A stretch of 55,877 bases of DNA from Candidatus Fraserbacteria bacterium (GTDB lineage: Bacteria > Bipolaricaulota > Bipolaricaulia > RBG-16-55-9). The stretch is taken from positions 1-55,877 of the forward strand of contig JBBIPG010000006.1 of NCBI GenBank assembly GCA_037442925.1, read 5' to 3'. Shown here one piece after another: positions 1 to 55,877 of the stretch. How positions within the stretch are numbered: position 1 is the stretch's first letter; each line of letters starts with the position of its first letter. Both the position numbers and the translations under genes were made by a program. Below the pieces are notes generated by a model. It was not told where the DNA came from. It made no database searches and saw nothing but the letters and a program-made list of their open reading frames with translations.

Positions 1-7567: not shown

Positions 7568-8407
7568 TCATCGCTCACGTAGGGCCTGCAGCCGGGGCAA
7601 CAGCGCTGTCGCCTCCTGCCAGGCACGCTCGAAATCCGCTTCCAGTCCATGAGGCAACAACGGTCGCAGGTTCTGCTCCCAATCTCGTTCGTATTCCTCG
7701 CGGTCTTTCAGCGCGAAGTCCATGGGGATTCCCTTGATGCCACACTTCGCAGGCAAGGCTTCAAGCGCTCGGCTCACCTGCACACCGTGAGCGAGTAGCC
7801 AATGGAGATCAAAGAGATCTTTGCTGATCGCATAGGCACGTTGCGCGTAAAGCGCACGCACCTTCTCCGCCAGGATCTCTTCGAGCGTGTAGACCGTGGC
7901 CTGCACCGTTCCGAACACCTCGCTGTCCGAGTAGTCGTGGAGCAACGGCCGTGTCTGCACCGGAAAGACGAGGCGCTCGCTTCGATTGAGATCTAAGATG
8001 ATAGCAACCGGTGAGCCCCGTTCCCGGACCGGCCCCCGATAATACAAGCGAACGCGATAGGTCTCCTGTCCGTACGTATCGTCGACTGTCTCAATACGAA
8101 GGGGAGCCGCCGTAAGCGAAAGACCCGAAGCGGCCTCGGCGGAGAGCATCCCGTCTTGAAGATGTTCTAGCAATGAGGACGGCGACAAGGGTTTCGGCAA
8201 TGTAAAATCGAGATCGACGGAGAAGCGAAAGTTCGGGAAGTAGACTTTCTTGAGGCACGTTCCACCCTTGAAGATGAGTCTCTTTTGAAGTTCACGGCCT
8301 CTGAACAGCCCCCACAGCACCCAACTCAACACGTAGTCTCGCTCCAGGATCTCCAAGGGGATTCCTTCACGGCTCGCCCGCCGTTGCAACTCCGCCCGAT
8401 CGATCAT
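7568..8407 (-). CDS. abiEii: Type IV TA toxin, AbiEii nucleotidyltransferase
   Basis: 'LERDYVL', 'FKGGTCLKKVY...RFSVDLDF', 'EILAEK', 'KDLFDL' motifs. Confidence 0.93.
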   Translation of the reverse strand: MIDRAELQRRASREGIPLEILERDYVLSWVLWGLFRGRELQKRLIFKGGTCLKKVYFPNFRFSVDLDFTLPKPLSPSSLLEHLQDGMLSAEAASGLSLTAAPLRIETVDDTYGQETYRVRLYYRGPVRERGSPVAIILDLNRSERLVFPVQTRPLLHDYSDSEVFGTVQATVYTLEEILAEKVRALYAQRAYAISKDLFDLHWLLAHGVQVSRALEALPAKCGIKGIPMDFALKDREEYERDWEQNLRPLLPHGLEADFERAWQEATALLPRLQALRER

Positions 8408-9249
8408 CAGTGACCTCGCCAGGAGAGAAGCGCCTTAGGATCTCGATTGATCCTAAGACGCCAACGCGTGTGGATCGCGCCCGTGCGCGGCCCGTTGGGG
8501 TCCAACAGGGAGATGCCCCGCGATATTTGACGATGCCAACGCTCCAAACAGTGATCCCTTTGGGGAATTTCAAGCTGCAAGGTCTCTACCAGATATCCCA
8601 GACGTTTGAATACCGTCTGATTCTCCATCTTCTCTGCATATTCTTCTAAACGATCAAAGTCGAGTTGCGAACCGGCATTCCAGAGCGCCTTGGCTACCTC
8701 CACAATTCCACCGCAGTACTCCGGGTGATCCAGGCCATCGAGCACGGTCTTCTCCCGATCGGTGATCGGCACTCGATGGTTGCCCAGCCAGAAGCGACGG
8801 ATGCCGATGAATTTCTTCTCGAGGACGGTGATGATTTGGACGCGAATACCCAAATACTCCTGCTTCCGTTGGCGGACGCGCTTGGGAGTCATTACGAAGA
8901 CGGTGTGAGGCAGCTGCTCGCTGAGGTTCCAGTGCATCAACGCCGACCAGTAGGCTATGGCGGAGGGCTGTATGATTTGGGTCGCGAGCACCAGGCCCTC
9001 GATGGACCAATGACGCTCGATCCCCGCTTCGAGTGGGACAAGCAAATAGCTGCCCTTCTCGATCCGCCTGATCCACCCCCCACGCCCCAGACGGCTGAGC
9101 AACACCCGCAGCGAATTCCTGTCGGTCCACTTCAGGATCGCTTGCGCGTCTTCGATGGTGAACAGCTGTTGACCCGATTCGGCCAACCGAAGGATCAACT
9201 CCAACCCTTGCCCGGACAAGCCTCTTATTACATTCTGTGTGCTCATCAT
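8407..9249 (-). CDS. abiEi: Type IV TA antitoxin, AbiEi family (start probably ATG 9249 or 9246 rather than 9288)
   Basis: N-terminal wHTH 'GWIRRIEKGSYLL'; 'IAYWSALMHWNL', 'ITDREKTVLD', 'KRLGYL'; coupled to abiEii. Confidence 0.9.
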   Translation of the reverse strand: MMSTQNVIRGLSGQGLELILRLAESGQQLFTIEDAQAILKWTDRNSLRVLLSRLGRGGWIRRIEKGSYLLVPLEAGIERHWSIEGLVLATQIIQPSAIAYWSALMHWNLSEQLPHTVFVMTPKRVRQRKQEYLGIRVQIITVLEKKFIGIRRFWLGNHRVPITDREKTVLDGLDHPEYCGGIVEVAKALWNAGSQLDFDRLEEYAEKMENQTVFKRLGYLVETLQLEIPQRDHCLERWHRQISRGISLLDPNGPRTGAIHTRWRLRINRDPKALLSWRGH

Positions 9250-9285
9250 TAACACTTTTGCTAATTTAGTGCACACAAAATATAA
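9228..9285. promoter_or_regulatory. Inverted repeat across the abiEi start, probable AbiEi operator
   Basis: TTACATTCTGTGTGC (9228-9242) and GCACACAAAATATAA (9271-9285) are complementary at 13/15 positions. AbiEi proteins are known to autorepress via promoter inverted repeats. Confidence 0.6.
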
Positions 9286-9303
9286 CACACGGCCAGCGAA
9301 TCG

Positions 9304-10104
9304 TCAACAGCCCGATAGTCCCTTCGAAAGCACACCCTGAGATTTCACGACCTCCACCATTCCAAAGCCCATCGAGTTCTTCTCCCCAAAGCCCGCTTCA
9401 TAGCCCACTTCAATCAACTCCGGGTTCCCTTCGACCAACCACGGCGCGAAGATCCCTTTAATTCTCGTCCCCCTAAAATCAATCAGCTTGTACACTTGCC
9501 CTCCTCGCCTGCGAATATAAGACTCATCAAAAGTGATCGCCAATTCTGAGCAAGCAAGAGTTTCGCCATAAATCAATTCATACTTCTTCACAAGATTGGC
9601 CCGTACGGCCTCAGAAAACCCCGGCTCATCGTGGCGATAGTAGTGCGCCATCAACTTCCCGTCGTGCTCTACGGCACGAGATACCACCAGAGGCGATAGA
9701 CAGATGAACTTCATCCGTTCCGAAAACTCCGGTAACGGAAGCGTCTCAATGCGTTCGATCTGCAACGGAACTCCCGCTAGCTGAACTCGCCCCTGACTCA
9801 AAAGCCCCTGCGCCAGATGCTCCACAAATTCGCTCACCGGCGAGGAGATCTGCCATGCAATCTTCGGCCCTACCGAAACGATCTGCGGCGGCTCCAACTG
9901 AAATCTCTCAAAGTCAAGCTGCGAGTACGTGAAAAGCTTAAAACGCCTCGACCCCATGCGATAGCCCTCATCATGGAGAAACGTGGAGTAATCTTTGGAA
10001 GAACGCTCGAGCAGCCCATAGATGAGCGACGTGAGATGATAATTATAGTTGATGGGCAGGCGCACAGGTGCCCGTAACGCCGACAACTCCACACGAATGC
10101 GCAA
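9304..10104 (-). CDS. cas6: CRISPR endoribonuclease Cas6 (likely TTG start at 10104)
   Basis: 'LPINYNY', 'LHDEGY...FKLFTYS', and the C-terminal G-rich loop 'GFGEKNSMGFG'. Confidence 0.95.
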   Translation of the reverse strand: MRIRVELSALRAPVRLPINYNYHLTSLIYGLLERSSKDYSTFLHDEGYRMGSRRFKLFTYSQLDFERFQLEPPQIVSVGPKIAWQISSPVSEFVEHLAQGLLSQGRVQLAGVPLQIERIETLPLPEFSERMKFICLSPLVVSRAVEHDGKLMAHYYRHDEPGFSEAVRANLVKKYELIYGETLACSELAITFDESYIRRRGGQVYKLIDFRGTRIKGIFAPWLVEGNPELIEVGYEAGFGEKNSMGFGMVEVVKSQGVLSKGLSGC

Positions 10105-10106
10105 GA

Positions 10107-10436
10107 CTAGATGCGTTCTTTCTTGAGCGACTCTGAAGATTTCAAACCGCGAAGTGATCGAGTCGAAGGACGCCGCTCCACCCAATCCATGAACGCAAAG
10201 ATTGGCTTGAAGGGCAGAACCAAGAAGTCGGCCACATCCAGCGAGGCAAGTTGTCGAGAAAAGGGACTCGTATTCCAGCCCTCTTCTCGGTGCTTGAGCC
10301 TCGCCTCCCTAAGATGCATTCGATACGGCTTGCTCAAAAGCACATAGGGCAGAAGCCATAACGCCGCGGCCAGATAGATCAGCAGGACGAGTGGAAATGT
10401 CAGAGTGGCAAAACCAACCTCTAGCCCGCGCTTCAC
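10107..10436 (-). CDS. Small hypothetical membrane protein, possibly a 5'-frameshifted remnant
   Basis: Hydrophobic stretch 'LTFPLVLLIYLAAALWLLPYVLL'; it ends 2 nt before cas6. An upstream GGAGGAG+ATG near 10546 runs into an early stop. Confidence 0.35.
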   Translation of the reverse strand: MKRGLEVGFATLTFPLVLLIYLAAALWLLPYVLLSKPYRMHLREARLKHREEGWNTSPFSRQLASLDVADFLVLPFKPIFAFMDWVERRPSTRSLRGLKSSESLKKERI

Positions 10437-10635
10437 ATGCGCGGTAGAGATTCTTAGTCCTTGCCCACTGGTGAAGCTTTTGAGGGCACGTCTTAGCAGT
10501 TCACTGGCTACAACTACGGCTACCCCTAGAGCAATGATCTCCCCATGGGGAACTCCTCCCCGGGAGCGTCGCTCATCCGGCGTTCCCAGAATCTACAGTA
10601 TACTTTCAGAATGCCACACTTCCAAATGATCGGAG

Positions 10636-11037
10636 TCAGTCCCCCAACGAGGGAGCGTCACTTGTGGTCACTCTCCCCGCTTGGGGCACCGCAAGCTCAG
10701 CTTGCTGCTGCCAGCGAGCTCGCACCATTCGCCAGAGGTTGATCGGCTGAAGGATGGGCAAAAGTACCCATGAGAAGAATGTGGCGATCCACCCGGCGTA
10801 GACGTTGATGGAAGCCACTTCCAAGCCCTGTGCTTGAAAATACTTTTTCACTCGTAGATCAGGGTGGAGATTGGGCTCGTAATCGCTGGGCACAAGGCTC
10901 TTGACATATTCGCGATACCGCTTGTGCGCACAACCCCCAATCGTCACCGGGTTCTTGCTCTTTAGCTCCAGCACCGTGCCCAGCACATCCAAGCCCATGA
11001 GCACGCTGTTTCCAATATCGTAGACTTTCACGTTCAT
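10636..11037 (-). CDS. Hypothetical protein with one hydrophobic segment
   Basis: 133-aa ORF with an upstream AAGGAG; no recognised family. Confidence 0.5.
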   Translation of the reverse strand: MNVKVYDIGNSVLMGLDVLGTVLELKSKNPVTIGGCAHKRYREYVKSLVPSDYEPNLHPDLRVKKYFQAQGLEVASINVYAGWIATFFSWVLLPILQPINLWRMVRARWQQQAELAVPQAGRVTTSDAPSLGD

Positions 11038-11205
11038 GCTCTTGCTCTTCGTTCTCCTTCAGTCAGGGTTTTCGTTGATGTCCGCAAGTGTACTGAATGA
11101 ATCGGGCGCCTGCCATGACATAGATCAATTTCAAGCGTGATATGGATCATTCTCAAGACCCGGCTGACTTGTTATCTTCTCACTTAAGAATCGCTCTGCC
11201 TGCGT

Positions 11206-11234
11206 TTGATAAAGGAGTGGCTTTTTGTTATATT
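11206..11234 (+). promoter_or_regulatory. Sigma70-type promoter of the ATPase operon
   Basis: TTGATA-17 nt-TATATT with a TGn extended -10. Confidence 0.5.
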
Positions 11235-11303
11235 GAGCCATCACCCGATTCTTTAACTCTGGGAGGGACAATCTCACAGTCGAAGCATTCAAAAGCAACT
11301 CCT

Positions 11304-11672
11304 ATGGCGAAAGCAAAAGCGGAAAACGCCGAACGAGAAGAGAAGAAGAGCCCGGAGGAGCGCTTCCAAGAACTGGTCGCCATCCGCGATAAAGAGAAGG
11401 AGATTGAGCACGCGCTGGAAGCCGCCCGCACTCAGGCGCAAAAGCGCTTGGAAGAGATCGAGCACGAGATTCAGGCCAGACGCGCCCAAGTCGAGCGCCA
11501 AACCCGCGAGGAGGTCGAACGCCTCAAGGCACAAGCCACCCGCGAAGCCGAAGAAGAAGCCAAGAAACTCATGGCCCAGGCAGAAGCCGAAGCTCAAGAG
11601 ATCCAGCGCAAGGCGAGCGAACGGGTGCAAGGGCTTATCTCCAAGCTCAAGAAAGAACTCCTGGTGAGTTGA
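11304..11672 (+). CDS. V/A-type ATP synthase subunit H/G (peripheral stalk)
   Basis: E/A/K/R-rich coiled coil at the head of the operon; start set at MAKAKAE. Confidence 0.75.
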   Translation: MAKAKAENAEREEKKSPEERFQELVAIRDKEKEIEHALEAARTQAQKRLEEIEHEIQARRAQVERQTREEVERLKAQATREAEEEAKKLMAQAEAEAQEIQRKASERVQGLISKLKKELLVS

Positions 11673-11678
11673 ACGACC

Positions 11679-13661
11679 ATGATCCGGGCGATGAAGCGGG
11701 TCTATCTGCTCTACACCCAAGACCGCCAGCACGAACTCGTCAGTCGACTCCAGAAACTGGGAGTGCTCCATCTCGAGGAATCCAAACTGGAAGATGCCTC
11801 CGAGCCTCTTGCTGACAGCAAGGCTGCAGAGGAGCGTCGACGAGTAGAGAACCTTCTCATTAAGGCCCGCGGCATACTCGATCTCTTCTGCGAAGTCGAT
11901 CCCCAGCTCTTACATGTCAAGCCAGAGCAGAAGGTGAGGCCAACCCTGCGCATGGAGCAGCTCTCGCAGGCGTTCCGGGAAGAGTTGGAATCCCTCGAGG
12001 GGCGTCTTAAGACACTCGTGGCAGAACGCCGAGACCTTCGTGATCGCCAGGCAGCCGCGGAGCGGTTCCACGAGGTCATCCATGTTAGTGATACGCTTCT
12101 GAAGGACCTGCCTACAGATGGTCACGAGATCGTGGCCACCCTCGGTGAGGCCAAAGATGAGCAGCAGATTGCAGAGATCCAGAGGACACTCCAGGCACAA
12201 ATCCCCGGTCGTTTTAAGCTCGCTTCACAAGGGCTATCGGAAGATCGCGTGGAGATCCTCGTGAGCGTCCATCCCGAATACGCTCCGGCCGTTCGCGAGT
12301 ACCTGGAAGCCAAGGGACTCCGACCGGTGGCTCTGCCCCCGCATATCGAGGTGGACTTTGCCCGCGGGATCGCTCAACTCCGCTCGGAAGAGATGACCTT
12401 GCCGCTACGTATTCAAGAGATCGAGCGCGCGCTACGAGAGCTGGCAACGCAACACGCAAGTCCAATGGTCTCCCTGACGACGCAGCTCGACAATCGCCTC
12501 GCTCAGCTCGATGCCGCCACCCACTTTGGTTACACGCGCTATACGTTGCTCATCTCCGGGTGGCTTCCTGCTGATGAGCTGAAGGATTTTCAAGCCACAC
12601 TCACGCGCGAATTCCCCGGCATCATCATCCGGCAAGACCCAACCGAGCCGGACTATGAAGAGATCCCCGTGGCGCTTCGGCAACGCAAGTGGGCCAAACC
12701 CTACCAGCTCTTTTTGAACGCCTTCGGGACACCCAAACACGGCAGCGTCGATCCCGTACCGTACATCAGTATCTTCTTTCCCATCTTCTTCGGGGTGATC
12801 CTGGGTGACATCGGCTATGGCTTCATCATTCTGGCTCTCGCGTTGTGGGGGCGTGCTGGCTTCCCCGGCCTCAAGATTGCGGCTCTTAAGAAGCTCGCCC
12901 GTTCAGAAGGCGGACGAAGCGCTCTCAGAATCCTGCGCGATGGTGGCGTGGCCACCATGCTCTTTGGCCTTCTTTTTGGAGAAGTATTCGGTCTGGAACC
13001 CCTGCGTCAATGGCACATCGTTCCCGAAGATTCCCTCTGGCCTTTCAGCCGCCTGCACCATTCCATTGACCTTTTGATCTTCACCGTGGCGCTCGGAGCC
13101 GTACAAGTTCTCTTGGGCTTCCTCTTCGGCATCGTCATTGCCCTACGCCATCGCGATACGAAACACTTGATGGCCAAGATCGGACTCCTTCTGGCCCTCT
13201 TTGCCGTGGCCCTCATGGTAGGATCTCTTATGAAGATCCTCCCCGAGGGCATGATGCCGGGGGTCATTCTCCTGGTGATCGCGTTGCCCTTCTTGACGTA
13301 CGGGGGCGGAGTGGTCGTCATTATCGAGGCCCTCAGCCCATTTATCCATGTGCTGTCGTATGCTCGTATTATGGGCTTCGCCATAGCCGGCGTTGTGTTG
13401 GCATCGCTCATCAACAGCCTCGTAGCCAACGACATTGCCGGAGGGCTGGGCGCCATGGGAAGTATTGTCCTAGGGATCATCCTTGGGGCGATCGTAGCCA
13501 TAGCTCTTCACACCGTCAACTTCGCGCTCCACGTCTTCGAGGGCTCGATTCAATCAGCTCGTCTTCATTGGGTAGAGTTCTTTCAGAAATTCATCTTGGA
13601 GCACTTGGGTGGAAAACCCTATCGGCCCTTCAAGGAGAAAGAGTATTCCATCGAACCATAA
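11679..13661 (+). CDS. ntpI: V/A-type ATP synthase subunit I
   Basis: 'FFGVILGDIGYG', 'LSYARI', 'RLHWVEFF..F...GG..YRPF'. Confidence 0.95.
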   Translation: MIRAMKRVYLLYTQDRQHELVSRLQKLGVLHLEESKLEDASEPLADSKAAEERRRVENLLIKARGILDLFCEVDPQLLHVKPEQKVRPTLRMEQLSQAFREELESLEGRLKTLVAERRDLRDRQAAAERFHEVIHVSDTLLKDLPTDGHEIVATLGEAKDEQQIAEIQRTLQAQIPGRFKLASQGLSEDRVEILVSVHPEYAPAVREYLEAKGLRPVALPPHIEVDFARGIAQLRSEEMTLPLRIQEIERALRELATQHASPMVSLTTQLDNRLAQLDAATHFGYTRYTLLISGWLPADELKDFQATLTREFPGIIIRQDPTEPDYEEIPVALRQRKWAKPYQLFLNAFGTPKHGSVDPVPYISIFFPIFFGVILGDIGYGFIILALALWGRAGFPGLKIAALKKLARSEGGRSALRILRDGGVATMLFGLLFGEVFGLEPLRQWHIVPEDSLWPFSRLHHSIDLLIFTVALGAVQVLLGFLFGIVIALRHRDTKHLMAKIGLLLALFAVALMVGSLMKILPEGMMPGVILLVIALPFLTYGGGVVVIIEALSPFIHVLSYARIMGFAIAGVVLASLINSLVANDIAGGLGAMGSIVLGIILGAIVAIALHTVNFALHVFEGSIQSARLHWVEFFQKFILEHLGGKPYRPFKEKEYSIEP

Positions 13662-13694
13662 ACTCGCACCGACGAGGGAGGAGGATGTGTAGTT

Positions 13695-14018
13695 ATGCAC
13701 ATGCAGACGATCAAGCGAATCGGGATGGCGATTCTGATCTTCAACGCCATCTTGGTAGGACTGGCTGTGTATGGCTGGGCACAGGAGGCAGCGACCACCG
13801 GCGGCGGACTGACAGACTCTGGCATGAAGACCATCGGTGCCGGCCTCGCTTTCTTGGGAGGCGCCATCGGCACAGGCATGGCTCAGTCTCGGATCATCGC
13901 CGCGGTGTTGGGAGCGGTCGCCGAAGATCCCGGGCAGCTGGGGTTCGGCATCTTCTTGATCGCTTTCCCGGAGACGTTGGTCATCTTGGGCTTCGTCATG
14001 GCCTTCATCTTGCGCTGA
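13695..14018 (+). CDS. ntpK: V/A-type ATP synthase proteolipid subunit K/c
   Basis: Single hairpin 'GTGMAQ...AVAEDP...FPETLVILG' preceded by a signal-like N-terminal helix. Confidence 0.93.
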   Translation: MHMQTIKRIGMAILIFNAILVGLAVYGWAQEAATTGGGLTDSGMKTIGAGLAFLGGAIGTGMAQSRIIAAVLGAVAEDPGQLGFGIFLIAFPETLVILGFVMAFILR

Positions 14019-14025
14019 AGAGCTC

Positions 14026-14607
14026 ATGGAACTCCTGAAAAAGATCGACGAGGAGGGCAAGAGGCAAGCCCAGAGCATTCTGGATGAGGCGGAAGCCAAA
14101 GCCCGGCAACGCTTGGCAGAAGCAGAACAGCAAATTCAAGCATGGCGTGAGGAACATCTCAAGCATGCCCAGCAAGAGATCGAGAGCGAAAAGCGGCTCA
14201 TCTTGAGCCGTGCTCGAGCCCGCGCGCGCGAAACCGTGCTGCGCGCCAAAGGTCAAGCGGCCGAGAAACTCTTCGAACAGCTCTCCCGTGATGTCACAGG
14301 TCTTCGCTCAGATCCGAGCACGTATCGTGCATTTCTGGCTCATTGTCTTAAAGAGACCGAACGCGAGATCCCCGGCCCCTTGGTGCTTCAGATCGATCCC
14401 CAAGATGAGTCGCTCGTGCGAGAAATAATTCGAGGCACTTCACACACCATTGGCGAGAAGATCAAGATGCTCGGAGGCTTCATCGCCACCAATCAACGCG
14501 GCGATCTGCTCATCGATAATCGGCTGGAGACGAGGATTGCCAACCTGCGCCAGCACTATCGCCCGGAGCTGAGCCAGGCCCTTTTTGACCGAGCGAAGCC
14601 CGACTAA
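14026..14607 (+). CDS. ntpE: V/A-type ATP synthase subunit E
   Basis: Coiled-coil N-terminus, 'LGGFI...IDNRLETR', operon position. Confidence 0.9.
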   Translation: MELLKKIDEEGKRQAQSILDEAEAKARQRLAEAEQQIQAWREEHLKHAQQEIESEKRLILSRARARARETVLRAKGQAAEKLFEQLSRDVTGLRSDPSTYRAFLAHCLKETEREIPGPLVLQIDPQDESLVREIIRGTSHTIGEKIKMLGGFIATNQRGDLLIDNRLETRIANLRQHYRPELSQALFDRAKPD

Positions 14608-14608
14608 A

Positions 14609-15691
14609 ATGTCTTACGAGTACCTCAATACACGCCTGCGCTTCATGACTGTAAAGCTGCTCACTCCGGAGCAGTTTAAGTCGCTCATGGAGCTGCGCCA
14701 TCTCGACGAGATGATCAACGCACTGGCCGAGACCGATTATGGACCCGAGATCGAGAAGAGTGCCGTGGAATACTCGGGCTATCCTCTGGTGGAGAATGCC
14801 CTCGTCCAGCATGTCCAGCGCGTCTTCAGCAAGCTCTATCGCATGGCTTTCGACGATGCGCGGGTTCTCATGCGCGTTCTCTTGGAACGCTTTGAGGTTT
14901 TTAATCTAAAGACGATCCTGCGCGGCTTTCACGTCGGCACGGACCCGGAGGAGACGGCTTTGGGGCTCTTTCCCACGATCCTCTATCCCACAGCCTTCTA
15001 TGGGGAGCTTCTCAAGCGCGATGGGATCTCTTCCGTCATCGACTATCTATTGAGCGCAGGAAATCGCTACTATCGGCCTCTCTCCGCAGCGCATCCGGAG
15101 TACGAAGCGAGTGGGAAGCTGGCCGTGCTGGAGAGCGCCATCGATACGTTCTATTTCCAAGGCTCACGGCAGACCTTGCAGGCCATCGGCGATGAGAACG
15201 CCACTCTCGTCCGTCAGACCCTGGGCACAGAGACGGACATCCACAATCTGGAATATGCGCTCCGCGTCGTGGAAGCAGGAGTAGAATCCGAGGAGAAATA
15301 CAGATATATTCTCAAAGGCGGCGAGCGCCTCGATGAGGAATTCATCCGAGAGCTACTGAACTGTCCCGACAAGCCCTCGTTTGTCCGTAAACTTATGGGC
15401 ACGTACTACCAGAAGAAGTTGGGTGAGATCGAAGAGACCATCACGGCCAATGAATTTGAGGAACGGCTTGAGAATCTGCTCTATCAAGAGAGTTGCAAGC
15501 TTGATCCCGGACGCCTCTTCGATATCCATCTGGCTTCCGTCTATATTTGGAGGGTGAACGTGGAAGTGACCAACTTGAGGGTGCTTGCTATGGGCCTTTG
15601 GAGGCAAGCCCCTTGGGCAGAGGTCGATAAGCGCCTCATCTGGGTGGAGGGAATGATGCCGGAGCGAGAGGCCATACGAAGCGCCCTATGA
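14609..15691 (+). CDS. ntpC: V/A-type ATP synthase subunit C
   Basis: 'YEYLNTRLR...KLL', 'NLKTILRG', 'EVTNLR'. Confidence 0.92.
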   Translation: MSYEYLNTRLRFMTVKLLTPEQFKSLMELRHLDEMINALAETDYGPEIEKSAVEYSGYPLVENALVQHVQRVFSKLYRMAFDDARVLMRVLLERFEVFNLKTILRGFHVGTDPEETALGLFPTILYPTAFYGELLKRDGISSVIDYLLSAGNRYYRPLSAAHPEYEASGKLAVLESAIDTFYFQGSRQTLQAIGDENATLVRQTLGTETDIHNLEYALRVVEAGVESEEKYRYILKGGERLDEEFIRELLNCPDKPSFVRKLMGTYYQKKLGEIEETITANEFEERLENLLYQESCKLDPGRLFDIHLASVYIWRVNVEVTNLRVLAMGLWRQAPWAEVDKRLIWVEGMMPEREAIRSAL

Positions 15692-15999
15692 AACCTGTGA
15701 TTGTCGCCGCAAGCGATCTGGTCGATGGATTCCGGCTTGCCGGGATTCCCGTCTTTGAGCTCAATGAAGAGCGCAATGTGCCTGAGATCATTCAAGCGAT
15801 CTTGCAGATGCCGGACGCAGGCATCGTTCTAGTTGATGAGCGCTACATGGAGCACTTTGAGAAGGCGTTTGCGGGGCGAGACTTGCCCATGGTGGCCTCG
15901 TTCCCTGCCGAAGAGGTTCAACGCGAAGAATCGTACATGGATGAACTGACGCTGCGCTATCTAGGACAGAAGATCCATGTGGAGGGAGAGAGCGAATGA
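15688..15999 (+). CDS. ntpF: V/A-type ATP synthase subunit F
   Basis: 103 aa, 'GFRLAG', 'GIVLVDE'. Confidence 0.9.
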   Translation: MKPVIVAASDLVDGFRLAGIPVFELNEERNVPEIIQAILQMPDAGIVLVDERYMEHFEKAFAGRDLPMVASFPAEEVQREESYMDELTLRYLGQKIHVEGESE

Positions 16000-18900
16000 T
16001 TCAGGGAAGGATCTCTCGTATTTCCGGCCCGGTCGTGCGTGCCAAGGGCATGGAAGGGATCAAGATCAGAGACTTGGTGCAAGTAGGCGAGCTCGGACTC
16101 ATCGGCGAAGTCATTGAAGCCAAGGGCGAGGAGATCTCCATTCAAGTCTATGAAGAGACCGATGGCCTCACCGTAGGAGAACCCGTCAAGAGCGACGGAA
16201 AACCCTTCTTGGTGGAGCTAGGCCCAGGGCTCTTAGGCTCAGTCTACGATGGGATTCAGCGCCCGCTCGAGGTCATCCGCGACCAGACGGGAAATTTTAT
16301 ATCCAGAGGCGCAACCGGCGATCCGCTCGCCAAGAATAAGAAATGGCACTTTGTTCCCACAGTGAAAGTGGGCGATCAAGTCTCTTTCGGGGACATCATC
16401 GGCTGGGTGCAAGAAAGCCCCACCATCAAGCATTACATCATGGTCCCGGAGGGCGTCTCCGGTGTGATCGCCCAGATTAAAGAGGGCGACTACACGATTG
16501 AAGCAGCCGTTGCGTCACTGAAAGACGGGACGCCGCTCAAGATGGTTCAGTCGTGGCCGATTCGCCGACCGCGGCCGGCTCAGCGCAAGATCCCCACAAG
16601 CGTCCCCTTGATCAGCGGTCAACGCATCTTTGACGTCTTCTTCCCCGTGCCAAAGGGAGGCAACGCCATCATTCCTGGACCCTTTGGGAGCGGGAAGTGC
16701 ATCTGGGGTGATGGACCGGTGCTCCTGGGAGATGGGCGGCTGGTAAAGATCCGAGATCTTTTTGAAGAATATCGCTTCAAGGGACGCTATGTCCAGCAGG
16801 GGCATGAAGAATTCACGTTGCTTGACGAGCCTCTGCCGATATTTTCCTACGAGGATGGCCAAGTTGCCCGCCGGGAGGCAACAGCCCTCTACAAAGGGCG
16901 CACAGATAGACTTGTCGAAGTACGTACGCGTACGGGCCGCTGGGCACGCGTGACGCCGATTCACAAGCTCAGGGTGGTTCATGGTGATCTCACGACCGAG
17001 GAAGTCGAAGCGCAATCCATAAAACCAGGGGATTTCCTAGTCACGCCCCGACTTGTTGAATTTGAAGGCTGTACGCAGAAGCTCCGTGAGGCATTTCTCG
17101 CTACCTTGAACACGGAGCGAGTGGCAGATCGGGATGCTTTAGACCAGATCTCATATACCATCCGCGAGTTCGCACGGAGACTCGGAAGCACGAAATCGCT
17201 TGCTACGCGCTTGGGCATCCATCCCAAGACCCTCGAGCAGTACGAAAAGCGTCGCAACCGACCACCCTTGCGATGTGTTCGCTCTCTCTTCGAGCTTGCC
17301 GGACGTAATTTGTCGGAGATCTCGCAGATCAAGTCGGAGAAGAACGCACACGCGTTGCAGATCCCAGAGCGCATGACTCCAGAGTTGGCAGAATTCTTGG
17401 GACTTCTGCTGAGTGACGGAACCCTCAAGCCAGGAACGGCAGCCTTCTACAACAACGACGAGTTCATGCTGAAGCGTTTCCAAACTCTGAGCAAACAACT
17501 CTTTGGACTTGAAGCACACCACGGACGGGCCAGAACCGTCAAATGTGTCCAGATCCACAGCCGATTGCTCGTCAGACTCTTGCGGTTTTTGGGAGTGCCC
17601 AACGCCAGCAAATCGCGCTGCTGTTCAGTGCCACCCTGCGTACTCCAGGCAGATCAGGAGAGCATAGCCCGATTCGTGAGTGCATACTTTGCCTGCGACG
17701 GATATGTCAACCCCAACCGTGCGGAACTTGAGTTCACGACAGCGAGCCCAGAGATGGCCCTGGGTTTGAGCTATCTCCTATTGCGTCTTGCGGTGATCGG
17801 GAAGTTAGCAGAGAAGAGAGTCAATGGACGCACGTACCACAAGCTGATGATTTCAGGCCGTGAGCAAGTAGGCCGTTTCTACGAGAGCTGCAAACATCTC
17901 GACTTCCCCAAACTCAGGGAGATTCACGCATACCTTCGACGCGAGCGGAGGCCCTATACAAACATTGACATAGTTCCTGCCTCGAAAGAGTTCCTCCAGA
18001 CGCTCTATGAAAGCTTTGGCCGACCTTACGGCAAGCTGCAAAGGGTCCACGTTGAGCCTCACAACTATGTGACCGCAGGCGAGCGCTTGAGCAAAGAGAT
18101 GTTCCGGAGGCTCGTGCAGGTGCTGGATGAGCCTAGACTCACACACCTGGCGACGAATCACCTGGAGCATGTTTTCTTCGACGAGGTCGTAGAAGTGCGA
18201 CACATTGATGAACCCCAGGAAGTGTACGACCTCACTGTACCGGGCACGCATAACTTCGTGGGTGGCTTCGGGCCGATGATCTTGCACAATACTGTTATGC
18301 AGCAGTCACTGGCCAAGTGGTCTGACGCCGATATTGTGGTCTACATCGGCTGCGGCGAGCGCGGCAATGAGATGACCGAGGTATTGACAGAATTCCCACA
18401 TCTTGAGGACCCGCGCACCGGCGCACCCTTGATGAATCGAACGATTCTCGTTGCCAATACATCCAACATGCCCGTGGCCGCACGCGAGACTTCGATCTAC
18501 ACCGGCATCACACTGGCAGAGTACTACAGAGACATGGGCTACGACGTGGCACTCTTTGCTGACTCGACTTCTCGTTGGGCCGAAGCGCTACGAGAGATTT
18601 CGGGACGGCTAGAAGAGATGCCGGGTGAAGAAGGATATCCGCCCTATCTGGCAAGCCGTATCGCAGAGTTCTATGAGCGCAGCGGACGCGTCATCTGCCT
18701 GGGTCACGGCGTACCCGAAGGCAAGAAGGCGCACGACTCACAGCGTCGCGAGGGTTCTGTCACCGTGATCGGCGCTGTCTCTCCTCCTGGCGGTGATTTT
18801 TCAGAGCCCGTCACCCAGAACTCACTCAGAATCGCAGGCGCTTTCTGGGGTCTAGATGCGCGACTGGCCTACAGCCGCCACTTCCCGGCGATCAACTGGC

Positions 18901-19364
18901 TTACCAGCTACTCGCTCTATCTCGATGCACTGCGAGACTGGTTCGTCAGCGAACTGAGCGAAGAGTTTCTCACTATGCGCACGCGGCTCATGGAGATCCT
19001 CCAGAAGGAAGACGAGCTCAACAAGATCGTGCAACTCGTCGGCAAGGAATCGTTGAGCGATCCGGATAAACTCTTGCTCGATGTCGCCCGAACCGTGCGC
19101 GATGACTTCTTGCGACAGAGCGCCTTCCATGAGATCGAAGGGTACTGCCCGCCGAAGAAGGCCTACTACATGATGAAGGCGATTGTGACATTCTACGAAC
19201 AGTGCCAATCGTTACTGGGCGAGATGCCCTACAGCGAAATCTTGAAACTATCGGGTTGGGAGAAGATCTCTAAGATGAGATACTTTCCCAATGATGGCTT
19301 TGAGCCACAGTGTGAAGCGCTCATCAAAGAGCTTGCCGAAGAAGGCGTCGCGCAACGCGCATGA
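15996..19364 (+). CDS. ntpA: V/A-type ATP synthase subunit A, intein-containing (591 aa after splicing)
   Basis: GPFGSGK|TV P-loop split by an insertion; 'GCGERGNE', 'ADSTSRWAEALREIS', 'SPPGGDFSEPVTQ'. Confidence 0.97.
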   Translation: MIQGRISRISGPVVRAKGMEGIKIRDLVQVGELGLIGEVIEAKGEEISIQVYEETDGLTVGEPVKSDGKPFLVELGPGLLGSVYDGIQRPLEVIRDQTGNFISRGATGDPLAKNKKWHFVPTVKVGDQVSFGDIIGWVQESPTIKHYIMVPEGVSGVIAQIKEGDYTIEAAVASLKDGTPLKMVQSWPIRRPRPAQRKIPTSVPLISGQRIFDVFFPVPKGGNAIIPGPFGSGKCIWGDGPVLLGDGRLVKIRDLFEEYRFKGRYVQQGHEEFTLLDEPLPIFSYEDGQVARREATALYKGRTDRLVEVRTRTGRWARVTPIHKLRVVHGDLTTEEVEAQSIKPGDFLVTPRLVEFEGCTQKLREAFLATLNTERVADRDALDQISYTIREFARRLGSTKSLATRLGIHPKTLEQYEKRRNRPPLRCVRSLFELAGRNLSEISQIKSEKNAHALQIPERMTPELAEFLGLLLSDGTLKPGTAAFYNNDEFMLKRFQTLSKQLFGLEAHHGRARTVKCVQIHSRLLVRLLRFLGVPNASKSRCCSVPPCVLQADQESIARFVSAYFACDGYVNPNRAELEFTTASPEMALGLSYLLLRLAVIGKLAEKRVNGRTYHKLMISGREQVGRFYESCKHLDFPKLREIHAYLRRERRPYTNIDIVPASKEFLQTLYESFGRPYGKLQRVHVEPHNYVTAGERLSKEMFRRLVQVLDEPRLTHLATNHLEHVFFDEVVEVRHIDEPQEVYDLTVPGTHNFVGGFGPMILHNTVMQQSLAKWSDADIVVYIGCGERGNEMTEVLTEFPHLEDPRTGAPLMNRTILVANTSNMPVAARETSIYTGITLAEYYRDMGYDVALFADSTSRWAEALREISGRLEEMPGEEGYPPYLASRIAEFYERSGRVICLGHGVPEGKKAHDSQRREGSVTVIGAVSPPGGDFSEPVTQNSLRIAGAFWGLDARLAYSRHFPAINWLTSYSLYLDALRDWFVSELSEEFLTMRTRLMEILQKEDELNKIVQLVGKESLSDPDKLLLDVARTVRDDFLRQSAFHEIEGYCPPKKAYYMMKAIVTFYEQCQSLLGEMPYSEILKLSGWEKISKMRYFPNDGFEPQCEALIKELAEEGVAQRA
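16698..18290 (+). mobile_element. Intein (531 aa) with a LAGLIDADG homing endonuclease
   Basis: Starts Cys (CIWGDGPV); block B 'VTPIHKL'; LAGLIDADG-like 'FLGLLLSDG' and 'FVSAYFACDG'; block F 'VYDLTVPGTHNF'; ends His-Asn followed by Thr. Confidence 0.96.
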
Positions 19365-19378
19365 GGAAGGGATGAACC

Positions 19379-20782
19379 ATGACTACAGAACTGTACGCGA
19401 AGGCGCATAGAAAGATTCAGGACATCAAGGGGCCGCTCGTCTTTTTGGAAGCCGTTTCGGATGTCAAGTATGGCGAACGAGTGGTGATTGTCAATAGCCA
19501 GGGCCGCCGCAAGAGCGGGCAGGTCCTCGAAGTGGGAGAGAAGGCCATCGTCGTTCAGGTCTTTGAAGGGAGCGATGGCCTCGACCGCAAAGGCACGGCC
19601 GTCTTCTTCACGGGCGATATCGTCAAGCTGGGGCTCTCGGAAGACATGCTGGGAAGAGTCTTCGATGGCTCCGGCAATCCCCGTGATGGCTTGGGTGAAG
19701 TCTATCCCGAATTCGAGCGACCGATCACCGGAAGCCCCCTCAACCCCGTCTGCCGCCAGCAGCCCAAAGAGTGGATCGAGACGGGTGTATCTTCCATCGA
19801 CATGCTCTTCACCCTGGTCAAGGGACAGAAGCTGCCCATCTGGGGCGGGCCAGGACTACCTCTCAATGCTGCCACCATGCAAGTTGCCCGTCAGGTGATC
19901 CGTCAATCCGGCGAAGAGCTCGTCGTCGTATTCGCAGCTATGGGCATCACGTCGCGCGAGTACAATTATTTCTATCGAGAGTTCCAGGACAGCGGCGCTC
20001 TGGCAAGCTCGGTGCTCTTTCTCAATCTTGCCGACGACGCAACGATTGAAAGAATCCTGACTCCACGCTTGGCGCTCACGGCGGCGGAGTATTTCGCCTT
20101 CGACAAGGGCCGCGACGTGCTCGTGATTCTGACCGACATGCTCAACTACGCCAACGCTCTTCGCGAAATCAGCTCCGCACGAGAAGAGATCCCCGGTCGA
20201 CGAGGCTATCCCGGCTATCTCTACACAGATCTCTCAACGATCTATGAGCGTGCCGGCATCATCAAGGGACAGAAGGGGAGCGTCACTCAGATGCCCATCG
20301 TCACTATGCCCAACGACGACATCACACACCCCGTGATTGACCTCACAGGCTACATCACCGAGGGGCAGATTCTGCTCAGTCGCGCTCTGGATCGCGCAGG
20401 CTTCTTCCCGCCCATTGACGTGCTGCCCAGTCTATCTCGGTTGATGAACTTAGGGATCGGCAAAGAGAAGACTAGAGAAGACCATAGACAACTGGCGGAT
20501 CAGCTCTACGCCCTCTACGCCCAAGGCAAGGAACTGGAAAAGCTGACGGCCATCATCGGTGCGGAGGGCTTGGGCGCAACCGAGAAGCGCGTCTTGCAGT
20601 TCACGCGTCGCTTCGAAGAGGAGTTCATCAATCAAGGACAGCAGCCACGTTCCTTGAAGGAGAGTCTGGACTTGGGCTGGGATCTCCTGGCCGAAGTGCC
20701 GCGAGCTGAACTGCGGCGTGTGGAAGATAAATATGTCGAAAAGTACATGCCCAAGCGAGAAAGTGTGGGAGTGGGGGTGTGA
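19379..20782 (+). CDS. ntpB: V/A-type ATP synthase subunit B
   Basis: 'ERILTPRLALTAAEY', 'PGRRGYPGYLYTDL', 'TGYITEGQI', 'LPSLSRLM'. Confidence 0.97.
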   Translation: MTTELYAKAHRKIQDIKGPLVFLEAVSDVKYGERVVIVNSQGRRKSGQVLEVGEKAIVVQVFEGSDGLDRKGTAVFFTGDIVKLGLSEDMLGRVFDGSGNPRDGLGEVYPEFERPITGSPLNPVCRQQPKEWIETGVSSIDMLFTLVKGQKLPIWGGPGLPLNAATMQVARQVIRQSGEELVVVFAAMGITSREYNYFYREFQDSGALASSVLFLNLADDATIERILTPRLALTAAEYFAFDKGRDVLVILTDMLNYANALREISSAREEIPGRRGYPGYLYTDLSTIYERAGIIKGQKGSVTQMPIVTMPNDDITHPVIDLTGYITEGQILLSRALDRAGFFPPIDVLPSLSRLMNLGIGKEKTREDHRQLADQLYALYAQGKELEKLTAIIGAEGLGATEKRVLQFTRRFEEEFINQGQQPRSLKESLDLGWDLLAEVPRAELRRVEDKYVEKYMPKRESVGVGV

Positions 20783-20788
20783 GCGACC

Positions 20789-21463
20789 ATGGCTGCCACG
20801 GAGTCGATCAAGACTACCCGAGATGAGCTGCTGCGCACGCGGCAAGAACTCAAGATCGCCCGCGGTGGCAAGGAGATCTTAGAGAAAAAGAAAGAGGCGC
20901 TCTTGGGCCGCTTTCTCCAGATGGTGCGCCAATATAAGGGCAAGCGCGAGGCGCTTCTGCACGATCTTAAGTACTTGAAGGACACGCTGGCGCTCACGCG
21001 CGCCCGCGACGGCAGCGTGACAGTGAGGTCGCTGGCACTAGCCACAAGCCAAGATGTCGAGCTGGATATATCCAAAGATAACGTGATGGGCACCAAGATC
21101 TTTGGGATGAAGCACACCGCGATCCGACGCGACATGCTCTCGCGCGGCTACAACCCGGCCAGCACGAGCAGCCGCATCGAGGCCGTTGCGTCCACAGCAG
21201 AGCTCTTGCTCGACAAGATGCTGGCGATTGCCCACCTGGAGCACAATATCAAAACAGTCGGCAAAGAGATGGGCGCGCTCAATCGAAAAATCAACGCCTT
21301 GGAAGAGACGATCATCCCGGGGCTGCAAAAGAAGCTACGCTACATTCAAGATGCGCTGGAGCAAAACGAGCGTGAAGAGATTTTCCGATTGAAGATGGTC
21401 AAGCGCATCCAAGAGCGCAAGGCCACGCTCGCTGAGCACGAGGAGATCTTGACTGTGGCGTGA
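20789..21463 (+). CDS. ntpD: V/A-type ATP synthase subunit D
   Basis: 'TRDELL...ARGG..LEKK', 'RKINALE..IIP', 'EREEIFRLK'. Confidence 0.93.
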   Translation: MAATESIKTTRDELLRTRQELKIARGGKEILEKKKEALLGRFLQMVRQYKGKREALLHDLKYLKDTLALTRARDGSVTVRSLALATSQDVELDISKDNVMGTKIFGMKHTAIRRDMLSRGYNPASTSSRIEAVASTAELLLDKMLAIAHLEHNIKTVGKEMGALNRKINALEETIIPGLQKKLRYIQDALEQNEREEIFRLKMVKRIQERKATLAEHEEILTVA

Positions 21464-21567
21464 GTGCACCAGCATCTCAGCGAATACGCCAATGAATTCC
21501 CCGCTTGTATAATGAACTTAAGAGGTGAAGGAACACGCGAGCTTCTCATCGTTCGTACAACTGGAGA

Positions 21568-22584
21568 TTGCTGATCCGAAGAGGAATTCTTGGCATCTTC
21601 TTAACCAGTCTTGCACTGTACACGCTCTGGCCGTGGCTGCCAGGGTTGCAGGGCGCTCCGACACGCACCATGGTGCTCTACGGCTTCAGCATCCTGGGCG
21701 AAGTGATGAATGAGGGCATCTTCCCTGCCTTTCAAGCAGAGTGGAAGGCCAAAACAGGCCAGACCGTGGAATTCATCTCGTCATTTGCCGGATCAGGCAC
21801 CATCACAAATCAAATCATTCTGGGCGTCCCGGCCGAAGTGGCCATTCTCTCCTTGGAGCTGGATGCGTTGCGCCTGGTGGATGCAGGCGTCCTTGCTGCT
21901 TCGACCTGGCATGATTTGCCCTATCGGGGCATCCTCAATCGCACGCCTTTCATCATCTTAGTTCGACCCGACAATCCCAAGATGATCCGTGATTTTGCTG
22001 ATCTCGCTCAACCCGCAGTGGGCGTGGTCCATCCGGACCCACTGACCTCCGGAGGGGCCCAGTGGGCCATCCTTGCAGAGTACGGTTCCGCCCTATTCCG
22101 CACAGGGGACAAGGCACAAGCCTATGAGCAATTGCTGGGCATCTGGCGCAATGTGATCGCCCAGGCATCTTCCGCCCGAGCGGCGCGGACGCAATTCGAG
22201 AACGGCTTTGGAGATGCGCTCGTCACCTATGAGCAAGAGGCACTATGGGATCGGGCTCGCAACAAGCTAAGTGCCGAGATCGTCTATCCCGCCAGCACGA
22301 TCTTAAGCGAGCACACGGTTGTGGTGATCCAGAAGAACTTGCATCCAAAACAGCGTGACGTGGTGCAGGCGTTCGTCGACTTTCTCTGGAGCGACACGGC
22401 CCAGCGCATCTTCGTGGAGTACGGCTTTCGCAGTGTGAATGAACAACTCAACAAGGCCAACCCGGACTTTGGGGTGATCCCCCAGCCGTTTACGGTAAAC
22501 GACCTGGGCGGCTGGCTGCAGGCCAAACGTGAGATCATCGAAGCCATCTGGAAAGCACAAGTCCTCTCCGAGCTGCGACGATGA
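21568..22584 (+). CDS. sbp: Sulfate/thiosulfate ABC transporter substrate-binding protein
   Basis: 'SSFAGSG', 'PDPLTSGGAQW', 'GDALVTYEQE', 'DLGGW'. Confidence 0.88.
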   Translation: MLIRRGILGIFLTSLALYTLWPWLPGLQGAPTRTMVLYGFSILGEVMNEGIFPAFQAEWKAKTGQTVEFISSFAGSGTITNQIILGVPAEVAILSLELDALRLVDAGVLAASTWHDLPYRGILNRTPFIILVRPDNPKMIRDFADLAQPAVGVVHPDPLTSGGAQWAILAEYGSALFRTGDKAQAYEQLLGIWRNVIAQASSARAARTQFENGFGDALVTYEQEALWDRARNKLSAEIVYPASTILSEHTVVVIQKNLHPKQRDVVQAFVDFLWSDTAQRIFVEYGFRSVNEQLNKANPDFGVIPQPFTVNDLGGWLQAKREIIEAIWKAQVLSELRR

Positions 22585-23399
22585 ACGGGAAACCACGCCA
22601 CGTAATGGGCCTCCTGCCCATCTCCCTGCTTCTAGTTGTATTGTCTCCCCTGATTCTCATGCCCTTAGCTGCGATCTACATCTTTGCCGTCGGCGGTGGG
22701 TTGGATGCATTTGTCCGCGCGCTCAGCAACCCGGACGCTCAATTTGCCCTGCGCTTCTCCCTCCTGATCGCCTCTGCCACGGCCCTGATCAACGCGATCT
22801 TGGGGACCTTTGCGGCCTACGTCCTCTCGAAATACCGCTTTCGCGGACGAGAAGCGCTCACTGTGATCGTGAACCTGCCTGTGGCCATCCCCACCGTGGT
22901 GGTCGGCACCTCGCTGCTCTTGCTTTGGGGACCGATCGGGCTTCTCGGGCAACTTCTTGATCCGCTGGGCATCCAGCCGATGTTCGCTCCCATGGGCGTT
23001 CTGCTGGCTCATCTCTTCGTCACCTTCCCGTACATGCTTGGCGCCATCAAGCCGGTGCTTGACGAATTGGAAGTGACCTATGAAGAGGCTTCCTATACCA
23101 TCGGCGCCAATCGCTGGCAGACGTTTCGTTTCGTGCTCTTGCCAGCACTTCGCGGTGGGTTGTTCTCCGGAACCCTGCTCACCTTTGCCCACTCCTTGGG
23201 CGAATTTGGAGCCACTGTAATGGTGAGCGGCAACCTCCGACTACGCACACAGACGGCCCCCCTCTACATCTTCTCCCAGTTTGAGGCGGGCAACCTGGAA
23301 GCGGCCAACGCCGTCGCAGCCGTGCTGGCCACACTCTCGTTCGTGCTCTTCTTTGGCCTGCTCCGCTTCACCCAGTTGCGCCGGGAGAGGACGGCCTGA
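22581..23399 (+). CDS. cysT: Sulfate ABC transporter permease (CysT-like)
   Basis: 'LPVAIPTVVVG', 'FVTFPY', EAA loop 'EEASYTIGA', 'SLGEFGA'. Confidence 0.88.
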   Translation: MNGKPRHVMGLLPISLLLVVLSPLILMPLAAIYIFAVGGGLDAFVRALSNPDAQFALRFSLLIASATALINAILGTFAAYVLSKYRFRGREALTVIVNLPVAIPTVVVGTSLLLLWGPIGLLGQLLDPLGIQPMFAPMGVLLAHLFVTFPYMLGAIKPVLDELEVTYEEASYTIGANRWQTFRFVLLPALRGGLFSGTLLTFAHSLGEFGATVMVSGNLRLRTQTAPLYIFSQFEAGNLEAANAVAAVLATLSFVLFFGLLRFTQLRRERTA

Positions 23400-25285
23400 T
23401 GTCCATCGTCTTGACGGAACTAACCAGACGTTTTGACGATGTGCCTGTCGTCAACCACATCTCTTTGGAGATCCGTGATGGGGAATTGTTCGTCCTGCTA
23501 GGAGGCAGCGGGAGCGGCAAGAGCACTCTCTTGCGCCTGATCGCCGGTCTTTTAGAACCGGATGAAGGCCGCATCGAGTTGGACGGCAAGGATGTCACAT
23601 GGCTTCCGCCGCAGGCACGGGGAGTGGGCTTCGTCTTCCAGAACTACTCCATCTTCCGCCATATGACCGCGGCGCAAAACATCGAGTTTGGCCTGCGCAT
23701 TCGTGGGGTTCCCAAAGCGAATCGCAGCCAGCGGGTAGAGGAATTGTTGGAGCTGGTGGGGTTGTCCGGACTGGGAGCACGCTATCCCGATCAACTGTCG
23801 GGAGGACAACAACAGCGCGTGGCGTTGGCCCGTGCCCTGGCATATCATCCAGCCGTATTACTCCTCGATGAACCGTTTGGCGCGCTGGATGTGAAAATTC
23901 GTGTCCAGATGCGGCAGAGTCTCAAGGAGATTCAACGACGACTCAAAGTAACAACTATTCTTGTGACTCACGATCAAGAGGAAGCGTTTGAATTGGGAGA
24001 CCGCGTTGGTGTGATTGAGCGGGGGCACCTGATCGAGGTCGGAAGCCCTGAAGCACTGTACCATTATCCGCGCACGGAGTTTGTGGCCACCTTCATCGGA
24101 GGAGGCAACGTGCTGGTAGGCCGCGCTATAGCAGGTCAGATCCAGCTGGGCTCCGTGACCTTGCCCCTCCCTGCAAATGCGCCCAGACACGATGAGGGAG
24201 CACCCGTGCGGATCCTCTTTCGGCCGGAGAGCGTCTTGCTACGAGCAGAGCCCTTTGACGCCCGGTGCGACATTCACGTGCTCGGCCAAGGACAGATCAG
24301 GGAACGAGTCTTCGCAGGTTCGCTGCAACGCCTGCGACTGGAGGTCGAGGGCCTGCGCGGGGTGCGACCACTGGCACCCCTGCCCGTCTACGGTCAGCAC
24401 ACTACTCTCATCGAGGCCGTACAGCCTAGCGAAGAGGGCCATCTCGACTGCTATGCGCCTGGGCAGCGCCTGTGGCTTGGGATTCAAACGTACCATGTTC
24501 TGGAGCCGACGGGTCTTAAGATTCTCATCTGTGCCGGTGAAAGTCCGGACATGAATGCGGCAGCCGAATATGGCTGTCGTTTAGCTCAAGCCGCTCAGGG
24601 TCCCGCAACGCTTCTAGCTGTCGCGGAGTCTGATTCAGCCATAGCCCTCGCGCGTGATCGCGTGGAGGAGCTGCGCCAACGCTGGCTAGTTCAGCTGCCA
24701 CGCCTGGAGACCCGCGTGCGGCAAGGTGCAATAGCCGACGAGATCTTGCTGGAAGCGCAAGAGGGTCATTACGAGCTGGTAGTCCTCGGTCGAACGCCCA
24801 CTCCCCACCAGATGGATTTGGAACCCGTCGCACGTCATCTGCTGGAATGGATTGAACTGCCCGTGTTACTCGTCCCGCAACCACGTTCGCCCATCGAACG
24901 GATGTTGATCTGCACAGCGGCGGGCGAACCCGGCAAGTCCGATGTGCTCTTCGGTGGGCGGTTGGCTCGGCGGCTAGGTGCGTTTGTGACCGTACTGCAT
25001 GTACTGCGCTCTCAGGCCCCTCAAGAGGAAAGAGCGCGTGCCGAACGCCACTTACGCCGAGCGCAGGCCTCGTTGGAGGCCTTGGGAGTACGTTGCCAGA
25101 TCAAGGTCAAAGAAGAGCCAGCTCTCCGGCACATTCTAAGCGAAGCGGAAAGCGGGGACTACGACCTCATCGTCATCGGCGCTCCCGGACCGAGAGCACC
25201 CTATCAGTTCCGCCAGTCGGACATGGCTACCCAAATCATCACGAGTACCACCCGGCCCGTGCTTGTGGTCCCCTTGGTCGAGTGA
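23399..25285 (+). CDS. cysA: Sulfate ABC ATPase (CysA-like) fused to two C-terminal universal stress protein domains
   Basis: GGSGSGKS, LSGGQQQR, LLLDEPF, VTHDQEEA; then two USP repeats ('EILLEAQEGHYELVVLG...LPVLLVP' and 'ILSEAESGDYDLIVIG...RPVLVVP'). Confidence 0.88.
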   Translation: MSIVLTELTRRFDDVPVVNHISLEIRDGELFVLLGGSGSGKSTLLRLIAGLLEPDEGRIELDGKDVTWLPPQARGVGFVFQNYSIFRHMTAAQNIEFGLRIRGVPKANRSQRVEELLELVGLSGLGARYPDQLSGGQQQRVALARALAYHPAVLLLDEPFGALDVKIRVQMRQSLKEIQRRLKVTTILVTHDQEEAFELGDRVGVIERGHLIEVGSPEALYHYPRTEFVATFIGGGNVLVGRAIAGQIQLGSVTLPLPANAPRHDEGAPVRILFRPESVLLRAEPFDARCDIHVLGQGQIRERVFAGSLQRLRLEVEGLRGVRPLAPLPVYGQHTTLIEAVQPSEEGHLDCYAPGQRLWLGIQTYHVLEPTGLKILICAGESPDMNAAAEYGCRLAQAAQGPATLLAVAESDSAIALARDRVEELRQRWLVQLPRLETRVRQGAIADEILLEAQEGHYELVVLGRTPTPHQMDLEPVARHLLEWIELPVLLVPQPRSPIERMLICTAAGEPGKSDVLFGGRLARRLGAFVTVLHVLRSQAPQEERARAERHLRRAQASLEALGVRCQIKVKEEPALRHILSEAESGDYDLIVIGAPGPRAPYQFRQSDMATQIITSTTRPVLVVPLVE

Positions 25286-25289
25286 ACCC

Positions 25290-25485
25290 ATGTAGCCCTG
25301 CTGATCTCCTCGTTTTGGAACACACAAGCTGCGAAGAAGGCATCACGAGCAGCCATCTTCAAGTCCTTTCTACAGGTAGCCTCTGCCTTCTTGACAACTC
25401 GCAGGACTCTTGAGAACATTGAGCTAATAAGTGACTGAACTAGAGTGTGGACGGACATCTGCAGCAGAACGTCGCCGTAGGAGGC
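25290..25485 (-). pseudogene. Truncated paralog of the small gene at 40157-40423
   Basis: KKAEATCRKDLKMAARDAFFAACVFQNEEI versus QKAQATCIKDLKMAARDAFFSACGFRDEAI; 57/69 nt identical (25323-25391 vs 40258-40326). Boundaries are approximate. Confidence 0.7.
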
Positions 25486-25491
25486 TAAAGT

Positions 25492-26451
25492 GTGAGGAAC
25501 AACAAAACGGTTCGGTTTTCCATCATCGTCCTGGCCTCGCTTTTCACAGCGATTACGGCGCTTGCCATCTACCTTCTCACGGTAGGCTTGGAACAGACCT
25601 TCACCGGCAGCGTCGCATGGCTTGCCCATTCCTTTGCGGATGAGGTTGCTCATCACACGGCAATGGCCAGTCAAGATGAGCAGACTTTGCAACAAGAATT
25701 AACGAACTGGGCAGAGAAAGTGGTCCAGGAGTATCTGCTTTACGCCCAAGTCGTCAAAGGTGGAAAAACTCTGGCAGAGGCCAGGGCCCCTCAGGCAATC
25801 AATCTGAAACTGGACGCGGAAACTCTCTCTTCGGAGATGTCTGTCACCAAGGGACGCCTAGCGGATGGGGTGCCGTACTTGGATATGCTCAAAGCGCTGG
25901 AGACGCCTGATGGAAGTGCCAATTCAGAAAGCTATCTACGCATAGGGGTCTCTCTGGCGCGGGTCAGTTCGGCGATTCAGATGGGGGCATTGATCCTCGC
26001 GCTTGCTGGCCTGATGGGCATCTTCCTCGGCGCTCTCCTGATGCTCCGTCTGAGCAAGGTCATGGCGGCACGAGAGTGGCAGCCGGCGACTGCCCTTGAG
26101 TTGGCACAGGCAAGTGCTGGGGTTGCTGACAACGGGCAGGGCAGGGACAACTCCCTCTGGCAGGTTGGCCAGTTGTTGATTGACGATCGCCGCAAAGAGG
26201 TGCGGATCAGCGGTCGCAGTGCCAAGCTGACTCCTCGAGAATACGCGGTGTTGAAGGTGTTAGCCTCTGAGCCCCAGAGGGTCTTCGCGGATCAAGAGAT
26301 CATCGCTCAGGTCTGGCCGGAGAATTCCTTGGCCTCCGCCGATGATGTCCGAAAATACATCCGGTTCTTGAGAAAAAAGCTGGAAGAAGACCCCACGCGT
26401 CCCCAGGTCATCGTAACCATCAAGGGTTTCGGCTATAAGCTCCAAGCCTAG
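25492..26451 (+). CDS. Membrane-anchored regulator: TM, extracytoplasmic domain, TM, then an OmpR/PhoB winged-helix DNA-binding domain
   Basis: Two hydrophobic helices; C-terminal 'LTPREYAVLKVL...VW...IRFLRKKLEEDP..PQVIVTIKGFGYKL'; no receiver domain. Confidence 0.85.
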   Translation: MRNNKTVRFSIIVLASLFTAITALAIYLLTVGLEQTFTGSVAWLAHSFADEVAHHTAMASQDEQTLQQELTNWAEKVVQEYLLYAQVVKGGKTLAEARAPQAINLKLDAETLSSEMSVTKGRLADGVPYLDMLKALETPDGSANSESYLRIGVSLARVSSAIQMGALILALAGLMGIFLGALLMLRLSKVMAAREWQPATALELAQASAGVADNGQGRDNSLWQVGQLLIDDRRKEVRISGRSAKLTPREYAVLKVLASEPQRVFADQEIIAQVWPENSLASADDVRKYIRFLRKKLEEDPTRPQVIVTIKGFGYKLQA

Positions 26452-26492
26452 CACGCGAATTCTACGCGCTTTTCACGGGATCCCCTCTCGTT

Positions 26493-26562
26493 TTCCCCCT
26501 GCCTTCCCTGGACTTTCCCCGCGGTAGCATCGTATTCCTAGTGTCGAAGATCTAAAGATCCT
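26493..26562 (+). promoter_or_regulatory. Candidate operator region: 11-bp-phased direct repeats plus a palindrome
   Basis: TTCCC at 26493, 26504 and 26515; TAGCAT at 26525; AAGATCT-AA-AGATCCT at 26547-26562. Confidence 0.5.
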
Positions 26563-26575
26563 AGAGTGATGAAAA

Positions 26576-27028
26576 GTGATCTATTCTAACGCCTGCGAGT
26601 ATGCGATTCGTGCGCTGACTCATCTGGCCTTACATCCGCAGGAGAAGCTGTGCAAGCAGATCGCAGCGAGTGAGGGGGTTCCCCCTTATTTCTTAAGCAA
26701 GATCCTGCACGTCTTGGTACGGGCCGGCCTATTGGAATCGACACCGGGGCCCAACGGCGGCTTTACGCTGGCTCGAATACCTGAAGAAATCGCGCTCTAT
26801 GAAATCAAGGCGGTGATTGACGGCGATCAAGATCTGTACGAGTGCGCGGCGGGCTTAGAACAGTGCTCCGACGAAAGCCCCTGCCCGCTCCATGAGAGCT
26901 GGAAGCCTCTGCGCCTACAGATCCAGCAGTATCTGCGCGCGACCACTTTGGCAGATCTGGCAGTAGCTGTACTAAACAAGCGGAACTATGCGAAATCAGA
27001 CAATGAGAAAGCAGGTGAAAGAGTATGA
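26576..27028 (+). CDS. Rrf2-family Fe-S transcriptional regulator
   Basis: 'EYAIRAL', 'FLSKIL..LVRAGLL.S..GPNGGFTLAR', and three Cys 'C-x6-C-x5-CPLH'. Confidence 0.93.
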   Translation: MIYSNACEYAIRALTHLALHPQEKLCKQIAASEGVPPYFLSKILHVLVRAGLLESTPGPNGGFTLARIPEEIALYEIKAVIDGDQDLYECAAGLEQCSDESPCPLHESWKPLRLQIQQYLRATTLADLAVAVLNKRNYAKSDNEKAGERV

Positions 27029-28194
27029 CGAAACGAGCGTTCGCCGCGTCGTCCTCTGACGCATCTCTCACCCGAAGGGCGTTTCTCCGATGGGGCTTGG
27101 CGACGGGGATGGCTGGGCTGATGGCCGGTGGATTCGCGCGCTGGGTCGGCGGTCGTGAGGTGAGCGAACCCCAAGTGCTCGTCGGCGATGTGCTGGGCTT
27201 TGCACTAAAGAGCGACGACTGGTCGGGAGATTTCGGGTTCGTGACCTTCCGGCTACAACTGGGCTTCTACAATGGCAAATTCGCTTACTTCATCCGCACC
27301 GATTGCTCCGATCGCGGTTTCGCTAAAGAGAACGGCCTGGTCTTCGTACCGCGCCTGCGGCACGCCTTGACTGTCCGCGGGGAGAAAGGAGAGAAGGCCG
27401 TCGGAGATATCTATCTCTTTGCTGAGGGCATTGTCACTTCGTCAGGCTACCAGCCACTTCCGGTCTTGAGCAGCGTCCCCGGCCAGTCTGATTACAGCCC
27501 ACTCTTTCGAGTCCACTATATCACCAGTGCACAAATCCCTGAACTGCTCGTCTCCAAACGAGCAATCGAGGCGAGTGTGCGAGTCGGGGAAGCCAAGGTT
27601 GAGACGACAGATATCGTGGTCAACTATCCCGTAGTCCGCTGGCCGATGATGACCTCCCCGCCTGGGAGCTCGCGCCTTCAGTTTGAGGGCTACACCGAGC
27701 TACCTCACGACACCGAACTCGAAGAATATCTGGGAGGCGGGCAGCTGATCGGCCCCGTTGATCTTCTCAAGCAGACGGTGACGTTTAAGCTCCAGAAGTG
27801 CTTCCCCAACTTCCGCTACATCGTCACCGACACCTCGATGGCGATGGGTGCTCAGATGATGCATATCGCCTACTCGCCGGGCACGGCACTCATTCATCAG
27901 CAGGCGTCCCGCGCTATGGCGCGGGTTTTTGTGTTTGGCAACGGCATCTCAGGCGGAGGGCCGATGGGCTTTCAGTCAAGCCTCATGGACCCGCCGGTAG
28001 GCCGAGTTGCTTGGTCGCCGCTATGGGATCACTTCACCGTGCTCTGGCAAGAGCCAAGCAGAGCGGTGCTCATCGAGGAACTCGGTGAACTCAACGGGCG
28101 GCTAGCAGCTGGAGAGCTTCAGCTTTTCAACGGGACACCAATGACTCATCCACAGGGGTTTGTTGTGAACTGCGCCGTTCCGGTGGAGTCGTAA
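27025..28194 (+). CDS. Tat-exported protein of unknown function with two internal repeats
   Basis: Twin-arginine 'TRRAFL'; duplicated motifs YSPLFRVH/WSPLWDHF and VVNYPV/VVNCAVP. Confidence 0.75.
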   Translation: MTKRAFAASSSDASLTRRAFLRWGLATGMAGLMAGGFARWVGGREVSEPQVLVGDVLGFALKSDDWSGDFGFVTFRLQLGFYNGKFAYFIRTDCSDRGFAKENGLVFVPRLRHALTVRGEKGEKAVGDIYLFAEGIVTSSGYQPLPVLSSVPGQSDYSPLFRVHYITSAQIPELLVSKRAIEASVRVGEAKVETTDIVVNYPVVRWPMMTSPPGSSRLQFEGYTELPHDTELEEYLGGGQLIGPVDLLKQTVTFKLQKCFPNFRYIVTDTSMAMGAQMMHIAYSPGTALIHQQASRAMARVFVFGNGISGGGPMGFQSSLMDPPVGRVAWSPLWDHFTVLWQEPSRAVLIEELGELNGRLAAGELQLFNGTPMTHPQGFVVNCAVPVES

Positions 28195-28245
28195 GAGGTT
28201 ACGAGTGATCAGAAACCAAACAACGCAAAAAGGAGGTGAAAGACG

Positions 28246-28869
28246 ATGACCAAACGAATCCTCAAACTAACGGTGGTGTTTGTCGTGGTCGGCCTTGCTG
28301 TCCTAGCGGCCTTCGTCGCCACCAACACCTGGAACTCACAGGCGACGGCCCAAACGCAGAAGGAGTTTCAGATGGTCGCCGTCGAATGGAAGACGACGAT
28401 CAGCAAGCCCTCCCCGTATGACCCCATTAACGATCGAGGGGAGCACCCTGTCGGTACAGGCCAGGCAAGAAACGAGATCAACCACTACGCCTGGGACCCG
28501 TCCTTCATTGTCGTCAATAAGGGTGATAAGGTCGTGCTGAAAATCCACGGTGTCAACGGAGACGTGCACGACATTGACATCGCGGGCGTTGACTTCACGA
28601 TCACCGGCCGCACAGGAATCGACGGCAAGGGCAAAGCGCCGATTGCCGCCAAACCTGAGGTCTTCACGCGTGGCGAGGAGATCACCGTCGAGTTTACTGC
28701 CACGGACGCCGGCCTCTTCGAGATCCTGTGCTCCATTCACGACGAGGCCTATGCCACGGCGGCCCGACCGGAGCTAAAGGACGACGGCGGAGTGACCCTA
28801 GACTCGGCGAAGAAGGTGGGCGACGCTGTCAAGGGCCCCATGATTGGGTATCTGTTGGTGCTGCCGTAG
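28246..28869 (+). CDS. Exported cupredoxin-fold protein with an atypical ligand loop
   Basis: Signal/TM helix, 'IVVNKGDKVVLKI', 'VHDI', 'GLFEILCSIH', 'MIGYLLV'; strong AAGGAGGTG RBS. Confidence 0.8.
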   Translation: MTKRILKLTVVFVVVGLAVLAAFVATNTWNSQATAQTQKEFQMVAVEWKTTISKPSPYDPINDRGEHPVGTGQARNEINHYAWDPSFIVVNKGDKVVLKIHGVNGDVHDIDIAGVDFTITGRTGIDGKGKAPIAAKPEVFTRGEEITVEFTATDAGLFEILCSIHDEAYATAARPELKDDGGVTLDSAKKVGDAVKGPMIGYLLVLP

Positions 28870-28887
28870 TCAGCACCAGATCAGAGT

Positions 28888-28922
28888 TGGGGAAGGGGAG
28901 AGGGAGGTGGTCCCCTTCCCCA
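28888..28922 (+). other. Intra-operon 12-bp perfect hairpin without a U-tract
   Basis: TGGGGAAGGGGA (28888-28899) / TCCCCTTCCCCA (28911-28922). Confidence 0.7.
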
Positions 28923-28953
28923 CCCTACATCTTGAGAGAAGAAGGGGTTTGAA

Positions 28954-29502
28954 ATGAATCGCATTCCGGCTGCGGTCTCGACTTTAGTGATTCTTACGCT
29001 CACTGTAGCCCTCATGAGCTGGATGTTCAGCAAAATCGCCGAGTATCCAGGCCTGCCCCGTGATGTCTCTCAGGGACTACCAGCTTGGTTTACGGCTCTA
29101 CAAGCCGTTTCTCAGCCACTCGCAGCAGGAACGCCAACGAATGAAAGCTCTAGTTCGAGTTCAACAGGAGCATCGGAGCAACTTTCAAGCAACTACGTGC
29201 AGGTGACGGGTGATGAAATCGAGATCGTGCTCAAGGAATACAAGCTGGTGCCGGACAAGATCATGGTTGGGCCGGGTAAGGTCACCTTTGTGCTGCGCAA
29301 TGAAGGACGGTTTTCGCACGACTTCCACATTGAAGGCCCTGGCGTGGATGTGCGAGCAGCCAAGTTCGGCCCCGGCCGCTCCATAAGAGTGGAAGTCACT
29401 TTGCAGGAAGGCGAGTACAAGATCAGCTGCCCACTCTCTAATCACGACGAGCGGGGCATGCATGGGACGGTGCTGGTGACGTTCAAGTCTGAAGGGGACT
29501 AA
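28954..29502 (+). CDS. Membrane-anchored cupredoxin (type 1 Cu)
   Basis: 'HDFHIEG' and 'CPLSNHDERGM' (C-x4-H-x4-M). Confidence 0.88.
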   Translation: MNRIPAAVSTLVILTLTVALMSWMFSKIAEYPGLPRDVSQGLPAWFTALQAVSQPLAAGTPTNESSSSSSTGASEQLSSNYVQVTGDEIEIVLKEYKLVPDKIMVGPGKVTFVLRNEGRFSHDFHIEGPGVDVRAAKFGPGRSIRVEVTLQEGEYKISCPLSNHDERGMHGTVLVTFKSEGD

Positions 29503-29503
29503 A

Positions 29504-30913
29504 ATGCCTATAGACATCCCGATTCTCGGGGCCCGCACCGCTTTGTGGCTGGTCGCCCAACTCCATCTCTTTTTTGCGGCCTTCGTGCTCGGCGCGCCCA
29601 TCTTCATCGTGATCAGCGAATATCTGGGCCTACGCACGAAAGATCAAAGATATGAGCGTCTGGCGCAAGAGACGATGAAAGTTGTGGCTATTGCCTACTC
29701 GCTCACGGCCATCTTTGGTGTGCTGTTTGCGTTCGTGCTCATGGGGCCCTACCAGTCCCTCGCGAATTATTTATTTAAGACCCTCTATCCCGTCTGGGCC
29801 CTGTACGGACTCTTCATTCTTTTGGAGACCGTCTGCATGTATCTCTACTGGTACACCTGGGAGCCTCTGAGCCAAACAGTGACGCAAAAGTGGGTGCACA
29901 TCGGCCTCGGCGTTCTTTTGAACATTCTGGGCACCGTCGTAATGCTGCTCATGAACGCCGTGGGTGGCTTCATGAATACTCCACCCAAGGAGATCGAGGC
30001 GGCAGGCCTTTGGGAGATGGTGAACAACGCCGCCTGGTGGCCACTCAACCTGCACCGCTTTCTTGGCAACGTGACCTTCGGAGGATTTGTGGTTGCGCTC
30101 TTTGCCGCCTTCATGTTTTTGACATCCAGAAAAGACGAAGATAGAGAGTTCTACGACTGGATGGGCTATATTGGCAATCTCATTGGCGTGGGCACTCTCA
30201 TGACGATGCCCCTGGCGGGTTATATTCTCTCGAAAGAGTTTTTTCTCTATGATGCGCAACTGGCCACCTTCATGATGGCCGATAAACTCTCGGGCTACTT
30301 CGTCATGCAAGGGCTTTTGGTTGTGCTGCTCTTTCTGGGGGCCAATTTTTATATGTGGCTTTCCATGCAGCGCATTGAGAGAGGTCTTCGTTTCGAGCCG
30401 CACATGAAGGCCATCTTCACCGTGCTCTTGGCCGGAGGCATCATCTGGGTGGTGCCGCAGAACTTCTTTCCAGATCTTTTGGCCAAGCCCCCACCGGGGG
30501 CAAGCGAGCAAGCGCTCATTTTGCCCGAGCGCTTTGCATTTCTGGGCTTGATGGTCGCCAAGGCGCTGGCCGTGACAGCGATTATTATTATGACCTTCGT
30601 GACGTATTTGCTCTATCGGCGGGCGCGCGCCACGGGAAAAATCTTGTGGGGCCGCATCGACCCCATGGCTCAGTATGTGCTGATCTTCATTCCCGCTGTC
30701 GCCGTATATCTGATGGGATTGATGGGAGCCATTCGAGAACTCACCCGCATGGACTATCATATTTACGGCTTGGTCAAAGACGTGACGCCTTACTGGTATA
30801 CAGCGACGTTAGGCCATTCGTCCCTTATGGTCGCAATCGCGACGGTGCTCTTATTTGTGCTACTGGCGTTCATCTTTGGCGTGGGGTTTGTGATGGGGAG
30901 AACTCATGAGTGA
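29504..30913 (+). CDS. Cytochrome bd subunit I (CydA)-like membrane protein, non-canonical
   Basis: 'AQLHLFFAAFVLG', 'LETVCMYLYWY', 'NAVGGFMNTP', 'NLHRFLGN', 'MGAIRELTR'; about 10 hydrophobic segments. Confidence 0.85.
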   Translation: MPIDIPILGARTALWLVAQLHLFFAAFVLGAPIFIVISEYLGLRTKDQRYERLAQETMKVVAIAYSLTAIFGVLFAFVLMGPYQSLANYLFKTLYPVWALYGLFILLETVCMYLYWYTWEPLSQTVTQKWVHIGLGVLLNILGTVVMLLMNAVGGFMNTPPKEIEAAGLWEMVNNAAWWPLNLHRFLGNVTFGGFVVALFAAFMFLTSRKDEDREFYDWMGYIGNLIGVGTLMTMPLAGYILSKEFFLYDAQLATFMMADKLSGYFVMQGLLVVLLFLGANFYMWLSMQRIERGLRFEPHMKAIFTVLLAGGIIWVVPQNFFPDLLAKPPPGASEQALILPERFAFLGLMVAKALAVTAIIIMTFVTYLLYRRARATGKILWGRIDPMAQYVLIFIPAVAVYLMGLMGAIRELTRMDYHIYGLVKDVTPYWYTATLGHSSLMVAIATVLLFVLLAFIFGVGFVMGRTHE

Positions 30914-31661
30914 TCCTGGCAGGATCTCCACAGCGCCGAAGAGTCTGTGGCAACGCATCAGGGGCCCTGTGATTTTTGCTGTTGTTAGCTTGACTGTAAT
31001 TTGGGGCCTGCTGCCGCGCGTGCCCCAGAACTGGGGGATTCAGTTTGGTGTGCCATATCTCGTGTTCTTCAGCTTGGCCGTGCTCAGCGCCACTCTCTTT
31101 TTCATTCTGCTCAATTGGGGACCGATTCGTCAGCCCAGCTCGCCGGTGATGACATTTATGAGCATTTTGCTCGTCTATGTGGCCACGGTCGGAGGGTTGG
31201 TGGCCTTCGGGCTTTGGTACTACCCCCAGTTTGAGATCCCCCAGTCTGCTGTTGAAACGGGTAAAGAACAAGAAGCAGAGATCGCCGCCGAAGAGCGAGG
31301 TAAAGAAGTCTTCTTGAGCCCCACGTTCGCCTGCTTTGCGTGTCACACCATTGTAGCGTTAGGCATCCGCGGTGGGCAGCGGGGGCCGGATCTCTCGGAT
31401 GTGGGCAGACAAGCAGAAACTCGCAAGACCGGCATGTCCGCCGAAGAGTATCTGAAAGAATCCCTTGTGAACCCGTGGGCCTGCTTTACGCCGCTACCCG
31501 GCAGTGAGCTCGCCGAGTGCCAGCCCGCAGCTGACGCCGCGACGACGTATCCCCAGTTAATGCCTCCTGGCTACGGAGATCGCCTAAGCGAAGAGCAACT
31601 GAAAGATCTTATCGCGTTCTTAAAGAGCCTGAAGGGAGTGCAAAGTGGCACAGAACGATAG
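30906..31661 (+). CDS. Membrane-anchored monoheme cytochrome c
   Basis: Three N-terminal TM helices, CFACH, 'GPDL', distal Met 'LMPP', 'LSEEQLKDLIAFL'. Confidence 0.9.
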   Translation: MSDPGRISTAPKSLWQRIRGPVIFAVVSLTVIWGLLPRVPQNWGIQFGVPYLVFFSLAVLSATLFFILLNWGPIRQPSSPVMTFMSILLVYVATVGGLVAFGLWYYPQFEIPQSAVETGKEQEAEIAAEERGKEVFLSPTFACFACHTIVALGIRGGQRGPDLSDVGRQAETRKTGMSAEEYLKESLVNPWACFTPLPGSELAECQPAADAATTYPQLMPPGYGDRLSEEQLKDLIAFLKSLKGVQSGTER

Positions 31662-32082
31662 AAGGGCAAAGGCAGAGAGTCCTCGCGACATCGCCTGGGG
31701 AGCAGTCTGGCTGGGCTATGGGATCGCTCTAGCAGGGACGCTGATCGCAGGAGCTTGGGGGCTCTTCTACGCGAATGAAGGCCTCTGGTGGGTGGCTGAG
31801 CGAGGCATGGTTTTTCTGTTCATCGGGGGCTTGGTAGCAGGAGTTGCGGCAAGGACTGGTGAGCCCTTACATGGTGCCTTCATCGCTGCCTTCTACTTTG
31901 GAACGGCTACGATCGTGATCTTCGTCGGGGAGTTTTTGGGTGTCTTGCCCGATCCATTGCCGGGTCTGCCGCGTGGAGATTCCACGTTCTTCTTCGTCTG
32001 GCCGCTGGGGCAACTTGTGGCAGCGACATTGGGAGTCGTGATCGGGGGGAATGCTTTCGGATTGCGGAAAGAGGTCCAATGA
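31645..32082 (+). CDS. Small four-TM membrane protein
   Basis: Hydrophobic 145 aa, overlapping both neighbours. Confidence 0.7.
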   Translation: MAQNDRRAKAESPRDIAWGAVWLGYGIALAGTLIAGAWGLFYANEGLWWVAERGMVFLFIGGLVAGVAARTGEPLHGAFIAAFYFGTATIVIFVGEFLGVLPDPLPGLPRGDSTFFFVWPLGQLVAATLGVVIGGNAFGLRKEVQ

Positions 32083-33236
32083 GAACCTTTAACGCCTTCG
32101 TGTTCTTCTTGGCCATGACCACGGGAGTGATGGCCTGGCAGACGGCTTCGGCTCAAGCAGAGGGCTTCGAGATCTGGGTCGCTAACCAGGGACTAGACAA
32201 AGTTCAGGTCCTTGACGGACGGACTTTTCAAATCATCGCTGAGATGGAGTTAGATCAAGATGGCCAACCGGCCACGAGCAAGCCCCATATGCTCCTGTTC
32301 AGCCCTAACTATCGTTATGCGTACGTGGCCAATGTGGGCACGGGCACCGTGACAATCATCGATGCGAAGACGCAAAAGATCGTAGCGCAAATCCCGACAG
32401 GCAAGGGCGCTCACGCCCCGGTGCCCTCTCCCAATGGCCAACGGGTCTTCGTGGCCAACCCGGGGGACAACACCGTGACGGAGATCCTGACGGACACGCG
32501 CCGCGGGATCTTCCAAGTGGGGCGGACAATCCCCACGGGAACTCGGCCCATTTGTTTGATGTTCACGGCTGATTCTAAAAAAGCGTACGTGAGCTTAGGG
32601 GGCGATCCCAAGGCCGAAGACCTGACTAAGACCGGCGGCATTGAGGTCATTGACGTTGATCAGGGAAAGGTCGTCAAGCGCTTTGAGAATACGGGCAAGA
32701 ACGGCTGCGGGGTCATACGCTCGAAAGACGGGCGGAAGATGTTTGCCAACGTTGGAGAACCTATCGACAAATGGATGGCCTTCGACACGAAGACCGACGA
32801 GATGCTCCACGTGGGCAGCACTGAGGTCAAAGACGCCCATGCCATGTGGATCAGCCCTAACGGGAAGGAACTGTGGATCTTCGGGCGCCAAGAGAATCAA
32901 GTTGCGATCTTCAGTACGGCCACCTATGCGAAGATGGGCACGTTTTCTGTAGGGGATAGGCCGGACATCGCAGACGCTACTCCCGATGGCAAGCTGCTCT
33001 TTGCAGCGCTGCGCGGCCAGGCGGTCACGGGAGATCCACATGCGCATTCGGGATCAACGGCGGGTGTGGCTGTCATCGAGGTGGCCAATAAGAAGCAAGT
33101 TCAGACAATTTCGCTCGCGGGCGATCCTCACGGTTTAGCGGTACGGCCTCTGCGAGCGGCGGGGCTGTCGGCCTCTGTGTTGTTGCTTCTGGCGTTGGTG
33201 GGCCTGCTGGTGGCCCTGTTGGTCCTCAAACGGTGA
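32079..33236 (+). CDS. Exported YVTN/YncE-type beta-propeller with a C-terminal membrane anchor
   Basis: Signal peptide, repeats 'YAYVAN', 'RVFVAN', 'KAYVS', and a hydrophobic C-terminal tail. Confidence 0.85.
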   Translation: MRTFNAFVFFLAMTTGVMAWQTASAQAEGFEIWVANQGLDKVQVLDGRTFQIIAEMELDQDGQPATSKPHMLLFSPNYRYAYVANVGTGTVTIIDAKTQKIVAQIPTGKGAHAPVPSPNGQRVFVANPGDNTVTEILTDTRRGIFQVGRTIPTGTRPICLMFTADSKKAYVSLGGDPKAEDLTKTGGIEVIDVDQGKVVKRFENTGKNGCGVIRSKDGRKMFANVGEPIDKWMAFDTKTDEMLHVGSTEVKDAHAMWISPNGKELWIFGRQENQVAIFSTATYAKMGTFSVGDRPDIADATPDGKLLFAALRGQAVTGDPHAHSGSTAGVAVIEVANKKQVQTISLAGDPHGLAVRPLRAAGLSASVLLLLALVGLLVALLVLKR

Positions 33237-33282
33237 AGGCGTGAAAAGAAGGTTTGCTGAGCATTCATGGAGGTGAGCTGCA

Positions 33283-33666
33283 ATGCCTGACATCCGGTTA
33301 ATCCTGGCTTTAGTGGTGGCGTCCCTCTTGCTCTTTATCGTTGTTCCTCAGTTTCTCCAACCTGCGCAAGAGGTCAACGTGAGTCTTAAAGAATGGGAGA
33401 TCGGTCCAAACGCGATTACCGTCAACACTGGCAAGATCAAGTTTGTCGTGACCAACGATGGAACGGTCGCTCACGGCTTCGAGATCGAAGGCATGATTAA
33501 GGGGCGGAAGTTCGAGCGAGAGATCGAGCCGTTCGATCCGGGGAAGGCGAAGACGCTGGTCGTCGAATTGCCACCCGGAGAGTACGAGGTCTACTGCCCT
33601 GTCGCTGGGCATAAGGAGAAAGGGATGGAAGGGACTCTAGTGGTTCAAGCACCTAGACCGTACTGA
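33283..33666 (+). CDS. Cupredoxin (type 1 Cu)
   Basis: 'HGFEIEG' and 'YCPVAGHKEKGM'. Confidence 0.9.
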   Translation: MPDIRLILALVVASLLLFIVVPQFLQPAQEVNVSLKEWEIGPNAITVNTGKIKFVVTNDGTVAHGFEIEGMIKGRKFEREIEPFDPGKAKTLVVELPPGEYEVYCPVAGHKEKGMEGTLVVQAPRPY

Positions 33667-33677
33667 AAGAGGCACAA

Positions 33678-34568
33678 ATGAAGACATACCAAGAGATCGC
33701 CGGCGACGGCGGGTCGAACATTCTCAACCAAGTGAAGGAGCAGCAAATGCGCCTGCAAGCGCGCCTGGCGCAGATCACGCACAAGATCGCGATCATGAGC
33801 GGCAAGGGCGGCGTGGGCAAGAGCGTAGTTACAGTGAACTTGGCCTCGAGCTTAGCACTGCAGGGCCATAACGTGGGCGTTCTGGATGCGGACATCAACG
33901 GGCCTTCTGTTGCCAAGATGTTTGGAGTGCTGGGTCAGACCCTCAAGGTTGGCAAAAACGGAGTCGTCCCTGTCCTTGGACCCTTGGGGATCAAAATCAT
34001 CTCCATGGATCTCCTGCTGTCCCGAGATGAGGCGCCGGTGGTCTGGGATGCCCCAGCGCAGCAAGATCCCTTCGTCTGGCGTGGCACGATAGAAGTTAGC
34101 GCGCTTAGAGAATTTCTTACCGATACGGACTGGGGAAAATTAGATTTTCTTTTGATCGATCTCCCTCCGGGCCCAGAGCGGTTGCCCAATCTCCCTGGCC
34201 TGCTTCCCGAATTGCACACAATCGTCGTGACCATCCCCTCGGAGGTCGCGCAGCTCACGGTGAAGAGATCCATCGCTTTAGCCCAGCAGCTGAAGGCAAA
34301 GCTTCTGGGACTGATAGAGAACATGGCGGGCTATCTCTGCCAGAAGTGCGGCGCGTTAGGAGAGTTTTCCGGCGGTGCGGAGAATACCGCGAAGGCCCTG
34401 GGAGTGCCCCTCTTGGGGAAGATCCCCTTCGATCCGCGCATCGCTCGTTGTTCCGATCAGGGTGTCCCCTTTGTGATCGAGCATCAAGATACAGAGACCG
34501 CCAGCGTGTTCAAGCAAATGGCTCAGAAGATCAAAAGAAGTGTTGCTTCAGGGAGAAGTGAGCGATGA
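33678..34568 (+). CDS. mrp: Mrp/NBP35 (ApbC) Fe-S carrier ATPase
   Basis: 'SGKGGVGKS', 'LDADINGPS', 'DLPPG', 'ENMAGYLCQKCG'. Confidence 0.92.
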   Translation: MKTYQEIAGDGGSNILNQVKEQQMRLQARLAQITHKIAIMSGKGGVGKSVVTVNLASSLALQGHNVGVLDADINGPSVAKMFGVLGQTLKVGKNGVVPVLGPLGIKIISMDLLLSRDEAPVVWDAPAQQDPFVWRGTIEVSALREFLTDTDWGKLDFLLIDLPPGPERLPNLPGLLPELHTIVVTIPSEVAQLTVKRSIALAQQLKAKLLGLIENMAGYLCQKCGALGEFSGGAENTAKALGVPLLGKIPFDPRIARCSDQGVPFVIEHQDTETASVFKQMAQKIKRSVASGRSER

Positions 34569-34969
34569 AGTTCTTGTGTGTGATGTGCGATGAAGCTATG
34601 AAGTTCGTGGCAGCGGAAGGCCCAGAGGAGGGCTCGCTCTCTGTCATCTTTCGTTGTCCGCGCTGCAGTCATAAAGTTGCCCTTCTGACCAATCCCTGGG
34701 AGACCCAATTGGTTCGCAGTTTGGGGGTGGTGATCGGTGGGCGGACGGTTTCCCCAGAGTCTTTGGAGTTAGTCCGGACGACCCTGGCCGACAGCAAGCT
34801 TCTTTGGACGGAGGAAGCAGAGCAGCGCCTAGAGCGGGTGCCCGAGTTCGCCCGGCCCAGGGCGCGCCACAGCATCGAGCGCTATGCCCGAGAGCATGGC
34901 TATCGCGAGATCACTATGCACGTGGTGGATGAGGCGAGAAAAGCCATCGAGATACCAGGAATAACGTGA
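34565..34969 (+). CDS. CxxC...CxxC protein with a C-terminal PCP_red (BchB C-terminal-like) domain
   Basis: CVMC and CPRC; 'WTEEAEQRLERVPEFAR......IERYARE.G...IT'. Confidence 0.8.
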   Translation: MKFLCVMCDEAMKFVAAEGPEEGSLSVIFRCPRCSHKVALLTNPWETQLVRSLGVVIGGRTVSPESLELVRTTLADSKLLWTEEAEQRLERVPEFARPRARHSIERYAREHGYREITMHVVDEARKAIEIPGIT

Positions 34970-34981
34970 GAGGTGATTGAG

Positions 34982-37033
34982 ATGGGATTCAGAAGCAAGC
35001 ACGGCTTGAAGATGCTTTTCACCCTTTTGATCGCAGCGTTATCTGCTTTGCAAGTTAATCAGGCAAGTACGCAACACATTATAGTAGAATGGACTCAGAT
35101 GCCTAGTCCCCCAGCCGGTGGGGCCTGGTCCATCTCTATAAGCCCCTCACATCCTGAGGTCCTCTATGCAGCCACCCGTGATGCCAACGTCTGGAAGAGC
35201 ACTAACGCTGGGCAAGCATGGCAACAGCTGGGGGAAAGGGGGTTCGGCGCCCACATCTTCGCCAACATCGCCATTCATCCCCGTGATCCCGAGGTAATCT
35301 ACGCGAGCAATGGGCTGCTCCACAAATCGACCGACGGTGGGAAGACCTGGCGGTCCCTAGGGATCGGCAGTGGGGAGTCTATGGGAGTAATATCGATCGC
35401 TTTTGCCCCATCTAACCCTCAAATCATCTATGCCGGTGACGACCTAGGACTAGCCTTCAAGTCAAGTGATGGGGGATTGAGCTGGAAAGCGTTTCCCGTA
35501 ACTCAGGCACCTGTCATAGAGCTCGTCGTCGATTCAGCTAATCCCGATGTAGCATATGCTGGTACGGGAGCCGGAGGGGTCTTCAAAACCACCGATGGAG
35601 GCCGAAGTTGGACTCGCGTCTTCAGCCAACCCATCTCTAGCGAACCTCAGGGACGACGCAGTCTGGTGATAGACCCCGCAGATCCCCGACATCTCTACGT
35701 GGGCACCCCCTCCGGAATCTATGAGAGCCGGGACAGCGGCATGGAGTGGCAACGCCTCTCCACGGCTCCTCGTGACCCTCTGAGCCTGGTCATCGCCTCC
35801 TCCCGGACCCTTTATGCCTCGACGGAGGAGGGAGAGGTCTTCAAGAGCACCGACGGGGGTCGGACCTGGCAGTCGACCGGCTACCAGCCAGCGCGCTGGG
35901 GGAGCGATCCCTATCTCGCCGTCCACCCCAATGATCCAGACGTGGTGTATGTGGGCTCTACGAAAGGGTTTGCGAAAAGTATTGATGGGGGCAGAACTTG
36001 GACCACCATCAATGAAGGGTTTGCCGTGGACGACTTCTTCACCTTGGCTCTAGATCCGCTCGATCCTGACACCATCTATGCTGGCCTCTTCTGGACTATG
36101 GGAATGTATGAATCCACGGACGGGGGCCGGAATTGGGCGTGGTTACCAGAGTATATGCACTCCCAAGGGGGGCACGAGCACTACCCAATGCAGATTGCGA
36201 TCGACCCCAGAAACCCTCAGATCGTCTACGTAACTGGAGCCTACGGCCTGAGGAAGACAACGGACAGGGGCAGAACGTGGCAAGACGTGCGCGGGCCGTT
36301 CTTTGGCCATCACGTGCATGGGCTGGCTCTGAGCCCCACGGATCCGGATGTGCTCTACGTGGGTAGTGCCCCCGGGGAGACCAGCCTGCCGGGTTCGCAT
36401 CTTTACCAGAGCAGGGACGCTGGACGTACCTGGGCAGAACTCGATCAACCTCTTCGCGAACGCGACGTCAACTTCTATCAGATCGCGGTGGCCCCCTCCG
36501 ATCCCCGCGTGATCTATGTGGCTGTGAACTCTCATGCTTTCGTGCTCCCTCATGAACATCCAGGGCGTGGCGGGGTGCTCAAGAGCACGGACGGTGGCCA
36601 GACCTGGGTCCTTGTGAATAATGGCTTAAGAAAACCGGAGGTCTTCGCCGTAGCTGTGGATCCCCGCCAGGCTGAGATCGCCTACGCCGGCACGGATGAA
36701 GGCCTCTACAAGACGACCGATGGGAGCCGCAACTGGCAGAGGCTGGAGGGGCTCCCTAGGGATGCCGTCCATGCTATAGCGCTTCATCCAACCAACCCGG
36801 ACATGATTGCAGTGGCCTTTGGGGAGAACCAGTGTGGGGGCTGCTGGACGAGCCCCAGTGGCCAAGGGATCTACCTCAGTAGGGATGGTGGGGGCAGCTG
36901 GGCGTGGGTCACTCCAGGGTTCACCCAAAGACAACAGGTGGTGCTGGACGTCGTCTATAGTCCCCAGGGCGTTCTTTATGCTGGTACGGACGACGGTTTC
37001 TTCAAAGGGATTCTGCGGAAGGAGGGAAGATAG
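34982..37033 (+). CDS. Exported BNR/Asp-box (VPS10-like) beta-propeller protein
   Basis: More than 10 S/T-x-D-G-G-x-T/S-W repeats and a signal peptide; start set at the ATG behind GAGGTG. Confidence 0.88.
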   Translation: MGFRSKHGLKMLFTLLIAALSALQVNQASTQHIIVEWTQMPSPPAGGAWSISISPSHPEVLYAATRDANVWKSTNAGQAWQQLGERGFGAHIFANIAIHPRDPEVIYASNGLLHKSTDGGKTWRSLGIGSGESMGVISIAFAPSNPQIIYAGDDLGLAFKSSDGGLSWKAFPVTQAPVIELVVDSANPDVAYAGTGAGGVFKTTDGGRSWTRVFSQPISSEPQGRRSLVIDPADPRHLYVGTPSGIYESRDSGMEWQRLSTAPRDPLSLVIASSRTLYASTEEGEVFKSTDGGRTWQSTGYQPARWGSDPYLAVHPNDPDVVYVGSTKGFAKSIDGGRTWTTINEGFAVDDFFTLALDPLDPDTIYAGLFWTMGMYESTDGGRNWAWLPEYMHSQGGHEHYPMQIAIDPRNPQIVYVTGAYGLRKTTDRGRTWQDVRGPFFGHHVHGLALSPTDPDVLYVGSAPGETSLPGSHLYQSRDAGRTWAELDQPLRERDVNFYQIAVAPSDPRVIYVAVNSHAFVLPHEHPGRGGVLKSTDGGQTWVLVNNGLRKPEVFAVAVDPRQAEIAYAGTDEGLYKTTDGSRNWQRLEGLPRDAVHAIALHPTNPDMIAVAFGENQCGGCWTSPSGQGIYLSRDGGGSWAWVTPGFTQRQQVVLDVVYSPQGVLYAGTDDGFFKGILRKEGR

Positions 37034-37054
37034 CACATTCTGGACACGAGGCAG

Positions 37055-38335
37055 TTGAATCGTCGGGCGTTCCAACTGACCATCGTCTCCTGGAACGTCA
37101 CACAAGCCTGTAATCTGCGCTGCTCTCATTGTTACTTAGCAGCTGGAACGCCTGCTCCGCGTGAGTTGTCAACGGAAGAGGGTTTTTCATTGATTAAGCA
37201 GCTTAGGGCTCTGGGGACACAACTTCTGATTCTGACCGGAGGCGAGCCCCTGCTGCGCCGCGATCTAGTTGCGCTGGCCTACCATGCTTCGGAACGCGGC
37301 TTGATGGTTGTGCTGGGCACCAACGGGACCCTTCTCAACGAGAAGACGGCCCAGAAGCTCAGAGCAAGCGGCGTGCAGGGCGTGGGGATCAGCTTAGACT
37401 CCCTCGATCCCCAAAAGCACGACACCTTCCGGGGGCTCACGGGTGCTTGGAAGAAAGCCGTGCGCGCCATCGAAGCGTGCGGCAAACAGAGCTTGGAAGT
37501 GGCTGTGCAGACGAGCGTGCTGCCCATGAACTATGAAGAGATTCCCCGGCTCATCGACTTCGCTTATGAGAAGGGCGCGCGGGCGTTTAACGCGTATTTT
37601 CTTGTCTGCACCGGCCGTGGAGAAAAGCTCACGGACATTACGCCCCAGCAATACGAAGCGTTGCTCGAATATCTGATAGACACGCAAGCGCGATATTCGC
37701 ATGAGAAGCGAAACTTCCTCGTGCGGGCCAAGTGTGCCCCGCACGTCAAGCGCTTGGCATACGAACGCTTGAACAGCGATAACTCACCTCTAGCAGGGGC
37801 CGTGGGGCTTCTGGCCAGCGTCGGCTGCCCCGCGGGCACCAGTTATTTGAGAATTGGGCCCGAGGGCGATGTCACCCCTTGCCCCTATTTGCCGTTCGTG
37901 TTGGGCAACGTACGCCGAGATTCGTTGTCTCAGATCTGGGGAAGCTCAGAGATCTTGCAGAAGTTGAGGGCTCTGGAGCTCTATGGTCGCTGCGGGACCT
38001 GTGACTTCAAGGAGCTGTGCGTCGGCTGTCGCGCACGGGCCTTCGCGTTGACGGGCAATTTACTGGGTGAAGATCCCTGGTGTACGTATCAACCGGCAGG
38101 CAACACCCAACTTGCAAGTCAGCAAACTGTGGCGTGGTCTCAAGAGGCACTGGCGCGTTTAGAAGGAATTCCATCATTCGTTCGCCAGCGCGTTAAGCAA
38201 GCAACGGAGGAGTATGCACGGGCTCGCGGATTCTCGCGGATCACTCCGGAGCTTTTGACGGAGTTGCGGGCCACTTCTCTTAAAAGAACAGTTGCCCAAG
38301 AGTTGTCAGAGAGAGGAGGAGATGGGCGTGTATAA
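37055..38335 (+). CDS. Radical SAM/SPASM enzyme (NirJ/AhbC/AhbD-like) with a C-terminal PCP_red domain
   Basis: CNLRCSHC, TGGEPLLR, 'LVCTGRG', SPASM Cys cluster 'CGTCDFKELCVGCRARA...EDPWC', C-terminal 'WSQEALARLEGIPSFVR'. Confidence 0.9.
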   Translation: MNRRAFQLTIVSWNVTQACNLRCSHCYLAAGTPAPRELSTEEGFSLIKQLRALGTQLLILTGGEPLLRRDLVALAYHASERGLMVVLGTNGTLLNEKTAQKLRASGVQGVGISLDSLDPQKHDTFRGLTGAWKKAVRAIEACGKQSLEVAVQTSVLPMNYEEIPRLIDFAYEKGARAFNAYFLVCTGRGEKLTDITPQQYEALLEYLIDTQARYSHEKRNFLVRAKCAPHVKRLAYERLNSDNSPLAGAVGLLASVGCPAGTSYLRIGPEGDVTPCPYLPFVLGNVRRDSLSQIWGSSEILQKLRALELYGRCGTCDFKELCVGCRARAFALTGNLLGEDPWCTYQPAGNTQLASQQTVAWSQEALARLEGIPSFVRQRVKQATEEYARARGFSRITPELLTELRATSLKRTVAQELSERGGDGRV

Positions 38336-39344
38336 GCATCTTCTGGTGGCCATCGACAATTCGAGATATGCCGAGCAGGCTGCTGTCTTGGCTGTGGAAC
38401 TGGCACGCGCATGTAAGGCGCATCTCACCGGCGTGCACGTGACCAACGCTGGACTGCATACATACGCCTTTCACCTATTGGAAGGCACCCTGCCCGAGCG
38501 CTACCAGAGCGAAGAAGTCTTGCAACAGCAACGGGAGATTCACGAGGATCTGATCCGGCGAGGGCTCTCCCTCATTAGTGACTCGTATTTAGCGCAGCTG
38601 CGAAGACGGGCTGAGGCTACCGAAGTCCCCTGTGTGACGAAGGTCTTAGAGGGTCGGCACTACGAGGTGCTCTCCCGAGAAATCATGGAAGCGGAGTATG
38701 ATCTAGCCGTCTTCGGACAACTGGGTTTAGGTGCTTGTGGACGTTCAGCGCTCGGTGGTACCGTCGAGCGCGTGGCCCGGCGCATCCGAAAGGATCTGCT
38801 AGTCGTGAATTCGAAGGTCAAGCGAAGCTCCCTCGAGGACGGGAAAATCCTCGTCGCCGTGGACGGCTCAGAGTGCTCCTTTTGGGCATTGCGTAAAGCG
38901 ATCGTCTTAGCGAAGAGATTCCAAGCTCAGCTACACGCAGTGCACGTCTTCGATCCGGATTTTCACCGTACGATCTTTGCTGAATTAGTAGGGGTGCTAA
39001 GCAAGGAAGCCGCGGAAGTCTTCGATTCTGAAGGCCAACAGGAACTCCACGACAAAGTAATCGACAAGGGGTTGGAACAGGTCGGGCAAAGATGCTTGCG
39101 CAGTTGTGAGTTGGCGGCGGAGCACGGCGATATCCCAATTCTGACGATGCTTTTGCGCGGTAAATTCTTCGAAAAGATCGTGGAGGCGGCTGAAGTTCTG
39201 GAGCCATCGCTGGTCGTCGTGGGAATGTGGGGTCGACACGCACTAGGACCGCAGCCTCAATTGGGCAGCACCGCGGAGAACGTGTTGCGCCTAGCGCCTT
39301 GTAGCGTGTTGATTGTTAGCACCGATGTGTCGGACAGGCGGTGA
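38322..39344 (+). CDS. Tandem universal stress protein
   Basis: Two USP domains ('LLVAIDNS', 'ILVAVDGSECS', 'LGSTAENVLRLAPCSVLIV'); ATG behind GGAGG. Confidence 0.9.
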   Translation: MGVYKHLLVAIDNSRYAEQAAVLAVELARACKAHLTGVHVTNAGLHTYAFHLLEGTLPERYQSEEVLQQQREIHEDLIRRGLSLISDSYLAQLRRRAEATEVPCVTKVLEGRHYEVLSREIMEAEYDLAVFGQLGLGACGRSALGGTVERVARRIRKDLLVVNSKVKRSSLEDGKILVAVDGSECSFWALRKAIVLAKRFQAQLHAVHVFDPDFHRTIFAELVGVLSKEAAEVFDSEGQQELHDKVIDKGLEQVGQRCLRSCELAAEHGDIPILTMLLRGKFFEKIVEAAEVLEPSLVVVGMWGRHALGPQPQLGSTAENVLRLAPCSVLIVSTDVSDRR

Positions 39345-39393
39345 AAGAGCTCCTACCGGAGAAGATGTGGCGCAAGATGCTCAAGGAGGAGTC

Positions 39394-40068
39394 ATGATTG
39401 CAGTCAATGCCCTAGAGCAGCGAGTAGAGCTAGTTAGTACCAATCAACGGAAATCCTGGCCCTTAGTAAAACTTCCGGTAAAGTTCGTCGAGTGGCAAAT
39501 TCAAAGCCGCCGGGAACTGTTCGACAAACTCTTGCGCAGGGAACAGGTGCGTTTTTTGGCAAGCCATCTGCCTGTGCTGGCAACACTCAACGCCAATGGG
39601 GTTATTAACCTGGCCAACAAGGGTGTGGGGCTTGTACCCAAAGAGGAACACCTAACGCACTACATTGGATTGTTCAGGTACATGCTCTCTGAGGGTCGAA
39701 GTCGGCCTTGGGATGAAACGCTGGAAGTGCGCGTTGAGGTCGCGAGCGAACTACTCGAACACCCCGAGCACATTGACCCGTATCGGCTGGGCTCGCTGGA
39801 GATCTTCGAAGGCCAGACTTTTCAAAATATACAAGAAAACCCACAGGTGGCGTTGCTGTTTACCGGTGCGGGGCCGGAGCATCTAAGTTTTCAGCTTGAC
39901 AGTATCGCTCAAATTTTGAAACCTGGCCAGCAGGTCTACGAGTTCCTGCAGCTGAGCCGTTTGCTCTTTGAATACGAGCGCTTCCACATCGCTCAACCCG
40001 CGTATCCATGGGCCTATCAGCTCTGGGTACATGGGGTGCAGGAGAAGACACCACATCGAAGAACCTAA
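39394..40068 (+). CDS. Hypothetical protein, possibly a pyridoxamine-oxidase-like FMN split barrel
   Basis: 'QTFQNIQENPQVALLF' resembles PNPOx-family motifs; AAGGAGG RBS. Confidence 0.6.
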   Translation: MIAVNALEQRVELVSTNQRKSWPLVKLPVKFVEWQIQSRRELFDKLLRREQVRFLASHLPVLATLNANGVINLANKGVGLVPKEEHLTHYIGLFRYMLSEGRSRPWDETLEVRVEVASELLEHPEHIDPYRLGSLEIFEGQTFQNIQENPQVALLFTGAGPEHLSFQLDSIAQILKPGQQVYEFLQLSRLLFEYERFHIAQPAYPWAYQLWVHGVQEKTPHRRT

Positions 40069-40156
40069 GACCTCACTCTCTCTCGAGAGCTTTAGAGAAC
40101 ACTCGTCACAGGACCAAAAGCCCAGTATGTCCGCTTGGCTCTCGCGGGGGGCACTG

Positions 40157-40423
40157 TTAATTCTCCATGCCTAGTTCCTTCTTGATTGCCGTCTTGGCCG
40201 TCGGGTTCGCTTTCAGGCATTTGTCCAATGCCTTGGCGATTGCCTCGTCTCGGAAGCCACAAGCGGAGAAGAAGGCATCGCGGGCTGCCATCTTCAAGTC
40301 CTTGATACACGTTGCCTGTGCTTTTTGGATCAGACAGTATTTCAAGATGCTGTCTCCATAAGTTGTGCCGATCGTTGCCCACCATTCTTCAAAGCGTTGC
40401 TCGAGAGTGGTTTTCTTGGCCAT
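40157..40423 (-). CDS. Small hypothetical protein (88 aa), paralog of the 25.3-kb remnant
   Basis: Intact ORF MAKKTTLEQRF...; mostly synonymous divergence from the second copy supports coding status. Confidence 0.7.
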   Translation of the reverse strand: MAKKTTLEQRFEEWWATIGTTYGDSILKYCLIQKAQATCIKDLKMAARDAFFSACGFRDEAIAKALDKCLKANPTAKTAIKKELGMEN

Positions 40424-40520
40424 TCGAATCACCCAAGAAGATTCTAGCACCTTGAGGTGCGGCAAACCTACTCTTCTTGTTTCTCCATCCTCGTTTACTT
40501 AAGATGGAGCATCAAGAGGG

Positions 40521-41954
40521 GTGAACAAGAGCTCTATGCACTCGAAGCTGCGTGCCATCCGTCTAGTGGCCTTTGTTATCGCCTGCGTCGCTTGGTTGGG
40601 ACTCACCGCCACAGCCGTCGTACCATCTTCGCTTGCTGATCTCGTCCAAGAGTTCGATGAATACTTGGCCTATGAGTACACGAAGACTCTCTCTACTCAA
40701 TTCGATGGCCGAAGAGCCGGAACGGCTGGGGGCAATGCCTCAGCGCGATTTGTCGCGGCGGCCTTCCAGCTGATGGGGTTACAGCCCGCCGGCGATAACG
40801 GGACCTACTTCCAGAATTTCGAGATGCCCTTTCTGGAACTGGCAGAAACACCGAAACTCACCCTGCTGGATGACGCGGGACAGACAGTGAAAGACTTCCA
40901 GCACCGCGTCGACTTTCGCGAGTTCATCTTTGGCAATGCGGGACCCGGCCAAGCGGAAGCCGAAGTCGTCTATGTGGGCAGCGGAAGTCGGGATGAACTC
41001 TCCTCTGTCCCCCTTGCCGGAAAGATCGCGCTTGTCGTGCCACCCGCCGGCACCAACATCAATGCATCGGCCGTCGTCACGGAGGCGATGAATCAAGGCG
41101 CGGTAGCCGCTCTCATTCTCGCTTCCAGCGATGCCAGCGTGCAGATCAAGTCCTCGTATGTGATCAATCTCACACCCCACGCCATCCCTGCCATGCGGCT
41201 CACTCGCGCTGCAATCCATGCTCTGCTGGAGAGAAGCGGAGAGACCGTCGATACCGTCCGCAGCCGACCACCCTACGCGCTGGGGATACGTGTGTATCTA
41301 TCTATCGTGCTTCAGCCCATTGTGACGGTCACCGTGAGCAACGTGTTGGGTCTATTGCCGGGAAGAGATCCGACTCGTAAGAACAGAGTCGTGATCATAG
41401 GAGGTCATTACGACCACGTAGGGCGTGATCCCAATGGCACCGTCTTTCCCGGAGCGAATGACAATGCTTCTGGGACAGCTGTTACCATGGCCATTGCGAA
41501 GCTCTTCACATCTCAAGGAGTCAGGCCCAAAGCTTCGATTCTCTTTGTGGCGTGGGGAGCGGAAGAGGCCGGACTCGTGGGCTCCAGCTATTATGTCGAT
41601 CACCCCAAATTTCCTCTGAGCGACACGATCGCGTCACTCGTGCTGGACGTGGTGGGCCGAGGCGAGGGCCAGAGCGTCGAGGTAGAAGGAGATCCTGATT
41701 CGCTGCTTAGGGAGATCCGCCTCAGTGCATCGAGTTTGAAGTTGTCAGCGAATGTGGAGAATGGCGGAGGCGGCTCGGATCATGGGCCGTTCTTAGAGGC
41801 CAACGTCCCCGCGGCCCTATTCATCTGGGAAGGCAGTGTTCCGACTATCCACCGCCCAGATGACGCCATCGACAAGATCGATCCCGCAAAGCTGCGCCAG
41901 ACCGGGATGCTGGTCGCTTTGACCGCGTTGAACTTGGCAGGAATCGAACCCTGA
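40521..41954 (+). CDS. Exported M28 family aminopeptidase with a PA domain
   Basis: 'GHYDH', 'GANDNASG', 'AEEAGLVGS', 'SDH', 'HRPDD'. Confidence 0.93.
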   Translation: MNKSSMHSKLRAIRLVAFVIACVAWLGLTATAVVPSSLADLVQEFDEYLAYEYTKTLSTQFDGRRAGTAGGNASARFVAAAFQLMGLQPAGDNGTYFQNFEMPFLELAETPKLTLLDDAGQTVKDFQHRVDFREFIFGNAGPGQAEAEVVYVGSGSRDELSSVPLAGKIALVVPPAGTNINASAVVTEAMNQGAVAALILASSDASVQIKSSYVINLTPHAIPAMRLTRAAIHALLERSGETVDTVRSRPPYALGIRVYLSIVLQPIVTVTVSNVLGLLPGRDPTRKNRVVIIGGHYDHVGRDPNGTVFPGANDNASGTAVTMAIAKLFTSQGVRPKASILFVAWGAEEAGLVGSSYYVDHPKFPLSDTIASLVLDVVGRGEGQSVEVEGDPDSLLREIRLSASSLKLSANVENGGGGSDHGPFLEANVPAALFIWEGSVPTIHRPDDAIDKIDPAKLRQTGMLVALTALNLAGIEP

Positions 41955-41964
41955 ACGTGGGACG

Positions 41965-42498
41965 ATGAAAAAACTTCGGCCGCGTGAGCTGCGCAAGCGC
42001 ACGCCGACTCCAGAAGAAGTTGCGGAGATCCCTCGTCAGCCACTGATCTTTGTGTTGGACAACGTGCTGGATACCTTCAACGTCGGAGCGATGTTTCGCT
42101 TGGCAGATGGAGTAGCCGCTCGAAAAGTCTATCTGTGTGATCAGACGACGACACCGCCAAACTCGCGCATCCACAAATCCGCCGTCGGGACGGAAGCGTG
42201 GGTGCCCTGGGAGTATCGCGCCAGCACGGCGGAGGTGATCGCAGAGCTTCGGGAGTCGGAGCCAGAATGGAAGATCATCGCCATCGAGCAGTATCCAGGG
42301 AGTGTCCCCTATGATCGCTTTCGATCATCGCTACCGGCAGTTCTCATCGTCGGTCACGAGACGCGCGGGATCTCGCCGGAAGTGCTCCAGATGGCCGATA
42401 TGGTCGTGGAACTTCCGATGCTGGGTGTGACACGCTCACTCAATGTGGTGGCCAGCGCAGCCGTGGTCGCTTACAAACTGCTCGAACGTTCAGCTTAA
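41965..42498 (+). CDS. SpoU/TrmH family RNA methyltransferase
   Basis: 'NVGAMFR', 'VGHETRGI', 'LPMLG...SLNV'. Confidence 0.92.
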   Translation: MKKLRPRELRKRTPTPEEVAEIPRQPLIFVLDNVLDTFNVGAMFRLADGVAARKVYLCDQTTTPPNSRIHKSAVGTEAWVPWEYRASTAEVIAELRESEPEWKIIAIEQYPGSVPYDRFRSSLPAVLIVGHETRGISPEVLQMADMVVELPMLGVTRSLNVVASAAVVAYKLLERSA

Positions 42499-42512
42499 TA
42501 GAGCAGACAGGT

Positions 42513-42929
42513 CTAAAACTCGCACCAGCCCACGTGAAAACCGAGTGCCGCGGCCACCTTCAGTAGCGTGTATAGTTCTCCAATGGCTGGGTCAGACTGC
42601 AGCTCGGGACGGCGGATCAATAGATTGCGCAGTTTCTGAGACTTCATGAACGAGTTGTACTCTTCTTGAGTTACAGTGGGCAGTTGGTAGCCCAGTGCCT
42701 CCTCGAACGCCTGGCGGGTGCTACGAGCAATGCTGTTGCTTCGAACGGGTGTTCCTGCTGGCAATAATTCCTGGTCGCTCAATTCACTGATGTTGGGAGT
42801 GCCCCGGACGTGCTGAGGCTCTGTCACCTTTTGTCGGATGAGATGGGCATCGAAGTAGGGAGCCTGCACAAGTAAGTGTAGATCATGAGGTGTGTGATCC
42901 TTCTTGTGCATCATAAGAGCAAGCATCAT
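42513..42929 (-). CDS. Hypothetical protein
   Basis: 138-aa ORF with an AAGGAGG RBS, downstream of infA. Confidence 0.6.
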   Translation of the reverse strand: MMLALMMHKKDHTPHDLHLLVQAPYFDAHLIRQKVTEPQHVRGTPNISELSDQELLPAGTPVRSNSIARSTRQAFEEALGYQLPTVTQEEYNSFMKSQKLRNLLIRRPELQSDPAIGELYTLLKVAAALGFHVGWCEF

Positions 42930-42962
42930 AAGTCCTCCTTCTCTTCGTGCTTCCGCTGTCCT

Positions 42963-43184
42963 CTAGGCATGCCGATAGACGATGCGACCTTTACTGAGAT
43001 CGTAGGGAGACATCTCCACGGTCACACGATCTCCCGTAAGGATGCGGATATGGAAGCGACGCATTCGGCCTGCCGGGTAACAGAGGATCTCCGGCCCATC
43101 ATCCAGCTGTACCCGATACATCAAGTGATTGGGTGCGGAGACGACCCGTCCTTCGCGTGTGATCAAGTCATCCTGGTTACTCAC
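42963..43184 (-). CDS. infA: Translation initiation factor IF-1
   Basis: 'GRMRRFHIRILTGDRVTVEMSPYDLSKGRIVYR'; GTG start behind AAGGAG. Confidence 0.95.
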   Translation of the reverse strand: MSNQDDLITREGRVVSAPNHLMYRVQLDDGPEILCYPAGRMRRFHIRILTGDRVTVEMSPYDLSKGRIVYRHA

Positions 43185-43228
43185 GAGGATTGCTCCTTTC
43201 GTCTCGTCCGCCTCCGACGAGAAGGATG

Positions 43229-43261
43229 CCCCGGTAGGGGCACGAAGTCCCGCTACCGGGG
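43229..43261 (-). other. GC-rich hairpin between csp and infA
   Basis: CCCCGGTAG...CTACCGGGG; no clear U-tract. Confidence 0.5.
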
Positions 43262-43288
43262 TCGTTCTCAAGTATGGGTCGCCGTGAC

Positions 43289-43492
43289 TTACTTCGCGAC
43301 GACGTTGACTGCACGCAAACCCTTGGCGTCTTGCTGGACCTCAAACTCGACTGCCTGGCCTTCGCGCAGCGACTTGTACCCTTCTCCCTTAATGCCAGAG
43401 AAGTGGACGAAGACATCGGCATCACCGCTGTCTTGCGTGATGAAGCCGAAGCCCTTGGCGTCGTTGAACCACTTGACCTTCCCAGTGGCCAT
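43289..43492 (-). CDS. cspA: Cold-shock protein
   Basis: '[15 protein letters not shown]', 'DVFVHFS'. Confidence 0.97.
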
Positions 43493-43651
43493 CGATAAAC
43501 CCTCCTAGAATCTGCGTGGGATTTGACCCTCTGGCTGCTCGACCCACGTGCGACGGGTTTACCGTTGGGCACCCTGGGCGACATACCGATGAGTCAGAAC
43601 TTGGTAGGCTATACGTGTGAGTTTGCCTAGCAAGCTGCAGATGACAAAATT

Positions 43652-43680
43652 ATTATACCATGTTTAGGGCGCGTTGTCTA
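43652..43680 (-). promoter_or_regulatory. Sigma70 promoter of csp-infA, giving a ~150-nt 5' UTR
   Basis: TAGACA-17 nt-TATAAT with a TGn extension. Confidence 0.7.
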
Positions 43681-43763
43681 GTACCAGCTTCAAACTTGTT
43701 GCCATCCGCCCATAACTGCGACACAAAGCACTGAACAGCTGGACACGGGCAATGGGCACGAGA

Positions 43764-43793
43764 TTGACAGCCCCTCACGAGACCCCATACAAT
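43764..43793 (+). promoter_or_regulatory. Sigma70 promoter of the OMP operon
   Basis: TTGACA-18 nt-TACAAT. Confidence 0.65.
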
Positions 43794-43816
43794 GCATCCA
43801 AGGGGGGAATGCAGCG

Positions 43817-44821
43817 ATGGGGATGGCAAAGATTATTCATCTACTACTGGTCACAGCTGTTGTGGTGCTCTTTCTGGGCTCGGTGAGCGAGGCTCAACCC
43901 ATTAAACCCGTCTTCACAAGCACAAGCCTGGATGGCCAACTGATCGGCCTAGAAACAGATCTGCAGTTTGGGATCTGGAAGCCGATAGCAGCCCTGGCGT
44001 ACGGACTCGAAAGTAGACACGTTCGTTACAAAGCGGGTCTTATGCTGGCGATGGGGTTTGATCTTCCCGGTCTCGGACAGAGACTGGGAGATTTCCGCGC
44101 CGCGCTGGTCGATTGGCCCGACAGCCCCATCTTGGGAAGAGAGGGCCAAAGCGGCATTGAAGTAGGCTGGCGTCTGGGAAACACGCAGTTTTCCGGCTTC
44201 TGGGGGACACTCTGGCCACGGGAAGATGAAGCTCCTCAGATTCAATACCTTTCGATTGAGACATTCGATTCCTATCCCTTGCCCTTCGATCTTCAGCTGA
44301 GCAGTTCCTCCCACATGATCGTCGGCATGGTGTTGGCAGATGAGCCTGAGCGCAAGCTCTTCCAATCGATGACGCGCACGCTCACATTGAGCATGGGAGA
44401 CCTTCGCCTGAGCGGGCGTCTGGGGATGCTGGAGAATGAAGCCCAACTGGAAGGCTTTGAGTTCACTACGGGAGTAAAAGGCATCACTCAATCACTCAAG
44501 GGAACCGAGTTCTGGAATGTGACCCTGGAGCGTACGTTCCCCATGTACGAGAGCGCCGTCGCTCTGCCTGTCCCGCCCGATCTCGCGCAGTTCCTGCCTG
44601 CCTCTCTACCCGTGGGGCTCCGAGGAGCCTTCTTCGTCCAGGCGGGTGGGGCAACACACAAGAAGAACCCAGAAGTAAGTAATGGTGCTACGAACGAGTT
44701 GGAGACGGAGATGCTGTTCAGCTGGGGAATCTCTGCCACGTTTTCCATCTCTGAGCTTCGCATTCAGACAGAGCTGATCTTCACCCAAGACGGTGAGACG
44801 AGATTCAACTTCGGCTTCTAA
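43817..44821 (+). CDS. Putative outer-membrane beta-barrel protein
   Basis: Signal peptide, amphipathic beta-strand pattern, terminal Phe (RFNFGF). Confidence 0.6.
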   Translation: MGMAKIIHLLLVTAVVVLFLGSVSEAQPIKPVFTSTSLDGQLIGLETDLQFGIWKPIAALAYGLESRHVRYKAGLMLAMGFDLPGLGQRLGDFRAALVDWPDSPILGREGQSGIEVGWRLGNTQFSGFWGTLWPREDEAPQIQYLSIETFDSYPLPFDLQLSSSSHMIVGMVLADEPERKLFQSMTRTLTLSMGDLRLSGRLGMLENEAQLEGFEFTTGVKGITQSLKGTEFWNVTLERTFPMYESAVALPVPPDLAQFLPASLPVGLRGAFFVQAGGATHKKNPEVSNGATNELETEMLFSWGISATFSISELRIQTELIFTQDGETRFNFGF

Positions 44822-44849
44822 GTACAAAGTGAGGGGGGAGACGAACACG

Positions 44850-47645
44850 ATGAAATCCACGCGCACACCAGTGATCTCATTCATGTTGGTCGTAACGCTA
44901 CTGGGTGGGCTGAGTCTGCCATCCTCAGGACAGATCTTTGGCCTACCGGCCTTCGATCCGAAACTGGAGTGGCAGACGCTGGAGACGGAACACTTCCGGA
45001 TTCATTTCCATCAGGGACTGGAAGGCGTGGCTCACGAAGCGGCGCTCATTGCGGAGGAGTCTTATCAGATCATTAAAGATGAATTCGGGCAAGCACCCGC
45101 AAAGCTCGATCTGTTCTTCGTGGACGCCTTCGATTTCTCCAACGGCTTTTCCAACCCGATCGCCGATCAAGTCGGGATCTTCACCTCGCAATATCGCCTC
45201 TCCGACTGGAGCAACATGAGGCTCGATTCCTGGTGGCGTATGGTCATCTTTCACGAGTTGGTGCATGCCGTTGATCTCGACCAGACGCGGGGTATCTCGC
45301 AAGTGTTGCGCGCGATCTTCGGGAAGATCGTACTGCCGAACCTCATGAAACCCGTGCCCTTCATGGAGGGCTTGGCCGTCTACGAGAAGTACAAACATCT
45401 GGGTGAATCGCGCCTCAACGACTCCCGAACACGCATGGTGATTCGCCAGATGGTTCTTGACAATCAGCTCCCCAGCTTTGATGAGATCCAGGGTGCCTAC
45501 GACCGCTCCGAGTGGCCTTCTGTGGGACTGCTCTGGTACAACTACGGGTCTTGGCTCATGCGCTACGTTGAGGAGAAGTATGGGGAAGATGCCCTGGCGA
45601 AGTTCGACGCAGCCAATGCGCAGAAACCCTTAAATCTCTTATCGTTCAATGGTCTTGGCTTCGGAGAGAACCTCGACAACGTGCTGGAAGAAGCTGTGGG
45701 CGTACCGACCGATGAGTTGTATCAAGGATTTCGGATGTGGCTGCGAGAGCAGTTCAGTCCCGAGATCGAAAAAATTCAAGGGGAGAATCTGACGGGAGCT
45801 GTACGAGTAAGCACGCTGGGGTTCAACACAGCAAAGCCGGCTTGGTCACCTGACGGCAAGTGGATCGCATACAGGCACAGTGGGCCCGGTCGCGCGGGTT
45901 TACGACTCATCACCCCGCAAGGCGAAGAAGACCGCGAGATCGTCCCCGGAGGCACGGCGTCTTACCCCGCTTGGTCGCCCGATAGCAAGTCGCTCGTCTA
46001 TTCCAAACTCGACTATGACAGCCCCTACTATATTCGGAATGACCTCTATCGCTACAATCTGGAGACGGAGCGTGAGGAGCGGCTGACCTGGGGCGAGCGG
46101 GCCTACTACGCCAAGTTCTCTCCCGACGGCCAGAAGATCTATTACGCCAAGAATATCGGGCGCGACGGGAGCACCGCTCTGGCCGTGCTGGACCTTAAGA
46201 CCCGCGAAATTCGTACCATCAAAGAATTCCCGGATAACACAGGCATTATTCATTCCTTCGCGCTCTCTCCCGATGGGCAACAGATCGCACTCGCCATCTG
46301 GCGACGCGGCGGATATCAAGACATTTACCTCATGCCGACGGTTGGTGGAGAGCTTACGCCCATTACTCAAGACAAGAATCAAGACTCTGATCCCACCTGG
46401 TCGCCCGATGGGAAGTACATTCTCTTTAGCTCAGACCCGGATCGTATCTACAACCTCTATGCCTATCGATTGGAAGACGCAATACGATTCCGAGTGACGA
46501 ACATGCTGACGGGGGCCTTCTACCCCACAATCTCCCCAGATGGCAAAGAACTCGCTTTCGAGAGTTACTCCAGCCAAGGCTACGACGTCTATCGCATGTC
46601 GTTCGATCCGCAAACCTGGAAACCTGTAGAATTCTCGAAAGAGACCATCCCGGCGTGGAAGGGTTACCCCACCACGCAATACCCTATTCGACCTTACAAT
46701 CCCTGGCCGCTTCTGCTGCCCAAGTTCTGGTTGCCCACACCTTTGCCGGGAGGCGCAGGCATAGTGACGGCGGGCTTCGACCCGCTCTTTAGGCACATCT
46801 ACAGTGTAGTCGCAGGTTGGGACTTCATGGCGAACGTGCCCTTCTACATGCTCTCCTACACCAACAATGAGTTCGTCCCGGTCACGTTTTATGCAAATGG
46901 AGAGGCCTCCGGAAGCAGTCACGGCTTGAGCGCTTCCGTGCCACTTTCGCTCTCTCTCGACCGCCAGCAATGGCTTGAGATCGGGTATGAACGATCTCAG
47001 CGAGAACTCAAGGACGAAACCGAGCGACCCGGTGTTCCACTCACCCTGCAAACCCTCTCTGGATCATACCGCTTCACCCAAGGGAGACAGCAGGATCTCT
47101 TCGGCAACCTACTGCAACTCTCCGTGAGCGGCGCGCTGACTCATGTTGCAGAGAGCAATGAGTGGCGTAAAACGTTTGTGCTCAACTGGCGAGAAGCATT
47201 TCGCCTGCCCATTCAAACCTCTCAGCTTGTGACTCTTCGGTTTGTGGGCGGCTGGACGGACGCCAAAGAAGAAGATGTTCAGTTTAAGTTGGGTGGACCC
47301 TACGGACAGTTCGTGCTGCGGGGCTTTGAGATGGAGGCTTTCACAGGCAAGCAAGCCATATCGGCGGGAGTGCAGTATGACTTCCCGCTCTTCTCCATCG
47401 ATCGGGGGCTGGGCCGCTGGCCCTTCTTCTTCGATGATCTCGGAGCCCATCTCTTCGTGGATGCGGGGATGGCCGGGGACCGCTTGCGCTTGCAAGAGGT
47501 CAAGTTGGGGTTCGGTGTGGAGCTTCAGCTCTCGTTCACGTTGGGATACTTTGAGCAGTTGGGGTTGATCGTAGGAGTAGCTCAGGGACTGGGCCAATCC
47601 CAGCCGGTCTTCTACCTCAACGCCGCGATCCCAGGGCTCTTCTAG
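44850..47645 (+). CDS. Exported zincin + PD40/TolB-like propeller + Omp85/BamA-like barrel protein
   Basis: 'IFHELVH...EG' zinc motif, repeated WSPDG, C-terminal 'LGG..LRGF...FVDAG'. Confidence 0.8.
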   Translation: MKSTRTPVISFMLVVTLLGGLSLPSSGQIFGLPAFDPKLEWQTLETEHFRIHFHQGLEGVAHEAALIAEESYQIIKDEFGQAPAKLDLFFVDAFDFSNGFSNPIADQVGIFTSQYRLSDWSNMRLDSWWRMVIFHELVHAVDLDQTRGISQVLRAIFGKIVLPNLMKPVPFMEGLAVYEKYKHLGESRLNDSRTRMVIRQMVLDNQLPSFDEIQGAYDRSEWPSVGLLWYNYGSWLMRYVEEKYGEDALAKFDAANAQKPLNLLSFNGLGFGENLDNVLEEAVGVPTDELYQGFRMWLREQFSPEIEKIQGENLTGAVRVSTLGFNTAKPAWSPDGKWIAYRHSGPGRAGLRLITPQGEEDREIVPGGTASYPAWSPDSKSLVYSKLDYDSPYYIRNDLYRYNLETEREERLTWGERAYYAKFSPDGQKIYYAKNIGRDGSTALAVLDLKTREIRTIKEFPDNTGIIHSFALSPDGQQIALAIWRRGGYQDIYLMPTVGGELTPITQDKNQDSDPTWSPDGKYILFSSDPDRIYNLYAYRLEDAIRFRVTNMLTGAFYPTISPDGKELAFESYSSQGYDVYRMSFDPQTWKPVEFSKETIPAWKGYPTTQYPIRPYNPWPLLLPKFWLPTPLPGGAGIVTAGFDPLFRHIYSVVAGWDFMANVPFYMLSYTNNEFVPVTFYANGEASGSSHGLSASVPLSLSLDRQQWLEIGYERSQRELKDETERPGVPLTLQTLSGSYRFTQGRQQDLFGNLLQLSVSGALTHVAESNEWRKTFVLNWREAFRLPIQTSQLVTLRFVGGWTDAKEEDVQFKLGGPYGQFVLRGFEMEAFTGKQAISAGVQYDFPLFSIDRGLGRWPFFFDDLGAHLFVDAGMAGDRLRLQEVKLGFGVELQLSFTLGYFEQLGLIVGVAQGLGQSQPVFYLNAAIPGLF

Positions 47646-47650
47646 CCGAT

Positions 47651-48214
47651 ATGCGTTGGACGCTGGCCAGTGGCATCACCCTCGCTCGCTTGCTGTTCTT
47701 ACCACCGATCATCTTGTTATTGCTGACGGGTCAGCGCTGGATCGCTTTTGGGTTACTGCTCATCGTGCTGGGAGGGGATCTAGTTGACGGGGCGCTGGCG
47801 CGGTTGAGAGCTGAAGTGACAGAGCTGGGAAAACTGCTCGACCCCCTCGTGGACAAGATCGTATTCCTCGCACTCTTTGCGGCACTCGTCTGGATCGGAG
47901 ATCTCCCTTGGTTGGCGCTGGCGCTCCTGGCGATCTTGCAGGTCGGGATCGTCTTCGGAGCGCTCGTCTGGCTAAGGCGAAGGCAGAATGCGCCTGCGGC
48001 TCGACTATGGGGCAAGGTCGCTTCATTTGTGCTATCGCTGGGCTTGCTCGCTGCATTTCTTCATACGGAGTTGCAGTTTCCCTACTATGATGAATTGGTG
48101 TACGCCGGCATTGCCCTGGCCTATCTTGCTGGAATCGACTATCTTCTCAGTTATCTTCGAGCAATGAAAGCCCCTCTAAATAAGACCGAAATTCGGGCGG
48201 GGCAGGAGCGCTGA
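47651..48214 (+). CDS. pgsA: CDP-alcohol phosphatidyltransferase (PgsA-like)
   Basis: 'DLVDGALAR...TELGKLLDPLVDK'. Confidence 0.9.
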   Translation: MRWTLASGITLARLLFLPPIILLLLTGQRWIAFGLLLIVLGGDLVDGALARLRAEVTELGKLLDPLVDKIVFLALFAALVWIGDLPWLALALLAILQVGIVFGALVWLRRRQNAPAARLWGKVASFVLSLGLLAAFLHTELQFPYYDELVYAGIALAYLAGIDYLLSYLRAMKAPLNKTEIRAGQER

Positions 48215-49082
48215 ACTCGAGTCGTTGGCCGGTCTGAGGGTGCGTGAGACGAAGCTTCCAGGCGTGCAGCATCAACCGTTCCGCAGACTTGCTTCGGTTC
48301 TTTCGTCCATAGAGGGAATCCCCTACAATGGGATGACCGATGGCCGTAAGATGCACCCGAATCTGATGCGTGCGGCCGGTGTGAGGGCTCACCCGGAGCA
48401 ACGTCGTGTCTTTCAGGCGCTTAAGCACGCGAAACTCTGTGATCGCCGGTCGACCTCCACGCTCTCGTACTCCCATGCGTTGGCGATGATGCAAGTCCCG
48501 CCCGATGGGAGCTTCAATGCGACCCTCGTCTTCTTCCACGCACCCATGAACGACGGCGAGATACGTCTTGTGAATGTGGCGATCCTTAAATTGCCGAATC
48601 AGATCGTAATACGCCATATCACTCTTGGCGAAGACGATCACGCCGCTGGTCTCTTTGTCCAGACGGTGGACAACGCCGGGACGCTCGGGAGCTCCTACGC
48701 CGGACAGCGTGCGAGCGTGGAGCAATCCCTGAACGAGAGTGCCTCGGCGGTTTCCCGCTGCCGGGTAGACGACAACGCCGGAAGGTTTATTGAGAACGGC
48801 AAGATCCTCATCCTCATAGAGGATGGATAGTTCCATCTCTTCTGGTTCGAGAGAGCAAGGTTCTTCAGGCAAGATGTGGATTTCCACTCTCGCTCCTTCG
48901 ATGAGCGGGGCACTGGGCTTGGCCGGCTGGCCATTCACGGTCACGTGACCCTCGCGAATGAGCTTCTGGATACGGCTGCGGGAAAGCTCCGGCAAATGGA
49001 GACAGAGCCAACGGTCCAACCGCTGACCCTCACTCTCCGGTGGCACAATCCATTTCGTTGATCTCATAGACTCCCATCCCAC
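48147..49082 (-). CDS. RluA/RluD family pseudouridine synthase
   Basis: S4 domain, 'HRLDKETSG', 'TGRTHQIRVH', 'GHPIVGD'. Confidence 0.95.
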   Translation of the reverse strand: MGWESMRSTKWIVPPESEGQRLDRWLCLHLPELSRSRIQKLIREGHVTVNGQPAKPSAPLIEGARVEIHILPEEPCSLEPEEMELSILYEDEDLAVLNKPSGVVVYPAAGNRRGTLVQGLLHARTLSGVGAPERPGVVHRLDKETSGVIVFAKSDMAYYDLIRQFKDRHIHKTYLAVVHGCVEEDEGRIEAPIGRDLHHRQRMGVRERGGRPAITEFRVLKRLKDTTLLRVSPHTGRTHQIRVHLTAIGHPIVGDSLYGRKNRSKSAERLMLHAWKLRLTHPQTGQRLEFSAPAPPEFRSYLEGLSLLEDN

Positions 49083-49397
49083 TCTAGCAGCACGGCTGCG
49101 ATTATACCGCGCCTACATCGTCAAGTCCTTGGCGTTCATCAGACAACTGACTTTCTCCTCCCCGGCACCTCAGAATTGATCTTTGAGGAATTTCGAGTAT
49201 AATGAAGATCCGGTGTAGTATGGCGAACCGAGAAGATCTAACTGAGACGACAGAGGAAGTTGCCCCAGCCGCGGAGAGTAGAAGGCATCGGCTTGTGTGG
49301 CAGCTCCCATTTCCGTTCTCCACCGTCCGAAGCTCACCTGAGTGTAACCCTTCCTAGGGTCCAGAGCCCTCATGGCACAAGGAGCCGTGATGAAACG

Positions 49398-50378
49398 ATG
49401 AATGTCGAGTTCTTGGAAGCGTTGGAAGAGATGGCGAAGGAAGAAGGCATCGAGCGCGAGGAGCTCTATGAGGCCGTCAAGAAAGGCCTGGCCGTGGCCT
49501 ATATGGAGAAATTCGGCCCCGTCGAGAAGCTCGAGGTCGAAATCGACCACAGCTCCGGTGACATCACGATCGTTGCCGATGGGAAATCGGTGGATTTTGA
49601 TCTCTCGCGGCTGGGCCGCATCGCCACCCGTCGTGCGGAGGAGACCATCCGCCAAGAGATCGTCAAGCACCGCCGCCAGACGATCTATGAACGCTACCAC
49701 GCCCGCGTGGGGGAACTCATCAACGGCAGTGTTCACCGGTTTGAGGGCCGCAATGTCTGGCTCAACTTAGGGCAGGCGGAAGCCCTCCTCTCCGAAGAGG
49801 AGCGCATCCCAGGAGAGCATTATCGGCCCGGCCAGGTCTTGCGCACGTATCTCTTTCGCGTGGAAGAGACACAAGGAGATCCGCGGATTCTTGTTTCCCG
49901 TGCTCACAAAGAATTCGTGCGACAGCTTCTGAAACTAGAGGTTCCGGAGATCGAGAAGGGGCTTGTCGAGATCGTGGCCATCGCCCGCGAGCCCGGCGTG
50001 CGCAGCAAAGTGGCCGTACGCGCGCGCGCTCCGGAGATCGAACCCGTGGGAACATGCGTGGGCGCCTCCGGCTCGCGGGTCCGCGAGGTGGTCAAGGAAC
50101 TCTCCGGGGAGAAGATCGATATCATCCGGTGGAGTGATGACCTACGGGAGTTGATTAAGAACAGCTTGGAACCGGCTTCCGTAATCCGCATGGAGCTGGA
50201 TGAGGCGACCAAAGAAGCTCTGGTGGTCGTCCCCGACGATGAGCTGAGTCTGGCCATCGGCAAGGGCGGGCAAAACGTGCGACTCACGGCCAAGCTCAGC
50301 GGCTGGAACATCGAGGTCACAAGCCCAGAGGAGCTCGAAGAACAAACGATTCCTTCCGAAGAAGTCGTCCGGGAATGA
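49398..50378 (+). CDS. nusA: Transcription factor NusA
   Basis: 'LGRIA', S1 domain, 'AREPGVRSKVAV', 'GEKIDII', 'LSLAIGKGGQNVRL'; start at MNVEFLEAL. Confidence 0.95.
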   Translation: MNVEFLEALEEMAKEEGIEREELYEAVKKGLAVAYMEKFGPVEKLEVEIDHSSGDITIVADGKSVDFDLSRLGRIATRRAEETIRQEIVKHRRQTIYERYHARVGELINGSVHRFEGRNVWLNLGQAEALLSEEERIPGEHYRPGQVLRTYLFRVEETQGDPRILVSRAHKEFVRQLLKLEVPEIEKGLVEIVAIAREPGVRSKVAVRARAPEIEPVGTCVGASGSRVREVVKELSGEKIDIIRWSDDLRELIKNSLEPASVIRMELDEATKEALVVVPDDELSLAIGKGGQNVRLTAKLSGWNIEVTSPEELEEQTIPSEEVVRE

Positions 50379-50387
50379 AGTGGCCGC

Positions 50388-53225
50388 ATGCGGCAACACG
50401 TGCTTCTTCGCCTATATCAGCTGACCCGCTATTATGCCTGGTGGGTACTGATCATCACCCTGGCGCTGGCCATTCTAGCACTCGTCTCTCTTCGAGATCT
50501 AAAGCTCGATAGCTCCTACCAGAAGCTCCTGCCTCGCAACGACCCCACGTGGGAGAAGTTCGATAAACAGCAAGCGTCTCTCCAGGAGTCGGAATCGATC
50601 ACCATCTTACTTACTCTCTCATCGCCACCGTCCCTGCCCGGTGGAGGAGTCGCTCAACTCCTCGCCGCAGCTCAGCGCATTCAAGACGCCCTGTCGCACA
50701 GGGACGAGATCGCTTCCGTGAGCTATCGACAGACCGCGTCTCCACCGCCTTCCCTGCCGAACCTCTTGTACTTCAACGAGGAAAGCATGCAGGCGTTGAA
50801 GGAGCGGATCTCCCAGCTGCAGGGGGCTGTGGAGTCTCCGACGCTACTGACAGGACAGACGCGGCCTCTCGACAGGGTTTATGCAGACATCACGGCAGGT
50901 CTTCAGAAGCTCTTCAGCGGTCTGGCCGTTCTGAACCCGCAAGAACTGGCCGAGGCGCTTCAGCAGATCGGTACGACGCGGGATGAGCTTAGAGAGCTCA
51001 ATCAACGAGTCGAAGAGGTCTTGCAGAAGCTGCCCACAGAGCTTCCCAAGATGGAGCAGCACGTGGACGAACTCGCTCAACTGACGAGCACCTGGCAGAG
51101 TGCCTTGCAGCCCTCTCCACGCCGAAGCCAACAAGATTATCTGCTCTCCAAAGATCAACAGGCGCTGCTGGTTCAGGTTTGGCCACGGCAGGCATCACGA
51201 ATCAGTTTGGACTACAACCGTCGGATCACCCACATGGTGCGGGATACTCTCTCGTCGCTGGATCTGGAGTCGCAAGGGGTTCGCTGGGGACTGCGAGGGC
51301 CCTACGTCTTCAGCACGGAATCCGATGATGCCCTACGCAGAGATATGGAGCGGACGGCGCTCATCACCCATGTTGGGGTGCTGCTGCTGTTCATTCTTGT
51401 CTTGAAGCGCGTCTTCTATCCGCTGCTCGCCATGCTGCCCATCTTGATGGCTCTGATTCTCACTCTGGTAGGAGCCAAGCTCGCCTTTGGTGGGCTGAAT
51501 CTGCTTACGGCCTTCTTACCGGCGATTGTGCTGGGCATGGGGATCGACTATGGGATTCAGTTTGTCAGCCACTACATTGAGGAGCGCGGTCGCTCGCGTC
51601 GCATTGCGCCCGCCCTGCGGGCCACCCTTTTGACCAAAGGCAACGCCATGCTCATTGCTGCCAGCGCGACGTCGCTGGTGCTGATTGGCCTCGGTGTGGT
51701 GTCGCGCTCCACGGGGCTTTCGGAGATGGGATTCATCATCGGATTGGGAGTATTGCTCTCGTGTCTGCTGACGTTGATGGTATTGCCTGCTCTGATTATC
51801 GCGGCTCACACGTTCTTGGGGAAGCGGTTTCGGGGGCGACCCTCCCGCCCCTGGAATCTGCGCCCGGCAGCCAACTTGTTGCTACGCGGGCGCTGGGTGG
51901 TGCTCGTCCTCGTCTTAGTAGGAAGCCTGGTGATGGCGATTCCCGCCAGTCGCGTGCAGTTTTCGTTCATTACGGAAGCGCTCATGCCGACGAAGTTGCC
52001 TGGCCAGCAAGTGACGGCGTACATCACACAACACTTCGAATTGCAACAAACCCCTGATGTCGAGAACTACTTTCTCTTTTTCCTGGAGCCGAACGAGCAG
52101 CAAGTGCGCCAGGTGGCACAGCAGTTGGATCAGCTAGAAGCCGTCGATCGCGTCACCAGCTATTACAGCTACATCCCAGATCCTGCCGAACTGGAAGGCA
52201 TCAAAGATCGGTTGCGATTGCTGCGGGCGCTCGATCCGCTCGACTGGCTTGAGAAAGCTTCTCTACAGCTTACATCGCTTCAGGAGCAATTTGCCCGCCG
52301 CCAGGCACTGAGAGTGGAACTCGCCCGCCTGGAAGAAGTGTTGGAGGACGGCCGGGAAGACGTGTTCCGATGGGATCAGGCCCTTGCGGACGAGCTGGCG
52401 TCCCTTCGGGATTCGACGTCTGCCATTCGCGCGCAGCTGGAGCAAGTGAACCCCGCACAGTTGGAGGACGAGATCCAAGTGGTGCGAGTAAAGCTCGCGG
52501 CGTTGATCGAGCAAGTGATGCCCAGCCTGCAAATGATCCCTACGCCAGAAGAGATCGATCAACTCATCCAGAACCCTCCGGCGGAGCTGCGCCGCTTCTT
52601 CTTCACCCCAGAGGGTCAGACGAAGATCTATGCACATGTGAAACCGGAATGGCTCTGGAACAGCATTCTCTATGATCAGTTTATCCGTGAGGCCTCCGCC
52701 ATCTGGGGCGACTTTTTGGGTGCTCCCATGATCCGCGCTGCCTTGGAGAATTACATGCAGCAAGATTTCTGGCGATCTACCGTGCTGGCTGTGCTCATCA
52801 TTCTGGCCGTCATGTGGCTCAACTTCCGGCGCTCGCACTCACAAGGAGCCACCTGGCTCTCGTTGGCCACCTTGGCTCTGGGATACCTCTGGATGTTGGG
52901 AACGCTTAAACTCCTCGGGATTGACTTCAATGTGGCGAATATCTTGATTTCGGCTCTGCTCATCGGTCTTGGGGTGGATAACTGCGTCTATCTGCTTCAA
53001 CGCCACCGGGATCTGGGAGGCCGTTCCATCGAGCGAGCCACGGCCTCGACGGCCCTGCCCATCGTGGCCAATGCGTTGGCTACGATGATCGGCTTTGGGA
53101 GTCTAATTCTAGCGGAGACCCCGGCGCTGCGGGTCTTGGGGGAATCGGCTGTGCTAGGCATCGGCTTTATGACACTCTTAAGCTTGACGTTCCTGCCCGC
53201 CGTGCTGGCGTTGCGCCAGCGTTGA
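50388..53225 (+). CDS. MMPL/RND family transporter
   Basis: Two TM clusters with 'GMGIDYG' and 'GLGVDNC', and long helical extracytoplasmic loops. Confidence 0.88.
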   Translation: MRQHVLLRLYQLTRYYAWWVLIITLALAILALVSLRDLKLDSSYQKLLPRNDPTWEKFDKQQASLQESESITILLTLSSPPSLPGGGVAQLLAAAQRIQDALSHRDEIASVSYRQTASPPPSLPNLLYFNEESMQALKERISQLQGAVESPTLLTGQTRPLDRVYADITAGLQKLFSGLAVLNPQELAEALQQIGTTRDELRELNQRVEEVLQKLPTELPKMEQHVDELAQLTSTWQSALQPSPRRSQQDYLLSKDQQALLVQVWPRQASRISLDYNRRITHMVRDTLSSLDLESQGVRWGLRGPYVFSTESDDALRRDMERTALITHVGVLLLFILVLKRVFYPLLAMLPILMALILTLVGAKLAFGGLNLLTAFLPAIVLGMGIDYGIQFVSHYIEERGRSRRIAPALRATLLTKGNAMLIAASATSLVLIGLGVVSRSTGLSEMGFIIGLGVLLSCLLTLMVLPALIIAAHTFLGKRFRGRPSRPWNLRPAANLLLRGRWVVLVLVLVGSLVMAIPASRVQFSFITEALMPTKLPGQQVTAYITQHFELQQTPDVENYFLFFLEPNEQQVRQVAQQLDQLEAVDRVTSYYSYIPDPAELEGIKDRLRLLRALDPLDWLEKASLQLTSLQEQFARRQALRVELARLEEVLEDGREDVFRWDQALADELASLRDSTSAIRAQLEQVNPAQLEDEIQVVRVKLAALIEQVMPSLQMIPTPEEIDQLIQNPPAELRRFFFTPEGQTKIYAHVKPEWLWNSILYDQFIREASAIWGDFLGAPMIRAALENYMQQDFWRSTVLAVLIILAVMWLNFRRSHSQGATWLSLATLALGYLWMLGTLKLLGIDFNVANILISALLIGLGVDNCVYLLQRHRDLGGRSIERATASTALPIVANALATMIGFGSLILAETPALRVLGESAVLGIGFMTLLSLTFLPAVLALRQR

Positions 53226-53318
53226 TGACTTCCCGTACCCGACGTTATAATGCGACCATGCGTGGATTGTGCAGATGGGATGGAGTGAAATCCAACGTGG
53301 GAAAGAGGTGCAAGTGGG

Positions 53319-54932
53319 ATGTTCGAAGGGAACATGATGATACTCTGGCTGGTCTTGATTGCCATCGTCTTGCTGGCTGGTGGCTACTGGGTGGGCGCCC
53401 GGCGTTCAGCTCGCCAGCGAGCAGAAGACCGTCGCCGCGCCGAAGAAGAGCGGACCAAACACGAAGAGCTGGCGAAGACATATGAACAACGGGTCAAAGA
53501 GGCTGAGGAAAACGAGTATCGCCTTAGGCGCCAATTTGAAGAAGAGCGGGCGAAGTATGACGAACTGCGTCGTGCTCACGAACAACAAGAGAAGCACTGG
53601 CAAGAAAGCGAGAGACGGCTGCGGCATCGCGAGGAGAAGTTGGAGCAGTTGGAAGAACGGCTGCTTCGGCGTGATCAGCGACTCGACCAGAAATCCGCGG
53701 AACTGCAGAAGATCGAAAGCGCCCTGAGTGAGGATCGCGAGCGGATCTTGCAGCTCATCACTCAGGGGGAAGCGCTCTTGGCGGGGGAGCGCCAGCGCCT
53801 CGAGGAGCTGGCGGGACTCACCCAAGAACAGGCACGAGAAGAGTTGATGAAACGGGTGAGCGAAGAGGCCGAGCACTTTTTTGCCAAGAAGATCCGTGAA
53901 CTCAAGGAACGAGCGGAAGAGACGGCAGAGCGCGAGGCGCGCAAGATCGTCGCCACAGCCATTCAGCGATACGCCGCGGATGAGGTGGAACTCTCGACGG
54001 TGAGCCTCGTGCCTCTTCCCGACAATGAATTCAAAGGACGGGTGATTGGGAGAGAAGGGCGCAACATTCGCACCTTCGAGGCACTTACGGGCGTGGATGT
54101 CTTAGTCGATGACACGCCGGACACGGTGGTGTTGTCATGTTTCAGTCCCATTCGGCGCGAGATCGCTCGGTTGGCATTGCAGAAGTTAGTCGAGGATGGG
54201 CGGATTCACCCCGCCCAGATCAAAAAACAAGTAGAACAGGCCCGAGAGCGCGTGGCTCAGCGCATCAAAGAAGAGGGCGAAAAGGCAGTCATGGAGGCCG
54301 GCTTGGACGGTGTCCATCCGGAGCTGGTGAAGCTCTTGGGGCGCTTGAAGTTCCGCACAAGCTACGGCCAGAATCAGCTGCAACACTCGTTGGAAGTGGC
54401 GTTCATCGCCGGAGCCTTGGCCAATGAGCTGGGACTCGATCCAAAGCCTGCTCGTCGAGCGGGATTGCTCCACGATATTGGAAAAGCCGTCGATCACAAG
54501 GTGGAAGGGTCCCACTCCCTCATCAGCGCGGAGCTGGCTTGGCGGTATCACGAGCCAGAGGACATCGTCCACGCCATCGCGGCCCACAACGAAGAGGTGG
54601 AACCCCAGTCGGTTCTGGCGGTGCTCATCCAGGCGGCTGACACGCTCTCTGCCGCACGTCCGGGAGCCCGTCAGGAGACCTTCGAGGCTTACGTCCAGCG
54701 CTTGAGCGCTCTCGAAGAGCTGTGCCATTCCTTCCCGGGCGTAGAGGAAGCCTACGCCATTCAGGCGGGGCGCGAGGTGCGTGTCATGGTCAAACCCGAA
54801 GAAGTGAGCGATGATATCGCGGCCAAGCTATCGTTCGAGATCGCGCGCACCATCGAAGAAGAGCTGGATTATCCCGGAGAGATCAAAGTACAAGTGATTC
54901 GTAGCGTACAGTTCACCGAGCGCGCCCGCTAG
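53319..54932 (+). CDS. rny: Ribonuclease Y
   Basis: TM, coiled coil, KH 'KGRVIGREGRNIR', HD 'LLHDIGK', 'SAARPGAR'. Confidence 0.97.
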   Translation: MFEGNMMILWLVLIAIVLLAGGYWVGARRSARQRAEDRRRAEEERTKHEELAKTYEQRVKEAEENEYRLRRQFEEERAKYDELRRAHEQQEKHWQESERRLRHREEKLEQLEERLLRRDQRLDQKSAELQKIESALSEDRERILQLITQGEALLAGERQRLEELAGLTQEQAREELMKRVSEEAEHFFAKKIRELKERAEETAEREARKIVATAIQRYAADEVELSTVSLVPLPDNEFKGRVIGREGRNIRTFEALTGVDVLVDDTPDTVVLSCFSPIRREIARLALQKLVEDGRIHPAQIKKQVEQARERVAQRIKEEGEKAVMEAGLDGVHPELVKLLGRLKFRTSYGQNQLQHSLEVAFIAGALANELGLDPKPARRAGLLHDIGKAVDHKVEGSHSLISAELAWRYHEPEDIVHAIAAHNEEVEPQSVLAVLIQAADTLSAARPGARQETFEAYVQRLSALEELCHSFPGVEEAYAIQAGREVRVMVKPEEVSDDIAAKLSFEIARTIEEELDYPGEIKVQVIRSVQFTERAR

Positions 54933-55006
54933 TGAGTTCTCGAGCGCCTTGGTTGTACGGGAGATTCCATTCAGCTATACTAAGACACGCACGCAGGAGG
55001 CTCACG

Positions 55007-55405
55007 ATGGGTATTCTCAAGGTTTCCGCTCACTCGAACGCGACGGCGACAGCCGGGGCGCTGGCCAATACCATCCGACAGCAGGGACAAGCGGAGCTGC
55101 AAGGGATTGGTCCAAAAGCCGTCAATCAGGCAGTGAAAGCCATTGCCATCGCCCGCAGTTATCTGGCTTCCAGTGGCGTCGACCTGGTGAGCCTCCCGGA
55201 CTTCGTCGATGTCGAAATCGACGGCCAGCCCCGCACCGCTGTGCGCTTTCTTGTCAAGCCGCGACACCTTCTCGTGAAGGGTGATCAGGGTGCCAAAACT
55301 CCGACAGAGATGACAGAGATGGCCGCTCCTCCGCGAGAGTCCGCTTCTTTGGGAGATGCCCTCTCTGGCAAATCCATAGCGGATCTCTCGGAGGAGACGC
55401 CTTGA
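55007..55405 (+). CDS. spoVS: SpoVS family protein with a C-terminal extension
   Basis: 'ILKVSA...AGALA...AVNQAVKAIAIAR'; ATG behind AGGAGG. Confidence 0.93.
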   Translation: MGILKVSAHSNATATAGALANTIRQQGQAELQGIGPKAVNQAVKAIAIARSYLASSGVDLVSLPDFVDVEIDGQPRTAVRFLVKPRHLLVKGDQGAKTPTEMTEMAAPPRESASLGDALSGKSIADLSEETP

Positions 55406-55474
55406 CCGAGCGATCCATCGGAAACCACTAGAGGGAAGCCGCGTGAAATCTCAAACTGAGGTGAAGGAATTACC

Positions 55475-55877
55475 ATGCCACGAGCACAACATGGACGCAA
55501 ACTCTGGGTGAATATTGTCCTTTGGGGGATCATCATCGGATTTGGCCTAGGAGTGATCATCTACTTCATCCCAGGAGGCTTCCAGATCCTAGACACAAAC
55601 CCCGATCAAGCGCAAGACGCAGCGCTGATCGTCAACGGGGATAAGATCTTTCAGTCGGAAGTCGATTTCGCCTTGCAGTCGCTCATCGAGCAATATCGTC
55701 AGCTCTATCAACAGATCCAAAGCGATTTCGACGAGCAGCTCCAGGGGGCCAGCGGCGCCTACTATCAACTACAGCTACGCTCCCAGGCAGCAGATGGCTT
55801 GATCCGAAACCAGATTCTAAGACAAGAGGTTCGCAAGAGGAAGATCTCCGTTCCGCAGACGCAAGCAGATCTTAGGT
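55475..55877 (+). CDS. SurA N-terminal domain/PPIase-like chaperone (partial, runs off the window)
   Basis: N-terminal TM, then 'ALIVNGDKI..SE' and 'LIRNQILRQEVRKRKISV'. Confidence 0.65.
   Translation, partial: MPRAQHGRKLWVNIVLWGIIIGFGLGVIIYFIPGGFQILDTNPDQAQDAALIVNGDKIFQSEVDFALQSLIEQYRQLYQQIQSDFDEQLQGASGAYYQLQLRSQAADGLIRNQILRQEVRKRKISVPQTQADLR

Follow-up and report, generated by a model that had tools for sequence, protein, structure and literature searches.

The operon described here is probably a compact, self-contained version of a bd-like respiratory enzyme. Our slightly favoured reading is that of a horizontally mobile operon, in which a stand-alone OR-N1-like bd oxidoreductase is combined with an assembly cassette and four local additions, and the enzyme would act as an O2 reductase fed by cupredoxins and cytochrome c.

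Organisation of the operon

The window, i.e. the whole stretch of 55,877 nucleotides of Candidatus Fraserbacteria DNA that was analysed, was confirmed to contain 15 co-oriented ORFs at positions 26576–40068, with overlaps at 7 of the 14 junctions and a largest gap of 84 bp (longest ORFs used). The domain assignments of the original prediction (Rrf2, cupredoxins, CydA, cytochrome c, propellers, Mrp/NUBPL and PCP_red) agreed with Pfam, which also backed the radical SAM+SPASM+PCP_red, tandem USP and (weakly) PNPOx calls; the CydA match covers the N-terminal part only. As had been noted, the block encodes no molybdopterin subunit, and the six PF00384 genes of the genome are all located on other contigs. 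The features are as follows:

25492..26451, + strand: membrane-anchored OmpR-type winged-helix regulator (Trans_reg_C), lineage-level companion, outside the earlier 15-gene span
26576..27028, + strand: Rrf2 regulator (PF02082), Fe-S type with three Cys; local, not core
27025..28194, + strand: Tat-signal DUF7482 protein (PF24298); local, not core
28246..28869, + strand: CupA, exported cupredoxin with a His...Cys-x2-His...Met motif; core (motif, locus counts)
28954..29502, + strand: CupB, membrane-anchored type-1 cupredoxin (PF13473), H...C-x4-H-x4-M; core
29504..30913, + strand: CydA-like OR-N subunit, 469 aa, 11 long helices (fold, residues)
30906..31661, + strand: membrane mono-haem cytochrome c with three N-terminal helices, CFACH and Met219; core (locus counts, HMM)
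31645..32082, + strand: 4-helix membrane protein with the motif DPLPGLPRGDSTFFFVWP, predicted clade-specific subunit; core (locus counts, co-folding)
32079..33236, + strand: secreted YVTN seven-blade propeller, membrane-anchored at its C-terminus, conserved His/Asp present; local insert
33283..33666, + strand: CupC, small type-1 cupredoxin (PF13473), variable third cupredoxin
33678..34568, + strand: Mrp/NBP35 Fe-S carrier ATPase (PF10609); optional cassette member
34565..34969, + strand: zinc-ribbon-PCP_red protein (N-terminal CxxC...CxxC zinc ribbon); frequent cassette member
34973..37033, + strand: VPS10/BNR propeller protein (PF15902); local insert
37055..38335, + strand: radical SAM/SPASM-PCP_red enzyme, AhbD/NirJ2-like, separate clade; core cassette (HMMs, tree)
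38322..39344, + strand: tandem USP; the ribosome-binding site favours 38322, the longest ORF starting at 38292
39394..40068, + strand: PNPOx-like split-barrel protein (weak PF01243); optional cassette member; the ribosome-binding site favours 39394, the longest ORF starting at 39313

The winged-helix regulator at 25492–26451 was observed to accompany the block in two relatives from the host phylum, with copies of 80% and 65% identity located upstream of the operon in loci L002 and L033.

The CydA-like OR-N subunit

By its residue pattern, the CydA-like gene belongs to the already named OR-N ('bd-like') family (bioRxiv 10.1101/2021.01.16.426971), so that the earlier description of the system as undescribed goes too far for the oxidase. 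The predicted model (pLDDT 93.8) matched CydA chains in all of its best 10 Foldseek hits, and comparison with Nitrospira-type paralogues gave E-values down to 1e-95. All 105 close homologues share H21, Y101, E108, H184, M350 and R415, and 95 of the 105 also have E412. The OR-N residues align to the Geobacillus His, E101/E108 and AEVGRQPW motif, H184 being aligned with His186, and E412 and R415 with Glu445 and Arg448 in a weak segment. M350 is presumably the equivalent of Met393, judged by position and motif. The E99 site is occupied by Y101, with Tyr in all N1/N2-type rows, and both the Y101-x6-E108 spacing and YxYxY are present. The E412 position is Ser in the Betaproteobacteria/Acidobacteria and Nitrospira types, and this third haem ligand is therefore not universal.

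The quinol-binding residues Lys252 and Glu257 are replaced by Q252 and M257, the QPAKLAAFE motif is likewise replaced, and Lys was not among the top residues at the quinol site in the 105 homologues. CydB (PF02322) gave 0 matches in the host genome (94% complete) in a search whose control matched in 9/14. These results support the original prediction of a bd-like protein with neither CydB nor a quinol site, encoded together with cupredoxins and a membrane cytochrome c. OR-N was found as a single copy in the host genome and in two further genomes (G103 and G052), in none of which an OR-N2 partner (CydAA') was detected. The OR-N sequence contains no CxxCH motif of the kind that marks the OR-C group, the cytochrome c being encoded by a separate gene.

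Eleven long helices were observed in the model and 10 by hydropathy, versus the 14 of OR-N1. In a quick tree, the root of which is unreliable, the window OR-N was placed in its own clade (14 rows, support 100) outside a 16-row bd-like_2/3/4 clade (99), and may join the bd-like_1 clade. The window protein is related to Nitrospira OR-N1 but has 11 helices and no OR-N2 partner.

Conserved core and local additions

Co-conservation was counted over 71 partly redundant loci. CupA was found in 42/42, CupB in 48/49, the membrane cytochrome c in 51/53 and the 4-helix protein in 47/48 loci; the conserved core thus consists of two cupredoxins, OR-N, the membrane cytochrome c and the 4-helix protein. Downstream of this core, the tandem USP (21/21) and the radical SAM enzyme (16/16) were always present, accompanied less regularly by the zinc-ribbon-PCP_red protein (20/30), the Mrp ATPase (17/34) and the split-barrel protein (3/13 among loci with 6.5 kb downstream). 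The split-barrel protein was seen in L006, L017, L033, L072 and L174. HemY follows the cassette in 9/13 loci. Four genes are local additions: the YVTN propeller (0/34 related loci), the VPS10 propeller (0/16), the DUF7482 protein (1/30) and Rrf2 (1/28 among loci with enough upstream DNA). The neighbourhood comparison therefore upheld the core and cassette as co-conserved units, and not the single 15-gene system originally proposed.

The Tat protein was identified as DUF7482, with 223 homologues, the named ones being mostly from Chloroflexota. The propellers had been described as His-rich; His makes up only 1.8% (YVTN) and 2.9% (VPS10) of residues, while the YVTN family does carry conserved His (H70, H254 and H351 invariant, H112 near-invariant). 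Two of the three reported cupredoxins, CupB and CupC, match PF13473, whereas CupA lacks a Pfam match and was assigned by its motif, which is common to its homologues; its HMM matches were weak and limited to nitrosocyanin and L-NosZ. L002, L015 and L072 also have a third cupredoxin, located at different positions.

The operon cytochrome c is homologous to that adjoining Nitrospira bd-like_1 (matched by an HMM built without the target), and natural OR-N::cytochrome c fusions were identified (P0126, P0133, P0138 and P0166). Co-folding, proposed earlier as a check, supported an association of OR-N with the 4-helix protein, scoring 0.76 versus 0.00 for the best control, where the controls were perhaps not membrane proteins and our own alignments were used. 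The co-fold mark was reached by 116/157 solved and 2/215 mismatched pairs; the runs shared at least 87% of contacts, with a partner pLDDT of at least 78. The modelled complex places the 4-helix protein against the helix of OR-N that starts at Met350. No homologue of the 4-helix protein was found in 31 other OR-N-related loci, and it is predicted to represent a new, clade-specific small membrane subunit.

The proposed assembly cassette

The tandem USP carries six near-invariant His residues and an ATP-binding glycine motif. Among Nitrospirota genomes, which like the metagenome loci are related to each other and partly redundant, this USP subfamily was found in 27/27 with OR-N versus 1/54 without, even where the genes are unlinked, and the radical SAM-PCP_red gene in 26/27 versus 1/54. 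USP and OR-N also occur in the same 4/261 members of a betaproteobacterial order and the same 3/184 of the host phylum, and in Chloroflexota 13/14 loci have USP next to a divergent CydA-like gene; among the companions of OR-N identified, USP is the most general. None of the 14 Chloroflexota USP loci examined carries the radical SAM gene, which is therefore not a universal OR-N factor. A zinc-ribbon-PCP_red homologue adjoins Nitrospira bd-like_3/4 genes (E 3.9e-9). Locus counts and genome profiles thus support the co-inherited maturation cassette (USP plus radical SAM) of the original prediction; no description of a USP or radical SAM link to OR-N was found in our searches of open-access papers.

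A broader proposal, which we regard as doubtful, is that OR-N enzymes, including the presumed Nitrospira terminal oxidase and the bd-like subunit of the anammox NXR cluster, depend on an as yet undescribed maturation system of their own. It would comprise a USP haem chaperone with His ligands, shared by all subfamilies, together with a radical SAM-PCP_red enzyme making a non-protohaem for the N1/N2 types. The operon would then be the smallest complete kit, for an oxidase that has a single CydA and a new 4-helix subunit and is supplied by copper proteins.

In another account, to which we give a little less than even weight, the oxidase reading may stand, but the cassette would only boost ordinary haem b, HemY and an AhbD-like enzyme forming a coprohaem route that needs no O2; neither a special haem nor a chaperone would be involved. 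NirJ2 (TIGR04055, 326 bits) and AhbD (TIGR04545, 308 bits) are the best HMM matches of the radical SAM enzyme, the auxiliary-cluster motif CX2CX5CX20C (CX2CX5CX20-21C in its general form) is present, HemY adjacency points the same way, and an AhbD-like enzyme may stand in for ChdC anaerobically (PMC10114771, a review, also the source of the motif). Both scores are below the cut-off of 500; ordinary AhbD-like controls also fall below it for TIGR04545, but at 448–453 bits as compared with 308–313 for the cassette enzymes, which form a clade separate from AhbD-like genes. Furthermore, the distribution of the radical SAM gene tracks OR-N rather than haem use, the cassette is kept alongside ChdC and HemH (G103 and G052) or an ordinary AhbD-like gene (seven genomes), and USP occurs with OR-N5-like genes lacking the radical SAM gene. 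A point against the favoured reading is that searches of the host genome gave no HemH, ChdC, HemY, true HemE or AhbA/B, so that the radical SAM enzyme has no evident substrate.

Proposed function and alternatives

In the favoured oxidase reading, periplasmic cupredoxins would hand electrons to the membrane cytochrome c, and from there they would travel via a low-spin haem (His184/Met350) to a high-spin pair (His21, Glu412). At this pair O2 would be converted to water, with Glu108 as the entry point for protons; the enzyme may serve as a high-affinity or scavenging oxidase. The cytoplasmic, His-bearing USP would bind haem and hand it to OR-N, the radical SAM enzyme would produce or modify this haem using Fe-S clusters provided by Mrp, and the shared PCP_red domains may connect the cassette proteins. 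Against this reading stand the replacement of the proton-channel residue E99 by Tyr, the Ser at E412 in several types of relatives, the two haem-copper enzymes already encoded by the host, and the statement in PMC10839748 that O2 reduction has been shown for no OR-N enzyme. PMC6606698 and PMC12342949, respectively, describe the role of Nitrospira bd-like_1 as unknown and its likely partner as OR-N2, which is absent here.

It is less likely that OR-N is an electron conduit between copper/haem carriers and the membrane (e.g. in reverse transport to quinone), or the anchor of a periplasmic molybdoenzyme encoded elsewhere. Such a role has been proposed for the NXR-cluster bd-like protein (PMC3578206 and PMC6606698), and would fit the loss of E99, the Ser at E412 in many relatives, the Tat-type Mo enzymes of the host genome, and related OR-N genes that accompany Mo enzymes (L077 and L018) or adjoin nap-like genes (L075). 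However, among eight loci with ORFs listed, Mo genes are operon-linked to OR-N only in the more distant L018, with a possible Mo-enzyme fragment far upstream, at the edge of L005; moreover, the window protein keeps E108 and each of the three canonical sets of haem ligands, and lacks the quinol-binding residues.

Reduction of NO, for respiration or detoxification, is distinctly improbable. The host appears equipped for denitrification (NarGHI, NarK and a NirK-like gene), the operon Rrf2 carries three Cys, and the Kuenenia cluster responds to the nitrite/NO regime (PMC6423088); however, the Kuenenia cydA-like gene goes down, not up, under NO, and Rrf2 is rare across loci. The host also already possesses a haem-copper enzyme with Gln replacing the active-site Tyr, the substitution given for eNOR (PMC8756737).

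Finally, a split N2O reductase formed by the YVTN propeller and adjacent cupredoxin, or a copper-handling block, is hardly credible: the weak L-NosZ matches (YVTN, 49 bits; CupA, 17 bits), NosZ among generic propeller matches and the conserved YVTN His are outweighed by scores far under the NF052460 cut-off of 700, by four conserved His as compared with the seven ligands of CuZ, by a type-1 rather than CuA motif in CupC, and by the absence of YVTN from related loci.

Significance

OR-N enzymes are presumed to be the terminal oxidases of nitrite oxidisers of global importance, with composition and activity still to be confirmed by experiment (PMC10839748 and PMC12342949). The operon unites one OR-N gene, likely donors, a predicted subunit and OR-N-tracking genes within ~13 kb, a size that would allow expression in a laboratory host and the removal of genes one at a time. 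From its profile, the USP can also serve as a marker gene and is a specific candidate for an assembly factor.

Comparison with known systems

The radical SAM enzyme shares its core, SPASM domain, CX2CX5CX20C motif and HemY link with AhbD/NirJ2, yet differs in its sub-cut-off scores, separate clade, C-terminal PCP_red domain and distribution tied to OR-N1/N2. Compared with canonical CydAB (qOR; 6rko, 5doq and 9r2g), the window OR-N retains the CydA fold (TM about 0.6) with its four-helix active-site core, and equivalents of His19, His186, Glu107 and Glu445/Arg448, but lacks the Q-loop Lys/Glu and CydB and has Tyr for E99; its electron entry would be through cytochrome c.

NXR-associated clusters (Nitrospina, Kuenenia kustd1699-1713 and Nitrospira) similarly combine a bd-like protein with two cupredoxins, cytochromes c and a zinc-finger protein (PMC3578206), and the Kuenenia cluster also lists UspA (PMC6423088). 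In contrast, the window block is without NxrABC, the alternative NxrC, and the Mo catalytic subunit, Fe-S subunit and TorD of such Mo-enzyme modules.

The closest Nitrospira paralogue is bd-like_1 (OR-N1), with 42% identity over residues 2-456 (bioRxiv 10.1101/2021.01.16.426971; PMC6606698; PMC12342949). Both proteins lack a quinol site and CxxCH, have Tyr at E99, keep E107 and are directly followed by a cognate membrane cytochrome c. OR-N1 is larger, with about 580 aa (versus 469) and, as reported, 14 helices (versus 11), and the Glu445 site, Ser in Nitrospira types, is kept in the window protein. The window operon lacks an OR-N2 partner and complex III, and instead adds a 4-helix subunit, two cupredoxins and assembly genes.

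Gene content and conservation of the OR-N block

The interval 26576-40068 was shown to be occupied by 15 co-oriented ORFs, with overlaps at seven of the 14 junctions and a largest gap of no more than 84 bp. Pfam and NCBIfam assignments agreed, apart from some corrections, with the gene inventory of the original prediction: an Rrf2 regulator, a Tat-signal protein (DUF7482), three cupredoxins (CupA, CupB and CupC), a CydA-like protein of 469 aa (OR-N), a membrane cytochrome c, a small membrane protein (the 4-helix protein), two propellers (YVTN and VPS10) and an accessory cassette (Mrp, zinc-ribbon-PCP_red [Zn-PCP], radical SAM-PCP_red, a tandem USP and a split-barrel protein). The host genome, G000, in which the window represents contig C6, measures 2.07 Mb and is 94% complete. 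Elsewhere in the window, three gene sets were noted, with labels that we take from the sequences as presumptive:

358-9288, minus strand: CRISPR-Cas-type effector-like genes and a helicase gene, then an AbiE-like toxin-antitoxin pair (N-terminal sequences only)
11679-21463: V/A-type ATPase operon
21568-25285: sulfate-type ABC transporter, its ATPase with C-terminal USP-like domains

Conservation was assessed across 74 pooled loci (19 from one search, L033, L072 and L074, and 52 from another), three of which were removed (CydA identity <50%), a gene being scored at a locus only if the contig extended far enough to include it. Among these loci, which are not independent as many are near-duplicates from similar populations, CupA (42/42), CupB (48/49), cytochrome c (51/53), the 4-helix protein (47/48), USP (21/21) and radical SAM (16/16) genes were found to be nearly constant, Zn-PCP (20/30), Mrp (17/34) and split-barrel (3/13) genes were less frequent, and HemY, of which there is none in the window, was present in 9/13. 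The YVTN (0/34) and VPS10 (0/16) propellers occurred in no related locus, and DUF7482 (1/30) and Rrf2 (1/28) in one each, so that the block does not constitute one 15-gene system as originally proposed. Instead, about 10 of its genes make up a genuine conserved system, a new variant, stand-alone in form, of an enzyme family that is known but experimentally uncharacterised.

The associated regulator was shown to differ in type, being encoded by divergent two-component genes in Betaproteobacteria and by co-oriented two-component genes in Chloroflexota. Just 5' of the Rrf2 start, a near-palindrome (AGATCTAAAGATCCT, 26546-26561) was observed that is kept in L002, a related locus, and may represent an autoregulatory box; a promoter and terminator scan of the block returned signal at chance level only. 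The CupA sequence (28246-28869) is only about 30-34% identical to its counterpart in loci that share 84-92% CydA identity, a discrepancy that suggests replacement or fast evolution.

The CydA-like protein fits the OR-N family

The AlphaFold model of OR-N (126 alignment rows, pLDDT 93.8) was shown to contain 11 long helices, and CydA chains represented all top 10 Foldseek matches (TM 0.46-0.62). Residues H21, E108, H184, M350 and R415 were invariant among 105 close homologues, of which 95 keep E412. In a profile alignment, these residues matched the His, E108 and AEVGRQPW motif of the Geobacillus protein, with a Tyr at the site of Geobacillus E101 (E99 of E. coli). The ligand sites presumably correspond to His186, Met393 and Glu445 in E. 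coli numbering, M350 being equated with Met393 by position. At the 445 site, Glu was found in the window protein, its phylum mates, Chloroflexota rows and L018, and Ser in Betaproteobacteria/Acidobacteria rows and Nitrospira types. The Lys/Glu of the quinol motif are replaced by Gln/Met, and neither CydB nor a second OR-N copy was found in the 94% complete G000 genome. With its haem ligands kept, its quinol motif changed and neither partner found in G000, the protein fits the OR-N family as outlined in bioRxiv 10.1101/2021.01.16.426971.

A quick tree built from 36 rows placed the clade of the window protein (14 rows, support 100) outside the Nitrospira bd-like_2/3/4 clade (16 rows, support 99) but did not resolve how it connects to the bd-like_1 clade; the best Nitrospira match of the window protein was bd-like_1. 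Nitrospira paralogues were assigned by gene order relative to that given in PMC6606698, and PMC12342949 names the NIDE0901 type OR-N2 and its partner OR-N1. When 31 loci were searched with an HMM for the membrane part of cytochrome c, from which the target sequence had been excluded, it matched only genes adjoining bd-like_1-type proteins and those of L018 and L035, and four longer OR-N proteins carry a fused, similar cytochrome c. Long OR-N2-type proteins (L068, L069 and others) showed a second match to window residues about 347-463 near their C-terminus, suggestive of an internal duplication that may account for the 14-helix form.

The closest relative by CydA-like gene (92% identity) is labelled Ca. 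Fraserbacteria. Because this gene is carried by only 3/184 genomes of the host phylum, yet copies are 84-86% identical in Betaproteobacteria and one Acidobacteria record and 59-63% identical in Chloroflexota, its distribution points to horizontal spread.

The 4-helix, YVTN and DUF7482 proteins

For the 4-helix protein, no Pfam family scored above the cut-off, no homologue was found in 31 other OR-N-related loci, and the ESM Atlas returned just unnamed small membrane-protein clusters. Co-folding with OR-N and cytochrome c gave a score of 0.76 (best control 0.00), with at least 87% of contacts shared between runs and partner pLDDT of at least 78. The co-fold mark was reached by 116/157 solved pairs versus 2/215 mismatched pairs, in a calibration whose set-up differs from the present one; membrane proteins may also be lacking among the decoys used as controls. 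The predicted binding of the 4-helix protein to OR-N is thus supported, with a modelled interface at residues 236-244, 296-297 and 343-377, mainly helix 350-377. A role as CydB stand-in at the His19 face was rejected, as the modelled interface lies elsewhere.

The YVTN propeller (32079-33236) belongs to a family of 83 matches, the named ones including Nitrosopumilaceae, Nitrospirota and Bacillaceae, and its invariant residues (E31, H70, D252, H254, D349 and H351) suggest an unstudied metal or catalytic site. For DUF7482, the ESM Atlas yielded nothing useful, and no paper naming the family was found.

Distribution of the USP and radical SAM cassette

Among 81 Nitrospirota genomes, OR-N was identified in 27 (G268, E 1.6e-10, being left out of the count). 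The USP subfamily was present in all 27 plus G205, and the radical SAM-PCP type in 26/27 plus G205 (lacking in G206 and partial at a contig end in G199), a profile for which Fisher P values overstate the association, as kin are not independent. Since about 200 kb separate the USP/radical SAM pair of the Nitrospira-type genome G260 from the closest bd-like cluster, this profile is not mere linkage. OR-N and USP were likewise found in the same 3/184 genomes of the host phylum and the same 4/261 genomes (one being the seed) of the order of the betaproteobacterial genome G186. G186 itself carries two OR-N clusters, on C10 and C61, each with its own USP; both contigs also encode a HemY, and nap-like genes precede the cluster on C10.

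The Chloroflexota, where USP was found in 33/401 genomes versus N1/N2-type OR-N in 3/401 (E 1e-40), at first seemed a contrary case. Of the 14 loci inspected, 13 have divergent CydA-like genes, mostly pairs, near USP (all but L198); together with the known operons of G567 and G663, these 14 cover 16 of the 33. In G185, which has OR-N without a full USP match, the contig ends inside the USP gene. Scanned loci (among L188-L201) showed Rieske/cytochrome b or ABC-2 transporter genes beside USP-(PCP)n and CydA-like pairs, and the radical SAM gene was absent from all 14 inspected; the ABC-2 transporter may stand in for the radical SAM branch. An apparent USP-PCP::CydA fusion in L194 was discarded, as its junction cuts the PCP domain short and crosses off-frame-looking sequence. 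USP is thus the companion of OR-N in general, and the radical SAM enzyme that of the N1/N2 types only.

The USP was shown to have six near-invariant His residues (60/60, 60/60, 62/62, 63/63, 62/63 and 63/63) and a G-x2-G-x9-G motif, which we take to be tied to ATP binding. In a tree, 25 radical SAM-PCP rows were separated from three ordinary AhbD-like rows with support of 100, and both types occur together in seven genomes (AhbD and HemW background in PMC10114771). Dedication of the accessory cassette to OR-N is well-supported.

Proposed function and host respiration

On the basis of residues, fold and co-inheritance, we infer a chemistry in which the cupredoxins would pass electrons to cytochrome c, from there to a His184/Met350 haem and then to a His21/Glu412 haem pair that would reduce O2; as a whole, this chain is considered somewhat probable. 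An electron conduit is an unlikely alternative for a complex with such conserved haem ligands. NO reduction by OR-N appears more doubtful still. G000 encodes NarGHI, NarK and a NirK-like gene, together with two haem-copper enzymes: an A-type-like oxidase (GHPEVY) and one (C25:11502-14341) with Gln for Tyr (HASQQIN, no cross-link Tyr), a replacement described as an eNOR mark in PMC8756737. The host therefore already has enzymes for reducing O2 and NO, and OR-N would be an additional route, perhaps of high affinity. The Gln-type gene adjoins cytochrome c and Rrf2 genes. A copper or N2O system is very improbable, a split NosZ formed by YVTN and CupC having been rejected on family-profile scores, YVTN residue conservation and propeller matches of a generic kind (a PF18764 genome search matched nothing, positive controls included, and carries no weight).

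The cassette would load or tailor the OR-N haem; that it merely boosts haem b, a question separate from catalysis, is plausible, if somewhat less than even. Despite its many haemoproteins, G000 (94% complete) gave no match for HemH, ChdC, HemY, a true HemE or AhbA/B, which may reflect haem auxotrophy or a missing contig or assembly gap; ChdC and HemH are present in both OR-N-bearing phylum mates (G103 and G052).

Comparison with known systems

The OR-N family is treated as uncharacterised or putative in PMC10839748, bioRxiv 10.1101/2021.11.15.468770 and PMC8115632, and no paper tying the USP/radical SAM pair to OR-N was found in the open-access literature (subscription papers not covered). PMC3578206 describes NXR clusters in which a bd-like oxidase is accompanied by two cupredoxins, a zinc-finger protein and cytochromes c, and a table in PMC6423088 lists UspA kustd1706 and cydA-like kustd1712. 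In a Dehalococcoidia record (L077:1-11672), OR-N, two cytochromes c and USP-PCP are encoded in one operon with beta, TorD, alpha and gamma genes of the DMSO-reductase type II (NXR/pNAR-like) kind. This operon represents a Mo-enzyme version of the NXR-cluster bd-like system, with USP-PCP.
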